Below, piece by piece: positions 1-64,000 of a stretch of 64,000 nt of DNA. The stretch spans positions 32,001-96,000 of the IMG/VR virus record IMGVR_UViG_3300033463_006479. One strand, written 5' to 3'. Below the pieces are notes generated by a model that was not told where the DNA came from, did no database searches, and was given only the letters and a program-made list of their open reading frames with translations. The stretch comes from a virus (Duplodnaviria > Caudoviricetes). Positions within the stretch are counted from its first letter, which is position 1; each line of letters opens with the position of its first letter. The position numbers and the translations under genes are program-made.

Positions 1-739
1 AATCAAAAAACATAAACTCCATATCTTTGACATTTGTTACATTCCATTTTGAAATATCACCATTGAAGTATGATTGGTTGAACATATATGACATATCTTC
101 AGCATTTGAAACATTCCAGTTTGAAATGTTGACGTTGAATTTTGATGACATAAACATTCCTCCCATTTTTTTAACATTCGAAACATCCCATCTGGAAATA
201 TCGCCGTTAAAATTGGAGTGCATAAACATATCCTCCATACTGGCAACATTGCTGACATCCCATTTGGAAATGTCCCCGTTGAATTTTGCACCAGCAAACA
301 TACCATACATATTTTTCACATTTGAAACATCCCATTCTGATATGCTCCCTTTGAAATTTGAATATGCGAACATATCCCGCATACTTTCAACGCTTGACAC
401 ATCCCATTTTGATATGTCCCCATTAAACCTTGTGCTGTTGAACATACAATACATATTTTTCACATTTGAAACATCCCAGTAATATATGTCGCCATTAAAA
501 AGTTTAAGATTGTCGCTCATTCTAAACAAGTTTGACATATTTGTTATTGCAGAAACGTCAATGTCGTTGAGGTCGCAGCGATATCCTTTTTCGTTTATGC
601 GTTCCTCTATTATGTCGGCAAGTTCAGTCACGGTACTCGGATGGTGTGTGTATATGACAAGACCAGACAACCTCGTTCTTGTAACTGGGCGTATATTCAG
701 TTTCTCGTTTATATATTCATTTGTGCCAAGTATTCTCAT
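1..739 (-). CDS. Tagged DUF285/BspA-like repeat protein (3' end runs off the window)
   Basis: Translated by hand from ATG at 739: MRILGTNEYINEKLNIRPVTRTRL...CDLNDIDVS...FNGDI.WDVSNV repeats; absent from the ORF track because it is truncated. Confidence 0.85.
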   Translation of the reverse strand, partial: MRILGTNEYINEKLNIRPVTRTRLSGLVIYTHHPSTVTELADIIEERINEKGYRCDLNDIDVSAITNMSNLFRMSDNLKLFNGDIYYWDVSNVKNMYCMFNSTRFNGDISKWDVSSVESMRDMFAYSNFKGSISEWDVSNVKNMYGMFAGAKFNGDISKWDVSNVASMEDMFMHSNFNGDISRWDVSNVKKMGGMFMSSKFNVNISNWNVSNAEDMSYMFNQSYFNGDISKWNVTNVKDMEFMFFD

Positions 740-746
740 AACGCCA

Positions 747-1616
747 TTATAATGTTCTGATTAAATCCTTATACCATTCTGGCGGGGTATTCCATAACGG
801 AGAATCATCAAACATATCCAGACATCTTTTCAGACTTAACGGTTTCCATTTAGATAGGTCTCCGCTGAAATGCGACTTGTAAAACATACAATACATATCC
901 ACAACACTTGAAACATCCCAGTCTGATATATCTCCATTGAAGTCCGAGGACTCAAACATATGCCGCATATTCTTAACTTTTGACACATCCCATTTTGATA
1001 TGTCCCCGTTGAAATCTGCGTCATTGAACATTTCCCTCATATCTTCAACATTACCCACATCCCATTTGGAAATGTCGCCATTGAATTTGCTTCTGCGAAA
1101 CATATAACTCATATTAACAACTTTGCCGACATTCCACTTTGAAATGTCGCCATTGAATTTAGACCAATTAAACATAGTGCTCATATCTGTTACATTTGAC
1201 ACATCCCAGTCTGATATGTCCCCGTTGAACGCTGAATTGCTGAACATACTATGCATATTCGTAACATTGCGCACATCCCATTTTGACAAGTCGCCGTTAA
1301 ATGTGCTGTTGTCGTTGAACATACTTACCATAGTTTTTACATTGGAAACATCCCACTCTGACACGTTTCCGTGGAAGTTCGCACCCTCAAACATATAGTC
1401 CATATCCTCAATAAGCGAAACATCAATGTCGTTGAGGTCGCAATCACGGCCAACTTCTTTTATTCTCTTGAATATAAGCTGAACAAGCTCGTCCTTTGTT
1501 TTTGGAAAATACTTGTATTTTCCGTATTTCCGCTTGTATTCGGACAGTGTGCTTTTTCCTATTGGCTTGATTGTGAGCTTTTCACTTATGTATTTTTCTG
1601 ATTTCAGTATTTCCAT
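747..1616 (-). CDS. Tagged DUF285/BspA-like repeat protein
   Basis: N-terminal tag, then LNDIDVS cap and 24-aa FNGDISxWDVSNVxxMxxMF repeats. Confidence 0.9.
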   Translation of the reverse strand: MEILKSEKYISEKLTIKPIGKSTLSEYKRKYGKYKYFPKTKDELVQLIFKRIKEVGRDCDLNDIDVSLIEDMDYMFEGANFHGNVSEWDVSNVKTMVSMFNDNSTFNGDLSKWDVRNVTNMHSMFSNSAFNGDISDWDVSNVTDMSTMFNWSKFNGDISKWNVGKVVNMSYMFRRSKFNGDISKWDVGNVEDMREMFNDADFNGDISKWDVSKVKNMRHMFESSDFNGDISDWDVSSVVDMYCMFYKSHFSGDLSKWKPLSLKRCLDMFDDSPLWNTPPEWYKDLIRTL

Positions 1617-1623
1617 AATGCTA

Positions 1624-2502
1624 TTAAAATTTATTCAAAGCCTTGTACCAGTCTGGCTTTATATATTCTGATGGCAAATAGCGAAACATATCATACGACA
1701 TTTGCAGACTTTTTACATTCCATCTGGAAATGTCACGATTGAATTTTTTCGCACCCATAAACATAAAATTCATATTTTCTACATTTGAAACATCCCAATC
1801 TGATATGTTTCCATTAAATTGTGATTCTTTGAACATACCTTCCATATTGGTCACGTTGGAAACATCCCATTTTGAGATATTGCCGTCAAACACAGAAAAC
1901 GCAAACATCCAACTCATATTGTTAACATTGGAAACATTCCATCTGGAAATGTCACCATTGAATTTTTCAGCACCGTAGAACATATAAGTCATATCCAACA
2001 CCTTTGACACATTCCATTTGGATAAGTCCCCGTTGAAATTAGAATTGCAAAACATATGTGTCATATCCATCACGTTCTTGACATCCCATTTTGATATATC
2101 CCCGTTGAACGCAGAATTGGAAAACATCTCACTCATATTTAAAACATTATACACCTTCCATTTTGACAAATCACCGTCAAACTCCTCATTTCCTTTGAAC
2201 ATACCTTCCATATTCCACACATTGGAAACATCCCATTCCGATATGTCGCCATTGAATTTGTCGTAATGTGCCGAAAACAATTTGGACATATCTTCAATAC
2301 GTGAAACATCAATATCGTTGAGGTTGCACTCCCACCCTTCATTTACTATCCTTGTGTAAAGTATTTCATTCAAATCACACCTTGTTTTTGGGAAATACTT
2401 GTACTTTTCAAACTTTCGCTTATAGTCGGACAGCGTGGTTTTCCCTATCGGCTTGATGCCCAGTTTCTCATTAATGTATTCGTTTGTATCAAATATCTTC
2501 AT
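1624..2502 (-). CDS. Tagged DUF285/BspA-like repeat protein
   Basis: Start moved to MKIFDTNEYINEKL (2502) to match paralogs; DUF285 repeats. Confidence 0.9.
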   Translation of the reverse strand: MKIFDTNEYINEKLGIKPIGKTTLSDYKRKFEKYKYFPKTRCDLNEILYTRIVNEGWECNLNDIDVSRIEDMSKLFSAHYDKFNGDISEWDVSNVWNMEGMFKGNEEFDGDLSKWKVYNVLNMSEMFSNSAFNGDISKWDVKNVMDMTHMFCNSNFNGDLSKWNVSKVLDMTYMFYGAEKFNGDISRWNVSNVNNMSWMFAFSVFDGNISKWDVSNVTNMEGMFKESQFNGNISDWDVSNVENMNFMFMGAKKFNRDISRWNVKSLQMSYDMFRYLPSEYIKPDWYKALNKF

Positions 2503-2518
2503 AATGTCATTATAATGT

Positions 2519-4039
2519 TTATGCGAGGCTGTCATACCAATATGGTGCTTTTCCGTCAAGCGGTGAGTTGGTGAACATAAACCCGCTCGGTCTCAAACTC
2601 TTCGTGTTCCATCTGGAAAGGTCGCCATTGAATTTTGAATATGCGAACATACAGTCCATATTGACTACATTGGAAACATCCCAGTCCGATATGCTTCCGT
2701 TGAACACAGAAGCTATGAACATACGCTCCATATTCGTAACACTGGAAACGTCCCAATACGATATGTCCCCGTTGAACTTGGAGTTGGCGAACATAAAGGA
2801 CATATCTTCAACATTGGAAACATTCCATTCTGAAATGTCCCCGTTGAAATTTGAATCGGAGAACATTTCTGCCATATATTTCACATTGCCGACATTCCAC
2901 TTTGAAATGTCGCCGTTGAAATTTGACTTTTTGAACATACCGTTCATATTGAAAACACTTGAAACATCCCATCTGGAAATGTCGCCTTGAAATGCCGATT
3001 CAACAAACATCTCTTTCATATTTTCAACTTTGCTGACATCCCATTTTGAAATGTCGCCATTGAAAACCGAATCCTCAAACATATTGTTCATTGCAATAAC
3101 TTTGCCGACATCCCATTTGGAAATGTCACCGTTAAATTTAGACCAGTTGAACATATACGCCATATCTGTTACATTGGAAACGTCCCAGTCCGAGATATTT
3201 TTGTTGAATGACGAATGGCAGAACATCGACCCCATATCCGTAACATTGGAAACATTCCATTTGGAAATATCTCCGTTGAAATATGAACGATAAAACATTC
3301 TATGCATATTTCTGACATTGCTGACATCCCATTCGGATATGTCGCCTTGGAATGTTGTGTTTCTGAACAATTCCACCATTTCGTAAATCATCGAAACATC
3401 AATGTCGTTGAGGTTGCAGAATATGCCTTCTTTCTGTATTCTTTTGTGTATTATGTCCTTCAGCTCTTCTTTCGTTTTCGGAAAATACTTATACTTTCCG
3501 TATTTCCCTTTGTAATCTGAAAGCGTTGTTTTGCTTATCGGCTTGATTATGAGCTTTTCATTCAAGCGTTTTGTGCGTTTCCACACAAATTTGCTGTTGC
3601 CGAGTGTGTAACCCCTTTTGAAAAAATCCAATGTCAGTGGTGTTTGAATTATGTTCGGCCTCATTATGCCACTGATGTGATAGTCTTTGTCAAATGTGGC
3701 GAAAAGATTGTCATTAAATATGCTTGCGTTCATATATTCGAATTTCTTTGAACTATTGTCATAATAAACAAGAAACCCGTCAAGAATAAGGTCTTTGTCG
3801 CCAACAAGTATAAGTTCAAGGCCGCTTAATGATTCGTAGTATTCATTGTATTCCACAACATCCTCATAGGATATGTATGTCAATATGCCAAAAGTGCCTT
3901 TCTGTTTGTTTATTATCACACCATCCCCGCTTTTCAGCATACGCTTCGGCGGATTGCCCAACGTGGAAAGCCTTGTCTTTGTAACTGGCTTTATATCCAA
4001 TTTTTCGTCTATGTATTTGTTTGAATCAAGTATTCTCAT
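2519..4039 (-). CDS. Two-module protein: tag + unknown domain X + internal tag + DUF285 repeats
   Basis: LKSGDGV domain, then internal RLNEKLIIKPISKTTL, then DUF285 repeats. Confidence 0.9.
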   Translation of the reverse strand: MRILDSNKYIDEKLDIKPVTKTRLSTLGNPPKRMLKSGDGVIINKQKGTFGILTYISYEDVVEYNEYYESLSGLELILVGDKDLILDGFLVYYDNSSKKFEYMNASIFNDNLFATFDKDYHISGIMRPNIIQTPLTLDFFKRGYTLGNSKFVWKRTKRLNEKLIIKPISKTTLSDYKGKYGKYKYFPKTKEELKDIIHKRIQKEGIFCNLNDIDVSMIYEMVELFRNTTFQGDISEWDVSNVRNMHRMFYRSYFNGDISKWNVSNVTDMGSMFCHSSFNKNISDWDVSNVTDMAYMFNWSKFNGDISKWDVGKVIAMNNMFEDSVFNGDISKWDVSKVENMKEMFVESAFQGDISRWDVSSVFNMNGMFKKSNFNGDISKWNVGNVKYMAEMFSDSNFNGDISEWNVSNVEDMSFMFANSKFNGDISYWDVSSVTNMERMFIASVFNGSISDWDVSNVVNMDCMFAYSKFNGDLSRWNTKSLRPSGFMFTNSPLDGKAPYWYDSLA

Positions 4040-4053
4040 AATTCATTTATAGT

Positions 4054-4809
4054 TTAACATTTTATTCCACCAGCAATACCGCTTGGTGTTACTTCTGGCA
4101 AAATCAGATTAGGATTTCGCATACAAATAAGCCTGCCTCTGATTTTGTTCGGCGCACCTTTTATTGATATTAGGTCGTTATCGGAACAATCAAAATCCCC
4201 TCCCACTTCTTGTGGTGCTCCTTCAAGCGATGTCAGTTTGTTGTGGTAACATACAAAATCCCCATTGACAATTTTCGGTGCTCCTTCGAGTGTTGTCAGT
4301 TGGTTTTTGGCACAAATGAAATCCCCGCCAACTATTTGCGGTGCGCCTTCAAGGGAAGTGAGGTTGTTTTCATCACAAAAAAATCCTTTTCCGATTTTAC
4401 TTGTCGCACCTTTAAGCGTTGATAAGTTGCTGTGGCCGCAATAATAATTTCCCATAATGCTTTTTGGGGAATGTTCCAACGATTTAAGCATATTGCTATT
4501 GCAGTTGAAATCCCCTTCTATTTCTTCTGGAACACCATAAAGTGTGGTAAGCCCGATTTTATAACAAGTGAAATCGCCTTCAACACGACCGAACTTTATG
4601 ATTAGTTTCCCGTTATTTACAGCATCAGTGCCAAGAATGACATTATGCTTGCAGTCAAACCGTTTCGTGTTCTCATTCCAGATGAGGTCGTATTTTTCAA
4701 CAAGCTCCCTATTCACCTCAACGCACAAATCACCAAGCCTTGATTTTGAAATCGGCTGGATTGTGAGCTTTTCTGTTATGTATTCTTCTGTCCTTAATAT
4801 CTTTGCCAT
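4054..4809 (-). CDS. Tagged 22-aa leucine-rich-repeat protein
   Basis: FxCxxNxLTSLEGAPxxVGG repeats. Confidence 0.88.
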   Translation of the reverse strand: MAKILRTEEYITEKLTIQPISKSRLGDLCVEVNRELVEKYDLIWNENTKRFDCKHNVILGTDAVNNGKLIIKFGRVEGDFTCYKIGLTTLYGVPEEIEGDFNCNSNMLKSLEHSPKSIMGNYYCGHSNLSTLKGATSKIGKGFFCDENNLTSLEGAPQIVGGDFICAKNQLTTLEGAPKIVNGDFVCYHNKLTSLEGAPQEVGGDFDCSDNDLISIKGAPNKIRGRLICMRNPNLILPEVTPSGIAGGIKC

Positions 4810-4817
4810 ATCTTTTA

Positions 4818-5621
4818 TTAAATATTGAAATCATCAACGCCTTCAATTACATCGCTCAAATTTACTGATTCCATTTTTTCATTATTGTCAATATACCATC
4901 CGCATTTTCTTTTTAAAGAGCCGCCTTTCCACACCATTTTGATATATTGTACTGGATTTCCATATATGTCCTTACTTATGTCTTTGCCGTCTATGGCTTT
5001 TTCATAATTGTATATGCCGTAAAAATAATCAAAAAATCCTTGGTCTGCATATTTATTATAATTAGGCCGAACTATATCCTTTATGAAAAGGACTGTTAGG
5101 TTTTTTATATTGCTGGTGAATATATCTGACTTGCAATCAATAAGTTCACTCAAATTATAAAAAACATATTTCATACCAAGATAAGTTATTGATGTATCCC
5201 AGATTGCAGCAATCGGTGCTATTTCTACGGATTGGTTGCTGCTACAAACAGTAACATTATTTTTGGTAAGTACGCTTATTGCGGAATCATATATGTTTTT
5301 TGGTACTGTTTTTACCCATTCAGATTTATCATTTTTCAAACACCAAGAAGGCTTAAAAACCAAATCAAATTCATTTTTATTGTTACGGGCATAAGCAAGA
5401 GCATATTCATCATAGTTGAACGAAGGATATGCCCATTTCCGTTTACACCAAAGAGCATAGGCCAGAGTGTATATGGTTTCATCAGTAGTTTGAGGACAAT
5501 CAATGTAATTTTCCGCATTGAAAAAATCCTTATACTTTTTGAATCTGTGCAAACGACCTTTATTAACTGGCTTAATTGTAAGTTTTTCAGCAATATAATC
5601 TTCTGTTCTTAATATGTTCAT
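4818..5621 (-). CDS. Tagged protein with unknown domain Y
   Basis: MNILRTEDYIAEKLTIKP; CPxTxxETIYTLAYAL motif shared with two neighbours. Confidence 0.8.
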   Translation of the reverse strand: MNILRTEDYIAEKLTIKPVNKGRLHRFKKYKDFFNAENYIDCPQTTDETIYTLAYALWCKRKWAYPSFNYDEYALAYARNNKNEFDLVFKPSWCLKNDKSEWVKTVPKNIYDSAISVLTKNNVTVCSSNQSVEIAPIAAIWDTSITYLGMKYVFYNLSELIDCKSDIFTSNIKNLTVLFIKDIVRPNYNKYADQGFFDYFYGIYNYEKAIDGKDISKDIYGNPVQYIKMVWKGGSLKRKCGWYIDNNEKMESVNLSDVIEGVDDFNI

Positions 5622-5641
5622 AATACTTAAATTGTTGTTTT

Positions 5642-7351
5642 TCAAATGATTAAGTTGTCAAGTCCATCAACAAAATCAGAGAATTTCACTGGTGTCAATT
5701 TGCCGTCAATCTCCATAAGCAATCCGCTGTCCCTATTCCATATAACTTCCAGATATTTCACATCGTTTCCGTATATGTCCTTGGTCAAATCTTTGGCCAT
5801 TTCACCTTCAAAATATTCCTTGTCCGCATATTTCTGGTATTGCGGACGGACGATACTTTTCAAAAAACGAGCGACAAAATACGACTTGGTATATTTTATG
5901 TAACCGTCATACATACTGAAATCGTCAATTTCATATAAGCTGTGAATAACGTCATTATGCTCATCGTGTATGATACACAGTCCGATTTTGGGGGCAATTT
6001 CCATAAGCCCGCTTGCGGCTTGGCAAACCGCCTCCCCGTTTCTGTAAAGTATGTCAATGGCGGAATCATATATACTCTGGCTTGTTATTTTTTTCGACCA
6101 TTTGCATTTTTCAAGTTTTTCACGTTGAAGCTGCAATCTTATCTCTTCAAATTTCACTCTGATGCCTTTCGGACTGTTTGAGTCATACATTAAATAATAA
6201 TCGTACTTATCAAATTTTGGATTTATCCAAAGGTGTGTGGCAAACAGAGCATTTGCCAAAGCGTATGTCGTTTCATCAAAGGTTTTCGGGCATTCAATGA
6301 AATTGTCCGAATCATAGATGTTGTCATACTTTTTTATTCCGTGCAGGCGTTCCCTGCTGACTGGCCGTATGTTGAGTTTTTCATTCACACTTTCTGAAAC
6401 CTTGTCGGCTGGAACATATTTCTTGTTGTACCTGCTCCATATTGTGGCGGTATCCATATTTTCAACCCACTCTCTGTCATCAAGGCGGTTTATGTAATTC
6501 CTTGTGAGTTCCGATTTCTGGTTCACATCCTTCAATATGTAGTTTACCGTAATGTATTTGCTTGAAAGGTTGTTGTCAAGGTCGGCCACCGAAATTGATA
6601 TGCAACTTGCACCACTATCAATATCTCCTTTTTTGAACAATATGCCTTCCTCCGATGCTTTCATTGTTATCATATATCCATAAGAAAGAAGCAGTTTTTC
6701 GTATTTTTTCAAATCGTCCTTTCCTATGAATACCATTGTGAAACCTTCGTATGTGTTGGTATCAATCAGTCTGTCGCCTATAACAATGTCCCCAGTATGC
6801 AGTTTGTTTTTCGGAAGAATTGTGCGTTTGGCGTTGTCAAGCCTTGCTTTGGTGACTGGCCTTATGTCAAGTTTTTCTTCAACATTTTTTGGTCTTTCCC
6901 AAAGCATATAGCTCCCTTCTGGTGCGATGCCCCTTTTCAAGTATTCCATTGTAAGTGGCTTTGGCAAGTTTTTTCCACGCATTATGCCAAACGCTTCAAT
7001 CCTATTGTCGGATGGGAATTTCAGATTTTCGTCAAACAGACCAGCCTTCAGATATGCAAATGTGTTTTTATTTTTATCGAAACCGATAAAAACGCCATCA
7101 TCCAAACTGCCTTGCGCATCGTGGTAAATGTGGTGTATCCCTTTCCATTTGTAGCAGCCAAGTCGTTTGAACTCATCATATGATATATAGAAAAACGCAG
7201 CAAATCTTTGCTCTATGGTATGCATCATAACCAAATCTCCGTCTTTCAACAGTTTCTTCGGTGACTTTGAAAGATTGTGCAGCATTGTTTTTGAAACTGG
7301 CCTTATGTCAAGTTTCTCGTTCATATAGTCGGTGGTTTTCAATATTCTCAT
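5642..7351 (-). CDS. Three-module protein: tag-X, tag-X, tag-Y
   Basis: Three tag copies (MNEKLDIRPVSK, VEEKLDIRPVTK, VNEKLNIRPVSR) separate the domains. Confidence 0.85.
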   Translation of the reverse strand: MRILKTTDYMNEKLDIRPVSKTMLHNLSKSPKKLLKDGDLVMMHTIEQRFAAFFYISYDEFKRLGCYKWKGIHHIYHDAQGSLDDGVFIGFDKNKNTFAYLKAGLFDENLKFPSDNRIEAFGIMRGKNLPKPLTMEYLKRGIAPEGSYMLWERPKNVEEKLDIRPVTKARLDNAKRTILPKNKLHTGDIVIGDRLIDTNTYEGFTMVFIGKDDLKKYEKLLLSYGYMITMKASEEGILFKKGDIDSGASCISISVADLDNNLSSKYITVNYILKDVNQKSELTRNYINRLDDREWVENMDTATIWSRYNKKYVPADKVSESVNEKLNIRPVSRERLHGIKKYDNIYDSDNFIECPKTFDETTYALANALFATHLWINPKFDKYDYYLMYDSNSPKGIRVKFEEIRLQLQREKLEKCKWSKKITSQSIYDSAIDILYRNGEAVCQAASGLMEIAPKIGLCIIHDEHNDVIHSLYEIDDFSMYDGYIKYTKSYFVARFLKSIVRPQYQKYADKEYFEGEMAKDLTKDIYGNDVKYLEVIWNRDSGLLMEIDGKLTPVKFSDFVDGLDNLII

Positions 7352-8127
7352 AGCGGTTTCCAAATGTTTAAATTGAATTTGTCTTTCATAAAGTCGGAGA
7401 ATTTAAGACAGACTTTCGTTCCAATGCTGTCATTGGCGATATAATAAAGATGCCCGTCATCGTTCACGTCCCAATCCACTGCGAAATACAATATTTCATT
7501 TCCTTTCAAGTCGGTGTTTATATGGTATTTTTTGTTTGCGTAGTTCTGGTATTTTGGAAGAAGCAGGTCTTTTCTTATATATGCCGTGAAATGCTTTATT
7601 TTCTTTTTTATATATTCTTCAAGTTCTTTGATTTCAGAATCGTCAAACAGAAATACTTCAGTATGTGATTTTGCATCATCCCAACCTTTTTGTATCATTT
7701 CAAACCCAATCTTCGGTAAAATCTTGATGAGGTTTGTCTTTTTGTCAAGCCCCATTATTTCGCCGTGGTTTGACAGAACACCAAGTGCGGAGTCGTATGT
7801 GCTTTTGTCTGCTATGTCCTTCACCCAGTCATAAACTGTAACTGTGCTCATCAAATACTTTTCATAAAAAAGAAAGGGTATTGTGTTGGTGCTTGTATAT
7901 CGTATGCAGTATTTGTATTTCTCAAAATTCGGTTTTCTCCAGTATCTTTGCGCAAACAGCGTGTATGCCAGAGTGTATATGGTTTCCTCCATTGTGGTAG
8001 GGCACGTCTTGTAGTTGTCCGCATTGTAGAACTCCCTATACTTCCTTATGTCGGTAAGGCGTGCCCTTGTTATCGGCTTGATGTCCAGTTTCTCGTTTAT
8101 GTATCGGTTTGAATCAAGTATTCTCAT
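7348..8127 (-). CDS. Tagged protein with unknown domain Y
   Basis: MRILDSNRYINEKLDIKP; CPTTMEETIYTLAYTLF. Confidence 0.8.
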   Translation of the reverse strand: MRILDSNRYINEKLDIKPITRARLTDIRKYREFYNADNYKTCPTTMEETIYTLAYTLFAQRYWRKPNFEKYKYCIRYTSTNTIPFLFYEKYLMSTVTVYDWVKDIADKSTYDSALGVLSNHGEIMGLDKKTNLIKILPKIGFEMIQKGWDDAKSHTEVFLFDDSEIKELEEYIKKKIKHFTAYIRKDLLLPKYQNYANKKYHINTDLKGNEILYFAVDWDVNDDGHLYYIANDSIGTKVCLKFSDFMKDKFNLNIWKPL

Positions 8128-8146
8128 AAGCATAATTGTTCACCTA

Positions 8147-8158
8147 TATTTATAAATA
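8147..8158. promoter_or_regulatory. Overlapping bidirectional T4-type late promoter (TATTTATAAATA)
   Basis: TATAAATA on both strands between divergent genes. Confidence 0.7.
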
Positions 8159-8198
8159 GGATGTGGCTGTTTAATCAATTTTTTTATTATATTATTGT

Positions 8199-10178
8199 AT
8201 GAAATTGCGTGAGATAGACATATCCGACAAACAGCAGGTGCTTGGTTTTTTTGTGTCAGAGCCAAACCCAGACAAGAACGGCAGAATGAAACGTGAGGAA
8301 ACATTCGCAAGGCTGTTTCCAGAACTTTATTCCGAGTTCAAGGTTTTTGTTTTTTCTGCTGACTTGGCCACCTCAACATTCGTTCAAAGGTTATGGCATT
8401 TCTTGCATAATGATAACGGAAATCTTGGCATTTGTCCAGTGTGCGGAAAACGCACGAAGTTTCAGTCGTTCACACTCGGATACCTTACATATTGCTCGTC
8501 AAAATGCGCCAATGCTTGTAATGACAAAAAAGATAAAGTTGCAAAATCGTGGATTGACAGATACGGGGGTGTGGGCTATGCTTCAGATAAAACGCAAGAA
8601 AAAATAAAGGCCACAATGCTTGAACGATATGGCGTTGAGTATTCGTCACAGAATGAAGCCATAAAACAGAAAATCATTGATTCGGAAACAAGAAATTTTG
8701 GCGGTGTCGGATTCGCATCCAAAAAGATTACAGACAAGTTCAAAGGCACTATGCTTGAACGATACGGAGTTGAATGGGCTTCGCAATCCGATGAGGTTAC
8801 GGAACGCAAGCGTATGAAAAAGATTTCTGGCAGCGACAATATTATAAGGATAACCGATGAGACGTTTGTTCTGAAATGCACAAATCCAGAATGTGAACTG
8901 TGCCAAGACAAACAATTTGAAATAAGCAGGAAAACATATCTGGCAAGGTTATCAAGAGGCAATGAACTGTGCACCATATTGAATCCGACAAAGACCATAG
9001 GCAAAGGGACAAGCGATTCCGAACAAAGTCTGTTCAAGTTCATCAAATCCATATATGGCGGAAAAATAATACAGAACGACAGAACCGCACTTGACGGAAT
9101 GGAGATTGACATATACCTGCCAGAGATAAATCTCGGTTTTGAGTTCAATGGGGATTACTGGCATCTGAATCCAAGAATATATGGTATGGATGATTGTGTG
9201 TTTGACCGAAACGCAAAGGATGTGTGGGAACGCATTATGCGAAAAGAATATGCGGCCAACAAGAAAGGCATAACTCTTGTTGAGGTGTGGGAAAATGACT
9301 GGTCTGGAAAATGCGATGAGGTGAAATCGCATATTTCAGATTTTGTGTCATATCCGACATTCAGTCCATCACCATATTATATATTGAAGGAGTTCCTTGA
9401 TTCTCTGCCAGCCAGATATGATGAATCGGAGTTCGGGCATTTTTCGTTCAAAGAGGCCGACATTATATATTCAAACGCATTTTACTTTAACAAAGGCACA
9501 GTACATTCGCACATAAAGTCGGAACAAGAAAAACGTACAATATATGTGTATGACTTTGAGATTAAGGACAATCGAAAATTTGATATTCTGAAAAGTCTCA
9601 TAGGGCACGCACTCGGACTGACGGAAAACAAGATATTTGCAAGAAAGTGCGAATTGAGGGAAATCACAAACACGGAATCCAGAAAGTTCCTTGATGAGAA
9701 CTCTTTGTTCGGGCATAGGGATGCCAATGTGGTGCTTGGCCTTTTTCATAATGGCGAGCTTGTTATGGTTTATAGTTTCGGCCACAACTATTATGGACGG
9801 AAAGACCATATAGAGATTATACGTGTCTGCACAAAGAAGAACACGGTTGTTGTTGGCGGTTCGTCAAAATGCTTGAAATACTTTATGGAGAAATATGGCG
9901 GTGATATCGGTTGCCGCAAAATCATATTCTATGTGGATAGAATACACAATGACGGAAAATCGCTAAAAGGATTCAAATTCTTGAAGCACGAATACGGTGT
10001 TATGAACTACTGGCTGGAAGATTATGTCGGGGATGGGTTTGTCGGTATGGCTGGCACTGCATTCAACAGAATGCCGTCAAAGCACGAAATTATCAAAAAA
10101 CTGACAAAACTCGGAAAAATCGTTCCGATTGAAACTCTTGGCGTTGATGTGTACGAATACGCAAAACCAACAGAGTAA
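8199..10178 (+). CDS. Putative homing endonuclease (Zn-finger, ERYGV repeats, Vsr/PD-(D/E)xK-like nuclease, Hef-like C-terminus)
   Basis: CPVCG, TMLERYGVE repeats, EIDIYLPEINLGFEFNGDYWH, FARKCELREI; lies next to the capsid gene. Confidence 0.7.
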   Translation: MKLREIDISDKQQVLGFFVSEPNPDKNGRMKREETFARLFPELYSEFKVFVFSADLATSTFVQRLWHFLHNDNGNLGICPVCGKRTKFQSFTLGYLTYCSSKCANACNDKKDKVAKSWIDRYGGVGYASDKTQEKIKATMLERYGVEYSSQNEAIKQKIIDSETRNFGGVGFASKKITDKFKGTMLERYGVEWASQSDEVTERKRMKKISGSDNIIRITDETFVLKCTNPECELCQDKQFEISRKTYLARLSRGNELCTILNPTKTIGKGTSDSEQSLFKFIKSIYGGKIIQNDRTALDGMEIDIYLPEINLGFEFNGDYWHLNPRIYGMDDCVFDRNAKDVWERIMRKEYAANKKGITLVEVWENDWSGKCDEVKSHISDFVSYPTFSPSPYYILKEFLDSLPARYDESEFGHFSFKEADIIYSNAFYFNKGTVHSHIKSEQEKRTIYVYDFEIKDNRKFDILKSLIGHALGLTENKIFARKCELREITNTESRKFLDENSLFGHRDANVVLGLFHNGELVMVYSFGHNYYGRKDHIEIIRVCTKKNTVVVGGSSKCLKYFMEKYGGDIGCRKIIFYVDRIHNDGKSLKGFKFLKHEYGVMNYWLEDYVGDGFVGMAGTAFNRMPSKHEIIKKLTKLGKIVPIETLGVDVYEYAKPTE

Positions 10179-10259
10179 AATCACAAACATTTAATTTACA
10201 ACAATTTACACATTGTTTTTGACTTTTTGCGGATTTTGAAAAATCCGTAAAAACGCTGT

Positions 10260-10267
10260 TATAAATA
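10260..10267 (+). promoter_or_regulatory. T4-type late promoter for the major capsid gene
   Basis: TATAAATA about 100 nt upstream of ATG; the same motif is at 12226, 17798, 29143, 40669, 41341, 52058, 55431 (+) and 31779, 34551 (-). Confidence 0.8.
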
Positions 10268-10366
10268 TATTAAGCGAAAAACGCTTCAAAACACAAATAG
10301 TCTGTTAAGTTATAGAAGAAAAGAACTTTCATCGACTGTGTTTATTCAAAAATATTTTTAACAACA

Positions 10367-12169
10367 ATGTATTACAATTCTATTAATGAATCACAAGTTC
10401 TCAACACTTGGGGACAGCACATTAAGGAGAGTTTGGGCATTAACGATGAAAGCAAGTTGGCTTGGATGTCAAAATATGCTTATATGCACGATTTGCACGA
10501 CAAACAAATGTTGAACGAATCCGTGGACGGACACGCTCACCTCAACCCTAATATGACAATCGGCGGAATGGGTCAAATCACATTCCCAGGCGCAACAACC
10601 AACAACACTTACGACCGCTCTTTGGCTGGTTCTGGTGACAATGTTTACAGCGTGCTTCCTTTGGCACTGCAAGTAGCAGCACAGACCATCGCCCTTGACC
10701 TCGTTCCCGTTGTTCCTATGCAGGGACCTCACGGCCTTTTGCAGTACCTCGACTATGTTTACGAAGGTGGCCGTCTGCACAACCAAGGTGGCAGCAAGTA
10801 CACTTCCGAAATCAAGAGCGATGTAATGGGTAACTTCGCATCTCCTTATATGATTAAGGCTATGCTCTTTGACGTTACCGAAGGCGAAGGCAGCGATGCT
10901 CCAAAGCATATGTTTGCTCCTAACGCAAAATACGCCATCAAAGGTCTTGAAGACGATTACGATTTGACTTTCATCTATCCTAACCGTATTGATGGTAAAC
11001 CTTTGTTCCGTGTGATTGAAAAATCCCACTACAATGGCGGACAGAAAATGGTTGGCGGTGAAAACGCTGGTGTTCCTATCTACGTTATCTTCGAAAACCT
11101 CAAAACCACTGAAAACCCAAACGGCAAATACGAACTCGTAGCCCTCGGAACTGGTTCTGACAGCAAAACTCTTACTATCCGCAAATCTGAAGGTTTGCAG
11201 GAAGTTCGTGCTTTTGAAGACCACATCACCTCTTTCAGCGGCGAAGGTTTCTTGAAAGACACCGTTACCTCAAACAATCCTTATACAAGGGAAATGGGCG
11301 AGGCTACTCCTGGCCGTAAGATTGGTTTGAAATCTTACACTCTGGATGTTAAAGCCACCACTTTCCAAGTTGACAGCGCAATCACCCGTGAACAAGTCCA
11401 AGACTTGAAACAGTTTGGTATTGACGCAGTTGCTCAAGCTGAAGCCGCATTGGTTAATGAACTTACCCAATGTATCAACAAGGTCATCCTTGAAAAGATG
11501 TTCAACCTTGGTGCTTTGAACGCTAAACAACTTGAGGAAGTTGAAGGCCGCAACCAAGTTTCCGCTTGGTTCACCAACGGAACTGGTTCTACCCCGACTA
11601 CCAAAATCTGGTTGGGCGACCAAATCAACAAAGAAGGCGAACTGGAAGACAAATATTTCACCGAAGTTCCTTTCACTAACGTGACTGGTGGTGGTGAAGT
11701 TATGGGTACTATCCAAAGACGTGTGATGACCAAAATCATCGCTGCTTCCAACATCATCGCTGTTCGTGGCCGTAGGGGTGCTGGTACTTTCGCTGTCGTA
11801 AGCGGAACTATCGGAACTGCTCTCCAAGACTGCGCTGGTTTCGTTCCTTATCCGTTGAGCAACACAATCTCCGCTAACGGTAACAGCCTTTATCCTATCG
11901 GTGCTCTCGCTGGTATCAGCATTTATGTTGACCCGAATATGGCATTCAACGACACACGTGTTTGCGTTGGTCGTAAGGGTAAAGAGAACGAACCTGGTAT
12001 CGTGTTTATGCCTTATTTGATGGCTGACAAAGTGGAAACCACTTCAGAGTTCACGATGGCTCCTGTCATCAGTCTGAAGAGCCGCTTCGCAGTTGTTGAA
12101 GCAGGTATCTACCCGCAGACCCAGTATTATACCTTCGGTATTAAACTGGAAGGCGTTAGCCTTGTGTAA
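10367..12169 (+). CDS. gp23: Major capsid protein, T4 gp23-like
   Basis: LPLALQVAAQTIALDLVPVVPMQGP, REQVQDLK, YVDP..VGRKG..PGIVFMPY, LKSRFAVV; strong codon bias; late promoter and terminator. Confidence 0.92.
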   Translation: MYYNSINESQVLNTWGQHIKESLGINDESKLAWMSKYAYMHDLHDKQMLNESVDGHAHLNPNMTIGGMGQITFPGATTNNTYDRSLAGSGDNVYSVLPLALQVAAQTIALDLVPVVPMQGPHGLLQYLDYVYEGGRLHNQGGSKYTSEIKSDVMGNFASPYMIKAMLFDVTEGEGSDAPKHMFAPNAKYAIKGLEDDYDLTFIYPNRIDGKPLFRVIEKSHYNGGQKMVGGENAGVPIYVIFENLKTTENPNGKYELVALGTGSDSKTLTIRKSEGLQEVRAFEDHITSFSGEGFLKDTVTSNNPYTREMGEATPGRKIGLKSYTLDVKATTFQVDSAITREQVQDLKQFGIDAVAQAEAALVNELTQCINKVILEKMFNLGALNAKQLEEVEGRNQVSAWFTNGTGSTPTTKIWLGDQINKEGELEDKYFTEVPFTNVTGGGEVMGTIQRRVMTKIIAASNIIAVRGRRGAGTFAVVSGTIGTALQDCAGFVPYPLSNTISANGNSLYPIGALAGISIYVDPNMAFNDTRVCVGRKGKENEPGIVFMPYLMADKVETTSEFTMAPVISLKSRFAVVEAGIYPQTQYYTFGIKLEGVSLV

Positions 12170-12188
12170 CCTTTAATTAGGTTTCAAT

Positions 12189-12221
12189 AAAAAAAGGAGT
12201 TGAGCAATCAACTCCTTTTTT
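12189..12221 (+). terminator. Intrinsic terminator after the capsid gene
   Basis: AAAAAAGGAGTTGA-gcaa-TCAACTCCTTTTTT. Confidence 0.85.
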
Positions 12222-12251
12222 GTTTTATAAATATAGTAACAATTTGTGAAT

Positions 12252-12800
12252 ATGCAAATACTCAAATCTGAAAGTTATATAAGCGAGAAACTCGGTATTA
12301 AACCAGTTACAAAAACAAGGCTGATTGACATAAAGGAAAGTTTTGTTATTGCAACCGACCGTAATATAGAAGATATTTTGAGTAAAGCCATAGAAAAATA
12401 CGGAAACAATGCCGATTTGAATTTCATATTGACACATAAAGTTACTGATATGCATAGTTTGTTCACATATGAATCTGAATTTAATGGCGACATTTCAAAA
12501 TGGGATGTAGGCAACGTGACAAATATGAGTTATATGTTTCGCAGAAGCAAATTCAATGGCGACATTTCCAAATGGGATGTGTCAAATGTGACTTCTATGT
12601 ATGCTATGTTTTGCCAATCAAAATTCAATGGTGATATTTCCAAGTGGAATGTTTCAAATGTTATTGATATGGAACATATGTTTTTTATGTCAGAATTTAA
12701 TGGAAACATATCAGAGTGGAATGTAAACAAATATGCCATTATGAATGAAACGTTTTACAAATCTCCACTTGAAAAAAATCCGCCAGCTTGGTACAAATAA
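12252..12800 (+). CDS. Tagged DUF285 repeat protein
   Basis: MQILKSESYISEKLGIKP; DUF285 repeats; TATAAATA at 12226. Confidence 0.9.
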   Translation: MQILKSESYISEKLGIKPVTKTRLIDIKESFVIATDRNIEDILSKAIEKYGNNADLNFILTHKVTDMHSLFTYESEFNGDISKWDVGNVTNMSYMFRRSKFNGDISKWDVSNVTSMYAMFCQSKFNGDISKWNVSNVIDMEHMFFMSEFNGNISEWNVNKYAIMNETFYKSPLEKNPPAWYK

Positions 12801-12809
12801 TAACTTACT

Positions 12810-13280
12810 ATGAAAATACTAAAATCAGAAAACTATATTTTAGAGAAATTGAGCATACGACCAGTCACCAAGGATATGCTTGCTGGCGTGCCAAAATATA
12901 AAATGTTCAAAACGCCTTATGATATGAAACAGAATTTCAAAACTGGCGACATTGCGATTTTTTCATCTCATATGGGCAATGAATCTGCAATGTTTGTGTC
13001 GTATGATGATTATATGTCAGACAAGTATTCGTTTATTAGAGACGGTTTGCCGCAAAACAAACACGCATTCCCAAATGGCATATTCGTAACAAAGCACTAT
13101 GGTGTTTTGGCGTTGTATTGTTGTCTTTCTGACTGCGATGACAATCTCATTTGTAGCAATTATGAGATAACGAAAGTTTACAGAAGACATAATATGACAA
13201 AACCATTTAAAAAGAGCGATTTTTTAGACCATAATTATGACAATACAACTTTGATATACGAAACAGACTACGAAGAATAA
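12810..13280 (+). CDS. Tagged protein with domain X
   Basis: Tag + FKTGDIAIF...FVSYDDY. Confidence 0.8.
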   Translation: MKILKSENYILEKLSIRPVTKDMLAGVPKYKMFKTPYDMKQNFKTGDIAIFSSHMGNESAMFVSYDDYMSDKYSFIRDGLPQNKHAFPNGIFVTKHYGVLALYCCLSDCDDNLICSNYEITKVYRRHNMTKPFKKSDFLDHNYDNTTLIYETDYEE

Positions 13281-13285
13281 TAGTT

Positions 13286-13831
13286 ATGAAAATACTAAAA
13301 TCAGATAAATACATAAACGAGAAACTCGGCATCAAACCAGTTACAAAAACAAGGCTGATTGACATAAAGGAAACATCTGTCGTGGCTACAGATGACACAT
13401 TGCTTGGCATTATTTTTGATGCCATAGAAACATATGGTTATGAAGGTGACTTCAACTTTATACAGACATATAAAGTTACCAGTATGAGCAACTTGTTTGA
13501 ATCTTCGGAGTTTAACGGGGACATTTCAAAATGGGATGTCAGCAACGTGACCAATATGAGCGAAATGTTTGAGGATTCAAAATTCAATAGGGACATTTCA
13601 AAATGGGATGTTTCCAATGTGCGTTTTATGGACTATATGTTCCAAGGGTCTGCATTTAACGGAGACATATCAAGATGGAATGTGTGTAATGTGAAAGATA
13701 TGAGTTATATGTTCACCGATTCAAATTTCAATGGGGATTTGACCTTGTGGAATGTGGGTAAAGATGTTCCTAAAGAATATATGTTTAGCCATTGCCCGCT
13801 TGGAAAAAATCCGCCAGCTTGGTACAAATAA
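13286..13831 (+). CDS. Tagged DUF285 repeat protein
   Basis: Close paralog of 12252-12800. Confidence 0.9.
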   Translation: MKILKSDKYINEKLGIKPVTKTRLIDIKETSVVATDDTLLGIIFDAIETYGYEGDFNFIQTYKVTSMSNLFESSEFNGDISKWDVSNVTNMSEMFEDSKFNRDISKWDVSNVRFMDYMFQGSAFNGDISRWNVCNVKDMSYMFTDSNFNGDLTLWNVGKDVPKEYMFSHCPLGKNPPAWYK

Positions 13832-14516
13832 TAACTTGCTATGAAAATATACAAATCCGAAAATTATATAAGCGAAAAACTCGGCATTAAGCCAATATCA
13901 AAAACAAGACTTGGCAAAATTCTGTATGTTGATACGTATAAAAGCGCAGCCGATATGCGTAGCAATCTTCAAACTGGCGATATTGTTGTGATTGGAAATG
14001 AAGATGAAAACATACAAGGGACATACATATCATACAATGATATAAAAAGCGGCGTGTATGATAGTTACTTTCATTTCATAAAAAGAATTTCTGAACTGCC
14101 AAACAGCGAAATTGCTGAAGGCTTGTTTGTTTTTTGGGAGAAAGAGGGGTTTTATACAAAAATTTCAGTACAAGAATTTGATGCTGACCTTAAAAAATAT
14201 AATACATTCAGAATTATGTATGTTTATAGGTTGCCTCTGCTTTTACAAAAACCATTACCAGAAGAGTTCTTTAAAACCAACCATATTCCGAAAGCAAAAC
14301 TGATTTGGAGTTACAACGGAAAATCGGTTAATGAGAAACTTGACATACAGCCAGTTACGAGGGAACGTCTTGGCGACATAAAAGACGGAATGTATGTTAT
14401 AACTGGATGTGTTGTTGAGTGGGATAACAACAGAAGTTGATAAACCTATTCAAAAGTAGTCAAAAATGTTCAAAAGTAACCCGTATAAATATATAAAGTT
14501 CGTGATATTTATTATT

Positions 14517-14620
14517 AGAATGTTGGTGGCACGGCATTCTGAATCAATAGAGATATATTAGAGGTCTTAACCTTGTTGACTCGTGCCACATTAAGTCGCA
14601 AAGTTATCACCTCTTTTTTT
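14517..14620 (+). ncRNA. Predicted two-hairpin kissing-loop RNA leader upstream of tnpB
   Basis: Loop GTGGCACG (14526-33) is complementary to loop CGTGCCAC (14582-89); covaries with the copy at 38479-38585. Confidence 0.65.
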
Positions 14621-14628
14621 ATTGGAAT

Positions 14629-16266
14629 ATGGTCATCGAGAGCAAATACACGAAAACCTTCAAGTCAAACGACTTAACCCGTCAGAAATATGACGAGTTG
14701 TATGCGTTTGCACTTATGCTACGTGACCATAAAAACCTTGTTTCCGAAAATGTGAACTCAAACCTTGAAAAGTACCTTGAATATTCCAAACTTGACTTCT
14801 TGAAGGAGATGAGGGCAAGATACAAGGATGTCATTCCAAGTTCGTTTTATTATGAGTTGTATTCACAAGTCTTTGCTTGCTACCAGAATAAGTTTGAAGC
14901 AATCCGCAAGCATCTTGACTTTGAAGTTGTAAGATTTGTCGGTTTTGACTTCTACAAGCGTGACACCAAGAAGAACAAGAAAGGAGACTTGAAGAAGGTT
15001 GTGACAGAGAAGAACAAAACACCTCTGTCAATTTGTCTGACCTACCTTGCGAGATATGGAAACGAGAACACACTTGAATACATAGCCAAGCAGTTAGAGA
15101 CCTGCGATGACAAGAAACGTGACTTCTACAACAATATCATCCGTTGCTGTGACAAGTTCGGTTTTGAACGTCTGCTTGGACTTGCTTTGCGGAAACGTAA
15201 CAGAATCATCAAGCGTTATTCAGAGCATCCGATAGGGTTCAAATCGCTTTCATTTGGCGGTCGTTGCAGGAAAACGAGAATCATTGACTACAACAAGAAG
15301 TTCGGTTCGGTCATCAACTCCTTTGTCAGTCTGTCGGGAATCGGGAGGAAGTCGTTTGACATTCCAGTGAAGTTCAACAAGGACTGGCACGGAAGTATGA
15401 AGGACTACCGCAAATCCAACCCCGACTACGAGTATGTCCTTACGTTTAACGAGAAACGACATCAAGTGAACATCAACTTGTGCAAGGACGGTCAGAGATA
15501 CATCCCAGAAGCAGGAGACAACGTGGTCGGCATTGACGTGAACTGTAAACACAATCTTTTCAGTCTGTCAAACGATACAAGTTATGATTATAACCGCAAG
15601 TTAGTCAATGACTTCTGCAAACTCTCGTTGGAGGTTGACGAACTGAAGAAAGACAAGAACTATGTTGTAGGAAAAAGAAAAAAGCGGAAACTTGACACCT
15701 TGAAGATGAAGATGCTGAAATCAGAGCAGCAACTCATATCAAGGATGTGCAAAGAACTTATGGCTGACGGAGTGAACCACATTGTTATGGAAGACCTTGA
15801 CAACGGATTCGGAAGGTGCTATGTCAAGGACAAGGGCAACGAGGATATAAACTACAACCGAAAGGTGAAGTTCCTTGGATTGAGTTCACTGAAAGATGAG
15901 GTTGAACACATTGCAAGGAAGTACGGCATCGCTTTGTCAACCGTGCAAGCGAGTTACACAAGCAAGATGTGCCCGATTTGCGGTTGCATTGCAGACGAGA
16001 ACCGACCTAACCAAGAGACATTTGAATGCGTTGAATGCGGACATAAGGACAATGCCGACCACAACGCATCGGTCAATATAAAGAACAGAGTGACCGTAAC
16101 CGTGTTGCGGGAGCAACTCTTAAAACGACTTGGCAACGGCGCATACGAACCTCGCAAATTAAAGCGAGAGAAGGTGAAGTATGTGCTGCTGTCGTTCCGA
16201 AGAGACTTGCAGAAAGCAAGTGGTGAACGTGGTGAAAGTGATATGACTACTTTTGACTATGTTTAG
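14629..16266 (+). CDS. tnpB: Large TnpB-family RNA-guided nuclease (545 aa)
   Basis: RuvC motifs VVGIDVN, IVMEDL, NADHNASVNI; Zn ribbon YTSKMCPICG..FECVECG. Confidence 0.9.
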   Translation: MVIESKYTKTFKSNDLTRQKYDELYAFALMLRDHKNLVSENVNSNLEKYLEYSKLDFLKEMRARYKDVIPSSFYYELYSQVFACYQNKFEAIRKHLDFEVVRFVGFDFYKRDTKKNKKGDLKKVVTEKNKTPLSICLTYLARYGNENTLEYIAKQLETCDDKKRDFYNNIIRCCDKFGFERLLGLALRKRNRIIKRYSEHPIGFKSLSFGGRCRKTRIIDYNKKFGSVINSFVSLSGIGRKSFDIPVKFNKDWHGSMKDYRKSNPDYEYVLTFNEKRHQVNINLCKDGQRYIPEAGDNVVGIDVNCKHNLFSLSNDTSYDYNRKLVNDFCKLSLEVDELKKDKNYVVGKRKKRKLDTLKMKMLKSEQQLISRMCKELMADGVNHIVMEDLDNGFGRCYVKDKGNEDINYNRKVKFLGLSSLKDEVEHIARKYGIALSTVQASYTSKMCPICGCIADENRPNQETFECVECGHKDNADHNASVNIKNRVTVTVLREQLLKRLGNGAYEPRKLKREKVKYVLLSFRRDLQKASGERGESDMTTFDYV

Positions 16267-16436
16267 TTCTTCGGATTTAGAGATGCTACAGAAAAAGAAT
16301 TTGATGATTTCTTTGATGGAAAACGCACACTAACAAATGTGTGCTATTATGTTGATATAACCAAAGGCGGTATGCGTGAAAATTTAAGCAGTGAAATGAA
16401 GCAACTGCGTAAGAAATACAATAGCATTTAATAAGC

Positions 16437-16469
16437 AAAAACGCCATTCGCTCTACAAGTGAATGGCGT
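16437..16469. terminator. Hairpin terminator between convergent genes
   Basis: ACGCCATTCGCT-ctaca-AGTGAATGGCGT with a flanking A tract. Confidence 0.65.
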
Positions 16470-16496
16470 GTATAATATCACTATATTCCACACTCT

Positions 16497-17684
16497 TTAT
16501 GTGATGATGAAGCGGTAGTGCGGTGTTACCTTGACGGAGAACTCCGCAGCGAAAATGCTTCTGGCGTGTACCGACTTGAAACCATCGGTCAATGTTATAT
16601 CGTAGTGGATAACGTCTGGATATATGGTTTCAACCTTGAGATTGTTCTCGTCCATATTCATTCGTCTTACCTTTTCTGCGATATGTTCCATATCGTGCTT
16701 GTATTTGGTTTCAGCGTTTTTTACCACCTCATCAACATACTTGCGCTTGTTCCACTGGTAATGGTTTGCCAGCACTTGCGTTTCTGTCTGCGTGCGTAAA
16801 GCCAGTTCTGATGGAAGGTCGGCATACAACTCTCTATTCCGCAGGTCTTCGTTATGCCGCCAAGCATACAGCCAATCCTCTTTCTTTCTGACTGGCTTGG
16901 CCTCAATCAAAGTATTAAAAATTACTGATTTCTTTTTAGGAATATACTCCGTTGAAATCGGTGAAAAACTATATCCGACTTTCTTGATTCTGCGGTAAAC
17001 TTCTGACACGCCGTCCCTCGGATGCTCCTTGCTCTCATATATGGCCGCAACCCTATCTCTATCAAGCGTGCCGAAGAAACTCATAAAATCGTATATGTCA
17101 AAATCCTTAAACTGCTTGAACGTATCAAATCGCTTGTCAGCCCATACCCTTACCTGCTCTATGTATCTGTCGTGAAAATCCTTTGTTTCGGAAAACAGAA
17201 TGGATAGCAGGTTGGTATATCTGCGGTCATTTGCATTTTTGTCCTTGTTGATAAGGCCGAACACATATTTGTCAAACGAGTTCTTCGCCCGTGTCCAGTA
17301 ATCGCTTCGTCTGCCATTGAATATAAGCTCTCCAGCTTTTTTGAGTATGAACTCGAACCAAGGAACGCTTTCACCTTCCAACGCTTTTTTTAGCGTAACG
17401 GATGTTGTCGGTGCGTCAAAACACCTCCACCACCAGAGGAAGTCCTCGTCCGTGTATTCTTCTGGTTTTTTGGATTTATGCACCTCGTTACCGATGAGGT
17501 AGATTGCTTTTTTGATTTCAGAAATCTTATTGGATTCTATGCCGTATTTATCGGCAATCAGTCTTTTCTCCGCCTTTGTATAGGCATTATCAACGGCTTT
17601 CAAATCCTGCTTGGCTGCTTCGTAATCAAATCCGTTCACAACAGATTCATTGATAAATTCACCGAAAGTCTTTATGTTCTCCAT
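16497..17684 (-). CDS. Hypothetical protein with T4 internal-protein-like N-terminus (MENIKTFGEFINE)
   Basis: 395-aa ORF; N-terminus resembles the T4 capsid-targeting sequence MKTYQEFIAE. Confidence 0.75.
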   Translation of the reverse strand: MENIKTFGEFINESVVNGFDYEAAKQDLKAVDNAYTKAEKRLIADKYGIESNKISEIKKAIYLIGNEVHKSKKPEEYTDEDFLWWWRCFDAPTTSVTLKKALEGESVPWFEFILKKAGELIFNGRRSDYWTRAKNSFDKYVFGLINKDKNANDRRYTNLLSILFSETKDFHDRYIEQVRVWADKRFDTFKQFKDFDIYDFMSFFGTLDRDRVAAIYESKEHPRDGVSEVYRRIKKVGYSFSPISTEYIPKKKSVIFNTLIEAKPVRKKEDWLYAWRHNEDLRNRELYADLPSELALRTQTETQVLANHYQWNKRKYVDEVVKNAETKYKHDMEHIAEKVRRMNMDENNLKVETIYPDVIHYDITLTDGFKSVHARSIFAAEFSVKVTPHYRFIIT

Positions 17685-17725
17685 AGCGATATGTTTTATT
17701 TATTTATGCCGTTTCAAAAACAATG

Positions 17726-17793
17726 CAAAGATACAAAAATATCTGGTATGATAAGGTGTGTGAATGAAATAGTTATCAACAAAATTATCAACA
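17726..17793 (-). promoter_or_regulatory. Bacteroidetes-type promoter (TATCTTTG) with tandem TTATCAACA boxes
   Basis: Same layout and spacing at 51966-52033 and 62785-62852. Confidence 0.7.
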
Positions 17794-17824
17794 TTGTTAT
17801 AAATATATAAACATAAATTGTGCT

Positions 17825-18715
17825 ATGGAAATACTGAAAACAGAACAATACATAAACGAGAAATTGGATATTCTTCCAGTCACAAAGGACAGACTTTCCA
17901 AAATGAAAGAATTGGTTTCTGTTGATGAAAAAACAAGGCGATTTATAGAAGAAAACAACTTGGTTTGGAATCCAGTCACAATGAGTTATGATTGTAAAGA
18001 TGATGTTCAAGTATCAGAGGATATAGTAATTAACGGAAAACTCAAAATAATATTCGGGAAAGTCAGTGGGGATTTTGATTGCCGTGATAATAATCTGACC
18101 ACCCTTGAGTGTGTGCCGAAGGAAGTGGGCGGAAGTTTTTATTGCAGTTATAATAATCTGACTACGCTTGAATGCGCACCGAAAGAAGTTGGTGGGTATT
18201 TTGATTGCAGTAACAATAATCTGACTACACTTGAAGGTGTACCGAATGTGGTTGGTAAGAATTTTGATTGTGGTAGAAATAATCTGACCACCCTTAACGG
18301 AGCACCACAAGAAGTTGGCGGGAGTTTTTATTGCAGTGGAAATGAACTGACTACACTTGAAGGAGCACCGCAGGAAGTGGGTGGTTTTTATTGCAGTTGT
18401 AATAGTCTGACTTCCCTTGAAGGTGCACCGAAAAAGGTTGGTGGGTGTTTTTATTGCAGTTTTAATTATCTGACCACGCTTGAAGGAGCACCAAAGGAAA
18501 TTGGCGAAGATTTTAAATGCAATGATAATGAACTGATTTCCCTTGAAGGCGCACCACAGAGAGTCGGCGGTGGTTTTGATTGTAGTGGCAATAAACTGAT
18601 TTCCCTTGAAGGCGCACCACAGAAAGTCGGTAGGGATTTTAAATGCAGTGATAACCCAAATCTTGTTTTATCAGAAGAAAAACCAAGCTGGGTGAAGGGG
18701 AATTTTATAAGATAA
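17825..18715 (+). CDS. Tagged LRR protein
   Basis: Tag + 22-aa repeats. Confidence 0.9.
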   Translation: MEILKTEQYINEKLDILPVTKDRLSKMKELVSVDEKTRRFIEENNLVWNPVTMSYDCKDDVQVSEDIVINGKLKIIFGKVSGDFDCRDNNLTTLECVPKEVGGSFYCSYNNLTTLECAPKEVGGYFDCSNNNLTTLEGVPNVVGKNFDCGRNNLTTLNGAPQEVGGSFYCSGNELTTLEGAPQEVGGFYCSCNSLTSLEGAPKKVGGCFYCSFNYLTTLEGAPKEIGEDFKCNDNELISLEGAPQRVGGGFDCSGNKLISLEGAPQKVGRDFKCSDNPNLVLSEEKPSWVKGNFIR

Positions 18716-18724
18716 ATCAAAATT

Positions 18725-19240
18725 ATGGAAATACTTAAATCAGAGCAATACATAAGCGAGAAACTGACCATACAGCCAGTAACAAAGGACAGACTTTCCA
18801 AAATGAAAGAAGAACCTTCTGCTGATGAAAAAGCAAGACAATTCATAGAAGACAACAACTTGGTTTGGAATCCCAAAACAATGTGTTATGACTGTGAAGG
18901 TAATATTAAAGTATCAGATGATATAGTCGCTGGAGGAAAACTTAAAATAAGATTTGGAAAAGTTAGTGGGTATTTTTATTGCAGTGATAATAATCTTACC
19001 ACACTTGAAGGAGCACCGAATAAAGTGGTCGGAAGTTTTTATTGCAGTAACAACAAACTAACCACTCTTGATGGCGCACCGCAATATGTTGAAGGAAGTT
19101 TTACTTGTAATGACAATAATTTGGTATCTCTTGAAGGCGCACCGAATGAAGTGTGTGGAAATTTTTGTTGCTATAATAATCCGAATCTGGTTTTGCCAAA
19201 AGAGAAACCGAGCTGGGTGAAAGGGGAAATAATACGTTAA
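18725..19240 (+). CDS. Tagged LRR protein
   Basis: Tag + 22-aa repeats. Confidence 0.9.
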   Translation: MEILKSEQYISEKLTIQPVTKDRLSKMKEEPSADEKARQFIEDNNLVWNPKTMCYDCEGNIKVSDDIVAGGKLKIRFGKVSGYFYCSDNNLTTLEGAPNKVVGSFYCSNNKLTTLDGAPQYVEGSFTCNDNNLVSLEGAPNEVCGNFCCYNNPNLVLPKEKPSWVKGEIIR

Positions 19241-19243
19241 ACT

Positions 19244-19885
19244 ATGAGAATATTAAAAACCGAACAATATATAAACGAGAAACTGCTAATCAAACCAGTC
19301 ACAAAGAATATGCTTGCCAAAATGAAAGAAGAGCCTTCTGCTGATGAAAAAGTAAGGCAATTTATAGAAGAAAACAACTTGGTTTGGAATCCAAAAACAA
19401 TGAGCTATGACTGTGTGGGTGATGTTAGAGTATCAGAGGATATAGTAATTGACGGAAAACTCAAAATAAGATTCGGGAAAGTCAATGGATATTTTGATTG
19501 CAGTAACAATAATCTGACCACGCTTGAAGGCTCACCGAATGAAGTGGTCGGAAGTTTTTATTGTGATAATAATAATCTTACCACTCTTGATGGCGCACCG
19601 AATAAAGTGGGCAGAGATTTTGATTGCAGTTATGACAAACTGACCTCGCTTGAAGGCGCACCGAATAAAGTGGGCAGGGATTTTGATTGCAGTTCTAATA
19701 ATCTGACTACGCTTGAAGGCGCACCGAATAAAGTGGGCAGGGATTTTTATTGCGGTTATAATGAACTTACCTCGCTTGAAGGCGCACCACAAGAAGTCGG
19801 TGGGGATTTTAATTGCATTTATAATCCAAACCTTATTTTACCAGAAGGGAAACCGAGCTGGCTGAAAGGGGAAATAATAAATTAA
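19244..19885 (+). CDS. Tagged LRR protein
   Basis: Tag + 22-aa repeats. Confidence 0.9.
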   Translation: MRILKTEQYINEKLLIKPVTKNMLAKMKEEPSADEKVRQFIEENNLVWNPKTMSYDCVGDVRVSEDIVIDGKLKIRFGKVNGYFDCSNNNLTTLEGSPNEVVGSFYCDNNNLTTLDGAPNKVGRDFDCSYDKLTSLEGAPNKVGRDFDCSSNNLTTLEGAPNKVGRDFYCGYNELTSLEGAPQEVGGDFNCIYNPNLILPEGKPSWLKGEIIN

Positions 19886-19888
19886 GTG

Positions 19889-20653
19889 ATGAAAATACTG
19901 GATTCAAACGAATACATTGGCGAAAAACTGGTAATCAAACCAGTTACAAAGGATATGCTTTCCGATTATAAAAATCTATCTGTTGACGAAACCACAAGTC
20001 AATTCATAGAAGAAAACAATCTTATATGGAATCCAATCACAAAAAGTTATGACTGTGGTGGTAATGTTATCGTATCAGAAGATATGGTCATTGACGGAAA
20101 ACTGAAAATAAAATTCGGAAAGGTCGGCGGGGAGTTTCTTTGCTTTAACAAACAACTGACCACGCTTGAAAACTCACCGAATGAAGTCGGAGGTGAGTTT
20201 GATTGCAGTAACAATGGACTGACTTCACTTGAAGGCGCACCGAAAAAAATTGGTGGACATTTTGATTGCAGTTTTAATAATCTGACCACACTTGAGGGAG
20301 CACCGCAGGAAGTCAGCGGAGGTTTTTATTTATATGATAATCATTTGACCTCGCTTGAAGGAGCACCACAGAAAGTTGGCGGAGATTTTAGTTGCAGTTC
20401 TAATAATCTTACAACGCTTGAAGGCTCACCGCAGAAAGTGAGTGGAGATTTCAATTGCAGTGGTAATGAACTGACCACCCTTGAAGGCGCACCGAAGGAA
20501 GTTGGTGGAAATTTTAATTGCAGTTATAATGAATTGACCACCCTTGATGGCGCACCACAGAAAGTTGGTGGAAATTTTGTTTGCAGTGATAACCCAAACC
20601 TTGTTTTACCAAAAAGAAAACCGAGCTGGTTGAAAGGAAAAATAATCAGTTAA
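19889..20653 (+). CDS. Tagged LRR protein
   Basis: Tag + 22-aa repeats. Confidence 0.9.
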   Translation: MKILDSNEYIGEKLVIKPVTKDMLSDYKNLSVDETTSQFIEENNLIWNPITKSYDCGGNVIVSEDMVIDGKLKIKFGKVGGEFLCFNKQLTTLENSPNEVGGEFDCSNNGLTSLEGAPKKIGGHFDCSFNNLTTLEGAPQEVSGGFYLYDNHLTSLEGAPQKVGGDFSCSSNNLTTLEGSPQKVSGDFNCSGNELTTLEGAPKEVGGNFNCSYNELTTLDGAPQKVGGNFVCSDNPNLVLPKRKPSWLKGKIIS

Positions 20654-20656
20654 GAT

Positions 20657-21736
20657 ATGAAAATATTGGATTCAAACGAATATATAAACGAGAAACTGGT
20701 AATCAAACCAGTAACAAAGGATAGGCTTTCCGATTATAAAAAGCCATATGCTGATGAGGAGACAATTCGATTCATAAAAGACAACAATCTTATATGGAAT
20801 CCATTATCAAAAAGTTATGACTGCGAAGGTTATGTTAATGTATCAGATGACATAGTAATTAATGGAAAACTCAAAATAAGATTCGGAAAGGTCTGTTTGG
20901 ATTTTAATTGCACTGATAATGAACTGACTACTCTTGAAGGAGCACCAAATGAAGTAGGAGGGGATTTTCTTTGCTTTCACAATGAACTGACCGCCCTTGA
21001 AGGCGCACCGAAGAAAGTCGGCGGACATTTTAATTGCAATAGTAATTATCTGACAACACTTGAAGGAGCACCAAATAATGTTGGTGGGAATTTTTATTGC
21101 AGTAACAATCAACTGACTACACTTGAAGGTGCACCGAATAAAGTTGATGGAAATTTTGATTGCAGTAAAAATAAACTGACCACCCTTGAAGGAGCACCGC
21201 AGGAAGTATGTGGAAGTTTTTATTGCGGTAACAATCAACTGACTACACTTGAAGGCGCACCAAATAAAGTTGATGGCGATTTTGATTGTTATAATAATAA
21301 TCTGACCTATCTTAAAGGCGCACCGCAGGAAGTATGTGGAAGTTTTTATTGCAGCAAAAATAAACTGACCTCGCTTGAAGGTGCACTGAAGAAAGTTGGT
21401 GGAGGCTTTAATTGCAGTAGTAATAATCTGGCCACCCTTGAAGGAGCACCGAAGAAAGTTGGTGGAAATTTTAGTTGCCGTAATAATAATCTTACCACCC
21501 TTGAAGGAGCACCGCAGGAAGTTGGTGGAAATTTTAGTTGCCGTAACAATAATCTGACCACGCTTGAAGGAACACCAAAGAAAGTTTGTGGGGATTTTTA
21601 TTGCAGTCATAATAATCTTACCACACTTGAAGGCGCACCAAATGAAGTCGGTGGTGATTTTGATTGCAGCAATAATCCAAACCTTGTTTTACCAAAAGAA
21701 AAACCGAACTGGCTGAAAGGAAAAATAATCAGTTAA
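20657..21736 (+). CDS. Tagged LRR protein
   Basis: Tag + about 12 repeats. Confidence 0.9.
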   Translation: MKILDSNEYINEKLVIKPVTKDRLSDYKKPYADEETIRFIKDNNLIWNPLSKSYDCEGYVNVSDDIVINGKLKIRFGKVCLDFNCTDNELTTLEGAPNEVGGDFLCFHNELTALEGAPKKVGGHFNCNSNYLTTLEGAPNNVGGNFYCSNNQLTTLEGAPNKVDGNFDCSKNKLTTLEGAPQEVCGSFYCGNNQLTTLEGAPNKVDGDFDCYNNNLTYLKGAPQEVCGSFYCSKNKLTSLEGALKKVGGGFNCSSNNLATLEGAPKKVGGNFSCRNNNLTTLEGAPQEVGGNFSCRNNNLTTLEGTPKKVCGDFYCSHNNLTTLEGAPNEVGGDFDCSNNPNLVLPKEKPNWLKGKIIS

Positions 21737-21739
21737 GAT

Positions 21740-22828
21740 ATGAAAATACTGGATTCAAACGAATACATAAACGAGAAACTGGACATTAAGCCAGTTACAA
21801 ATGACATACTTTCCAAATTTAGGGAAGAACCTTATATTGATAAAAAGACAAGAAAATTCATAGAAGTCAACAATCTTATATGGAATCCAGTCACAATGAG
21901 TTATGACTGTGATGGCGATGTTGATGTGTGGGAAGGCATAGTTACAGATGGAAAACTCAAAATAAGATTTGGGGATGTCTGTGGTGATTTTGATTGCAGT
22001 TATAATGAACTGACCACCCTTGAAGGCGCACCGAAAAAAGTAGGTGGTGATTTTGATTGTGATATTAATAATCTGACCACACTTGAAGGAGCACCAAATG
22101 TGGTGGGTGGACATTTTATTTGCAATGGCAATAAACTGACTTCACTTAAAGGAGCACCGAATGACGTTGGCGGAGATTTTAATTGCAGTGACAATAGTAT
22201 AACCACGCTTGAAGGTGCACCGAATAAGGTGGGCTGGGATTTTGATTGCAGTATTAATAAACTGACCACCCTTGAAGGAGCACCGAATGAAGTTGGTGGC
22301 GATTTTAATTGCAGTAGTAATAGTCTGACTACCCTTAAAGGCGCACCGAAGAAAGTTGATGGTGATTTTGATTGCAGTGGTAATAATCTGACCGCCCTTG
22401 AAGGTGCATCGAATGAGGTCGGTGGGTATTTTTATTGCTGTTATAATAAACTAACAACCCTTGAAGGTGCACCGAAGAAAGTGAGTGGAAATTTTTATTG
22501 TTATAACAATAATCTGACCACACTTGAAGGAGCACCAAATGAAGTAGGCGGGGATTTTAATTGCTCTTTTAATAATCTGACTGCCATTGAAGGAGCACCG
22601 AAGAAAGTCGGTGGGGATTTTAATTGCAGTAACAATGAACTGACCACCCTTGAAGGAGCACCGACTGTGGTTGGTAAAGGTTTTAATTGCAGTCATAATG
22701 AACTGACCACTCTTGAAGGAGCACCACAGAAAGTCGTTGGCGATTTTTATTGCAGACATAATCCAAACCTTGTTTTACCAGAAGAAAAACCGATTTGGAT
22801 TGAAGGAAAATATATAACTGCTTTATGA
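21740..22828 (+). CDS. Tagged LRR protein
   Basis: Tag + about 12 repeats. Confidence 0.9.
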   Translation: MKILDSNEYINEKLDIKPVTNDILSKFREEPYIDKKTRKFIEVNNLIWNPVTMSYDCDGDVDVWEGIVTDGKLKIRFGDVCGDFDCSYNELTTLEGAPKKVGGDFDCDINNLTTLEGAPNVVGGHFICNGNKLTSLKGAPNDVGGDFNCSDNSITTLEGAPNKVGWDFDCSINKLTTLEGAPNEVGGDFNCSSNSLTTLKGAPKKVDGDFDCSGNNLTALEGASNEVGGYFYCCYNKLTTLEGAPKKVSGNFYCYNNNLTTLEGAPNEVGGDFNCSFNNLTAIEGAPKKVGGDFNCSNNELTTLEGAPTVVGKGFNCSHNELTTLEGAPQKVVGDFYCRHNPNLVLPEEKPIWIEGKYITAL

Positions 22829-23592
22829 AAATACTTGATTCAAACGAATATATAAACGAGAAACTGGACATCCAGCCAGTCACAAAGGATAGGTTTGCCA
22901 AATTTAAGGAAGAACCTTATATTGATGAAAAGACAAGAAAATTCATAGAAGACAACAATCTTATATGGAATCCAGTTACAATGAGCTATGACTGTGGAGG
23001 TGGTGTTAAAGCATCAGAGGATATAGTTGCTGACGGAAAACTTAAAATAAGATTCGGGAAGGTTGATGGGGATTTTAATTGCAGTGATAATCAACTGACA
23101 ACCCTTGATGGAGCACCGAAGGAAGTGGGTAGAAATTTTTATTGCAGAAGAAATAAACTGACAACCCTTGAAGGAGCACCGAAGGAAGTGAGCGGAAGTT
23201 TTTATTGCAGTCGTAATAATCTGACCACCCTTAAAGACGCACCACAAAAAGTGGGTGGAGATTTTGATTGCATTGGTAATAAACTAACCACCCTTGAAGG
23301 AGCACCGCAGGAAGTTGGTGGGTATTTTAGTTGCAGTAATAATAATCTTACAACGCTTGAAGGAGCACCTCAAGAAATAGGTAAGGATTTTGATTGCAGT
23401 TTTAATAATCTTACCACCCTTAAAGGAACACCGCAGAAAGTCGGTGGGTATTTTAATTGCAGTGACACCAATCTGACCACCCTTGAGTACGCACCGAATG
23501 AAGTTGACGGTTATTTTTATTGTTATAATAACTCAAGTCTTGTTTTGCCAGAGGAGAAACCGAGCTGGCTGAAAGGGAGAATAATAAGTTAA
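22825..23592 (+). CDS. Tagged LRR protein
   Basis: Tag + 22-aa repeats. Confidence 0.9.
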   Translation: MKILDSNEYINEKLDIQPVTKDRFAKFKEEPYIDEKTRKFIEDNNLIWNPVTMSYDCGGGVKASEDIVADGKLKIRFGKVDGDFNCSDNQLTTLDGAPKEVGRNFYCRRNKLTTLEGAPKEVSGSFYCSRNNLTTLKDAPQKVGGDFDCIGNKLTTLEGAPQEVGGYFSCSNNNLTTLEGAPQEIGKDFDCSFNNLTTLKGTPQKVGGYFNCSDTNLTTLEYAPNEVDGYFYCYNNSSLVLPEEKPSWLKGRIIS

Positions 23593-23595
23593 ATT

Positions 23596-24300
23596 ATGAA
23601 AACACTGAAAACTGAACAATACATAAGCGAGAAACTGACCATACAGCCAGTCACAAAGGACAGACTTTCCAAAATGAAAGAAGAGCCGTCTGTTGATGAA
23701 AAAGCAAGGCTATACATAGAAGAAAACAACTTGGTTTGGAATTCAAAAACAATAAGCTATGATTGTTATGGAGATGTTGATGTGTCGGAAGACATAGTTA
23801 CAGATGGAAAACTCAAAATAAGATTTGGAAAGATTGGTGGGTATTTTGATTGCAATAACAATAGACTGACTACGCTTGAAGGAGTACCGAAAGAAGTTGG
23901 TGGGTATTTTGATTGCAGTTATAACAATCTGACCACACTTGAAGGAGCACCGAATGTTGTTGGTGAAGATTTTTATTGTGATAACAATAGACTGACCACT
24001 CTTGAAGGCGCACCGAATGAAGTGAGTGGTGATTTTTTTTGCGGTGGCAATAAACTGGCCACACTTGAAGGAGCACCGAAGGAAGTTGGCGGTTGTTTCA
24101 GTTGTAGTAATAATAATCTTACAACGCTTGAAGGTGCACCGAAAAAGGTCGGCGGGTATTTTAATTGCAGTGACAATAATCTGACTACACTTGAAGGAGC
24201 ACCACAGAAAGTTGGTGGGGATTTTAATTGCATTAATAACCCAAACCTTGTTTTACCAGAAGAAAAACCAATCTGGGTGAAAGGTGAAATATATAAATAA
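23596..24300 (+). CDS. Tagged LRR protein
   Basis: Tag + 22-aa repeats. Confidence 0.9.
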   Translation: MKTLKTEQYISEKLTIQPVTKDRLSKMKEEPSVDEKARLYIEENNLVWNSKTISYDCYGDVDVSEDIVTDGKLKIRFGKIGGYFDCNNNRLTTLEGVPKEVGGYFDCSYNNLTTLEGAPNVVGEDFYCDNNRLTTLEGAPNEVSGDFFCGGNKLATLEGAPKEVGGCFSCSNNNLTTLEGAPKKVGGYFNCSDNNLTTLEGAPQKVGGDFNCINNPNLVLPEEKPIWVKGEIYK

Positions 24301-24303
24301 TTT

Positions 24304-24882
24304 ATGAGAATACTGAAGTCAGACACATATATAAACGAGAAACTGGACATTAAGCCAGTCACAAAGGACAGACTTTCCAAATTTATGGAAAAACTGTATG
24401 TTGATGAAAACACAAGGAAATTTATAGAAAAGAATAATCTTAAATGGAATCCATTATTAAAAGGTTATGACTGTGGAGGTGATGTTAAAGTATCAGAGGA
24501 TATAGTCACTGACGGAAAACTGAAAATAAGATTTGGGAAAGTCGGTGGTAATTTTCATTGCGGTAGTAATAATCTGACCACGCTTGAAGGCGCACCGAAG
24601 GAAGTCGGTGGGTGTTTCAGTTGTAGTAATAATAATCTTACAACGCTTGAAGGAACACCGAAAAATGTCTGTGGGTATTTTAATTGCAGTGATAATAAAC
24701 TGACTTCACTTGAAGGAGCACCGCAGGAAGTCGGTGGGAATTTTTATTGCAGTGGTAATGAACTGACTACGCTTGAAGGCGCACCGAAGGAAGTCGGTGG
24801 GGATTTTATTTGCAGATATAACCAAAACCTTGTTTTACCAAAAGAAAAACCGAGCTGGCTGAAAGGGAATTTTATAAATTAA
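24304..24882 (+). CDS. Tagged LRR protein
   Basis: Tag + 22-aa repeats. Confidence 0.9.
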   Translation: MRILKSDTYINEKLDIKPVTKDRLSKFMEKLYVDENTRKFIEKNNLKWNPLLKGYDCGGDVKVSEDIVTDGKLKIRFGKVGGNFHCGSNNLTTLEGAPKEVGGCFSCSNNNLTTLEGTPKNVCGYFNCSDNKLTSLEGAPQEVGGNFYCSGNELTTLEGAPKEVGGDFICRYNQNLVLPKEKPSWLKGNFIN

Positions 24883-24891
24883 ATCAAAATT

Positions 24892-25659
24892 ATGGAAATA
24901 CTGAAAACCGAACAATATATAAACGAGAAACTGACCATACAGCCAGTAACAAAGGATAGACTTTCCAAATTTAGGGAAGAACCTTATATTGATGAAAAGA
25001 CAAGGCAATTCATAGAATACAACAACCTTAAATGGAATCCAGTTACAAAAAGTTATGATTGTGAAGGTGATGTTAAAGTATCAGAGGATATTGTTGCTGA
25101 CGGAAAACTGAAAATAAGATTCGGAAAAGTTAGCGGGATTTTTGATTGCAGTAACAATAAACTGACATCGCTTGAAGGAGCACCGAATGAAGTTGGTGGT
25201 AATTTTTATTGCGGTTATAATGAACTGACCACCCTTGATGGCGCACCGCAATATGTTGGTGTTGGTTTTCATTGTTATGGTAATAAACTGACTTCCCTTG
25301 AAGGCGCACCTCAAGAAATAGGTAAAGATTTTGATTGCGGTTATAATAATCTGACCACCCTTGAAGGAGCACCGAAGAAAGTTGGTGGTAATTTTGATTG
25401 CAGCAGTAATGTATTGACCACCCTTGAAGGCGCACCAAAATATGTTGGTGATAATTTTATTTGCAGTTATAATAAACTGACCACTCTTGAATGCGCACCG
25501 CAAGAAGTTGGTGTGGGTTTTTATTGCACTTCCAATAATCTGACCTCTCTTGAAGGTGCACCGAATAAAGTCGGTGGGTATTTTTATTGCAGTGATAATT
25601 CAAACCTTGTTTTACCAAAAGAAAAACCGAGCTGGGTGAAAGGAGAAATAATAAGTTAA
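24892..25659 (+). CDS. Tagged LRR protein
   Basis: Tag + 22-aa repeats. Confidence 0.9.
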   Translation: MEILKTEQYINEKLTIQPVTKDRLSKFREEPYIDEKTRQFIEYNNLKWNPVTKSYDCEGDVKVSEDIVADGKLKIRFGKVSGIFDCSNNKLTSLEGAPNEVGGNFYCGYNELTTLDGAPQYVGVGFHCYGNKLTSLEGAPQEIGKDFDCGYNNLTTLEGAPKKVGGNFDCSSNVLTTLEGAPKYVGDNFICSYNKLTTLECAPQEVGVGFYCTSNNLTSLEGAPNKVGGYFYCSDNSNLVLPKEKPSWVKGEIIS

Positions 25660-25662
25660 AAT

Positions 25663-26556
25663 ATGCAAATACTGAAAACCGAACAATACATAAACGAGAA
25701 ACTGACCATACAGCCAGTTACAAAGGACAGACTTTCCAAAATGAAAGAAGAGCCTTCTGTTGATAAAAAAGCAAGGCGATTCATAGAAGAAAACAACTTG
25801 GTTTGGAATCCAGTAACAATGAGTTATGACTGTGATGGTGATGTCAAAACATCAAAGGATATAGTTGCTGGTGGAAAATTGAACATAAAATTCGGAAATG
25901 TCGGCGGGGAGTTTAATTGCAATGAAAGTCATCTGACCACACTTGAAGGCGCACCGCAGGAAGTATGTGGAAGTTTTAGTTGCAATCATAATAATCTGAC
26001 CACCCTTGAGGGCGCACCGAAGAAAGTCGGTGGGCATTTTTATTGCATTGGTAATAATCTGACCACCCTTGAATGCGCACCAAATGAAGTTGGTGAAAAT
26101 TTTTATTGCAGTTATAATGAACTTACCTCGCTTGAAGGAGCACCGAAGAAAGTCGGCGGATATTTTGATTGTAGTAACAATAAATTGAAAATACTTGATG
26201 GTGCACCGCAGGAAGTGGGTGGAAATTTTGTTTGCAGTTTTAATAATCTGACCACACTTGATGGCGCACCGAAAAAAGTAGGCTGGTATTTTGATTGCAG
26301 TCATAATAATCTAACTTCACTTGAAGGTGCACCGCAGGAAGTTTATGGAGGTTTTTATTGCAGTAACAATAATTTGACCTCGCTTGAAGGTGCACCGAAT
26401 AAAGTGGATGGGGGTTTTAGTTGCAATAGTAATAATCTGACTTCACTTGAAGGCGCACCGAAAAAGGTTGGCGGTGATTTTTATTGCAGTTATAATCCGA
26501 ATTTGTATTTGCCTAAAGAAAAACCGAGCTGGTTGAAAGGAAATTTTATAAATTAA
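25663..26556 (+). CDS. Tagged LRR protein
   Basis: Tag + 22-aa repeats. Confidence 0.9.
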   Translation: MQILKTEQYINEKLTIQPVTKDRLSKMKEEPSVDKKARRFIEENNLVWNPVTMSYDCDGDVKTSKDIVAGGKLNIKFGNVGGEFNCNESHLTTLEGAPQEVCGSFSCNHNNLTTLEGAPKKVGGHFYCIGNNLTTLECAPNEVGENFYCSYNELTSLEGAPKKVGGYFDCSNNKLKILDGAPQEVGGNFVCSFNNLTTLDGAPKKVGWYFDCSHNNLTSLEGAPQEVYGGFYCSNNNLTSLEGAPNKVDGGFSCNSNNLTSLEGAPKKVGGDFYCSYNPNLYLPKEKPSWLKGNFIN

Positions 26557-26565
26557 ATCAAAATT

Positions 26566-27585
26566 ATGCAAATACTGAAAACCGAACAATATATAGACGA
26601 GAAACTGGTAGTTAAACCATTAACAAAGGATAGGCTTGTCAAATTTAAAGAAGAGCCTTCTGTTGATGAAAACGCAAGGCAATTCATAGAAAAAAACAAC
26701 TTGGTTTGGAATCCCAAAACAATGAGTTATGACTGTGATGGCGATGTTAGCGTATCAGAAGATATAGTCATTGACGGAAAATTGAAAATAAGATTCGGAA
26801 AAGTTAGTGGATGTTTTGATTGCAGTTATAACAAACTGATATCGCTTGAAGGAGCACCGAAGAAAGTGGGCGGGGATTTTAGTTGCAGTCATAATAAACT
26901 GACCACCCTTGAAGGAGCACCGCAGAATGTGGGCGGGAAATTTAATTGCATTCATAATAAACTGACTACCCTTGAAGGAGCTCCGAATGTGGTTGGTAAC
27001 AGTTTTTATTGCAGCAAAAATGAACTGACCACCCTTGAAGGAGCACCGCAGAAAGTGGGCAGGGATTTTAATTGTAGTGATAATAATCTAACCACACTTG
27101 AGGGCGCACCACAAGAAGTTGGAGGTAAATTTGATTGCGATAACAATATACTGACATCACTTGAAGGCGCACCGAAGAAAGTCGGCTGGGATTTTTATTG
27201 CAGTGTTAACAAGCTAACCTCACTTAAAGGTGCGCCGAATGAAGTGGGCGGGGATTTTTATTGCTATTATAATAAACTGACCTCGCTTGAAGGTGCGCCA
27301 CAAAAGGTTGGTAAAACTTTTGATTGCAGTGACAATAAACTAACAACACTTGAAGGAGCACCGAGTGTTGTTGGCAGAGGTTTTTGTTGCAACAAAAATA
27401 ATCTGACTACCCTTGAAGGAGCACCGCAGAAAGTTGGTGAGGATTTTATTTGCTTTCACAATCAACTTACCACCATTGAAATAGCACCGCAGGAAGTCGG
27501 AGGCGATTTTTTTTGCAGCAATAACCCAACCCTTGTTTTACCAAAAAGAAAACCGAGCTGGCTGAAAGGAAATATAATACGTTAA
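26566..27585 (+). CDS. Tagged LRR protein
   Basis: Tag + 22-aa repeats. Confidence 0.9.
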   Translation: MQILKTEQYIDEKLVVKPLTKDRLVKFKEEPSVDENARQFIEKNNLVWNPKTMSYDCDGDVSVSEDIVIDGKLKIRFGKVSGCFDCSYNKLISLEGAPKKVGGDFSCSHNKLTTLEGAPQNVGGKFNCIHNKLTTLEGAPNVVGNSFYCSKNELTTLEGAPQKVGRDFNCSDNNLTTLEGAPQEVGGKFDCDNNILTSLEGAPKKVGWDFYCSVNKLTSLKGAPNEVGGDFYCYYNKLTSLEGAPQKVGKTFDCSDNKLTTLEGAPSVVGRGFCCNKNNLTTLEGAPQKVGEDFICFHNQLTTIEIAPQEVGGDFFCSNNPTLVLPKRKPSWLKGNIIR

Positions 27586-27588
27586 ACT

Positions 27589-28101
27589 ATGAAAATACTG
27601 GATTCAAACGAATACATAAACGAGAAACTGAACATACAGCCAGTTACAAAGGATAGGCTTTCCGATTATAAAAAGCCATCTGTTGATAAGGAAACAATAC
27701 GATTTATAGAAGAGAAAAATCTTATATGGAATCCATTATCAAAATGTTATGATTGCGGAGGTAATGTTAGAGTATTAGATGATATGGTCATTGACGGAAA
27801 ACTCAAAATAAAATTCGGGAAAGTCGGTGGTGGTTTTGATTGCAGTAACAATAAACTGACCACACTTGAAGGCGCACCGCAGGAAGTGCGTGGAGGTTTT
27901 TATTGTAATAACAATAATCTGACCTCGCTTGAATGTGCACCACAAAAAGTTGGTGGAAATTTTAATTGCAGTTCTAATAATCTAACCTCGCTTGAATGCG
28001 CACCACAGAAAGTTGGTGGTGATTTTTATTGCAGACATAATCCAAACCTTGTTTTACCAGAAGGAAAACCGAGCTGGCTGAAAGGAGAAATATATGACTA
28101 A
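27589..28101 (+). CDS. Tagged LRR protein
   Basis: Tag + 3 repeats. Confidence 0.9.
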   Translation: MKILDSNEYINEKLNIQPVTKDRLSDYKKPSVDKETIRFIEEKNLIWNPLSKCYDCGGNVRVLDDMVIDGKLKIKFGKVGGGFDCSNNKLTTLEGAPQEVRGGFYCNNNNLTSLECAPQKVGGNFNCSSNNLTSLECAPQKVGGDFYCRHNPNLVLPEGKPSWLKGEIYD

Positions 28102-28104
28102 TTT

Positions 28105-28605
28105 ATGAGAATACTGGATTCAAAAGAATACATAAGCGAGAAACTGGATATTAAACCTATAACAAAGAAAAGATTGAAAAGCGGTATGTTCGATTGGAAA
28201 AATAAATTGAAAACTGGAGATGCCGTTATCATTAAACTTGTGTCGGATTCAAAAAAAGAATATACAGTTGAGTTTTTTTATGTATCTGAAGAAGATTACA
28301 ACCAATACAAATCAATCTTTAACTTTGATATGGCCAGCATAGAAACCGATAAATTGAAAAACGGTATGTTCATAAGGTGGCGTTGGGGTGATAAAAAATA
28401 TGAATTTAGTATGGTAAGCCAGTATGGTGACATTAATGCAATGCGAACAACAAGTGCTGGCAATTATGAGTATGTATGCCGCATATACCGCAACGAGAAA
28501 TTTGAATATCCGCTAACTGGAAAATATTTCAAAGACAACCAAAATCTTGTTTTTGCGTTGTCTTACGGCTGGTCACTTGTTTATGATTCTGTTTTAAATC
28601 ACTAA
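28105..28605 (+). CDS. Tagged protein with domain X
   Basis: Tag + LKTGDAVII...FFYVSEEDY. Confidence 0.8.
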   Translation: MRILDSKEYISEKLDIKPITKKRLKSGMFDWKNKLKTGDAVIIKLVSDSKKEYTVEFFYVSEEDYNQYKSIFNFDMASIETDKLKNGMFIRWRWGDKKYEFSMVSQYGDINAMRTTSAGNYEYVCRIYRNEKFEYPLTGKYFKDNQNLVFALSYGWSLVYDSVLNH

Positions 28606-28613
28606 ATTGTTAT

Positions 28614-29105
28614 ATGGAACGGAAAGTATATGTTTTCAGCAAACGTCTTTTTGACAAGTGTATGACGGAAAATAATGTGCCGCACGCATTTCCAGCAAAG
28701 TCTATGGCTATGACAAATCCGATTGCATATATATCAATAAGCGAGCCAGACGAAAAATCGCACTGGTTTTGGTATAGCCAGCCAACTGTGCTTAACATTG
28801 ACTTTTGGGATGTGAACGGATATGATGTTGAAGGAATAAAAGGGCTTACAGATGAGCAGGCCAAAACGATATACGAGTTTATAGATTATGCTATTGAATA
28901 CTGCCCGTTTATGACTTTCTATGTGCATTGTCGGGCTGGTGCTTCACGCTCGCAGGCCGTTGCTGAATTTTTGCGTGACTGCTACGGCTATGAGATTGAA
29001 CGTGTTGCTGACGGCAAAGGATTTGCAAACCAGCACGTCCTACAACTTTTGAAACGAATGTATAGCGAAAACCATAAGGACAAATATCGGCCAGATAACC
29101 GATAA
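28614..29105 (+). CDS. Protein-tyrosine/dual-specificity phosphatase-like protein
   Basis: CX5R loop VHCRAGASRS. Confidence 0.8.
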   Translation: MERKVYVFSKRLFDKCMTENNVPHAFPAKSMAMTNPIAYISISEPDEKSHWFWYSQPTVLNIDFWDVNGYDVEGIKGLTDEQAKTIYEFIDYAIEYCPFMTFYVHCRAGASRSQAVAEFLRDCYGYEIERVADGKGFANQHVLQLLKRMYSENHKDKYRPDNR

Positions 29106-29174
29106 ATTGTGTTTATCGGCTGAATGACCGATAAATGCGATGTATAAATAATATAGAAAATATAATTTGAAGAT

Positions 29175-29606
29175 ATGGCACGAATTAAAAGAATTGACGA
29201 GATGTCAAACAATAAGAAATACACACTCCGTGGGCTTGTTCTCGGAACAGAGCTTGACGGCAAATATATGATGACTGATGACGGACTTAAAGCTGTTTAT
29301 CACGCATTGTATAATGGTGAAGATGTAGATGGCGCAATTGAATTTGCCGAATATGCCGCTGAACGCATAAACAAAAGTGAGTTTGAAGCATACATCAGTG
29401 AATGCATAAAACCATTTATATATGATAAATTAAGCGATGACGCTTCATATAAAAAAATACTTGATACAATCTATGATGGTGATTATTTGAATTATTTGTC
29501 ACCAAGTGTTAGTGCATTTGAAGAATTTGATAACGGTAATTATACACAGTGGGCATACGAGGTTGCAAATTTGATTGGTCTTGGAAAATACTACGAAGAA
29601 AATTAA
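29175..29606 (+). CDS. Hypothetical late protein
   Basis: 143-aa ORF after TATAAATA (29143); short IDE-ending N-terminus. Confidence 0.7.
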   Translation: MARIKRIDEMSNNKKYTLRGLVLGTELDGKYMMTDDGLKAVYHALYNGEDVDGAIEFAEYAAERINKSEFEAYISECIKPFIYDKLSDDASYKKILDTIYDGDYLNYLSPSVSAFEEFDNGNYTQWAYEVANLIGLGKYYEEN

Positions 29607-29631
29607 CGGGCAATATACTTATTCCGAAACA

Positions 29632-29661
29632 AAAAATGGCGGACTTGAATCCGCCATTTTT
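29632..29661. terminator. Bidirectional intrinsic terminator
   Basis: AAAAATGGCGGA-cttgaa-TCCGCCATTTTT between convergent genes. Confidence 0.8.
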
Positions 29662-30005
29662 CATATATTGTTGTTTGTGCTATTTCTTGAAAACATAATC
29701 AAGCATTTCTTTGCAAAAGTCATTCAGTACATTAAATACAGATGAAACAAATTTGACGGCAAATTTTTCAAAATCTCCGTGAATCAATTTTGAGTAATTT
29801 ACTTGAAAATAATCCATACCACCTTCATCGTTTTCAAGTTCACATTTAATTGGCATAAAGCCGAAATATTTTTTTGCGTTTTTTCTTGTAAAATCTGAAA
29901 GCAATGTAAGAAACGTATTTTCTATACGGAGCAACCTTTCGGTATTGGTGCTGATTACAATTCCGTATTCAAAAAATCTTTTTACTTCATTTTCTGTTAT
30001 TTCAT

Positions 30006-31323
30006 CGGAATTATCCCTTTTAGTCTTGTTAAACTTCAAGTTCAATAGTCGCTTCGTTGCTGTCCGTTTGTTCACCAGTTTTCTTGGGTTTTGCAAACGG
30101 TTGATACACAGCTCCACGACTGTACTCGACATTCCTTGCCGAGATATGTCTCTGCCATTCATCTGGCTCGTATGATTCATTATTCTTCGCTGCGTTGATG
30201 TCTCTGTCGTGATGAGCACCGCAGTTCGGGCAAGTCCAATATCTTACACCCAGATTTTTGACTTTCTTGTTTATGTAACCGCACTCGCTGCACATTTGGC
30301 TTGATGGATAATATCTGTCGACTTTCATCATAGTTTTGCCGTTCCATCTGCATTTGTATTCGAGTGTCTGGACAAACTGATGCCAGTTACATTCGGAGAT
30401 GGACTCTGCCAACTTATGATTCTTCATCATTCCTTTAATGTTGAGGTCTTCAACTTTTATCAAATCATAAGTTTTGACAAGTTCTGTGGTTATCTTGTGT
30501 ATGTAATCGGTTTTGATGTCCGTGATTTTCTGGTAGATTCGGTTGCATTTCAACACTTGGTTTTCGTATCTCTTGCTTCCGTGTATCTTTCTTGCCAGAC
30601 ATCTTTGATATTTCTTTAACTTTCTTTTATAATATCTAATTATACTACGTTTACTTGCGTATTTGAATCCCTTGCTTGTTATAATCAACTCCTTTATTCC
30701 GAGGTCAAGACCCACACGCTCATAGGTTTTACTGCTTGGCGTATAATCTTGCTTGACTGTTATCGCTATATAATATCTGCCAGCCTTGTTTTTTGAAATT
30801 GTGGCAAAGCAAATCTTGCCAGTGATTTCTTTGGAGACCACAATGTCTATTCCGCTTTTGAGTTTCGGAATATAAAGTTTATTATCCTTGATTCGGAACG
30901 TGTTTGGCTGTGAAATCCTAAACGACTGTTTGTTCTTTCTGTTCTTGAACTTCGGGTATTTGCTTCTGCGCTTGTAGAAATTGTCATACGCAGTGTGCAT
31001 ATTCCTCAAACTGCATTGCAAAGACTGCAAAGGAATATCATTCAAGAATTCGAATCCTTCAGTCTTGCGGAGTTTGGTCAGTTTAGATTGTTGAATGTTG
31101 TATGAATCGCTTGTCTTTGTTTCTTCGTATTGTTGTTTCTTCTCATTAAGGAAATGGTTGTACACAAGCCTGCAACACCCGAACACATTAGCAAGATAAA
31201 CTTGCTGCTCTCTGTTCGGATATATCCTAAACTTATATGTGTAAACTCTTTCCATCTAATTGAAATACTATACTCTATTTATACCAATTACATTCTTACA
31301 AGACTAAATGGGATAATTCCGTA
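30006..31323 (-). mobile_element. tnpB-only insertion element 2 with 24-bp TIRs (23/24)
   Basis: CGGAATTATCCCTTTTAGTCTTGT (30006-30029) and ACAAGACTAAATGGGATAATTCCG (31298-31321); internal TATAAATA on - strand at 31276-31283. Confidence 0.85.
30029..31255 (-). CDS. tnpB: TnpB (IS605/IS607 OrfB family) RNA-guided nuclease
   Basis: YKFRIYPN HTH, VGLDLG, VEDLN, PSSQMCSECG, CPNCG..HDRDINAA. Confidence 0.93.
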   Translation of the reverse strand: MERVYTYKFRIYPNREQQVYLANVFGCCRLVYNHFLNEKKQQYEETKTSDSYNIQQSKLTKLRKTEGFEFLNDIPLQSLQCSLRNMHTAYDNFYKRRSKYPKFKNRKNKQSFRISQPNTFRIKDNKLYIPKLKSGIDIVVSKEITGKICFATISKNKAGRYYIAITVKQDYTPSSKTYERVGLDLGIKELIITSKGFKYASKRSIIRYYKRKLKKYQRCLARKIHGSKRYENQVLKCNRIYQKITDIKTDYIHKITTELVKTYDLIKVEDLNIKGMMKNHKLAESISECNWHQFVQTLEYKCRWNGKTMMKVDRYYPSSQMCSECGYINKKVKNLGVRYWTCPNCGAHHDRDINAAKNNESYEPDEWQRHISARNVEYSRGAVYQPFAKPKKTGEQTDSNEATIELEV

Positions 31324-31374
31324 ATTTATTATTTTTAATGTTTGTCAATCTTCCTTTTGTTATTGGTTGGATTG

Positions 31375-31749
31375 TCATTTTTCACTAACGCATAAAGATT
31401 CGTTGAATATCTCATCTTCAATAAGCAAGTCATCATATCCTTGGTCTTCAAGTTCTTTGAGCAAATCAGCATATTGTTCCTTTGTAGCTGGGATTGTATC
31501 CTCTTGAACCCAGTCCCACCCGCAGGAACTATGCTGGCCAATATGTGAATAACACATAATAGTACCGTCATTGTTTTCTATATACGGAAACACAGCCACA
31601 ACCTCATCGTTATCTTCGTCATAGCGGAATGTAACAATGGTTTTACCAACAGTTTCCTTGTATTTGGCAAGTCTTGTTTTGGTGACGGGCTTTATGGACA
31701 ACCCTTCATCAAGTTTGTTGTATTCGTTGGATTTAAGAATTTTTGTCAT
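31375..31749 (-). CDS. Tagged hypothetical protein
   Basis: MTKILKSNEYNKLDEGLSIKPVTKTRL; VVAVFP..CYSHIGQHS; late promoter at 31779. Confidence 0.8.
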   Translation of the reverse strand: MTKILKSNEYNKLDEGLSIKPVTKTRLAKYKETVGKTIVTFRYDEDNDEVVAVFPYIENNDGTIMCYSHIGQHSSCGWDWVQEDTIPATKEQYADLLKELEDQGYDDLLIEDEIFNESLCVSEK

Positions 31750-31789
31750 ATCTGATATGATTCATTATAATGCCATTATATTTATAAAA

Positions 31790-31816
31790 GAAAAGCACCA
31801 GAACTCTGGTGCTTTT
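31790..31816. terminator. Intrinsic terminator
   Basis: AAAAGCACCAGA-ac-TCTGGTGCTTTT. Confidence 0.75.
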
Positions 31817-31819
31817 CTA

Positions 31820-32110
31820 TCAGATATGAGGCATACTTATATTCGGCATTTTCGGCATTTTCATACTGCTCTGTGCTTGTTTCATCATATTGCTTCCCAT
31901 CTTCGCTGGGTCGCTCATACCAGATGAAGCCTGCTGCTTGTCCTGCTCTTCCTTTCTCTCTTTCAGTATCTTCTCGTATTCCTCCAAGGAAATCTCGTAT
32001 TCCCAGAACTGCATATTGTCAAGTTCGGAAGGCTGGATATGCCATTGTTCCATCAGAAGAACCCTACTCCTCAAGAAGTTCGTCAAATCTATCTGAAATA
32101 GTCGGAACAA
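31820..32110 (-). CDS. Small baseplate-hub/tail assembly protein, gp51-like (start uncertain)
   Basis: IDLTNFLRSRVLLMEQWHIQPSELDNMQFWEYE pattern; overlaps the end of the upstream gene; TTG at 32110. Confidence 0.55.
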   Translation of the reverse strand: MFRLFQIDLTNFLRSRVLLMEQWHIQPSELDNMQFWEYEISLEEYEKILKERKEEQDKQQASSGMSDPAKMGSNMMKQAQSSMKMPKMPNISMPHI

Positions 32111-33134
32111 ATAGAGATTTGAATCCTCCTCTGGTTTCAGCTCCGTCATCTGACGTGCTTTGAAACATAACTGGGACTTCCATTTCCCCTCCGCAGGACT
32201 CGCAAATAACGTGGATGTTCGGACTCATACCAACGGTTGCGTTCATCTTTTCAACAAAGCGGTAGATGAGCGTGTATTTTGTGGTATCCCAGTTTTCAAA
32301 CTCCGTAGCCATATTGAAAATGTCCTTGTCTTTGAATTGTCTCCACTCACGGCGGAAGAACGGAATCATCTGCACGAGCGACTGTTCCCATTGTTTCTGG
32401 TTTTGCGCCCTGCTGATAGCCCAATCCCTAACGATTGTTGTAACGCCGATTGTGGGCGGTGCAATCTGGATTGTGCCATAGTGCTTTGTGCGGATGCTGT
32501 AACACTTGTTGTCTGGGTCGTAGTATTTTTCCAGTTGCGGGTCACGGTCTGGACGTTCCAGCATATCGGAAGTGAGGCGCACTTCTTTCTGCGGGTGGCA
32601 TCCTGGGGTCTTGCAAGAGCCGTCTGGAATGGGGATGTTGATTACGGTTTCCCCGTTCTTGAATGTGAGCTCTTGGATTTTCTTGATGAGGTAGAAACGG
32701 TCGTGCTCAAGGATGTCCTTGTACGAGCCTGGCATATTGCCGAACATAACTTTCACGCATTGTGAAAGCATATAGTTCATTTTGTCAATGATGTCATTCG
32801 GGTTAGATTCGTCCATCATAGAGTATTCACGGATTTCACCGACACGGCAGGCACGGATATGCACCTCGAAATCGTCACGGTAAAACCTGCCCTCTGAAGG
32901 GAAGCCAGCGAGCGGCAGGTGCATATAGTTCACCAGCGAGTTCATTTTCATAATCTGCGGGTCGTTGTTGATTTCCTCACGTGTCATCTGCTTGTTGATG
33001 CCCATAGGGTTGTCAACCTTGCCCAAATCCATAACCACTGGTCTGTCAACTGGGCTTTCCATCATATTGTCTTTTTGCGTTTCGCCGCCAAATTCACGGA
33101 GAAGATTTTCTTCGTATTCTTTATTTTTGTCCAT
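32064..33134 (-). CDS. Baseplate hub assembly protein, T4 gp26-like
   Basis: LPLAGFPSEGRFY, DRFYLIKKIQELTF, APPTIG, C-terminal CESCG. Confidence 0.7.
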   Translation of the reverse strand: MDKNKEYEENLLREFGGETQKDNMMESPVDRPVVMDLGKVDNPMGINKQMTREEINNDPQIMKMNSLVNYMHLPLAGFPSEGRFYRDDFEVHIRACRVGEIREYSMMDESNPNDIIDKMNYMLSQCVKVMFGNMPGSYKDILEHDRFYLIKKIQELTFKNGETVINIPIPDGSCKTPGCHPQKEVRLTSDMLERPDRDPQLEKYYDPDNKCYSIRTKHYGTIQIAPPTIGVTTIVRDWAISRAQNQKQWEQSLVQMIPFFRREWRQFKDKDIFNMATEFENWDTTKYTLIYRFVEKMNATVGMSPNIHVICESCGGEMEVPVMFQSTSDDGAETRGGFKSLFVPTISDRFDELLEE

Positions 33135-33154
33135 TATTTTATATTTTTTAAATG

Positions 33155-33364
33155 TTAAACCAATTCAATTTTCTTATAGTTGGTGTCAAGACTCTCCTTC
33201 AGATAACCAGACACATTCTTGCCGCTTTCAAGTATGCTCTCGTACACGGATTTCGGCACGTTCACATATTTCACGACATTGCCGTCATTGTATTTGATGG
33301 TGAGTTCCATTGTCACCTCGGAATAGATTATTCCAGTTATTGTCTTGTTGGTGTCTATGAGCAT
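33155..33364 (-). CDS. KTSC-domain protein
   Basis: LTIKYNDGNVVKYVNVPKSVYESIL..VSGYL. Confidence 0.75.
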   Translation of the reverse strand: MLIDTNKTITGIIYSEVTMELTIKYNDGNVVKYVNVPKSVYESILESGKNVSGYLKESLDTNYKKIELV

Positions 33365-34503
33365 AGCGATAGTTTTATTTTTCTGGCTTCCACATCAACG
33401 GAGTTGATTTTCACTTTGATATGGTCGCCGATTTTAATCTGGTTGTTGAGTGCGAGTGTTCCAATGACATTGTATGTGAGTTGCACCAGCATAAAGTTTT
33501 TCGTGGTGCTGATTGCACATCCGTCAAGAATTGTGTTCTGCTTGAACTCCTTGGCGATTTTCTCTTTCCACAAGTTCTTCGTATACCAGTTCTGTGTGAG
33601 CATAAACTGTCCGTTCTGCTCAAAATCAACAAAGAATTTGATTGGGGTTTTCTCAATCTCAATCTCATTGTTGTTGAACAGTTTTCGCATTTCCTCGTTC
33701 ATATCGGAATAAAGGAGTTTGCCTGCAAGACTGCCGTTGAACACAACGAGAACGTAGTCGTGTTTTTTCAATGTTATGATACCTTCGTATTCGGTGTTTC
33801 TGTCCTCGTCCATAACGGTCTTTATGGCGGCTGGGCGTATAATGTCAAGGAACGCTGTGTGTGAAACGACAACCATATCACGCTTGCTGTTGTACATTGT
33901 CGGTATGACCATAAGTTCCTTGCCGAGTATGGAAGTGTAGTCGCTCAATCGGTAGAAGGATGCGGTTGAGCCTGGGAGGAAGCATTTTACGCCTTGTATG
34001 GAAACATAATAGCCTCCGTTCACGCACTCGTCCACCTTTGCTGAATATGCGTGCGAGCTGTCGTGGGAAAGGGCTGCTGAAATGAGTTCGGATTTGACTG
34101 ACAATTTCAGCGAATCCTTGATTGAGATGTTGATGCCCTTTTTCATATTGGCCGCAACTGAAATCTTGTACTTGACACCTTCCTCAAATGCGCTGACAAC
34201 TTCTTCTGGTTCTTCGGAAGCGTCCATCTGATAGTCGTATTTCTTGTTCAGTTGTATGTTCAACTTGCCGTTGTTCTTCTCAATGAGCGTGTTGTCAATA
34301 AGGCGGCTCTGGCTTGAACTCTCAAAATTGGAGATTGTTTCAATGTCCGAACCACCGAGAGTTGCACGGTACTTGTTGATACATTCTAATACGTAAGGTT
34401 CTTGTGAAATGATTTTTTCGCCGTTTTCGCACGGTACATTAATGATTTGTTCGTCCAGCGGGTTTTCCGTGTTGCGAACTTTTACTTTCTGGATAATCAT
34501 CAA
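33355..34503 (-). CDS. Ribosomal protein S1-like (multiple S1/OB domains)
   Basis: AKVDECVNGGYYVSIQGVKCFLPGS; IGDHIKVKINSVDVEARKIKLS. Confidence 0.75.
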   Translation of the reverse strand: MMIIQKVKVRNTENPLDEQIINVPCENGEKIISQEPYVLECINKYRATLGGSDIETISNFESSSQSRLIDNTLIEKNNGKLNIQLNKKYDYQMDASEEPEEVVSAFEEGVKYKISVAANMKKGINISIKDSLKLSVKSELISAALSHDSSHAYSAKVDECVNGGYYVSIQGVKCFLPGSTASFYRLSDYTSILGKELMVIPTMYNSKRDMVVVSHTAFLDIIRPAAIKTVMDEDRNTEYEGIITLKKHDYVLVVFNGSLAGKLLYSDMNEEMRKLFNNNEIEIEKTPIKFFVDFEQNGQFMLTQNWYTKNLWKEKIAKEFKQNTILDGCAISTTKNFMLVQLTYNVIGTLALNNQIKIGDHIKVKINSVDVEARKIKLSLCS

Positions 34504-34549
34504 TCTTTGAATTTAAAAGGTTAGTAATAAAATCAGTTTGTTTTTTTAT

Positions 34550-35272
34550 TTATTTATACAAGTTGTTTTTCGGGTTTTTCTTTTTCTTGAATTTCGGCAT
34601 TTTGCTATTGTCTCTGGACATATATATATTTGCGAAATGCTCGCTGTTGTTCACTTTTCCAACATTCCAACCAGACAAGTCTTGGTCAAAAAACAACGCA
34701 CCTCTGAACATAGCTTCCATTGACAGCACATTGGAAACATCCCATTTGGAAATGTCTTGGTTAAAATTTCTGGCGGCAAAAAACATATATTTCATATTGC
34801 AAACATTTGACACATTCCATTTGGAAATGTCTTGGTCAAACAAACTTGTATTTGCAAACATCGCTTCCATATCTTTCACATTGGAAACGTCCCAGTTTGA
34901 AATATCATTATTGAAATTAGAACGACTGAATATAAATGACATATCTATTACATTTGACACATTCCATTTGGAAATGTCGCCGTTGAATTTGCAGTCAGCA
35001 AACATAAGCGACATACTCGTAACATTGGAAACATTCCAGTCCGATATGTCGCCATTGAACTGGTGCATATCATAGAACAGCTTGCTCATATCTGTTATAT
35101 AAGTAACACAGATGTCGTTGAGGTTGCATTCGTCTCCTTCGTTTGCAATCTTGGTTTTAATAATCTGTATGAGTTCATCCTTTGTTTTCGGATAATAACG
35201 GTAGTTCCGTTTCATACCAGACAGCCGTTCCTTTGACACTGGTCTTATGATAAGTCTGTTTGTGTTTTCCAT
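34550..35272 (-). CDS. DUF285 repeat protein with partial tag
   Basis: MENTNRLIIRPVSKERL; DUF285 repeats. Confidence 0.88.
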   Translation of the reverse strand: MENTNRLIIRPVSKERLSGMKRNYRYYPKTKDELIQIIKTKIANEGDECNLNDICVTYITDMSKLFYDMHQFNGDISDWNVSNVTSMSLMFADCKFNGDISKWNVSNVIDMSFIFSRSNFNNDISNWDVSNVKDMEAMFANTSLFDQDISKWNVSNVCNMKYMFFAARNFNQDISKWDVSNVLSMEAMFRGALFFDQDLSGWNVGKVNNSEHFANIYMSRDNSKMPKFKKKKNPKNNLYK

Positions 35273-35273
35273 A

Positions 35274-35978
35274 CTATTTCATCTTTGGTCTTTTCCATCC
35301 GTTGAAGTCAAAGGAAAGTGGAGATTTTTTGAATATGTCGGTTGTTGCGGCCTTTTCAAGATTCCATTTTGATATGTCTTGGTTGAAACTTGAGTTGTAG
35401 AACATTCTGCTGGCCATTTTTACATTTGACACATTCCATTGGGAAATGTCTCGGTTAAACATTGAATGTGAGAACATATAGTCCATATATTCAACATTGG
35501 AAACATCCCATCTTGACAGACTGCCGTTGAACTGCGCAACGGAGAACATATAGCCCATATCGGTTACGTTGGAAACATCCCAGTCCGATATATCCTTGTT
35601 GAAAGCGGAATGGCAGAACATAGAACGCATATTTCTGACCTTTGACACATTCCATTGTGAGATGTCCCCGTTGAACTCGGACTCTTGGAACATATAGGAC
35701 ATATCTTTCACATTGCTGACATCCCATTGTGAAATGTCGCCGTCAAACATATGCGTTTTGTTTATCTGGTTGAACAGCCTTGACATATTTTTAATGCGAG
35801 AAACGTCTATGTCGTTGAGGTCGCAATGCACGCCCTCGTTCTCTATGCGTTCCGCAATTATCTCAATCAGTTCGTTTTCCCATCTTGGAAAATACTTGTA
35901 TTTCGATACGCCATTTGATTGAACTGGCTGTATGTTTAATTTCTCTGCTATAAAGTCTTTTAATTTAAGTATTATCAT
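35274..35978 (-). CDS. Tagged DUF285 repeat protein
   Basis: FIAEKLNIQPV; DUF285 repeats. Confidence 0.9.
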   Translation of the reverse strand: MIILKLKDFIAEKLNIQPVQSNGVSKYKYFPRWENELIEIIAERIENEGVHCDLNDIDVSRIKNMSRLFNQINKTHMFDGDISQWDVSNVKDMSYMFQESEFNGDISQWNVSKVRNMRSMFCHSAFNKDISDWDVSNVTDMGYMFSVAQFNGSLSRWDVSNVEYMDYMFSHSMFNRDISQWNVSNVKMASRMFYNSSFNQDISKWNLEKAATTDIFKKSPLSFDFNGWKRPKMK

Positions 35979-35981
35979 AGT

Positions 35982-36764
35982 CTATTTGAATAATGGTTGT
36001 TTTTCTGGGTGATTGACAAGTGGAGACTCGTTGAACATATTGATATGTGTTTTTACGCTTCTGACATCCCACCCAGACAAGTCTTGGTCAAATTTATGTG
36101 TCATATTAAACATTTGCATCATATTCACAACACTACGGGTGTTCCATCCAGATATGTCGCTATTAAATTCTTCAGCACCATAGAACATAGATTCCATAGT
36201 TTGCACACTTGACACATTCCATTTGGAAAGATTGCCGTTAAATTCATAAGCATAACAGAACATACCCTTCATACTAATCACATTAGACACATCCCATTCC
36301 GATATGTCCCCGTTGAAACTGGATTCCGAAAACATACCTTCCATACATTTGACGTTGCTCACATTCCATCTGGAAATGTCGCCATTAAAAATGGATTGGC
36401 AAAACATATCGGTCATATCCTCAACATTTTTGACATTCCACATTGATATGTCGCCATTGAAGTCCGAACTTCTGAACATCATTTTCATATTGGTTACATT
36501 GCTGACATCCCATTCGGATATGTTGCCGTTGAAGTCGGAGGTGTAGAACAGTTCTTCCATATTGTCAATGTTGGAAACGTCTATGTCGTTCAAATCGCAT
36601 TCAGCCCCTTCTTTTTCAATTCTGTCTTGTATGATGGAATAAAGGTCTTCCCTTGATGTCGGATGATAATTATGAATACGCCGCATACCATAAAGCCTTG
36701 TCTTTGTGACTGGTTTTATGTTCAGTTTTTCGTTTATATATTTGTCGGACTTCAGTATTCTCAT
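35982..36764 (-). CDS. Tagged DUF285 repeat protein
   Basis: Tag + repeats. Confidence 0.9.
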   Translation of the reverse strand: MRILKSDKYINEKLNIKPVTKTRLYGMRRIHNYHPTSREDLYSIIQDRIEKEGAECDLNDIDVSNIDNMEELFYTSDFNGNISEWDVSNVTNMKMMFRSSDFNGDISMWNVKNVEDMTDMFCQSIFNGDISRWNVSNVKCMEGMFSESSFNGDISEWDVSNVISMKGMFCYAYEFNGNLSKWNVSSVQTMESMFYGAEEFNSDISGWNTRSVVNMMQMFNMTHKFDQDLSGWDVRSVKTHINMFNESPLVNHPEKQPLFK

Positions 36765-36767
36765 ATC

Positions 36768-37553
36768 CTATTTGAATATTGGTTGTTTTTCTGGCTGGTT
36801 TTCCAACGGGCAATCTTTGAACATATCCGTATATACCATAATGCTTTTGGTGTTCCATCCAGACAAGTCTTGGTCAAATGAAGATGCCTTTTCAAACATT
36901 TGCGTCATAGTTATGACATTTGACACATCCCATTTTGATATGTCACTGTTAAACTTTCTTGCCCCGTAGAACATATATGTCATAGTTTGCGACCTTGACA
37001 CATTCCATTTGGACAAATCCCCGTTGAACTTTTCGGCATAGCAGAACATACCAGTCATATCAAACACTTTTGACACATCCCATTTGGACAAGTCCCCGTT
37101 GAATTGTGATGTGTGGAACATTCCAGACATATATTTCACATTTGACACATTCCAATCGGATATGTCATTGTCAAACAAGGACAGCTTGAACATATCGGTC
37201 ATATTCTTCACTTTGCAGACATTCCATTTTGAAATGTCCCCTTTGAAAGATGAGCGGCTGAACATACATTCCATAGTCGTAACATTATGCACGTTCCATT
37301 GGGATATGTTTCCGTTGAAAGTTGATTCATAAAAAAGATGCGACATATCGTCAATGGCAGAAACATCTATATCGTTCAAATCGCATAAATCTCCTTCTGC
37401 TGCTATGCGGTCATCTATAATGCTTTTCAACTCAAACTTTGACTGCGGATAATACTTGTACTTATGCACACGCATACCAGCAAGCCTCGTTCTTGTAACT
37501 GGCTTGATGTTGAGTTTCTCGTTTATATATCGGTCGGCATTGAGTATTTTCAT
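36768..37553 (-). CDS. Tagged DUF285 repeat protein
   Basis: Tag + repeats. Confidence 0.9.
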   Translation of the reverse strand: MKILNADRYINEKLNIKPVTRTRLAGMRVHKYKYYPQSKFELKSIIDDRIAAEGDLCDLNDIDVSAIDDMSHLFYESTFNGNISQWNVHNVTTMECMFSRSSFKGDISKWNVCKVKNMTDMFKLSLFDNDISDWNVSNVKYMSGMFHTSQFNGDLSKWDVSKVFDMTGMFCYAEKFNGDLSKWNVSRSQTMTYMFYGARKFNSDISKWDVSNVITMTQMFEKASSFDQDLSGWNTKSIMVYTDMFKDCPLENQPEKQPIFK

Positions 37554-37559
37554 AATTTT

Positions 37560-38198
37560 CTAATATCTGAAATTTGGTTGCAGCTCTTCCTCATATTGCA
37601 TTGGGCAGTTTTTGAATATGTCGTGGCGATGCCACACATTTCCAACCGACCATCTGGATAGGTCGCCTTTAAATATTGAATCGCAAAACATATACGACAT
37701 TTTCGTAACATTGCTCACATTCCAGTTGGAAATGTCGCCGTTGAAATCCGAATTTTGGAACATATTCTCCATATTTAAAACTTTTCCGACATTCCATTTT
37801 GATATGTCGCCATCAAAGTATGAATTGTAAAACATATATGACATATTTGTAACATTGCCAACATTCCAGTTGGAAATGTCGCCGTTGAATTTTGAGCTTT
37901 GGAACATACCAGTCATATTTTTCGCATTTCTGACATTCCATTCAGATATGTTTCCATCAAAATCCTTTAATGTGGAAATGGAAAACAAATATGAGAAGTT
38001 CGTTATGCAAGAAACATCAATGTCGTTCAAGTTGCAAAAAAAGCCATATTCTTCAATGTGGTTTTCTATGCAAACAATCAGTTCGCCTTTTGTTTTTGGA
38101 TGGTGTTTGTGTGGACGCAGTTCGGCCAGCCTTGTTTTTGAAACTGGCTTGATGCCAAGTTTTTCGTTTATATATCGGTCGGCATTAAGTATTCCCAT
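37560..38198 (-). CDS. Tagged DUF285 repeat protein
   Basis: Tag + repeats. Confidence 0.9.
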   Translation of the reverse strand: MGILNADRYINEKLGIKPVSKTRLAELRPHKHHPKTKGELIVCIENHIEEYGFFCNLNDIDVSCITNFSYLFSISTLKDFDGNISEWNVRNAKNMTGMFQSSKFNGDISNWNVGNVTNMSYMFYNSYFDGDISKWNVGKVLNMENMFQNSDFNGDISNWNVSNVTKMSYMFCDSIFKGDLSRWSVGNVWHRHDIFKNCPMQYEEELQPNFRY

Positions 38199-38223
38199 AG
38201 ACTAATATATTGTTTATTCATTC

Positions 38224-38235
38224 TATTTATAAATA
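38224..38235. promoter_or_regulatory. Overlapping bidirectional late promoter (TATTTATAAATA)
   Basis: Lies between divergent tagged genes; same form as 8147. Confidence 0.7.
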
Positions 38236-38251
38236 TAGAAATTATTTTTGT

Positions 38252-38388
38252 ATGGAAATACTGAAATCAGAACAATATCTAAACAAGAAACTGAACATTA
38301 CTCCAGTAACAAAAACAAGGCTTGACGGATTTGCCAAACCTACTGTTGATGAACATACAAAAAAGTTTATAACAAGCAATGGGTTGGT
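38252..38388 (+). pseudogene. Truncated tagged LRR gene interrupted by tnpB element 3
   Basis: MEILKSEQYLNKKLNITPVTKTRL..VDEHTKKFITSNGLV breaks where paralogs read LVWNP. Confidence 0.75.
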
Positions 38389-39861
38389 AACAGTTTATTG
38401 AAAATCTAATGAAAACTACGAAAAACGTATAAAAACAAACCCGTATAAATATATTATAGTTTAATGCTATTTATATAATGAAACGAAAGTGGAGAGTCGT
38501 TTCAAAATAGAATAAGATATATACAGAGGTTTTATCCTTGTCGGTACTCTCCACATTACTACCACAAGTTTAATGCCTCTTTTTTATTGATATGTTGCGA
38601 GGAATCAAGGTAAGGTTATATCCGAACAAGGAACAGCAGGCAAGACTGAATCAAGTTCTTGGTTGTTACCGTTTTGTGTATAACAAGACGCTCGAACTCA
38701 AACGCAATGCTTATGATGAAGACAAAACAACTCTTGGATTAACTGACATTTCAAAATGGTTTCACGGAACATTATTGAAAGACGAGAACTACACTTGGTT
38801 GCAGGAGCAGAACACAAAGGTGATGAAGCAGTCAATCAGACAAATGCTTGACGCTTATTCAAAGTTTTTCAAACAACACAACGGATTTCCGAAGTTCAAA
38901 TCCAAGAAAGACAAGCAGTCAGCACTGTTTCCGTCAGAAGCGATTTCCAAACGCAACACGTTCAATGAAAGAAAAATAACGCTGACTCAAGACTTAAAGG
39001 ACATAAGATTCAGATGTTCGGACTTGTATTACAAGAGACTTCAAGACCACAAGGACAAGATAAGAAGTGCGACCGTTTCGAGAACCAAGAGCGGCAACTA
39101 CTTCTTATCCATCCTTGTTGACATCCCGCAGAATGAACTTATCAAGTTCAAGCATACCAAGCAATGCGTTGGCATTGACCTCGGAGTCAAGGATTTTGTA
39201 ATCACAAGTGACGGTGAGGTCTTTGAAAACAAACACTTTTTCAAGAAGCAAGAAAGAAAAGTCAAAAGATTACAGAGGCAGCAGTCAAGAAAACAGAAAG
39301 GTTCGCACAACCAAGAGAAACAACGTGTCAGAATCGCAAAGGCGTTTGAAAGACTGACCAATCAGAAAGACGCTTACATCCATTCGGTTGTAAATGCTTT
39401 GCTATCCTTGTATGACTTGGTTTGTATGGAGGACTTGAATGTTCAAGGAATGCTGAAGAACCACAAACTTGCAAAGGCAATCCAAGAAGTTGGTTTCTAC
39501 AAGTTCAAGCAGATTTTACTTGACAAGGCAAATGTAAATGACAAGCAAGTCGTGTTGGTTGACCGTTTCTATCCGAGCAGTAAGACCTGCCACACGTGTG
39601 GTTACATCAAGAAAGACTTGACTTTGAGCGACCGTGAATGGGTCTGCCCTATTTGTGGTGAACACCACGACAGAGATGTGAATGCAGCGATTAACATCTT
39701 GTGTGAAGGTTTAAGAATAATAGGTGTCCGTAGCACCGAATTTACGCTTGCGGACTGCCCAACTATGGATGACCGTCTGGCAACAGACCTAAAAAGTAGT
39801 GGCAGGTTGAAACAAGAAAGAAGGACTAATAATTCCAGTTTTATTAGATTTTTCTATACGG
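38389..39861 (+). mobile_element. tnpB-only insertion element 3 with imperfect TIRs
   Basis: Left CAGTTTATTGAAAATCTAATGAAAACT vs reverse complement of right end CCGTATAGAAAAATCTAATAAAACT; internal TATAAATA at 38444. Confidence 0.7.
38479..38585 (+). ncRNA. Predicted kissing-loop RNA leader upstream of tnpB
   Basis: Loop GTGGAGAG (38489-96) is complementary to loop CTCTCCAC (38547-54); second hairpin ends in a U tract. Confidence 0.65.
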
Positions 39862-39893
39862 TTCGTTTGAATTTGACAGATAATATTGTTTAA
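38592..39893 (+). CDS. tnpB: TnpB RNA-guided nuclease
   Basis: KVRLYPN, VGIDLG, MEDLN, PSSKTCHTCG, CPICG..HDRDVNAAINI. Confidence 0.93.
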   Translation: MLRGIKVRLYPNKEQQARLNQVLGCYRFVYNKTLELKRNAYDEDKTTLGLTDISKWFHGTLLKDENYTWLQEQNTKVMKQSIRQMLDAYSKFFKQHNGFPKFKSKKDKQSALFPSEAISKRNTFNERKITLTQDLKDIRFRCSDLYYKRLQDHKDKIRSATVSRTKSGNYFLSILVDIPQNELIKFKHTKQCVGIDLGVKDFVITSDGEVFENKHFFKKQERKVKRLQRQQSRKQKGSHNQEKQRVRIAKAFERLTNQKDAYIHSVVNALLSLYDLVCMEDLNVQGMLKNHKLAKAIQEVGFYKFKQILLDKANVNDKQVVLVDRFYPSSKTCHTCGYIKKDLTLSDREWVCPICGEHHDRDVNAAINILCEGLRIIGVRSTEFTLADCPTMDDRLATDLKSSGRLKQERRTNNSSFIRFFYTVRLNLTDNIV

Positions 39894-39907
39894 TATAAAA
39901 TTGAAAT

Positions 39908-40645
39908 ATGAGAAGAGAATACGAGCAGTCCGCCCCCCCCCCACAACCGACAGAAGTTTATTTAACTAATGTGTATTGTGAAAACAACACTGTGGTTGAC
40001 CACGCCGTAAATGTTAATTATCCTTGGGGAACAACAACGGATGGTGTATGGTTTACAAATGGAAACGTGACAAATAGAGCTTATTACATATACGCAAACG
40101 GCGGATATAAGTCGGTATATATAAATAGAAGTATAAAATGGAACACATCAACGCCAAATCCTCCAACAAATGGCGTATGCCCAGAATATTTCGGTTTTGG
40201 GCTGCGGTTTAAAACAATGTTTTATTCAACAACACATACAAATGGCAAAGAACCATTAAGCTGCTTATCGCATAATAACACAGCATATCGTGGTTATTGT
40301 TTGATTTGGATGTACAATTCTGGATGGTATTGGGCTTTATGCAAAAACTCGTATGACCCAGCTGCGTCCAATGTTACAAAAATACAAATACCGTATGTTG
40401 AAACCCAAAGCAGTCCTATGATTATACAATGGGATTTCAACGCAACGCAAAATCGTTTTAAGGCGTTTGACAATTTTGGAAATCTTTTGGCAGACAGCGG
40501 CATTGATACTTCCCTGCATAGCAATGAACGTGTACTTCAACTTATGTGTGGTAACTGGAACAGTGGCAATCAATGCAATCCTACTTGTTATTACAAATAC
40601 ATACAATTCATAGATGGAACAAGTGTTGATGATTTTTTGCAATAG
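39908..40645 (+). CDS. Hypothetical protein (Asn/Tyr/Trp-rich, possibly virion-associated)
   Basis: 245-aa ORF before the tail tube gene; no family recognised. Confidence 0.65.
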   Translation: MRREYEQSAPPPQPTEVYLTNVYCENNTVVDHAVNVNYPWGTTTDGVWFTNGNVTNRAYYIYANGGYKSVYINRSIKWNTSTPNPPTNGVCPEYFGFGLRFKTMFYSTTHTNGKEPLSCLSHNNTAYRGYCLIWMYNSGWYWALCKNSYDPAASNVTKIQIPYVETQSSPMIIQWDFNATQNRFKAFDNFGNLLADSGIDTSLHSNERVLQLMCGNWNSGNQCNPTCYYKYIQFIDGTSVDDFLQ

Positions 40646-40723
40646 ACAAAATCATCAAAAAGTGTTCGTATAAATAATATACGGCACAATTTGTTTGTGT
40701 CGGCGAAAAATATATGAAATATT

Positions 40724-41284
40724 ATGGCTTTACCACATTATAGTAATTCTATAGCGAGTACACAGCACTACGAACCCGTCTATAAGGCGTTGTTTGAGGT
40801 CACTATATTCCCGCCAGCCGCAGTCAATTTTGACCAAGCACTGCTTCTGCAACACGTAAAAAGCATCGGCGGTCTTGACGGCCTCAACCCTTCTGTGAGT
40901 ACAACTGAACAGAAGTTCAAACAAGCAACCCGTTCATACGCTGGATTCCCAGAAAAGACCACTCTCGACTTGGCTATGACGTTCACAATGAACCTCAACC
41001 ACTCAAACGAGAACTACATTTACACCGCATTGAGAAAATGGTGCAACATTATCTGGAATCCGCTGAATGGCGCAAGCGGTATGAAGAAGGATTATGTAGG
41101 GAGTATGATAGTGGTCCAATTTAACAGGGACGGCTCAATCTATCGTAAAATCATTTGCAAGGATGCTTTCCCGACTGGTCAGTTGCAGGTTGGCGATACC
41201 TTGGATTACAGCGATGCTGAAGCAGCAGAAGCCCAATTAACGTTTAGATGCGATTATTGGGACGAACAAATCGTTGGCATTTAA
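40724..41284 (+). CDS. gp19: Tail tube protein, T4 gp19-like
   Basis: YEPVYKALFEV, KKDYVGSMIVVQFNRDG, AFPT..LDYS..TFRCDYW; late promoter at 40669. Confidence 0.82.
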   Translation: MALPHYSNSIASTQHYEPVYKALFEVTIFPPAAVNFDQALLLQHVKSIGGLDGLNPSVSTTEQKFKQATRSYAGFPEKTTLDLAMTFTMNLNHSNENYIYTALRKWCNIIWNPLNGASGMKKDYVGSMIVVQFNRDGSIYRKIICKDAFPTGQLQVGDTLDYSDAEAAEAQLTFRCDYWDEQIVGI

Positions 41285-41306
41285 TTCTAATGTTTTTATG
41301 ACAACC

Positions 41307-41341
41307 AAATCCCCCAAGTATAATGCTTGGGGGATTTTTTT
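41307..41341 (+). terminator. Intrinsic terminator
   Basis: AAATCCCCCAAG-tataatg-CTTGGGGGATTTTTT. Confidence 0.85.
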
Positions 41342-41371
41342 ATAAATAATGTATTGTTATTTAATGCTATT

Positions 41372-42727
41372 ATGACATACGATTATTATATAAATTTGTG
41401 CGAAAACGATATATCATTTTATAAAGAAATTACATTTAGAAAGAATTTTGTTGTTGAGTATAATGAGATACAAAAAATGTCATTTCCTTCGGAATTTACA
41501 TTTAATCAAAAACTATATCATTATTTGCATAACGACACAGATTTGAAACTCGGAATTTGTTATTGCGGAAATCGTTGTAAATTTGTAAACTTAAAAACTG
41601 GCTATTTAACTTATTGTTCAAGAAAATGTATGGCCAATTCAAATAATGTTTCTGATAAAAAGAAGCAGACTTTAAATGAGCATTATGACGTTGATAATCC
41701 TATGCAATCTAAAATTATTAAAAACAAGGCCATTGAAACAAATATACAAAAATATGGTAATAAATGTACACTGCATAGTGAATTGATAAGTGAACGTGTT
41801 AATAAAATTTTTGAAGAAAAATATGGCGGGCATCCTTTAAAATCAAAATCTGTTCGTGAAAAACAGAAAACCACTTGTCTTGAACGATATGGCGTTGAGC
41901 ACATTTCACAGTCAGATATTGTGAAAGAAAAGAAAAAGATGACTTCAATGGAACGATATGGTGTTGAATATACATTTCAGTCCAATGCGGTTAAAGAGTC
42001 TATAAAGAAAACAAACAATGAGAAATATGGTGTTGATAATCCGTCACAAGCAAAATGTGTTAAAGATAAAAAACGTCATACATTTCTTGAAAAATATGGA
42101 GTGGAAAATCCATTTCAGTCTGAAGAAATAAAAGATAAATCAAAAAACACTTGTATTGAAAAATATGGTGTAGAACACGCATCAAAGTTAGATGCTGTGA
42201 AATTAAAGATAAAAACGACAACATTAGAACGATATGGTGATGAATCATATATACGAACAGAAGGATATGTCGATAAAGTTAGAATACGATTCAAGGAGCT
42301 TATAGAAACGGCAAACAAAAAACATATGAAAACAACTTCTGGCATATCAAGAATTGAAATACTTTTTTATGATTATCTTGTTGAAAAATTCGGAGAAAAT
42401 GATGTTGTTTACAATTATATGTCAGAATTGTATCCTTACAGATGTGATTTCTATATAAAATCCTATGATTTGTATGTTGAACTAAATGCACATTGGTCGC
42501 ACGGTGGTCATCCGTTTGATGAAAACAGCCAGACTGATATTGAAAGACTTAATTATTGGAAATCAAAAAATTCAAAATACTATAATATCGCAGCAAAAGT
42601 GTGGTGCGAATCTGATGTTAAGAAACGGCAATGTGCTAAAGAAAACAATTTGAATTACATTGAAATTTTTGACAACGACATAAAAACCGTTATAGATACA
42701 TTTGAAAAGAAACTGGTGATGTTTTAA
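41372..42727 (+). CDS. Putative homing endonuclease (EKYGV repeats + PD-(D/E)xK-like nuclease)
   Basis: About 9 E(K/R)YGVx repeats; CDFYIKSYDLYVELNAHWSH; N-terminus paralogous to 8199-10178. Confidence 0.7.
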   Translation: MTYDYYINLCENDISFYKEITFRKNFVVEYNEIQKMSFPSEFTFNQKLYHYLHNDTDLKLGICYCGNRCKFVNLKTGYLTYCSRKCMANSNNVSDKKKQTLNEHYDVDNPMQSKIIKNKAIETNIQKYGNKCTLHSELISERVNKIFEEKYGGHPLKSKSVREKQKTTCLERYGVEHISQSDIVKEKKKMTSMERYGVEYTFQSNAVKESIKKTNNEKYGVDNPSQAKCVKDKKRHTFLEKYGVENPFQSEEIKDKSKNTCIEKYGVEHASKLDAVKLKIKTTTLERYGDESYIRTEGYVDKVRIRFKELIETANKKHMKTTSGISRIEILFYDYLVEKFGENDVVYNYMSELYPYRCDFYIKSYDLYVELNAHWSHGGHPFDENSQTDIERLNYWKSKNSKYYNIAAKVWCESDVKKRQCAKENNLNYIEIFDNDIKTVIDTFEKKLVMF

Positions 42728-42763
42728 ATATAAACCCGCAGAAACCTGCTGGTTTTTTGTTTT

Positions 42764-43666
42764 TCAGAATAACGATTTTTGTGAAACGAGTTCCTTTATT
42801 CTTTGCAAAGATGTTTTATGGTATGCCTCATCTTTTTCAATGGCGATATAATCACGTTTCAGACTTATCGCCGAAAGTTGTGTGCTGCCGCAACCAGCAA
42901 ACGGGTCAACCACCAAATCGCCTTCATTGCTGCTTGCCGATATGAGCCGTTTTATAAGTTTGAGCGGTTTCTGTGTCGGATGGTATCGTTTTTCTTCGTA
43001 GAAGTCTATGTCAGTCCAGACATCAGTAAGCCCCATTTGCGGATTGAACGTCTGTGCGATTTTTGAATACGGCAGGTCAAACTCCAGTATTTCCGACAAC
43101 TTGTTCCAAAGTTCTTCTGTCGGGAATTGCTCGCAAACATTCTTGCCAGTATATATGCTCCACATACCTCCGCCGTTTGTCTTTACACCGAGAGCCTCGT
43201 TTATTTGTTTGGAAGTGAGTCCGAGTGCGTTCTGTCGTTCTTTAAGAAACGGCTTTATCTTTTTCTTGTTGTCCTTGATTATGAACAGTATGCTTTCCGT
43301 TACATTGGGGAACAACTTGTAATTCTTTGTAGCCCTTCCAGAAACGGAACGCATACCTTTGTCTATTACAATCTGCTGGCGAAGTTCAAGACCGAGGCTT
43401 TCAAGATGAGGTATTAGATGGGCAAGCGTTCTGAAATATCCGAAACAATAGAACGAGCCGCCATATCGTAGTATTCTTGAAACCTCTTTAATCCAAGCCA
43501 GACACCAGCCGATGTATTCAAGCTCGGTTCTCCATTGGTAATCCCAAGATTCACCGACAACCTTCCAATACGGAGGGTCAGCAACAACGAGGTCTGCGCA
43601 GCCAGAATCAATGTCCTGCATTGTTTCAATGCAGTCCCCAAGTATTGTGGTGTTGCGTTCAATCAT
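42764..43666 (-). CDS. DNA methyltransferase (N6-A/N4-C, beta class) with inserted HTH-like segment
   Basis: DPPY, HPTQKP, DPFAGCGS. Confidence 0.9.
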   Translation of the reverse strand: MIERNTTILGDCIETMQDIDSGCADLVVADPPYWKVVGESWDYQWRTELEYIGWCLAWIKEVSRILRYGGSFYCFGYFRTLAHLIPHLESLGLELRQQIVIDKGMRSVSGRATKNYKLFPNVTESILFIIKDNKKKIKPFLKERQNALGLTSKQINEALGVKTNGGGMWSIYTGKNVCEQFPTEELWNKLSEILEFDLPYSKIAQTFNPQMGLTDVWTDIDFYEEKRYHPTQKPLKLIKRLISASSNEGDLVVDPFAGCGSTQLSAISLKRDYIAIEKDEAYHKTSLQRIKELVSQKSLF

Positions 43667-43997
43667 AATAATCTACGACAAATTTGGTTTTTCCGATAGT
43701 TTTTGTAAATCCGACATTTTTGTTCTCATTCCGTTTGTTTAGAATAAGAACACTTTTCGGAATGCAGTTTTTGTCTATTGGTGTTCCGTCAAGATTGACC
43801 AGATTTCCGTTATCGTCAAGTTTGAACGGATGAGGTTCGCCGTCATTGTCCTCATACACCGCACCGATTGCATTCGGATGCTTGTCCGACAAAACAACGT
43901 TCTCGTAAATCTTGACCAGTTTTGCGAATTTATCATCAACAAACTTGTTACGCATTGATTTGAGTTGTGTGTTTGTGATTGGTTTTATGTCCAGCAT
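43659..43997 (-). CDS. Hypothetical protein starting directly with the second half of the tag
   Basis: MLDIKPITNTQLK. Confidence 0.7.
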   Translation of the reverse strand: MLDIKPITNTQLKSMRNKFVDDKFAKLVKIYENVVLSDKHPNAIGAVYEDNDGEPHPFKLDDNGNLVNLDGTPIDKNCIPKSVLILNKRNENKNVGFTKTIGKTKFVVDYYD

Positions 43998-44041
43998 ATT
44001 TTGTATAAGTTTTTAAATGACAATATGTAATTGGTTGGTTG

Positions 44042-45784
44042 GTTGTAAATAGCAAACAAGCATAGCCATTCAACATTAATGGGTATAATACTTCAAGGTC
44101 TTTCACAGTTGTAAATAACAAACAAGCATAGCAATTCAACATTCGTCTATCCAAAAATTCACTGTGTCGTACAGTTGTAAATAGCATACAAACATAGCCA
44201 TTCAACATTTGTGTAACCTAAAGACCTTGGACAAGTCTTGTTGTAAATGGCATACAAACATAGCCATTCAACATTACGTTGCCCGTTGAGAAATTGGAGA
44301 CCTGTTGTAAATAGCATATAAACATAGCCATTCAACATTAACATCAAAAGACGCTGTGTCACTCATACGGTTGTAAATAGCATACAAACATAGCCATTCA
44401 ACATTAAGAAATGCCTTGAACTGCTCTACCGTTGGGTTGTAAATAGCATATAAGCATAGCCATTCAACATTTGTGTAACTTAAAGACCTTGGACAAGTCT
44501 TGTTGTAAATGGCATACAAACATAGCCATTCAACAATTGAAATCCACCAACTTAATTCCGTCACGATGTTGTAAATGGCATACAAACATAGCCATTCAAC
44601 ATTGATTTCAACAAAAAGGAAATTAGAAAAATCGTTGTAAATGGCATACAAACATAGCCATTCAACAATCAAAATTCTGACAAATTCTATCATTTGTATG
44701 TTGTAAATAGCACACAAACATAGCCATTCAACAATCTCAAAAGATTGACAAAAGCAAGCAATATCGTTGTAAATAGCATACAAACATAGCCATTCAACAA
44801 TACTTCTGCAAGAAATCCTTGCTCACCATATGTTGTAAATAGCATACAAACATAGCCATTCAACAATCTCATTCCAAGCAGATTTGCCACTTTTAGCTGT
44901 AAATAGCATACAAACATAGCCATTCAACAATCTCATTCCAAGCAGATTTGCCACTTTTAGTTGTAAATAGCATACAAACATAGCCATTCAACAATCAATC
45001 GGTTGTAACAGAAATTCCTCTAAAGTTGTAAATAGCATACAAACATAGCCATTCAACAATTCAATTATATAAGGATGGGATGAGGGCTGCGTTGTAAATA
45101 GCATACAAACATAGCCATTCAACAATCATTGTTGTCGAGTTTGGTAATTTCCTTGTGTTGTAAATAGCACACAAACATAGCCATTCAACAATATTCTCCA
45201 ACTTGTCTCATTCCAATCAGCGTTGTAAATAGCACACAAACATAGCCATTCAACAATATCATTCAGTCGTTCATCTTGTCCTCACAGTTGTAAATAGCAT
45301 ACAAACATAGCCATTCAACAATCTCCCTTCCTCAATCAGTTTGAGTTTCACCGTTGTAAATAGCATACAAACATAGCCATTCAACAATTGCTGTTTACGT
45401 CTCTCATTCTTTGCCATCGTTGTAAATAGCATACAAACATAGCCATTCAACAATGCATTCTTTTTGAATCCGCTTATGTTTTCTGTTGTAAATAGCATAC
45501 AAACATAGCCATTCAACAATCATAAACTTAAACAAAGGAGACATTCGTACGTTGTAAATAGCATACAAACATAGCCATTCAACAATAGGAAGTCGAGGAA
45601 TACAAGGTGCGAGAGAGTTGTAAATAGCATACAAACATAGCCATTCAACAATTACATCAAGGAAGGAGGTGCTTATGAGCTGGTTGTAAATAGCATACAA
45701 ACATAGCCATTCAACAATAACCAACTTGCTGTGTTTCGCAAGATTCTCGTTGTAAATAGCATACAAACATAGCCATTCAACAAT
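44042..45784 (-). CRISPR. CRISPR array, 27 repeats of 36 nt and 26 spacers of 28-30 nt
   Basis: Repeat (- strand) ATTGTTGAATGGCTATGTTTGTATGCTATTTACAAC; repeats are uniform near the cas gene and degenerate toward 44042. Confidence 0.98.
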
Positions 45785-45898
45785 ATATTCTTTTCATTTC
45801 ATTGTATATCAATAAAATGAAATGGGTTATCTCTTACAAAAATGCTTGTTTGTTATACAATATGTCAAAGAACGCTTTATTTTTCAATCAGTAATAAA
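45785..45898 (-). promoter_or_regulatory. CRISPR leader with boxA-like GTTCTTTGACATATTG (45858-45873)
   Basis: AT-rich gap between the cas stop codon and the first repeat. Confidence 0.65.
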
Positions 45899-48229
45899 TT
45901 ATTTTGCTGATTTTGTGAGTTCGTCATATTCTTCTTGGGTCAATACTTTAACATACCCGTTTCTGTTCAATTCACCAAAAACGGTTGCTTGCGGAAGTCT
46001 TTTTTTGAATTTTGTCTGAATCATAAACTCGGCAGAATTGTAGCAGTTTTTGTCGGTTTGCTTTTTCGTGAAAACATCACGCAGATTTTTTGTAATGTCT
46101 CTGATGTTCCGTGCTGCGTTGTTGTCTGCGTTCATTCCGTTGAGATGCTGCTCTTGTATTTTACGAAGCACTCGCTTGTTTATAAACTTGACAACCTTTT
46201 TTGTTTTTCCGTTATCGCACTTTTCAGTATATTCCAAAAGATATAATTTTCGTGTTTTGCTGTCAATCTGTGATGTGAACGATGAAGGTATAAATACCGT
46301 ATTCATTGTGTTATTGTTTGTGAGTTGTGCGAACTTGTCTTTGACATCAGCAAAATGAATTGCTTTGATGAAAGAGTTATAAAACGTGCTTTCTTTGTTG
46401 CGTTTGATTCCTTCATTGGTGATTGTGAAATTCATAATATTGCCAGCATCGTCAAGTTCTGGCCTATAACACATATATACATCATTCCATTCTTTTAAGT
46501 TCCACTCATCTTTCGGTTTTCCGAGTAATTTGCGGTAATTGAGAAGTGATTTGATGCTTGGCAGTCTGCGCTTTTTTTCAAATTGCGATGATGTCAAATA
46601 CTCAACGCCAATGGTGTCGTAGCCATTATTTTTAATGACGTTGAACGCATAGGTTACGATGTTGTTACGGCAACCGATGATTTTCCGTTCAATTCTGTTT
46701 AGTTTGACAAGCATTTCTTTTGCTGACGGCTCGTTGATGAAGTCGCTTTTGTAAACTTCATCAGGATTGTCTGTTTTACCGTGAGCCAAATCATATTCTT
46801 GCTGCTTGCGGTTATACGCTTCTTTTATCTTGAAATAAGATATGTACTGCGCACGTAACTTCTGTGTTGAGCCAAGGTAGAATTTGATTTTGTGGTCATC
46901 TTTGTATCGTTTCTCAAGTTTCTCAAAAACATCCTGCATAGCAAGTTCTCTTTTGCAAAGTATGCTTTTTTCGGTGTCTGTGGCACGGGCAAAAAGCGAG
47001 TCCAATTCTGTGATTCCAAATGTTGCGTATTTGGAGAGTTCTATGTATTGGTTAAGCTCTTCGTCACTCGTTATGGTTTTTCTGAAATTCTTATCGGAAA
47101 GAAATTCCTTATACAGATTAACATAACCTTTGACTTTGCCTTTGTCCTCAATACTGGAATTGAGCATTGAGTGCTTTATGTTGATATCCACGCCAACAAT
47201 GTTTTTCGGCAAATTCGGCTGTTTTTCATAATTGTAATCGGCTGTCAGTGCGACAAAAAGATTTCCGTTTTCAATTTTGAATGTAAAACGCTCACCGTGC
47301 TTGTTGCATATGTCAATATTTTCGTTTTCAGCACGTTCTCCATTGCAAACAGAAACGAGCGCACGATGACCGAAAATGTTTATCATATATTTTCCACCAA
47401 ACAGATTTGTCGTGAGTTTATATGAAGTAAGGCCATCGGCTTCGATTTTTGTTAATTTCTTATTTAAGAGGATAACCATAGACAATCCATCCGCTCTTCT
47501 TTTGCAGCCACCAAAGTCTTTCAAGCATTCAACCCTTTTCTGATTGATATATTGCTCAACATCTTGTTTATGGTCTTTCCAATAATCAAACAATGTTTCC
47601 ATACGGAAGATTAGTGCGGTGTTCGGTTCTGACTTTTGTTTCATATAGTCTATTGACTTTTTCCAGTCATCATCATTTTTGAAGTCATTTTTCGTAACTT
47701 CATAAACGGTTTGTTCAAGAAGAACCTCATCGGTCGGCATATTTTCGGAACTGAACCTTTTGTATTTCGGGTTTATTTTTAGAGTTGTCATTTTTGTGCG
47801 GTAGTTGCTTATGACATTATCAAAATACCCGTTTCTTCTGTATCCAGTTTCAAACAATGACAATAGGTTGCCGTTATAATTCTCTGGATTTATTTTCCTA
47901 ACAGCCTCAAACAGCAAATTGTCTGCGTGAGTTTTCGGACAGTCTGTGAAAAGGGTGTAAAGTGGCAAATCTGTTTTTTGTTCATCAATGAAATATGTGT
48001 AATACCCAACACCCTTGTTTATCTGTTTTTCTCCAACATATTTCAACAAATCACCGATAGTAACACTTGTCAGATTTTTGCAAATCCAGTCGGAAAGTTT
48101 GTTGTAATAGTTTATGTATTCGTCAATCGTTGGTTTCCATACACGTTCAATATCGTGTTTTGACATTTTGGCTTTCATTACGTATGCCTTTACGATTGTT
48201 TGATTGTCTGTTTTTTTGTGTGTTGCCAT
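45899..48229 (-). CDS. casLambda: Type V CRISPR effector, Cas-lambda family (776 aa from MATHKK)
   Basis: MATHKKT N-terminus, YRRNGY, FGGCKR, RuvC IVGVDINIKH / GVEYLTSSQF / MNADNNAARNI, IHFADVKD; adjacent array with ATTGTTG...ACAAC repeat; matches my recollection of Cas-lambda. Confidence 0.88.
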   Translation of the reverse strand: MATHKKTDNQTIVKAYVMKAKMSKHDIERVWKPTIDEYINYYNKLSDWICKNLTSVTIGDLLKYVGEKQINKGVGYYTYFIDEQKTDLPLYTLFTDCPKTHADNLLFEAVRKINPENYNGNLLSLFETGYRRNGYFDNVISNYRTKMTTLKINPKYKRFSSENMPTDEVLLEQTVYEVTKNDFKNDDDWKKSIDYMKQKSEPNTALIFRMETLFDYWKDHKQDVEQYINQKRVECLKDFGGCKRRADGLSMVILLNKKLTKIEADGLTSYKLTTNLFGGKYMINIFGHRALVSVCNGERAENENIDICNKHGERFTFKIENGNLFVALTADYNYEKQPNLPKNIVGVDINIKHSMLNSSIEDKGKVKGYVNLYKEFLSDKNFRKTITSDEELNQYIELSKYATFGITELDSLFARATDTEKSILCKRELAMQDVFEKLEKRYKDDHKIKFYLGSTQKLRAQYISYFKIKEAYNRKQQEYDLAHGKTDNPDEVYKSDFINEPSAKEMLVKLNRIERKIIGCRNNIVTYAFNVIKNNGYDTIGVEYLTSSQFEKKRRLPSIKSLLNYRKLLGKPKDEWNLKEWNDVYMCYRPELDDAGNIMNFTITNEGIKRNKESTFYNSFIKAIHFADVKDKFAQLTNNNTMNTVFIPSSFTSQIDSKTRKLYLLEYTEKCDNGKTKKVVKFINKRVLRKIQEQHLNGMNADNNAARNIRDITKNLRDVFTKKQTDKNCYNSAEFMIQTKFKKRLPQATVFGELNRNGYVKVLTQEEYDELTKSAK

Positions 48230-48278
48230 AAATTGATGGTTTATGTGGTTTATATATGAGTTACTTATTTTTTCTGTA

Positions 48279-49448
48279 TCAAAAATATTGGTTGTTATTT
48301 GATTTTTTTCTGATAAGAATACGTTTATAAACACCTTTACCATTAATCATAAATTGCCCACCAGCAACACCATCTCCGCCGTTTCCGTTAAGGTCGTGCT
48401 CGTGTCCAATAATTTCAATTTGATTTGGATTATAATGCTCTAAAATTGTAATAGGAACACCCATTACTCCGTTGTAATCAATAGGAATAAAATCAAGTTT
48501 ATCCACATTTATTGCATCATAGTTATCATATTTGGGGTAGTCTACAAGATTATATTTTTTTTGTTCTTGCGGATAAAATAGTTCTTTTCGTTTGTTGTGT
48601 TCGACATTTGTGAACCAATTGCACAATCCTAATTTCTGATGCACGATACCATCTACCATATATTGACTTTTTTCATCAACAATTTTATTCAACGGAGTTA
48701 TGAAATCCGTTGGTGTCGTGTATCCAAGCCAAAGTTTGTTATCTTTTATATATTGAAAAATTTCTTTATACGTTATGGCGTTTTTGTTACCGATAATAAT
48801 GAATTTTTTTTCCAATTTTATAATTTGATTGACAAATTGGCGAAATAAACTAAATGGTGGGTTTGTGACGACAACATCACATTCTTTCATTATCTCAATA
48901 CACTCTTTACTCGAAAAAGAGCCGTCACCATTTAATTTGGTTACAACAAATTCACTCTCATCAACAAACATTGAATCATCGCATTCCCCGTTATATTCAA
49001 AAGCCAACCCGTTTATGCCAAGTTCTTTTTTTATACCATTACCATTTTTTATATATTGTGTGATTACAAGTTTTTTTATGCCCCATTCCTTAAAGTGGTA
49101 TGTGAAAAAATTAACAAATTCGCTTCTGCCTATATTTAAAACTTTGTCACAAGGCATATACACAATTTTTCCTTTGAAAAAATTTTTGTAATGATAAAGC
49201 TCTTTATCAATATCTTCAAATGTCGTATAGAACTCATCGTATTTGTTTTTTTTCGCCTCTCGCAAATTGCTGTTTTTTTGTTTTGACGGTTTTCCAAGAA
49301 ATTCTGAAAAATCAGCATTGAGCGAAACTTTTGTCGGTGCAATGATTTTATTTTCCAGATATGTTTTAGAAAAACCTTTTTTTAAGTGAATGACGTATTT
49401 TCCAAGTATTGGATTATATATTTCTTCAAAATGTTCAGATTTTTCCAT
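48279..49448 (-). CDS. Adenine-specific DNA methyltransferase, EcoRI family
   Basis: KYDEFYT, GDGSFSS.EC, VVTNPPFSLFR, GVMGVPIT. Confidence 0.88.
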   Translation of the reverse strand: MEKSEHFEEIYNPILGKYVIHLKKGFSKTYLENKIIAPTKVSLNADFSEFLGKPSKQKNSNLREAKKNKYDEFYTTFEDIDKELYHYKNFFKGKIVYMPCDKVLNIGRSEFVNFFTYHFKEWGIKKLVITQYIKNGNGIKKELGINGLAFEYNGECDDSMFVDESEFVVTKLNGDGSFSSKECIEIMKECDVVVTNPPFSLFRQFVNQIIKLEKKFIIIGNKNAITYKEIFQYIKDNKLWLGYTTPTDFITPLNKIVDEKSQYMVDGIVHQKLGLCNWFTNVEHNKRKELFYPQEQKKYNLVDYPKYDNYDAINVDKLDFIPIDYNGVMGVPITILEHYNPNQIEIIGHEHDLNGNGGDGVAGGQFMINGKGVYKRILIRKKSNNNQYF

Positions 49449-49480
49449 AAGTTTAGAATTATATTTAGCGAATTTATAAA

Positions 49481-49516
49481 GTCACAGATGACCTAAATTA
49501 TTAAGTCATCTGTGAC
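49481..49516. terminator. Intergenic hairpin
   Basis: GTCACAGATGAC...GTCATCTGTGAC 12-bp inverted repeat. Confidence 0.55.
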
Positions 49517-49528
49517 ATAACCTATTTA

Positions 49529-51064
49529 TTATTTACTCTTTTTAATGAGTGGTACATATTTTTCTGGAGTTCCTTTTTTGACACATTCGATTAGGCGTTT
49601 TTTCGCATCCTTAATGTCAGATTCTGTGAACTTGTTTCCGTGCAAAAGTTTCTCGTGATTTTCTTTTGTTGTAATCAAAAGATTTTCGGGTGCTGTTTTT
49701 CCACCCAACGACCACATTACAATATGATGACAACAAAAATCTCTTGGGCTATCGTGTTTCTTACCGTCAACGGGGTCAATGCCGCCAAATTCCTTAAATA
49801 AAGCATCTTTTTGGCTGATTGTGAAGTTCCGTATGCTTAACATTTTTTCATCATCTTTTCTCTCTCCACGCAATACATATTCAACAATTCGTGATAATGC
49901 GACAACATCGGGGTCTTGCATAAGTCTATCAACACTTTTGTTGATTTCCTTTTTTTCTTTAATTGTTAATTGTTTACGGCCATATAAAGCGTAAATCCTT
50001 CCCCAATCAGTGAGTCTCGTTATTTTTGAATTTATTGTACTTTCGTCAAAAATAGAACGCACCCAATCAATCACTGTTGTGTATGACTTAACCAAATGTT
50101 CGGCATCTGGATAATTATGAAATTCTTCCATATATGCTAAAATTCGTTTAGCCTTTATTTTTGGTGTTTCTTTTAAATATGTTTCACCAACCAACTCACC
50201 TTCACCGTGTTCTATAAACCATTTGTTTTCACCACTTTCAACAGCCCATATCGCACTTGCCCAATCCAATGCCGTTTCCAAAACAAGTTGTCTTTCAGCA
50301 GCCCTATTATACATAAATGTGTCATAATAGTATCGTCCGTCTTTGTCTTTCTTGTTAAACACAAAACCGTTAATTTTATTTGGTTTTGATGTTTTTGAAT
50401 TTTTTGAAAAATGCCGTTTTGCATCCTCACACCATTCTCCAGTGAATGCGCAGTTTCTTAACTCTTGGTCGTTAAGCAATGACGTATCTTGGTTAATAAT
50501 GGTAAACCAGTTCATCAAATCTCGTTCATTGCCTTTACATTTGTTAATTGTTGGCTTGTATTTTAAAAATTTTTCTTGGACTTCTTTTGGCAATTGTCTA
50601 AACAACACAAGGTTTCCACTTGGGTTATTAAGCCAATTTTCATATTTGAATTTAATCTTTCCTTCAAGAAAGTTAAACAATGTCAACAATCTTTGCTGTC
50701 CGTCAACAACACAATAATCATTTGTTGCTGTATTGTGGCCAAAATACATATGTCCAATCGGATAGCCCAAACTCACACTTTCCAACAACTTTGATTGCCA
50801 TCTTTTGTTTTCTTTTACAACATAACCTCTTTGGAATTTCGGGCGAATAATAAGTTTTCCATCCAACGCAACCACACTACCGCCGTCATCATCGGATGTG
50901 TCGGAAAAACCTTTATATAATTGTTCCAATGTCGGTTCTTCTCCATCGATTTGAAACTTATCTACGGAAAAATCTTGTTGGAAACCCAATCCGTAAGTTT
51001 CAGTTTCAGTTTCAGTTAACACTTGGCTGTTTTTCTTGCTGTTTACATTTTTGCTGTTCTTCAT
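49529..51064 (-). CDS. DUF262 (ParB-like) + HNH nuclease, GmrSD-like
   Basis: RPKFQRGYV, VVDGQQRL, F..IN; C-terminal HHIVMWSLGGKTAPENL...ENH. Confidence 0.85.
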   Translation of the reverse strand: MKNSKNVNSKKNSQVLTETETETYGLGFQQDFSVDKFQIDGEEPTLEQLYKGFSDTSDDDGGSVVALDGKLIIRPKFQRGYVVKENKRWQSKLLESVSLGYPIGHMYFGHNTATNDYCVVDGQQRLLTLFNFLEGKIKFKYENWLNNPSGNLVLFRQLPKEVQEKFLKYKPTINKCKGNERDLMNWFTIINQDTSLLNDQELRNCAFTGEWCEDAKRHFSKNSKTSKPNKINGFVFNKKDKDGRYYYDTFMYNRAAERQLVLETALDWASAIWAVESGENKWFIEHGEGELVGETYLKETPKIKAKRILAYMEEFHNYPDAEHLVKSYTTVIDWVRSIFDESTINSKITRLTDWGRIYALYGRKQLTIKEKKEINKSVDRLMQDPDVVALSRIVEYVLRGERKDDEKMLSIRNFTISQKDALFKEFGGIDPVDGKKHDSPRDFCCHHIVMWSLGGKTAPENLLITTKENHEKLLHGNKFTESDIKDAKKRLIECVKKGTPEKYVPLIKKSK

Positions 51065-51110
51065 AACTTTTAATTTTTAATGATTAATGATTATTGTTTG
51101 TTATTTGTTA

Positions 51111-51917
51111 TTATCCGATATTGATTCCGTGAATTTTGGCGAAGTCTTCAATTTCGCAAAGTGTTTTTTTGCCGACATTTCTGTATTTTAAAATGTCGCT
51201 TTTCTTTGATGCGGCAAGTTTCTCCACCGTGTCAATGCCCATACCGATAAGGCAGTTGATTGTTCTGACGGAAAAGTCGCAGTCAATAATTCGCTCGTCA
51301 AGGATTGGGTTTCGTTCAGTGCTCTTTGGCGGAACGATACCGTTTCTCAAATTGTTGTTCTCCCGTTCAAGTTCGGAAAGTCTTTTTTTGAGGTGATAGT
51401 TTTCTTCAACAATCTTGCCGCATTTTGCGTGTCTGATTCTCCTGCAAGCCTTATTCGCAATTTGTACCGTGCGTTCTTCAGAAAGCCCGTGATTGTCTGC
51501 AACATAAGCAACATCACCGCTTTCAACAATGCCGATGAGAACGTCACACTCTTTTTCTGGTAAAACATCCCCAAGTGATTTCAAAAACGAAGCAATCGCA
51601 TCTCTGGTGATTCTGCTGGCAGTACCGCCTCTGTAAAGTCCGAGTGCCGCACGCTTGTCATCAATCTCGTTTTGGAGTTTGCTGGCTGTTGCATTTGACT
51701 TGTCAAGTAATTCGTTCACCTTTCTTTTGGATTCCTCAAGTTCGGCAATGCTGTCGGTAAGTGCGTGCAGCGTGTCGGAATCAACGAAAAGCCTACCATT
51801 AATCATATGTCCTTTCAAGACACCGTTTTTCACCCAGTTAGAAACCGTCTGTTGAGTGCATCTCAAAAATTCAGCGGCATCCTCTCTGGACACCAGTCTT
51901 TTTTCATTCTTTTCCAT
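51111..51917 (-). CDS. Excisionase/MerR-type HTH + sigma4-like HTH + RNA polymerase alpha-CTD fusion
   Basis: SREDAAEFLRCTQQTVSNWVKNG; GLSEERTVQI; FSVRTINCL..GIDTV...YRNVGKKTLCEI. Confidence 0.8.
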   Translation of the reverse strand: MEKNEKRLVSREDAAEFLRCTQQTVSNWVKNGVLKGHMINGRLFVDSDTLHALTDSIAELEESKRKVNELLDKSNATASKLQNEIDDKRAALGLYRGGTASRITRDAIASFLKSLGDVLPEKECDVLIGIVESGDVAYVADNHGLSEERTVQIANKACRRIRHAKCGKIVEENYHLKKRLSELERENNNLRNGIVPPKSTERNPILDERIIDCDFSVRTINCLIGMGIDTVEKLAASKKSDILKYRNVGKKTLCEIEDFAKIHGINIG

Positions 51918-51965
51918 AATCTCTGTTCTTTTGTTACTCATTAAACTTGTTGTTTGAACACGATG

Positions 51966-52033
51966 CAAAAATACAACTAAATTTCATATAATCTACAAAA
52001 AATTTCAAAAAGTTATCAACAAAGTTATCAACA
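51966..52033 (-). promoter_or_regulatory. Bacteroidetes-type promoter (TATTTTTG) with tandem TTATCAACA boxes
   Basis: Layout repeated three times in the window. Confidence 0.7.
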
Positions 52034-52093
52034 AAAACTATGTCATTATAATGGCGTTATAAATATATGGAATCATCTTTTAATCATTAGACT

Positions 52094-53788
52094 ATGGCAG
52101 GTTTTATTACCACAAGGAAAGACCCAAGGACATACGCAACAACTAACAGAGTGTCGAAGATGCTGCGAAAAATCAGCAACCTCGGTATGGACTTTGACGG
52201 AAAAGTGTTCAAAAATTCAAGGGCAATCGGTCTTTATGATGTTGACCCTACAACACCGAACACCCAAATATTCCAATATGAAGATTCTATATATGACATA
52301 TTCCAAGGGTTCTCGTACACAGACCCGTCAATGCACAAGAACGTGTCAATCTATGACCAGCGTTACGATGACAGAAAGCGCAACGAACTGCGCAGGCTCG
52401 CTATGCAGGACGAGATTGAGGACATTCTTGACATTTTGACAGACGAAACAATATGTTATAACAAGAATGGATTGTTCTGCGAATTGCTTTATGACAAAAC
52501 CCTATTGACCGATGAACTGAACACGGAGGTTGTTGATATATTCAACAGCATATATTCCTATTTCGGTTTCTGGGACCAAAATATGGCTTGGGGTTATTTC
52601 CGCAAATTCCTCATTGAAGGCTTCCTCGCATTTGAAATCATATATGACGGAGAGCCGACAAAACCAGAAACACAGAAGAATATCATAAACTTCAAGGAAC
52701 TTGACATCCTTTCGTTAATTCCAGCAGTTTCGCAGCAGACTGGAGAGAAAATCTGGATTCAATATCCGAATGACCCAGCCAAGCAGCGTGTGCTTTACGA
52801 CTCACAAATCATATATATAAGTTATGCGCAGTTTGACAGCGCAAGCCGTGTTTCCTATGTGGAACGTTTGTCAAGGAGTTTCAACCTTCTCCGTATTATG
52901 GAGAGCACGAGGATTATGTGGGCTGTAACAAATTCAAGTTACAAGACATTGTTCACCATACCAGTTGAAAGTTACAGAAACCGTGGTCAGCAGACACTTG
53001 CGCAGATGATGCACAACTACAAGGAGATTATTGATTTCAACGAGGAAAGCGGTGAACTGCACGTGAACGGAAGGCCGATGATGCCGTTCAGCAAGGAATA
53101 CTGGTTTCCAAGTGTAGGAGGAGAAAGCCCGCAGATACAGACCTTGGGCGGTGACGGACCAGACCTCTCCGACACCGAGGCACTCAACTACTTCAAGCAG
53201 AAACTCTGGCAGACCAGCAAGATTCCGTTCACCCGTTTTGACAACACGCAAGGCCGTGGAAGTTATGCGTTGAACACCGAATCTATGATGCGTGAGGAGG
53301 TGAAGTTCAACAACTTTGTAAACCGCCTGCGAAGCATATTCAAGGAAATACTCATAAAACCCGTATATATACAACTCTGTCTTAAACATAAGGAGTTCTC
53401 AACAGATGTTTCATTCAGAAACTCTCTTACGCTTGACTTTGTTTCTGATAACGTGTTTACTGAAATGCGTGAAACCGAGGTGTTGCAGAAGAAATCTGAA
53501 TTTATTTCCGCTATGATGCAGAACCTCGTTACACAAGACAGCGAGGGTAATGATGTTCCGTATTTTGACCTCGACTTCCTTGTTATGCGTTTCAGTGGTA
53601 TGACACAAGAGGACTTGGACACCAACAAAAAGTTCAAGGAAAGAAAGGAACTCCAAAAAGAAGGCTATAAGGATGAGGATATAGAGAAGATACTTGACGG
53701 TGCTGACAAAGCCGACTTCAAAGCGGAAAAGAAAGAGGAAAAGAAAGAGGACGAGGATGAAGAAGGCGGCGGAGGGTTCTCATTGTAA
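52094..53788 (+). CDS. gp20: Portal protein, T4 gp20-like
   Basis: SYVERL.RSFNLLRIME, EYWFP..GG..PQIQTLGG, YFKQKL..SKIPFTRF, REEVKF..FVNRLR. Confidence 0.92.
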   Translation: MAGFITTRKDPRTYATTNRVSKMLRKISNLGMDFDGKVFKNSRAIGLYDVDPTTPNTQIFQYEDSIYDIFQGFSYTDPSMHKNVSIYDQRYDDRKRNELRRLAMQDEIEDILDILTDETICYNKNGLFCELLYDKTLLTDELNTEVVDIFNSIYSYFGFWDQNMAWGYFRKFLIEGFLAFEIIYDGEPTKPETQKNIINFKELDILSLIPAVSQQTGEKIWIQYPNDPAKQRVLYDSQIIYISYAQFDSASRVSYVERLSRSFNLLRIMESTRIMWAVTNSSYKTLFTIPVESYRNRGQQTLAQMMHNYKEIIDFNEESGELHVNGRPMMPFSKEYWFPSVGGESPQIQTLGGDGPDLSDTEALNYFKQKLWQTSKIPFTRFDNTQGRGSYALNTESMMREEVKFNNFVNRLRSIFKEILIKPVYIQLCLKHKEFSTDVSFRNSLTLDFVSDNVFTEMRETEVLQKKSEFISAMMQNLVTQDSEGNDVPYFDLDFLVMRFSGMTQEDLDTNKKFKERKELQKEGYKDEDIEKILDGADKADFKAEKKEEKKEDEDEEGGGGFSL

Positions 53789-53802
53789 AAGATTTGAATA
53801 AT

Positions 53803-54333
53803 ATGAGAATACTTGACACCAGCAGATACATAAACGAGAAACTTGTCATCAAGCCAATATCAAAATCAAGGCTTGGTGAATTTCTAAAATGCACGGAATT
53901 TCCAAAAACAAAGGATGAGCTTCGGGAAATCATAGAGGAACGAATGAAAAAATACGGGAACAACTGCAATCTGAATGACATTGACGTTTCCGAAATAACC
54001 GATATGAGCTGGCTGTTCTCAATCAATTTTGGATTGTCAAGGTTTTCTGGAAACATATCCAGATGGAACACAAGCAATGTGAAGAATATGTCGCATATGT
54101 TCTACTGGGCAAAAGATTTCAATTGCGACATATCAAAATGGGATGTCAGTAATGTATATAATATGGAATCTATGTTTGAACAAGCAGAATCGTTCAATCA
54201 AGATTTGTCCAACTGGAATACACAGAATGTTGGTTTCCGCATATTTGACGGAGGATATAAAAAAATATTCTATGGCTGTCCGTTGAAATCCCAACCAGAA
54301 AAACAACCTATTTTCAAAGATGCGAATACTTGA
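53803..54333 (+). CDS. Tagged DUF285 repeat protein
   Basis: Tag + repeats; directly follows the portal gene. Confidence 0.9.
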   Translation: MRILDTSRYINEKLVIKPISKSRLGEFLKCTEFPKTKDELREIIEERMKKYGNNCNLNDIDVSEITDMSWLFSINFGLSRFSGNISRWNTSNVKNMSHMFYWAKDFNCDISKWDVSNVYNMESMFEQAESFNQDLSNWNTQNVGFRIFDGGYKKIFYGCPLKSQPEKQPIFKDANT

Positions 54334-55390
54334 TACTGACGAATACATAAACGAAAAACTTATCATACAACCGTTCACAAAAACGCAGCTTGCGAATAAA
54401 GGTCGTGGTAAGCACAAATGGTTTCCAAAAAGCAACGAGGAACTGAAGGCCATTGTGCGTTCAAGGATAGAAAAAGAAGGTGACGGCTGCAATCTCAACG
54501 ACATTGATGTTTCTTGCATCACTGATTTTTCAAAGGTGTTTTATGGCATAGTGGTAAATGTGGACATTTCCGAATGGAATGTGTCAAACGCATCCAATAT
54601 GACAAGTATGTTTGAATACTCAAACTTTAACGGGGATATCTCAAAATGGGATGTTTCAAAAGTGGTTACTATGTCGCATATGTTCTATGGCTCGGCGTTC
54701 AACCAAAACATATCAAATTGGGATGTGAGCAATGTTGAAGATATGGAATGCTTGTTTGGACACACGGTCTTTAACCAAGACATATCAAAATGGAATGTCG
54801 GAAAAGTTCGGACATTCGTAAAAATGTTCTTCCGTAACCATTGTTTCAATGGCGACATTTCTGGTTGGAATGTCAGCAGTGCCTACAATATGTGTGGAAT
54901 GTTTGAAGAAAGCAGATTCAACGGTGATATTTCCAAATGGGATGTTTCTGGGGTTATGTTTATGTCCTTTATGTTTTGTGGAAGCAAATTTGACGGAGAT
55001 ATATCCAGATGGGATGTTCATAATGTGAACTATATGGATAATATGTTCAAAGACAGCGAGTTCAACGGAGACATATCAGACTGGAACACCAGCAGTGTGT
55101 CGTTTATGGAGTTTATGTTTAAAAATTCCAAATTCGACAGCAATATTTCCAAATGGGATGTATCAAGTGTGCAAACTATGGAATGTATGTTCTATGGCTC
55201 TAATTTCAATGATGACATATCAAATTGGAATACAAAAAATGTTACGAATATGAAAGGTATGTTCGCATATTCAAAATTTGATGGCGACATTTCAAACTGG
55301 GATGTTTCTGGAGTTACCGACCATACGAGTATGTTCACATATTCACCGCTCGCAAGGTTTAAACGGAAACAGCCAAAGTTCAAGATATGA
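54320..55390 (+). CDS. Tagged DUF285 repeat protein
   Basis: Tag + about 11 repeats. Confidence 0.9.
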   Translation: MRILDTDEYINEKLIIQPFTKTQLANKGRGKHKWFPKSNEELKAIVRSRIEKEGDGCNLNDIDVSCITDFSKVFYGIVVNVDISEWNVSNASNMTSMFEYSNFNGDISKWDVSKVVTMSHMFYGSAFNQNISNWDVSNVEDMECLFGHTVFNQDISKWNVGKVRTFVKMFFRNHCFNGDISGWNVSSAYNMCGMFEESRFNGDISKWDVSGVMFMSFMFCGSKFDGDISRWDVHNVNYMDNMFKDSEFNGDISDWNTSSVSFMEFMFKNSKFDSNISKWDVSSVQTMECMFYGSNFNDDISNWNTKNVTNMKGMFAYSKFDGDISNWDVSGVTDHTSMFTYSPLARFKRKQPKFKI

Positions 55391-55453
55391 TATTCGGCCA
55401 GTCTTTAACGACTGACCTTTTTGTTGTTCTTATAAATATAGAAAATGTGTGCT

Positions 55454-56455
55454 ATGCGAATACTTGACTCCAACAGATTCATAAACGAAAAACTTGACAT
55501 TAAGCCAGTTTCAAAAACAAGGCTGGCCGAACTGCGTCCGCACAAACACCACCCGAAAACAAAAGATGAACTTGTCGATTGCATATTAAACCACATTTAC
55601 GATAATGGAATTAAATGTGATTTGAACGACATTGATGTTTCGGAAATAACTGATATGTACGGCTTGTTTTCCGACAACTACGGGTTTGACAAATTCAATG
55701 GAGATATTTCCAAATGGGATGTTTCAAATGTGAGGGATATGGAAGGTATGTTCGCTGGTTCACAATTCAACGGGGATATATCAGAATGGAATGTTTCAAA
55801 CGTGGATAATATGGAATCTATGTTTCAAAGGAACAAGGCTTTTGACGGGGATATTTCCAAATGGAATGTGTCAAGCGTAAAGGAAATGGATTTTATGTTC
55901 AAAAATTCATCATTCAACGGGAACATATCAAACTGGAATGTCGGCAATGTTCTTTCTATGAAAGAAATGTTTATGTATTCACAATTTAATAGCGACATTT
56001 CAAAGTGGAATGTCAGCAATGTGAAAAGTATGGAATCTATGTTCAGTGATTCCATATTTGACAAGGACATATCGGGTTGGGATGTGTCAAGTGTAACCAA
56101 TATGAGTTATATGTTCTGTTCATCAAAATTTGACAAAGATATTTCAAAATGGAATGTGTCAAATGTGAAAACTATGGCATCTATGTTCAGTGATTCCATA
56201 TTTGACAAGGACATATCGGGTTGGGATGTGTCAAGTGTAACCAATATGAGTTATATGTTCTGTTCATCAAAATTTGACAAAGATATTTCAAAATGGAATG
56301 TGTCAAGCGTAACCACTATGGAAAGTATGTTTGAAGATTCAGTGTTCAACGGAGATTTGTCTGGATGGAACGTTGTCAATGTAACAAATGACAAACATAT
56401 GTTCCGTAGATGCCCCATTGAGAATGACACCAAGAAACAACCATTGTTTTTTTAA
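55454..56455 (+). CDS. Tagged DUF285 repeat protein
   Basis: Tag + repeats; late promoter at 55431; recent internal duplication. Confidence 0.9.
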   Translation: MRILDSNRFINEKLDIKPVSKTRLAELRPHKHHPKTKDELVDCILNHIYDNGIKCDLNDIDVSEITDMYGLFSDNYGFDKFNGDISKWDVSNVRDMEGMFAGSQFNGDISEWNVSNVDNMESMFQRNKAFDGDISKWNVSSVKEMDFMFKNSSFNGNISNWNVGNVLSMKEMFMYSQFNSDISKWNVSNVKSMESMFSDSIFDKDISGWDVSSVTNMSYMFCSSKFDKDISKWNVSNVKTMASMFSDSIFDKDISGWDVSSVTNMSYMFCSSKFDKDISKWNVSSVTTMESMFEDSVFNGDLSGWNVVNVTNDKHMFRRCPIENDTKKQPLFF

Positions 56456-56457
56456 GT

Positions 56458-57486
56458 ATGCGTATTTACAGAACTGACATATTCAATGAGAAACTTTCCA
56501 TACAGCCAGTAACAAAAACAAGGCTTAATGATATGGGTGTTGCTTTTAGCAAAGACCCAAAAAAACTTTTGCAAGCTGGCGACAGTGTTGTGATTAAAGA
56601 CAGCGCATATCCAAAAGGGATAAATGGTATGTTTATGCTATATGTGCCAGATGAGGATATGCGCAAATACGAATATGCCAAAAAATTTAATTTGTCTGGG
56701 TATTACAAATATAGTGATGCCGAGCGTAATGAGGGTGCATTTATCGGCCATAGTCCAAGCGGTTTCATTTTTGCACTGTTGAACAACTTTGATTGTTTAT
56801 TGAATTGTTGGACACGCCCAAACGGTGAACTGAAAGTCATTGAAATACGTAGATATGACAATATACAGAAGCAGCCATTTGACGAATATATTGTGAAGCG
56901 TGGCGGTACTGTCTTTGATGGAACATACGAAACGATATGGAAATGCGATGACAAATTAAATGAGAAACTTTCCATACAGCCAGTAACAAAAACAAGGCTT
57001 AATGATATGCATCCGTACAATTATAGGCCGACAACAAAAGCCGAACTTATAAGAATAATGGACAAACGCATATTGGATGAAGGCTTGCATTGCAACCTCA
57101 ACGACATAAATGTTTCAGCAATAAAAGATATGTCTGGGCTGTTTATGACTGATTTCAACAGATTTGACGGCGACATATCTGAATGGAATGTTTCCAATGT
57201 CGTTGATATGAGCCGTATGTTTTATGATTCGGATTTCAATGGCGACATATCAAAGTGGAATGTCGGTAAAGTTGAGAATATGTATCAGATGTTCGCATAT
57301 TCAAAGTTTAATGGAAAAATATCAAACTGGGATTTGTCAAGTGTGAATGATATGTTCCAGATGTTCGCAAATTCATATTATTCAAGGGATTTGTCCTGCT
57401 GGGATATTTCACACGTTAGGGATACTGGAAATATGTTCAGCGGTTGTCCGCTTGAATCAAAAAAAGAAAAGCAACCTCAATATTAA
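56458..57486 (+). CDS. Two-module protein: tag-X, tag-DUF285
   Basis: Identical NEKLSIQPVTKTRLNDM occurs twice. Confidence 0.9.
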   Translation: MRIYRTDIFNEKLSIQPVTKTRLNDMGVAFSKDPKKLLQAGDSVVIKDSAYPKGINGMFMLYVPDEDMRKYEYAKKFNLSGYYKYSDAERNEGAFIGHSPSGFIFALLNNFDCLLNCWTRPNGELKVIEIRRYDNIQKQPFDEYIVKRGGTVFDGTYETIWKCDDKLNEKLSIQPVTKTRLNDMHPYNYRPTTKAELIRIMDKRILDEGLHCNLNDINVSAIKDMSGLFMTDFNRFDGDISEWNVSNVVDMSRMFYDSDFNGDISKWNVGKVENMYQMFAYSKFNGKISNWDLSSVNDMFQMFANSYYSRDLSCWDISHVRDTGNMFSGCPLESKKEKQPQY

Positions 57487-57490
57487 GATT

Positions 57491-58516
57491 ATGGAAATAA
57501 TGGATACCAAAAAATACAATGAGAAATTGGATATAAAGCCAATGTCAAGGACACAGCTTATGTCAAGAAGCTGGGATATTTTCGGGCAACTGAAAGACGG
57601 CGATGTTGTAATCGTGCATTGCGATACAATGAACGGTATAGAAGATGTGAGGTTTGTGTTTGTTTCCGAAGAAAGTATGAGGAAGTACGCATATGCGAAA
57701 ACCTACAATTTCACTTTATACACATCCAATTTATATAGCGATAGGCAGCACGGCACGCTTATAGCATATTACTCAAACAAGTTTTCATATACATTGTTCA
57801 GCAAGTTTAGAAGAAATGGGGAATATAAAGCGGATAGAAGTGGTTACAGATATATAATAAAGGAGATAAGAAGATACGACAAACCTCCGTATCAGCCGTT
57901 CTCTGATTTGTATTTCCAACAGATAGGCAATTATGGAAACTATACCATATTGTATAGCAATTCGATAACGACAAAAATCAGCGAGAAACTGAACATAAGA
58001 CCTATTTCAAAAAGTCAGCTCGGATTGTATAAGACGAAAACTGTTACAATAAACGGACAGATTTGGACAGCCGAAAACGCATCAACCACAAGAGCGAATG
58101 ACGGCACTCGTCTTGTTGAGGGTGTTGATTATTTCGTGCATAACGGTGAATACTTCTATACGGAAATGAGTGCACAAAAAATTATTCCTTATGGTTGGCG
58201 ATTGCCATATACAAATGATTGGTATCATTTGTTTTCATCTGTAAATGGTAATGTTTTATCACTTGTATCAAAAGAATATGGCGGAACTGATGACTATGGG
58301 TTTGGTATAAAATTTCTTGGGATATATGGAAAGAGCAGGATGATAGGAGAAAACCAATATGCAAATTTCATTATCGGTGATAAAAAAGAAACGGATGGCA
58401 GCACAAATACTATGAAGTTGCTTAACGGAGACCAATATAATGAAAACGGAACTATGTGGGAGGAAACGCTGCCTGGTGTGTATGGTGTATCGTTGAGATT
58501 TATAAAAAACACATAA
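57491..58516 (+). CDS. Two-module protein: tag-X, tag-FISUMP (Fibrobacter succinogenes major paralogous domain)
   Basis: Internal ISEKLNIRPISK; TVTINGQIWTAEN, PYGWRLP, GTDDYGF, SLRFIK. Confidence 0.8.
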   Translation: MEIMDTKKYNEKLDIKPMSRTQLMSRSWDIFGQLKDGDVVIVHCDTMNGIEDVRFVFVSEESMRKYAYAKTYNFTLYTSNLYSDRQHGTLIAYYSNKFSYTLFSKFRRNGEYKADRSGYRYIIKEIRRYDKPPYQPFSDLYFQQIGNYGNYTILYSNSITTKISEKLNIRPISKSQLGLYKTKTVTINGQIWTAENASTTRANDGTRLVEGVDYFVHNGEYFYTEMSAQKIIPYGWRLPYTNDWYHLFSSVNGNVLSLVSKEYGGTDDYGFGIKFLGIYGKSRMIGENQYANFIIGDKKETDGSTNTMKLLNGDQYNENGTMWEETLPGVYGVSLRFIKNT

Positions 58517-58520
58517 AACA

Positions 58521-58988
58521 ATGGAACGCATACACGAGAAACTTGGTATAAAACCGATAACAAGGGAACGGCTGAAGAACATCAAACTGGACGGATTAAA
58601 AGGTCTGCTCAAAACTGGTGATGTTGTTACAATAATAATGACATATACGAGCGGAAGAACAGAGGAAAGACGATATGTTTTTATTTCGGAAACCGATATG
58701 CCGAAATACGAAAGACTGTTCGGATTTGAAACTTGGGGAAGAAACAAGGCATATTCCATTGACGGATTTTTCGTTCATTATGATATTGTGCGGTACAAAT
58801 ATCTGGCTGTTTCAAATTTTGACAAAAACCTTGTATATAACGACAACTATGGTACGATACGAGAAGTTGTGCAGATAAAGAGAATGTCAAATCCGCAGCC
58901 GTTGGACGAAAGATATTTTTTGAGAATCAAAAGCGTCATTTTTGATGAACTGGATGAATTTGACATCATCGTTTTTGAAAAGAAATAG
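58521..58988 (+). CDS. Tagged protein with domain X
   Basis: IHEKLGIKPITRERL; LKTGDVV. Confidence 0.8.
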   Translation: MERIHEKLGIKPITRERLKNIKLDGLKGLLKTGDVVTIIMTYTSGRTEERRYVFISETDMPKYERLFGFETWGRNKAYSIDGFFVHYDIVRYKYLAVSNFDKNLVYNDNYGTIREVVQIKRMSNPQPLDERYFLRIKSVIFDELDEFDIIVFEKK

Positions 58989-58992
58989 TATT

Positions 58993-59556
58993 ATGAAAAT
59001 ATTTGACATCGAACAATTAAATGAGAAACTTGACATAAAGCCCGTTACGAAAAGCGGACTTAATGACATATTGTTTTCAAGTCGTGTCAAGATTGGTAAA
59101 AATATATGGACTTCAAAGAACTACAACATTACTGTTTGCGCAGACGGAAGCCAGCTTGAAGAAGGTCAAGATTATGTAAAGAACGGCGATGATGTATATT
59201 ACGCATACAAAGCGGCTGAACGGGTAGTTCCGAATGGATGGCATCTTCCGACATATAAAGATGTAGAAGCGTTGTTTATTTCGGCGGCTGGAAGCAGGGA
59301 TTGGCTATTGTCAAAAAGTTTGGGCGGAAAAGACATTTTCGGTTTCAACGCACTTTATACTGGATATGTTGGAACAACTGGTGCTGTAAACGGCAAGGTT
59401 TGCGGTTTTGGCGATAGGTCTTTCTTTTGGTGTGATGACTTTGTTGATTCTGAAGGATATGGATATGTCGCATTAAAATCAAATTACAACAAACTTATAT
59501 ACGACCGTACAAAATCATATATAAAACTACCGATAAGACTTGTGAAAAACATATAA
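58993..59556 (+). CDS. Tagged FISUMP-domain protein
   Basis: VKIGKNIWTSKN, PNGWHLPT, FGFNALYTGY, FFW, PIRLVK. Confidence 0.82.
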   Translation: MKIFDIEQLNEKLDIKPVTKSGLNDILFSSRVKIGKNIWTSKNYNITVCADGSQLEEGQDYVKNGDDVYYAYKAAERVVPNGWHLPTYKDVEALFISAAGSRDWLLSKSLGGKDIFGFNALYTGYVGTTGAVNGKVCGFGDRSFFWCDDFVDSEGYGYVALKSNYNKLIYDRTKSYIKLPIRLVKNI

Positions 59557-59566
59557 CGCCATTATA

Positions 59567-60070
59567 ATGAGAATATTGAAATGCGGAGATTTCATAAACG
59601 AAAAACTTGACATAAAGCCAGTTTCAAAAGAAAGGCTGTCCGATATGGGTGCGGAGTTTAACAACGAAATTACGCAACTGTTAAACAAATGGAGCACTAT
59701 GGAACTTGCTGAACACATAGACATACAAAACAATTTGCTTAAACACGGAATACGAGATACAAGAGGTCGTTTTATTGAAACTTTTACTCATATACGATTT
59801 AAGGTTGAAGACAAGTTTGACAGCTTTTGGCGAGATTACCGATATGGCAGCTATAAAAACGATAAAGCACATTTCTACAAAAAACACAAGAAATATGCTA
59901 ACAACAAACAATTAAGGCCACAGACTATAATTATGTCGCTGCTTGTTATGCTTGAAAAGAATCTGAAAGACAAATTCTATTATCCAATAATTGAACTATA
60001 TCTTGAACGTTTCAAGGAGCAATACATTATTGGAAACGATGAAATTGAGCATATATTTTTCAAGCAATAA
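59567..60070 (+). CDS. Tagged hypothetical protein
   Basis: FINEKLDIKPVSKERL. Confidence 0.8.
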   Translation: MRILKCGDFINEKLDIKPVSKERLSDMGAEFNNEITQLLNKWSTMELAEHIDIQNNLLKHGIRDTRGRFIETFTHIRFKVEDKFDSFWRDYRYGSYKNDKAHFYKKHKKYANNKQLRPQTIIMSLLVMLEKNLKDKFYYPIIELYLERFKEQYIIGNDEIEHIFFKQ

Positions 60071-60527
60071 TTTTGCTGAATAAAATGTCGCATAATGCTT
60101 TTTCTCCAATAGGAAACTTTATGCAGAAATCACGAACATACAATTTCACGATTTCAATGTAGTCTTTTTTCATATCAAATTCGTGATTGCAATATATGTC
60201 AAAAATAGCATATAGACGAAGCAACTCTGAATTTCTTGATAGGTTTCCAATACTTTTGAGTATTATTGAACTGTGAAGTATATGATTATCTTTGATACAA
60301 GCGATTTCAGCCCATTTCAGATATGTTTTGACACTTTGCTTGACTTGTGCCTCAACATCAATATAATCAAATTCGATACGCATTTTTAAACGCAGGTTTT
60401 CGATATATATTGGCAGCAAAACCAGTTTCTTGTGTATGGAAAGTGCATACTCAACATCACCCATACCTTTCATTGATTTGAGCCGTTTGGCTGTTATAGG
60501 TGTTATGTCAAGTTTCTTGTGTTCCAT
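60060..60527 (-). CDS. Partially tagged hypothetical protein, probable paralog of 59567-60070
   Basis: KKLDITPITAKRL; shared C-terminal Y..I..LY...F.....IG......I.F. Confidence 0.7.
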   Translation of the reverse strand: MEHKKLDITPITAKRLKSMKGMGDVEYALSIHKKLVLLPIYIENLRLKMRIEFDYIDVEAQVKQSVKTYLKWAEIACIKDNHILHSSIILKSIGNLSRNSELLRLYAIFDIYCNHEFDMKKDYIEIVKLYVRDFCIKFPIGEKALCDILFSKIIA

Positions 60528-60529
60528 AA

Positions 60530-61033
60530 TTAATATAAATCTTCTGAAAAAAGTTCGCCGTCAAGCCCGCCATTTTCATCAATCTGACCAGCGGTCTTGG
60601 CTATATCAAACGCTTCCTTGCGACTGACAAACCTTCCGTTACTTGTTATGAATCCTTGCACGGCCTTGCACCTTGTCAAGTCTTTTTCGTGCCATCCGTA
60701 TTTGACACGCAGTTCGTCATACTTCTGTATTTCCTCTGGCGTTGCGTGCCCGAACACATTTAGCAGGAAATTCGGGTTTGTCGGCAGGATATCTCCGATA
60801 TGCGGATGTCTGTAACCGCCGAGGACAAACCCAGTTTCAATCCCATAGTGTTTCTGAAACGGATATTCGATTCCGTTGTCATACCATATAGCAGCGCACA
60901 CGACATATTCAATGGGTTCATAACAAACCTCAACGTCTTCGTTTTCCGCAAACCAAGCGAGTGCTTCCTTTTCGGATACGAAGTCGGATATGCCGTGGCC
61001 GTCTTTTCTGATATGAACTTTCATTATTTGCAA
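60530..61033 (-). CDS. Conserved phage hypothetical protein
   Basis: VCAAIWY, GYRH, QGFITSNGRFVSRKEA..IA..AGQ, LFSEDLY. Confidence 0.75.
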   Translation of the reverse strand: MQIMKVHIRKDGHGISDFVSEKEALAWFAENEDVEVCYEPIEYVVCAAIWYDNGIEYPFQKHYGIETGFVLGGYRHPHIGDILPTNPNFLLNVFGHATPEEIQKYDELRVKYGWHEKDLTRCKAVQGFITSNGRFVSRKEAFDIAKTAGQIDENGGLDGELFSEDLY

Positions 61034-61746
61034 TAGATTTTGAAATCACCACCAACCCATCCAGTGCTGCACGACAGAATGGTGTCTTTTGGAAAATTCA
61101 TTTTGCGAACCCACCTCATAAGTGATTTCATAGTTTTGGCTCTAACACTGGCATCACTTGAACCCCATTTATATTTCGGGATATGTATGTCAAAAACATC
61201 AAGTGTGTGCCATCCTACCTCCTTGTCGTTATCATCGCAATCAAACCACAAGGTAGTTCCATATTCGCTTGTGTTTTCCTTTCCGAAATAACTTGCACTG
61301 ACATCAACATAGCCACGGGCAAGGCAAAGTTTGTTGTTGTTCTTGTCGTTGAACTTGTAATTTTTGAAATCAAGGACAAACTTTTTTGCTGGAACATAAT
61401 GCCAGCGTTCAAAGTCGTATTTGCCGCCTTTGCCTTTTGCCTCACGAACCATATCAATCCACTCGTCACTATAACACCAGCGCAGACCTTCAATTATCGG
61501 TTGCGGGAGATTGTCCATCTGTGCAATGCAGACATCAATCGCAAGAGGAAAGTTTGTTACGGGATGTTCCTTTGACGGGTTGTAATCCTCACTGGTTTCA
61601 TCCCAATCATTCCAATCTTGCGAATAAACACACCGCATTGGGTCTAACGTACAGCGTGCCATAATTTCGTCACGATGTTCTTTCAAGAATGCCACGATTG
61701 TTTCGGCATCCGCTTTGTTTGCATAAATCTTGTCTATTGCTGCCAT
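61024..61746 (-). CDS. Hypothetical protein
   Basis: 240-aa ORF in a tightly packed operon. Confidence 0.75.
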   Translation of the reverse strand: MAAIDKIYANKADAETIVAFLKEHRDEIMARCTLDPMRCVYSQDWNDWDETSEDYNPSKEHPVTNFPLAIDVCIAQMDNLPQPIIEGLRWCYSDEWIDMVREAKGKGGKYDFERWHYVPAKKFVLDFKNYKFNDKNNNKLCLARGYVDVSASYFGKENTSEYGTTLWFDCDDNDKEVGWHTLDVFDIHIPKYKWGSSDASVRAKTMKSLMRWVRKMNFPKDTILSCSTGWVGGDFKIYCK

Positions 61747-61749
61747 AAT

Positions 61750-62244
61750 TTATAAGTATATTCCAAATAAAGGTTCTTCACAATCTTTTAGTGAGCTTAC
61801 ATATTCAGCGTAAAGCTCTCGTTGTTTGTCATAATTGTTATTTAATATGTCTGATATTTTTGTTCCCAAATCGTCCAATCCACACATTGCATAATCAGCA
61901 TATAGTGTGATGGTTTCATCGCTTGTTCCCGTAATTCTATCATATTTGGAAATCATTGCATTATGTAATGTAACGGAATTATCAACACCAGCGGATATTC
62001 CGCAAGTGAATGTGCCTTCTTTCTTGCGCCAAATGCCGCTTGGTACTATGTTATTTTGTATAAGTGCATTGAAGTATTTGGAAATGTTTTTTCCACGAAA
62101 ACGCACTGATATTGACGGGTCATCATAACTGCCGACAACACCTATTTCAAAACCAGACACTGGAACATCAAGACGTTTGGGTGTATTGCCGTTTTTATGC
62201 TCAATGACAAGCACAACGTCATCTGAAAACTTATGGTATCTCAT
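61750..62244 (-). CDS. Hypothetical protein, probable paralog of 63280-63867
   Basis: D(V/I)PVSxF...GxNIxKY motif shared. Confidence 0.7.
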   Translation of the reverse strand: MRYHKFSDDVVLVIEHKNGNTPKRLDVPVSGFEIGVVGSYDDPSISVRFRGKNISKYFNALIQNNIVPSGIWRKKEGTFTCGISAGVDNSVTLHNAMISKYDRITGTSDETITLYADYAMCGLDDLGTKISDILNNNYDKQRELYAEYVSSLKDCEEPLFGIYL

Positions 62245-62245
62245 A

Positions 62246-62764
62246 TTAAATCAGTTTTGAAAGAACATCACGGAGTTTCTGTTCCTTAACGCCTTCGCTT
62301 TTCTTTTTCATATCCTCACGATTCATAATGCAGAGCGGTGTGAACAATCCTTTTTTGCAAAGCAAATTGGCCAGTTTTTTGTCTTCAACTGACATACTAT
62401 GGAGAATATTGAAGTTGATTGCATCTGCAATTTCGCAATGTGATGGATAGTAACCATAATTTTTCTTGTATTCAAATCCCTTGATTTCAAGATAGCGTTT
62501 TTCCATCTTCTCATATTCAATCTCTTCATCGCACATAGGCACAAACCCGTCATACAATTTTTTGAAAACATCATACGATTTCAAAATGGCATACAATGCA
62601 CAAAGCTCTTTGCTTGTGTATGCGTCCAGCCATTTTCTGACAATGCAGTATCCCCCTTTTAGCTCGTCAAAGCCAACCAGTTTTTTCGGAAGCAGGCTTT
62701 CCATACGATAATCAACAGAAATTGAACAGATAGCGTCCTTAAATAATTCTTTTGTGTCAATCAT
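62246..62764 (-). CDS. Hypothetical protein
   Basis: 172-aa ORF after a Bacteroidetes-type promoter. Confidence 0.75.
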   Translation of the reverse strand: MIDTKELFKDAICSISVDYRMESLLPKKLVGFDELKGGYCIVRKWLDAYTSKELCALYAILKSYDVFKKLYDGFVPMCDEEIEYEKMEKRYLEIKGFEYKKNYGYYPSHCEIADAINFNILHSMSVEDKKLANLLCKKGLFTPLCIMNREDMKKKSEGVKEQKLRDVLSKLI

Positions 62765-62784
62765 AATTCCATATTTTTACGCTG

Positions 62785-62852
62785 CAAAAATACGACAATG
62801 TTTTGATATGACAATAGGAAAAATGAAAAAGTTATCAACAAACTTATCAACA
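62785..62852 (-). promoter_or_regulatory. Bacteroidetes-type promoter (TATTTTTG) with tandem TTATCAACA boxes
   Basis: Third copy of the layout. Confidence 0.7.
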
Positions 62853-63272
62853 GCAAGGATGCGATTCAAGAAAATTGATGATTTCATCCCAATCTGTTTC
62901 TGGCTCAAATCCGAACTTGTCATCAATACCGACATTGAAATATATTTTTTCTTTTGAATATATGTCGGTGTCGCCAACTTCTGGGTTGCTGTTCATATAG
63001 TCAAACACTATTCCGTTTTTCACCATATACGCCCAGTATTTTGTAAGTTTGTCGGAATGTGTGCCACTCCATAGTATAAGGCATATATCGTTTCTGTCGC
63101 TCATCATTTGCAACGCCTCTTTTGCGTTGCCGAGCCAGTTGTAGTTGCAGTCGGATGAATAGTCCGATTCAAATATAGTTCCGTGAATGTCAATGAGGAC
63201 ATATATGTATTCCCATCTCTGTTCACGCATACGCTCAAATGCGTTTTCAAATGCTTTTGTGATTCCGCCCAT
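62847..63272 (-). CDS. HAD-superfamily hydrolase-like protein
   Basis: LIDIHGTI, ILWSG, GIDDK. Confidence 0.7.
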   Translation of the reverse strand: MGGITKAFENAFERMREQRWEYIYVLIDIHGTIFESDYSSDCNYNWLGNAKEALQMMSDRNDICLILWSGTHSDKLTKYWAYMVKNGIVFDYMNSNPEVGDTDIYSKEKIYFNVGIDDKFGFEPETDWDEIINFLESHPCC

Positions 63273-63279
63273 AATGATA

Positions 63280-63867
63280 TTATTGAAAATCTGATGATAT
63301 TGCGGCAAGTGTCTTGTATAAGGCATCTTGGCCAGTTGAAGCTATCTGTGCGGCCATTTGCTGTATTTCTCTTTCGTCTTGGATTTTCCAGATAAAAGAT
63401 GAATTTTGTGCAGCACGACAACTTGTGTTAATTATGTCTGGTGTCATACGATAGTTTTCAATCTCGTGTGCGTTTTCCAAGAATTGTTTTTCAAACAAGT
63501 CAGCGGATTGACAACTATTTTTAAAACCAGATTTACGGCCACGAAGCAATGCGTTGCTTGCAGCCATTCTGATATAATGCTTATCCGAAGAAACAACTGC
63601 CCTTTGTATGGCAGCAACGCATTTGTTATCGCTGTCAAATATCACACAATCACATATAGAATCGTATATACTTATTATACCGTTGTGTGAATGCATCCAT
63701 TCAACATACTTGTCTATATTCCTGCCAGACAATAGCAAATCAACCTCGCTTGACAATCCATATTTAGCACCGCAATATACAAAATTGGATACTGGAATGT
63801 CAATAGTCTTTTTGCGTTTTGTCAATTTGAACACAAAGTTTCCGTATATTGTTACATTTTCTACCAT
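63280..63867 (-). CDS. Hypothetical protein
   Basis: Likely start MVENV at 63867. Confidence 0.65.
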   Translation of the reverse strand: MVENVTIYGNFVFKLTKRKKTIDIPVSNFVYCGAKYGLSSEVDLLLSGRNIDKYVEWMHSHNGIISIYDSICDCVIFDSDNKCVAAIQRAVVSSDKHYIRMAASNALLRGRKSGFKNSCQSADLFEKQFLENAHEIENYRMTPDIINTSCRAAQNSSFIWKIQDEREIQQMAAQIASTGQDALYKTLAAISSDFQ

Positions 63868-64000
63868 TAGAACAATGCTTTTGATTTTATTCTTGATGCT
63901 ATATAGTTTTCGGCTTCCTCGTAATTGATGTTGTTTATCCAGTTCTCTGCCTTTTTGAACATATCGCCGTCTTTTTCGCAACCTATGAAATTGCGGCCTA

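What the first reader, a model, noticed from the sequence alone, without database searches (positions are those of the whole stretch)
17825..28101. 13-gene LRR array resembling a variable-receptor repertoire
Seen: 10.3 kb of head-to-tail paralogs with constant caps, 3 to about 12 repeats and a near-invariant scaffold (LTTLEGAP..VGG). Variation is concentrated in x-F-x-C-x-x-N-x. Known: these positions form the concave binding face of LRR solenoids, as in lamprey VLRs. Inference: recombination among the 66-bp units generates a library of binders, perhaps against host defence proteins or receptors.
Basis: partly seen in the sequence, partly recalled or inferred. Interest (0 to 1): 0.75.

Follow-up and report, generated by a model that had tools for sequence, protein, structure and literature searches.

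The report
Shuffling LRR binder genes, huge phage
A huge uncultured phage carries 13 back-to-back genes for small leucine-rich-repeat binding proteins that differ mainly on their predicted binding face and are reshuffled repeat by repeat between related strains, and they carry a tag suggesting they may be loaded into the phage head and injected into the host.

Summary
Thirteen head-to-tail + strand genes (17825-28101) each have a shared leader, an N-cap, 3-12 units and a C-cap, 95 units in all. Unit positions 1, 3, 5, 6 and 8 (x-F-x-C-x-x-N-x) carry 2.2-3.2 bits of entropy; the scaffold carries under 0.8.

An AlphaFold2 model (pLDDT 90) and PDB searches show an LRR solenoid. It is closest by sequence to the 21-residue cysteine-ladder LRR of Listeria InlJ (E 1e-24).

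The record is a 192-kb piece of a huge phage with a T4-type head. It holds 24 family members in all.

Related metagenomic strains show whole-unit gain and loss, chimeric genes and a changed gene order. Matched units stay 98-100% identical. So diversity comes from germline cassette shuffling, not from VLR-like somatic assembly or DGR hypermutation (no reverse transcriptase found).

Function is inferred. A T4 late-promoter-like TATAAATA lies upstream. The disordered leader (MKILDSNEYINE|KL) resembles the T4 capsid-targeting sequence and the repeated DYLAE motif of a relative's protease-scaffold protein. This points to head-packaged, injected binders.

Earlier scan notes had already flagged this tag on the same genome.

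The parts
17798..17805 (+). TATAAATA, a T4 late-promoter-like motif 19 nt upstream of the first ATG of the array
   Evidence: 22 copies in the window against 4.4 expected. Copies also lie upstream of the major capsid and portal genes.
17825..18715 (+). LRR gene 1 (296 aa, 9 units, one of them 20 aa)
18725..19240 (+). LRR gene 2 (171 aa, 3 units)
19244..19885 (+). LRR gene 3 (213 aa, 5 units). The orthologue in L011 has units 98-100% identical.
19886..20653 (+). LRR gene 4 (254/255 aa, 7 units; one unit has Y in place of the ladder Cys)
20657..21736 (+). LRR gene 5 (359 aa, 12 units). Its units 3-4 reappear inside gene 9' of strain L011.
21740..22828 (+). LRR gene 6 (362 aa, 12 units); overlaps gene 7 by 4 nt
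22825..23592 (+). LRR gene 7 (255 aa, 7 units). The orthologue in L009 has a conserved repeat block but diverged caps.
23596..24300 (+). LRR gene 8 (234 aa, 6 units). This is the modelled protein. L009 and L011 carry a 7-unit allele.
24304..24882 (+). LRR gene 9 (192 aa, 4 units). Units 2-3 are 90-92% identical to gene 8 units 5-6.
24892..25659 (+). LRR gene 10 (255 aa, 7 units)
25663..26556 (+). LRR gene 11 (297 aa, 9 units)
26566..27585 (+). LRR gene 12 (339 aa, 11 units); collinear orthologue in L011
27589..28101 (+). LRR gene 13 (170 aa, 3 units; 7 units in L011)
28105..28605 (+). Gene 14 (166 aa): same N-terminal leader, non-LRR payload. It continues the operon.

Best explanation
The 13 genes encode small (17-38 kDa), mostly acidic LRR solenoid proteins of the InlJ-like 21-residue cysteine-ladder type. 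Each presents a different set of D/N/Y/S/G/H-rich residues on the concave face, so each is a binder with its own specificity.

The repertoire is germline. It grows and changes by gene duplication, by in-register unequal recombination between 63-bp units (unit gain and loss), and by exchange of units and caps between paralogues. Individual binding faces are then kept by purifying selection.

The array is probably transcribed late as an operon. Each protein starts with a disordered leader of about 12 residues ending in Y-I-x-E. The T4-type prohead protease probably uses this both as a capsid-targeting sequence and as a cut site. If so, the binders are loaded into the head and enter the host with the DNA, where they would bind host proteins such as defence factors.

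Shown: the genes, the fold class, the variability pattern and the strain-level shuffling. Inferred: late expression, packaging, cleavage, injection and targets.
For: **Fold**
- AF2 model: pLDDT 90.3, pTM 0.83.
- All top structural matches are LRRs: InlC2 Z 15.3, IpaH1.4 14.6, SspH1 14.4, InlJ 13.0 (Foldseek).
- The family profile hits InlJ 3bz5 at E 9.8e-25.

**Variability**
- Entropy is concentrated at unit positions 1, 3, 5, 6 and 8.
- Among units, variable sites have pN 0.43 and scaffold sites pN 0.066, with scaffold pS 0.43.

**Shuffling**
- L011 (92-96% nt identity) has a different gene order and a 7-unit gene 8. Its gene 9' carries gene 5 units 3-4 (63/63 and 58/63 nt). Its gene 13' has 7 units against 3 here.
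- L009 independently shows the same 7-unit gene 8 allele and different upstream neighbours.
- Pairwise identities of N-caps and C-caps among paralogues are uncorrelated, r = -0.08.
- The closest complete relative (major capsid protein 88% identical) has about 20 members in clusters of 1-5, and none is more than 69% identical to ours.

**Purifying selection on each gene**
- Across four orthologue pairs, 4 of 150 variable and 7 of 360 scaffold residues changed, with pN/pS 0.25-0.39.

**Packaging**
- The capsid is T4 Gp23-type and the portal Gp20-type.
- TATAAATA lies 19 nt before gene 1 and is enriched 5-fold in the window.
- The leader is disordered in the model.
- Leader MKILDSNEYINE|KL compared with T4 IPII/IPIII MKTYQEFIAE|A. 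The gp21 cleavage motif is L/I-x-E and the CTS is 10 residues (PMC9026906).
- The major capsid N-terminus carries SINE, IKE and MLNE.
- The relative G001 has an S77 prohead protease (49.5 bits) fused to 12 tandem H[SN]DYLAE[QK]L repeats. This matches the leader's [DE]Y[LI]xE[KQ]L.
- About 55 ORFs with unrelated payloads share the leader.
- T-even internal proteins are diverse anti-restriction proteins that share only a CTS (PMC3012670).
Against: - There are no virion proteomics, and no cleavage or binding data for any family member.
- The 192-kb record itself has only a weak protease-like hit (18 bits). The clear protease is in a relative, not in this record.
- The conserved part of the leader extends about 12 residues past the putative cut (KLxIxPVTKxRL), which a pure T4-style CTS does not need.
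- The mature proteins are mostly acidic (pI 4.6-5.6), unlike the basic T4 internal proteins.
- A Vibrio phage homologue has the same units but no leader, so the LRR module can work without the tag.
- Positive selection is not demonstrated. Variable-site dN is about equal to scaffold dS among paralogous units, which is compatible with relaxed constraint. Orthologue comparisons are low-powered.
- The mosaic evidence rests on short-read metagenome contigs.
Confidence: 0.45

Rival explanations
1. The LRR proteins are external virion adhesins or host-recognition modules. The shared N-terminal segment would dock them onto the capsid, tail or fibres, and the variable face would bind host surface glycans or proteins, widening or switching host range.
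For: - Late-promoter-like motif and position beside structural genes.
- The closest sequence relatives, the internalins, are surface adhesins.
- In phage Goslar, several virion-associated proteins pair a shared N-terminal module (DUF7941) with LRR or carbohydrate-binding domains. Those authors read them as host recognition (bioRxiv 10.64898/2026.04.21.720040).
- Other tagged genes carry DUF285/BspA-like repeats, a class common on bacterial surfaces.
Against: - The shared segment is about 25 residues, is predicted disordered, and contains a protease-type Y-I-x-E site that matches the scaffold repeats of a relative. That fits an internal propeptide better than a docking domain.
- About 55 different proteins would need docking sites.
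- No trimerisation or fibre-like domain is present. The proteins are small monomer-like solenoids.
Confidence: 0.2
2. The proteins are not packaged. They act inside the infected cell late in infection as binders or adaptors for host or phage proteins. The leader would be only the conserved N-terminus of a large paralogue family, or a translational or regulatory element.
For: - The LRR module occurs without the leader in a Vibrio phage.
- The leader is conserved beyond the putative cut site.
- The proteins are acidic, unlike the T4 internal proteins.
- No strong protease gene lies in this record.
Against: - The same leader sits on unrelated payloads (LRR, DUF285, others), which argues for a portable address rather than a family domain.
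- It resembles the T4 CTS and the scaffold cleavage repeats.
- Binders made only late, from the same promoter type as head genes, would have little time to act in the producing cell.
Confidence: 0.2
3. The array is a programmed diversification system: VLR-like copy-choice assembly, or DGR-like targeted hypermutation that creates new binders within a phage population on short time scales.
For: - Variation sits on the binding face.
- Codons at positions 1, 3 and 5 are almost only NNT (GAT, AAT, TAT, AGT, GGT, CAT, TGT), with the third base T in 94-99% of units. This recalls the AAY-derived codon sets of DGR variable regions.
- Between strains, differences are mainly at the unit level.
Against: - No reverse transcriptase (PF00078) in this record or in the complete 413-kb relative.
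- Every gene is complete with both caps, and there are no cap-less donor cassettes.
- The array is identical in two assemblies.
- Matched units are 98-100% identical between strains, and only 4 of 150 variable residues differ.
- The second codon base is mostly a purine rather than random.
- The longest exact repeat is 43 nt.
Confidence: 0.03

Closest known systems
Listeria monocytogenes internalin J (InlJ, PDB 3bz5), the 21-residue 'cysteine ladder' LRR
   Same: 21-residue period. A Cys replaces the sixth consensus hydrophobic residue in every unit (94 of 95 units here). Asn ladder and N-x-L-T-x-L motif are shared. Profile match E 9.8e-25; structural Z 13.0 over 189 residues.
   Different: InlJ is a secreted, cell-wall-anchored bacterial adhesin with a long non-LRR tail. 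These are 170-362-aa phage proteins with no hydrophobic signal peptide and no anchor. They have their own N-cap and C-cap and a G-A-P-x-x-V-G-G convex segment.
LRR domains of injected type III effectors (IpaH1.4/7.8/9.8, SspH1, YopM)
   Same: Short (20-22 aa) bacterial-type LRRs used as target-recognition modules by proteins delivered into another cell. They are among the top structural matches (Z 13.9-14.6; Foldseek; SspH1 by sequence).
   Different: There is no E3 ligase (NEL) or other catalytic domain here. Delivery would be by phage head ejection rather than a secretion system. Sequence identity is only about 20%.
Phage T4 internal proteins IPI, IPII, IPIII and Alt (capsid-targeting sequence cargo)
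   Same: Diverse payloads behind a short conserved N-terminal peptide ending in I-x-E, in a phage with Gp23-type capsid and Gp20-type portal. IPII/IPIII start MKTYQEFIAE; the leader here is MKILDSNEYINE. The T-even IP loci are likewise highly variable between phages (PMC3012670).
   Different: Packaging and cleavage are unproven here. The tag is longer and bipartite. There are dozens of cargo genes rather than 3-4. The payloads are repeat-protein binders and acidic. No sequence homology exists in the payload.
Variable lymphocyte receptors of lampreys and hagfish
   Same: LRR solenoids whose diversity is concentrated on concave-face positions and which differ in LRR unit number. Structural Z 12.6-12.8.
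   Different: VLRs are assembled somatically by copy choice from cap-less cassettes into one incomplete germline gene. Here there are 13 complete germline genes and no donor cassettes, and the array is stable between assemblies.
Large LRR families of giant viruses (FNIP/FGxxFN repeats of CroV and mimiviruses; PMC9525666)
   Same: A virus-encoded multigene LRR repertoire of unknown targets. Those authors also propose recognition of many ligands and possible antagonism of host responses.
   Different: A different LRR class (22-23 aa, FGxxFN, Phe spine), eukaryote-infecting viruses, no shared N-terminal tag, and often fused to F-box or kinase domains.
Plant resistance-gene LRR clusters (for example Cf-4/Cf-9), from general knowledge
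   Same: Tandem arrays of LRR paralogues. Hypervariability sits at the solvent-exposed x positions of xxLxLxx. Variation in unit number and chimeric genes arise by unequal crossing-over.
   Different: Host-side receptors with membrane or NB-ARC signalling domains; 24-aa plant-specific LRR class. The comparison is to the mode of evolution only.

Membership tests
Leucine-rich repeat (LRR) solenoid superfamily | Tandem 20-30-residue units with the conserved segment LxxLxLxxNxL | tested here: met
   The unit x-F-x-C-x-x-N-x-L fits with F=L4, C=L6, N=N9, L=L11. There are 95 units in strict 21-aa register. HMM alignment to InlJ and SspH1.
Leucine-rich repeat (LRR) solenoid superfamily | Curved solenoid fold with one short strand per unit, plus N- and C-terminal caps | tested here: met
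   AF2 pLDDT 90.3 with a strand at F-x in every unit. All 50 best VIA-align matches are LRR proteins, Z up to 15.3, covering residues 26-234.
InlJ-type cysteine-ladder LRR | 21-residue period with Cys at consensus position 6 of each unit | tested here: met
   Period 63 bp. Cys in 94 of 95 units. Profile E 9.8e-25 to 3bz5.
InlJ-type cysteine-ladder LRR | Internalin architecture: secretion signal, inter-repeat and stalk regions, LPXTG wall anchor | tested here: not met
   The proteins end 26-39 residues after the last unit. They begin with a charged, non-hydrophobic leader, and no LPXTG is present (sequences). I ran no dedicated signal-peptide predictor.
VLR-like somatically assembled receptors | One incomplete germline gene plus flanking cap-less LRR donor cassettes | tested here: not met
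   All 13 ORFs are complete with leader, N-cap, units and C-cap, and are separated by at most 9 nt. The same array appears in a second assembly.
VLR-like somatically assembled receptors | AID/APOBEC-type cytidine deaminase driving assembly | not tested
   I ran no search for deaminase families.
T4-type capsid-targeted internal proteins | Short N-terminal targeting peptide ending in an L/I-x-E prohead-protease site | tested here: met
   All 13 proteins carry Y-I-[NSGD]-E at residues 9-12. T4 IPII/IPIII carry F-I-A-E at residues 7-10. This is motif level only.
T4-type capsid-targeted internal proteins | Phage has T4-type head machinery (Gp23 capsid, Gp20 portal, S77 prohead protease) | tested here: inconclusive
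   Gp23 and Gp20 are clear. For S77 there is only an 18-bit hit in this incomplete record. The closest complete relative has a 49.5-bit hit fused to DYLAE-repeat scaffold, and that gene is absent from this record.
T4-type capsid-targeted internal proteins | Protein present inside mature heads, N-terminally processed, ejected on infection | not testable with these tools
   This needs virion proteomics or reporter fusions.
Diversity-generating retroelement (DGR) targets | Reverse transcriptase with a template repeat near the variable repeat | tested here: not met
   No PF00078 match in G000 or in the complete relative G001; the controls were positive. No near-identical long repeat exists, the longest being 43 nt.

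The most novel reading that the evidence does not exclude
A huge phage carries, inside its capsid, a combinatorially shuffled library of dozens of LRR (and DUF285) binders. These are injected ahead of or with the DNA, and each neutralises or recruits a different host protein. It would be a virus-side counterpart of an innate immune receptor repertoire, evolving by cassette exchange of 21-residue units.
Probability: 0.25. Interest if true: 0.85.

Novelty: new variant of a known kind. Interest (0 to 1): 0.66.

Why it matters
LRR binder repertoires are known from animal and plant immunity and from injected bacterial effectors, but not as a major, tagged gene class of bacteriophages. The nearest protein clusters are almost wholly viral, and every member with a name is called only 'hypothetical protein'.

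If these proteins are packaged and injected, huge phages would deliver a customisable set of protein binders at the moment of infection. That would extend the T4 internal-protein anti-restriction idea to a modular scaffold whose specificity can be rewired by swapping 63-bp units.

This would give a concrete handle on how huge phages cope with diverse host defences. It would also provide a natural small, cysteine-ladder LRR scaffold for binder engineering.

The strain comparisons already give a direct example of unit-level cassette evolution in a virus.

Tried and rejected
- **Megablast of the array against 50,697 phage records:** no match.
- **Search for syntenic loci with the left-flank 395-aa protein:** none found.
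- **Right-flank phosphatase-like protein:** found only a non-syntenic locus in the 413-kb relative.
- **Pfam on the LRR proteins:** only sub-threshold LRRNT and LRR_4 hits. PHROGs gave unnamed families 7816 and 21719.
- **Prohead protease in this record:** only an 18-bit S77 hit and a weak phrog_207 hit on a 173-aa ORF. phmmer against the PDB was uninformative. I do not rely on it.
- **The relative's protease-scaffold protein:** no match in this record.
- **DGR hypothesis:** no reverse transcriptase.
- **Complex prediction** of the leader plus N-cap (alignment A2, residues 1-82) against the DYLAE-repeat region of the relative's scaffold: no verdict (score 0.00, controls not run). This is neither for nor against binding.
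- **Exact look-up of the 10 array proteins I submitted:** 7 were not in the collection at all, although their contig is. So that look-up cannot be used to claim either variation or identity for those genes.
- **dN/dS among paralogous units:** the high per-codon ratios at positions 1, 3 and 8 come largely from near-zero synonymous change at those codons, so I do not count them as proof of positive selection.
- **Antisense ORFs inside the array** (for example 20843-21610, 255 aa): rejected as by-products of the repeat, since the sense frame has the family homology and the purifying-selection signal.


Full report

Yes. Between 17825 and 28101 the + strand carries 13 ORFs of 170-362 aa, separated by -4 to +9 nt. 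Tandem Repeats Finder reports a 63-bp period in every gene, with 126- and 189-bp multiples.

Anchoring on L-T-T-L-E-G-A-P gives 9, 3, 5, 7, 12, 12, 7, 6, 4, 7, 9, 11 and 3 full units. That is 95 units, all in 21-aa register apart from a single 20-aa unit. Every protein has four parts:
- a leader of about 25 aa;
- an N-cap of about 57 aa;
- the units;
- a C-cap (xFxCxxNPNLVLPxxKPSWLKGxII).

Writing the unit as x1 F2 x3 C4 x5 x6 N7 x8 L9 T10 T11 L12 E13 G14 A15 P16 x17 x18 V19 G20 G21, the column entropies are as follows.

| Positions | Entropy |
|---|---|
| 1, 3, 5, 6, 8 | 2.85, 2.55, 2.18, 3.17, 2.37 bits |
| F2, C4, N7, L9, L12, P16, V19 | 0.34 bits or less |

The variable columns are dominated by D, N, Y, S, G and H.

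The window is bases 32001-96000 of a 192,463-bp IMG/VR virus record. That record holds 24 family members, including a second array on the - strand just upstream of the window.

**2. Not an artefact.**

- An independent ENA assembly (a 22-kb contig) has the same 13 genes with the same product lengths and the same flanking genes.
- At least five of the proteins are letter-identical in two assemblies.
- Paralogues are only about 66-72% identical in DNA.
- The longest exact repeat within the array is 43 nt, too short to confuse assemblers that use k-mers around 100.
- Orthologue comparisons give pN/pS of 0.25-0.39 in the repeats, so the sense frame is under purifying selection.

**3. What the proteins are.**

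An AlphaFold2 model of gene 8, built on an 18-sequence alignment, has pLDDT 90.3 and pTM 0.83. Each unit has one short strand at F2-x3 and another at x18-V19. Residues 1-17 are disordered.

Every one of the 50 best VIA-align matches among 48,161 PDB representatives is an LRR protein:

| Match | Z |
|---|---|
| InlC2 | 15.3 |
| IpaH1.4 | 14.6 |
| SspH1 | 14.4 |
| InlJ | 13.0 |
| Hagfish VLR | 12.6-12.8 |

Foldseek agrees.

By sequence, the family profile hits Listeria InlJ (3bz5) at E 9.8e-25, and then SspH1. InlJ is the type example of a 21-residue LRR in which a cysteine replaces a core hydrophobic residue, the 'cysteine ladder' (title of 3bz5; Bublitz 2008, as cited in PMC9525666).

The HMM alignment sets F2=L4, C4=L6, N7=N9 and L9=L11 of the LRR consensus LxxLxLxxNxL. 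The five hypervariable positions therefore correspond to consensus positions 3, 5, 7, 8 and 10. By established LRR structural knowledge these are the outward-facing residues of the concave strand and the loop that follows it. The DSSP strand at F-x agrees.

This step is therefore inference from alignment and secondary structure.

**4. How the diversity arises.**

*Within this genome.* The units are old. Scaffold synonymous divergence among units is pS 0.43. Variable-site pN is 0.43 and scaffold pN is 0.066. So the variable sites evolve at about the neutral rate or faster, and the scaffold is strongly constrained.

N-cap and C-cap similarities among the 13 paralogues are uncorrelated (r = -0.08). 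The nearest paralogue by N-cap differs from the nearest by C-cap in 12 of 13 genes. In 19 of 95 units the nearest unit lies in the same gene, against 7.6 expected. This is a mosaic history with some intragenic duplication.

*Between strains.* Here the picture is direct.

Contig L011 (JGI sample, 92-96% nt identity in shared segments) has the gene order 8'-9'-10/11'-12'-13'-new-3'-4'-14. The order here is 1 to 14.

A unit-by-unit map shows that matched units are 98-100% identical. The differences are whole-unit events:
- Gene 8 has 6 units here but 7 in L011, through an in-register 63-bp fusion.
- Gene 9' contains gene 5's units 3 and 4 (63/63 and 58/63 nt).
- Gene 13' has 7 units instead of 3.
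- A 10/11 fusion gene has 5 units.

Contig L009, from a bovine metagenome, independently carries the same 7-unit gene 8 allele. Its gene 7 orthologue follows three leader-DUF285 genes instead of gene 6. Its repeat block is nearly identical to ours, but its caps are about as diverged as different paralogues are.

Across four collinear orthologue pairs, 4 of 150 variable residues and 7 of 360 scaffold residues differ. The caps are 3-5 times more diverged, with pS 0.13-0.19 against 0.035.

In the closest complete relative (G001, 413 kb, major capsid protein 88% identical), about 20 members lie in clusters of 1-5. None is more than 69% identical to ours.

The VLR-type mechanism is not supported. 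All genes are complete and there are no cap-less donor cassettes. The array is stable between assemblies, and binding faces are conserved between close strains. A DGR is excluded as far as can be tested, because neither this record nor the complete relative has a reverse transcriptase.

**5. Context and likely function.**

The phage has a T4 Gp23-type capsid protein and a Gp20-type portal. Its nearest database relatives are huge uncultured phages and the Lak Prevotella megaphages. The closest contigs come from a bovine metagenome.

TATAAATA, the T4 late-promoter sequence, occurs 22 times in the window against 4.4 expected. One copy lies 19 nt before gene 1, and others lie upstream of the capsid and portal genes. 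The tiny intergenic gaps fit one late operon.

All 13 proteins, and about 55 ORFs in the record with unrelated payloads (DUF285/BspA-like repeats and others), begin with M-x-I-L-x-x-x-x-Y-I-x-E-K-L-x-I-x-P-V-T-K-x-R-L.

The first 12 residues resemble the T4 capsid-targeting sequence. I read the real T4 sequence from AF158101: IPII and IPIII start MKTYQEFIAE|A, against MKILDSNEYINE|KL here. T4 gp21 cuts after L/I-x-E, and 10 residues suffice for targeting (PMC9026906).

The capsid protein's own N-terminus carries SINE, IKE and MLNE.

Most tellingly, the complete relative encodes an S77 T4-type prohead protease (49.5 bits). It is fused to a scaffold-like region with 12 tandem copies of H-[SN]-D-Y-L-A-E-[QK]-L, the same [DE]-Y-[LI]-x-E-[KQ]-L as the leader. 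That gene lies in a part of the genome missing from this 192-kb record.

T-even internal proteins are described as a diverse set of anti-restriction proteins that share only the targeting sequence (PMC3012670).

My best reading is that these are late, tagged LRR binders loaded into the prohead, trimmed by the protease and delivered with the DNA. I put this at about 45%.

Points against this reading:
- There are no proteomic data.
- The conserved tag extends beyond the putative cut.
- The mature proteins are acidic.
- A Vibrio phage has the same units without the tag.

The main rivals are external adhesins, as proposed for the Goslar DUF7941-LRR proteins, and unpackaged intracellular binders.

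**6. Novelty.**

LRR repertoires, unit-number evolution by unequal crossing-over, T4 CTS cargo and giant-virus LRR families (PMC9525666) are all known. I found no description of a tandem array of InlJ-type LRR genes as tagged cargo-like genes of a huge bacteriophage, with direct strain-level evidence of unit cassette exchange. Over 3,800 metagenomic relatives carry no functional name: the few with one are called 'hypothetical protein' and one is labelled DUF1330 family. The nearest ESM Atlas clusters are 98-100% viral and almost all called hypothetical. I rate it a new variant of a known kind.

Earlier notes of this scan had already flagged the shared tag and the capsid-loading idea on this same genome. 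I reached the idea independently (note). I tested it further with the T4 sequences and the relative's protease-scaffold gene.

**7. An unexplained detail.**

At the hypervariable codons 1, 3 and 5, the third base is T in 94-99% of units. The codons are almost only GAT, AAT, TAT, AGT, GGT, CAT and TGT, although the control genes I counted elsewhere in this record (capsid, portal and five others) use GAC and AAC at least as often as GAT and AAT. L12 is always CTT and A15 is nearly always GCA, while other third positions vary freely. The relative G001 shows the same pattern at codons 1 and 3 and at A15, and more weakly at codon 5 and L12. It has its own fixed third base at G14, which hints at concerted evolution or a DNA- or RNA-level constraint.

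Noticed in passing
window 17825-28101 (units); also L007/L008: The third codon base at hypervariable unit positions 1, 3 and 5 is T in 94-99% of 94 units (codons NRT), although control genes elsewhere in the record use GAC and AAC at least as often as GAT and AAT. L12 is always CTT and A15 nearly always GCA, while other synonymous sites vary freely. The 413-kb relative shows much the same pattern and has its own fixed base at G14. The cause is unknown: concerted evolution, or a DNA- or RNA-level constraint.
   Followed up: partly
window 14629-16266 (+) and 30029-31255 (-): Two TnpB/Cas12f-like genes (TNB domain; the second is a complete OrfB_IS605 with HTH) bracket the LRR array. A TnpB C-terminal remnant also lies next to the rearranged array in the related contig L009. 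They might contribute to rearrangements.
   Followed up: no
G000:C1:14299-30518 (- strand, upstream of the window) and window 4054-4809 (-): A second array of about 10 genes of the same LRR family is interleaved with other leader-bearing genes. A further member inside the window matches through one TAA. There are 24 members in the record.
   Followed up: partly
L013 (G001:C1:290934-294281), - strand ORF of at least 642 aa: In the closest complete relative, the T4-type S77 prohead protease is fused to a scaffold-like region with 12 tandem 14-aa repeats H[SN]DYLAE[QK]L. Each contains an L/I-x-E cut motif that matches the cargo leader.
   Followed up: partly
window 747-4039, 12246-13831, 35982-36764, 54320-56455: Many other leader-bearing genes carry DUF285 (BspA-like) repeats. 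They include three directly downstream of the portal gene. In the relative G001 the post-portal slot holds LRR genes instead, so cargo cassettes are exchanged between slots.
   Followed up: partly
window 49529-51064 (-): A phage-encoded protein has a GmrSD_N (DUF262-type) restriction endonuclease N-terminal domain (E 1e-17).
   Followed up: no
window 8199-10178 (+) and 41327-42727 (+): There are two large homing-endonuclease-like genes (PHROG 3339/559). One lies immediately upstream of the major capsid gene.
   Followed up: no
window 20843-21610 (-), 25852-26304 (-), 25081-25503 (-): Long antisense ORFs run through the repeat arrays. They are most likely stop-free by-products of the repetitive codon pattern, not genes.
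   Followed up: partly
L010 (Vibrio phage VB_VaC_TDDLMA PP083315, CDS0008): A cultured 196-kb Vibrio phage encodes a 211-aa protein with eight nearly identical copies of the same 21-aa unit. It has no leader or N-cap and lies next to a DnaB-like helicase gene. It is a possible experimental entry point for the LRR module.
   Followed up: partly
L002:8985-9992 (G001): An ORF in the 413-kb relative starts MKILSLDQFIAE, which combines this phage's leader start with the exact FIAE of the T4 capsid-targeting sequence.
   Followed up: no
window 24292-24299: A second TATAAATA lies inside the array just before gene 9. It is formed by the last codons of gene 8 (Y-K-stop), so it may be incidental rather than an internal promoter.
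   Followed up: no
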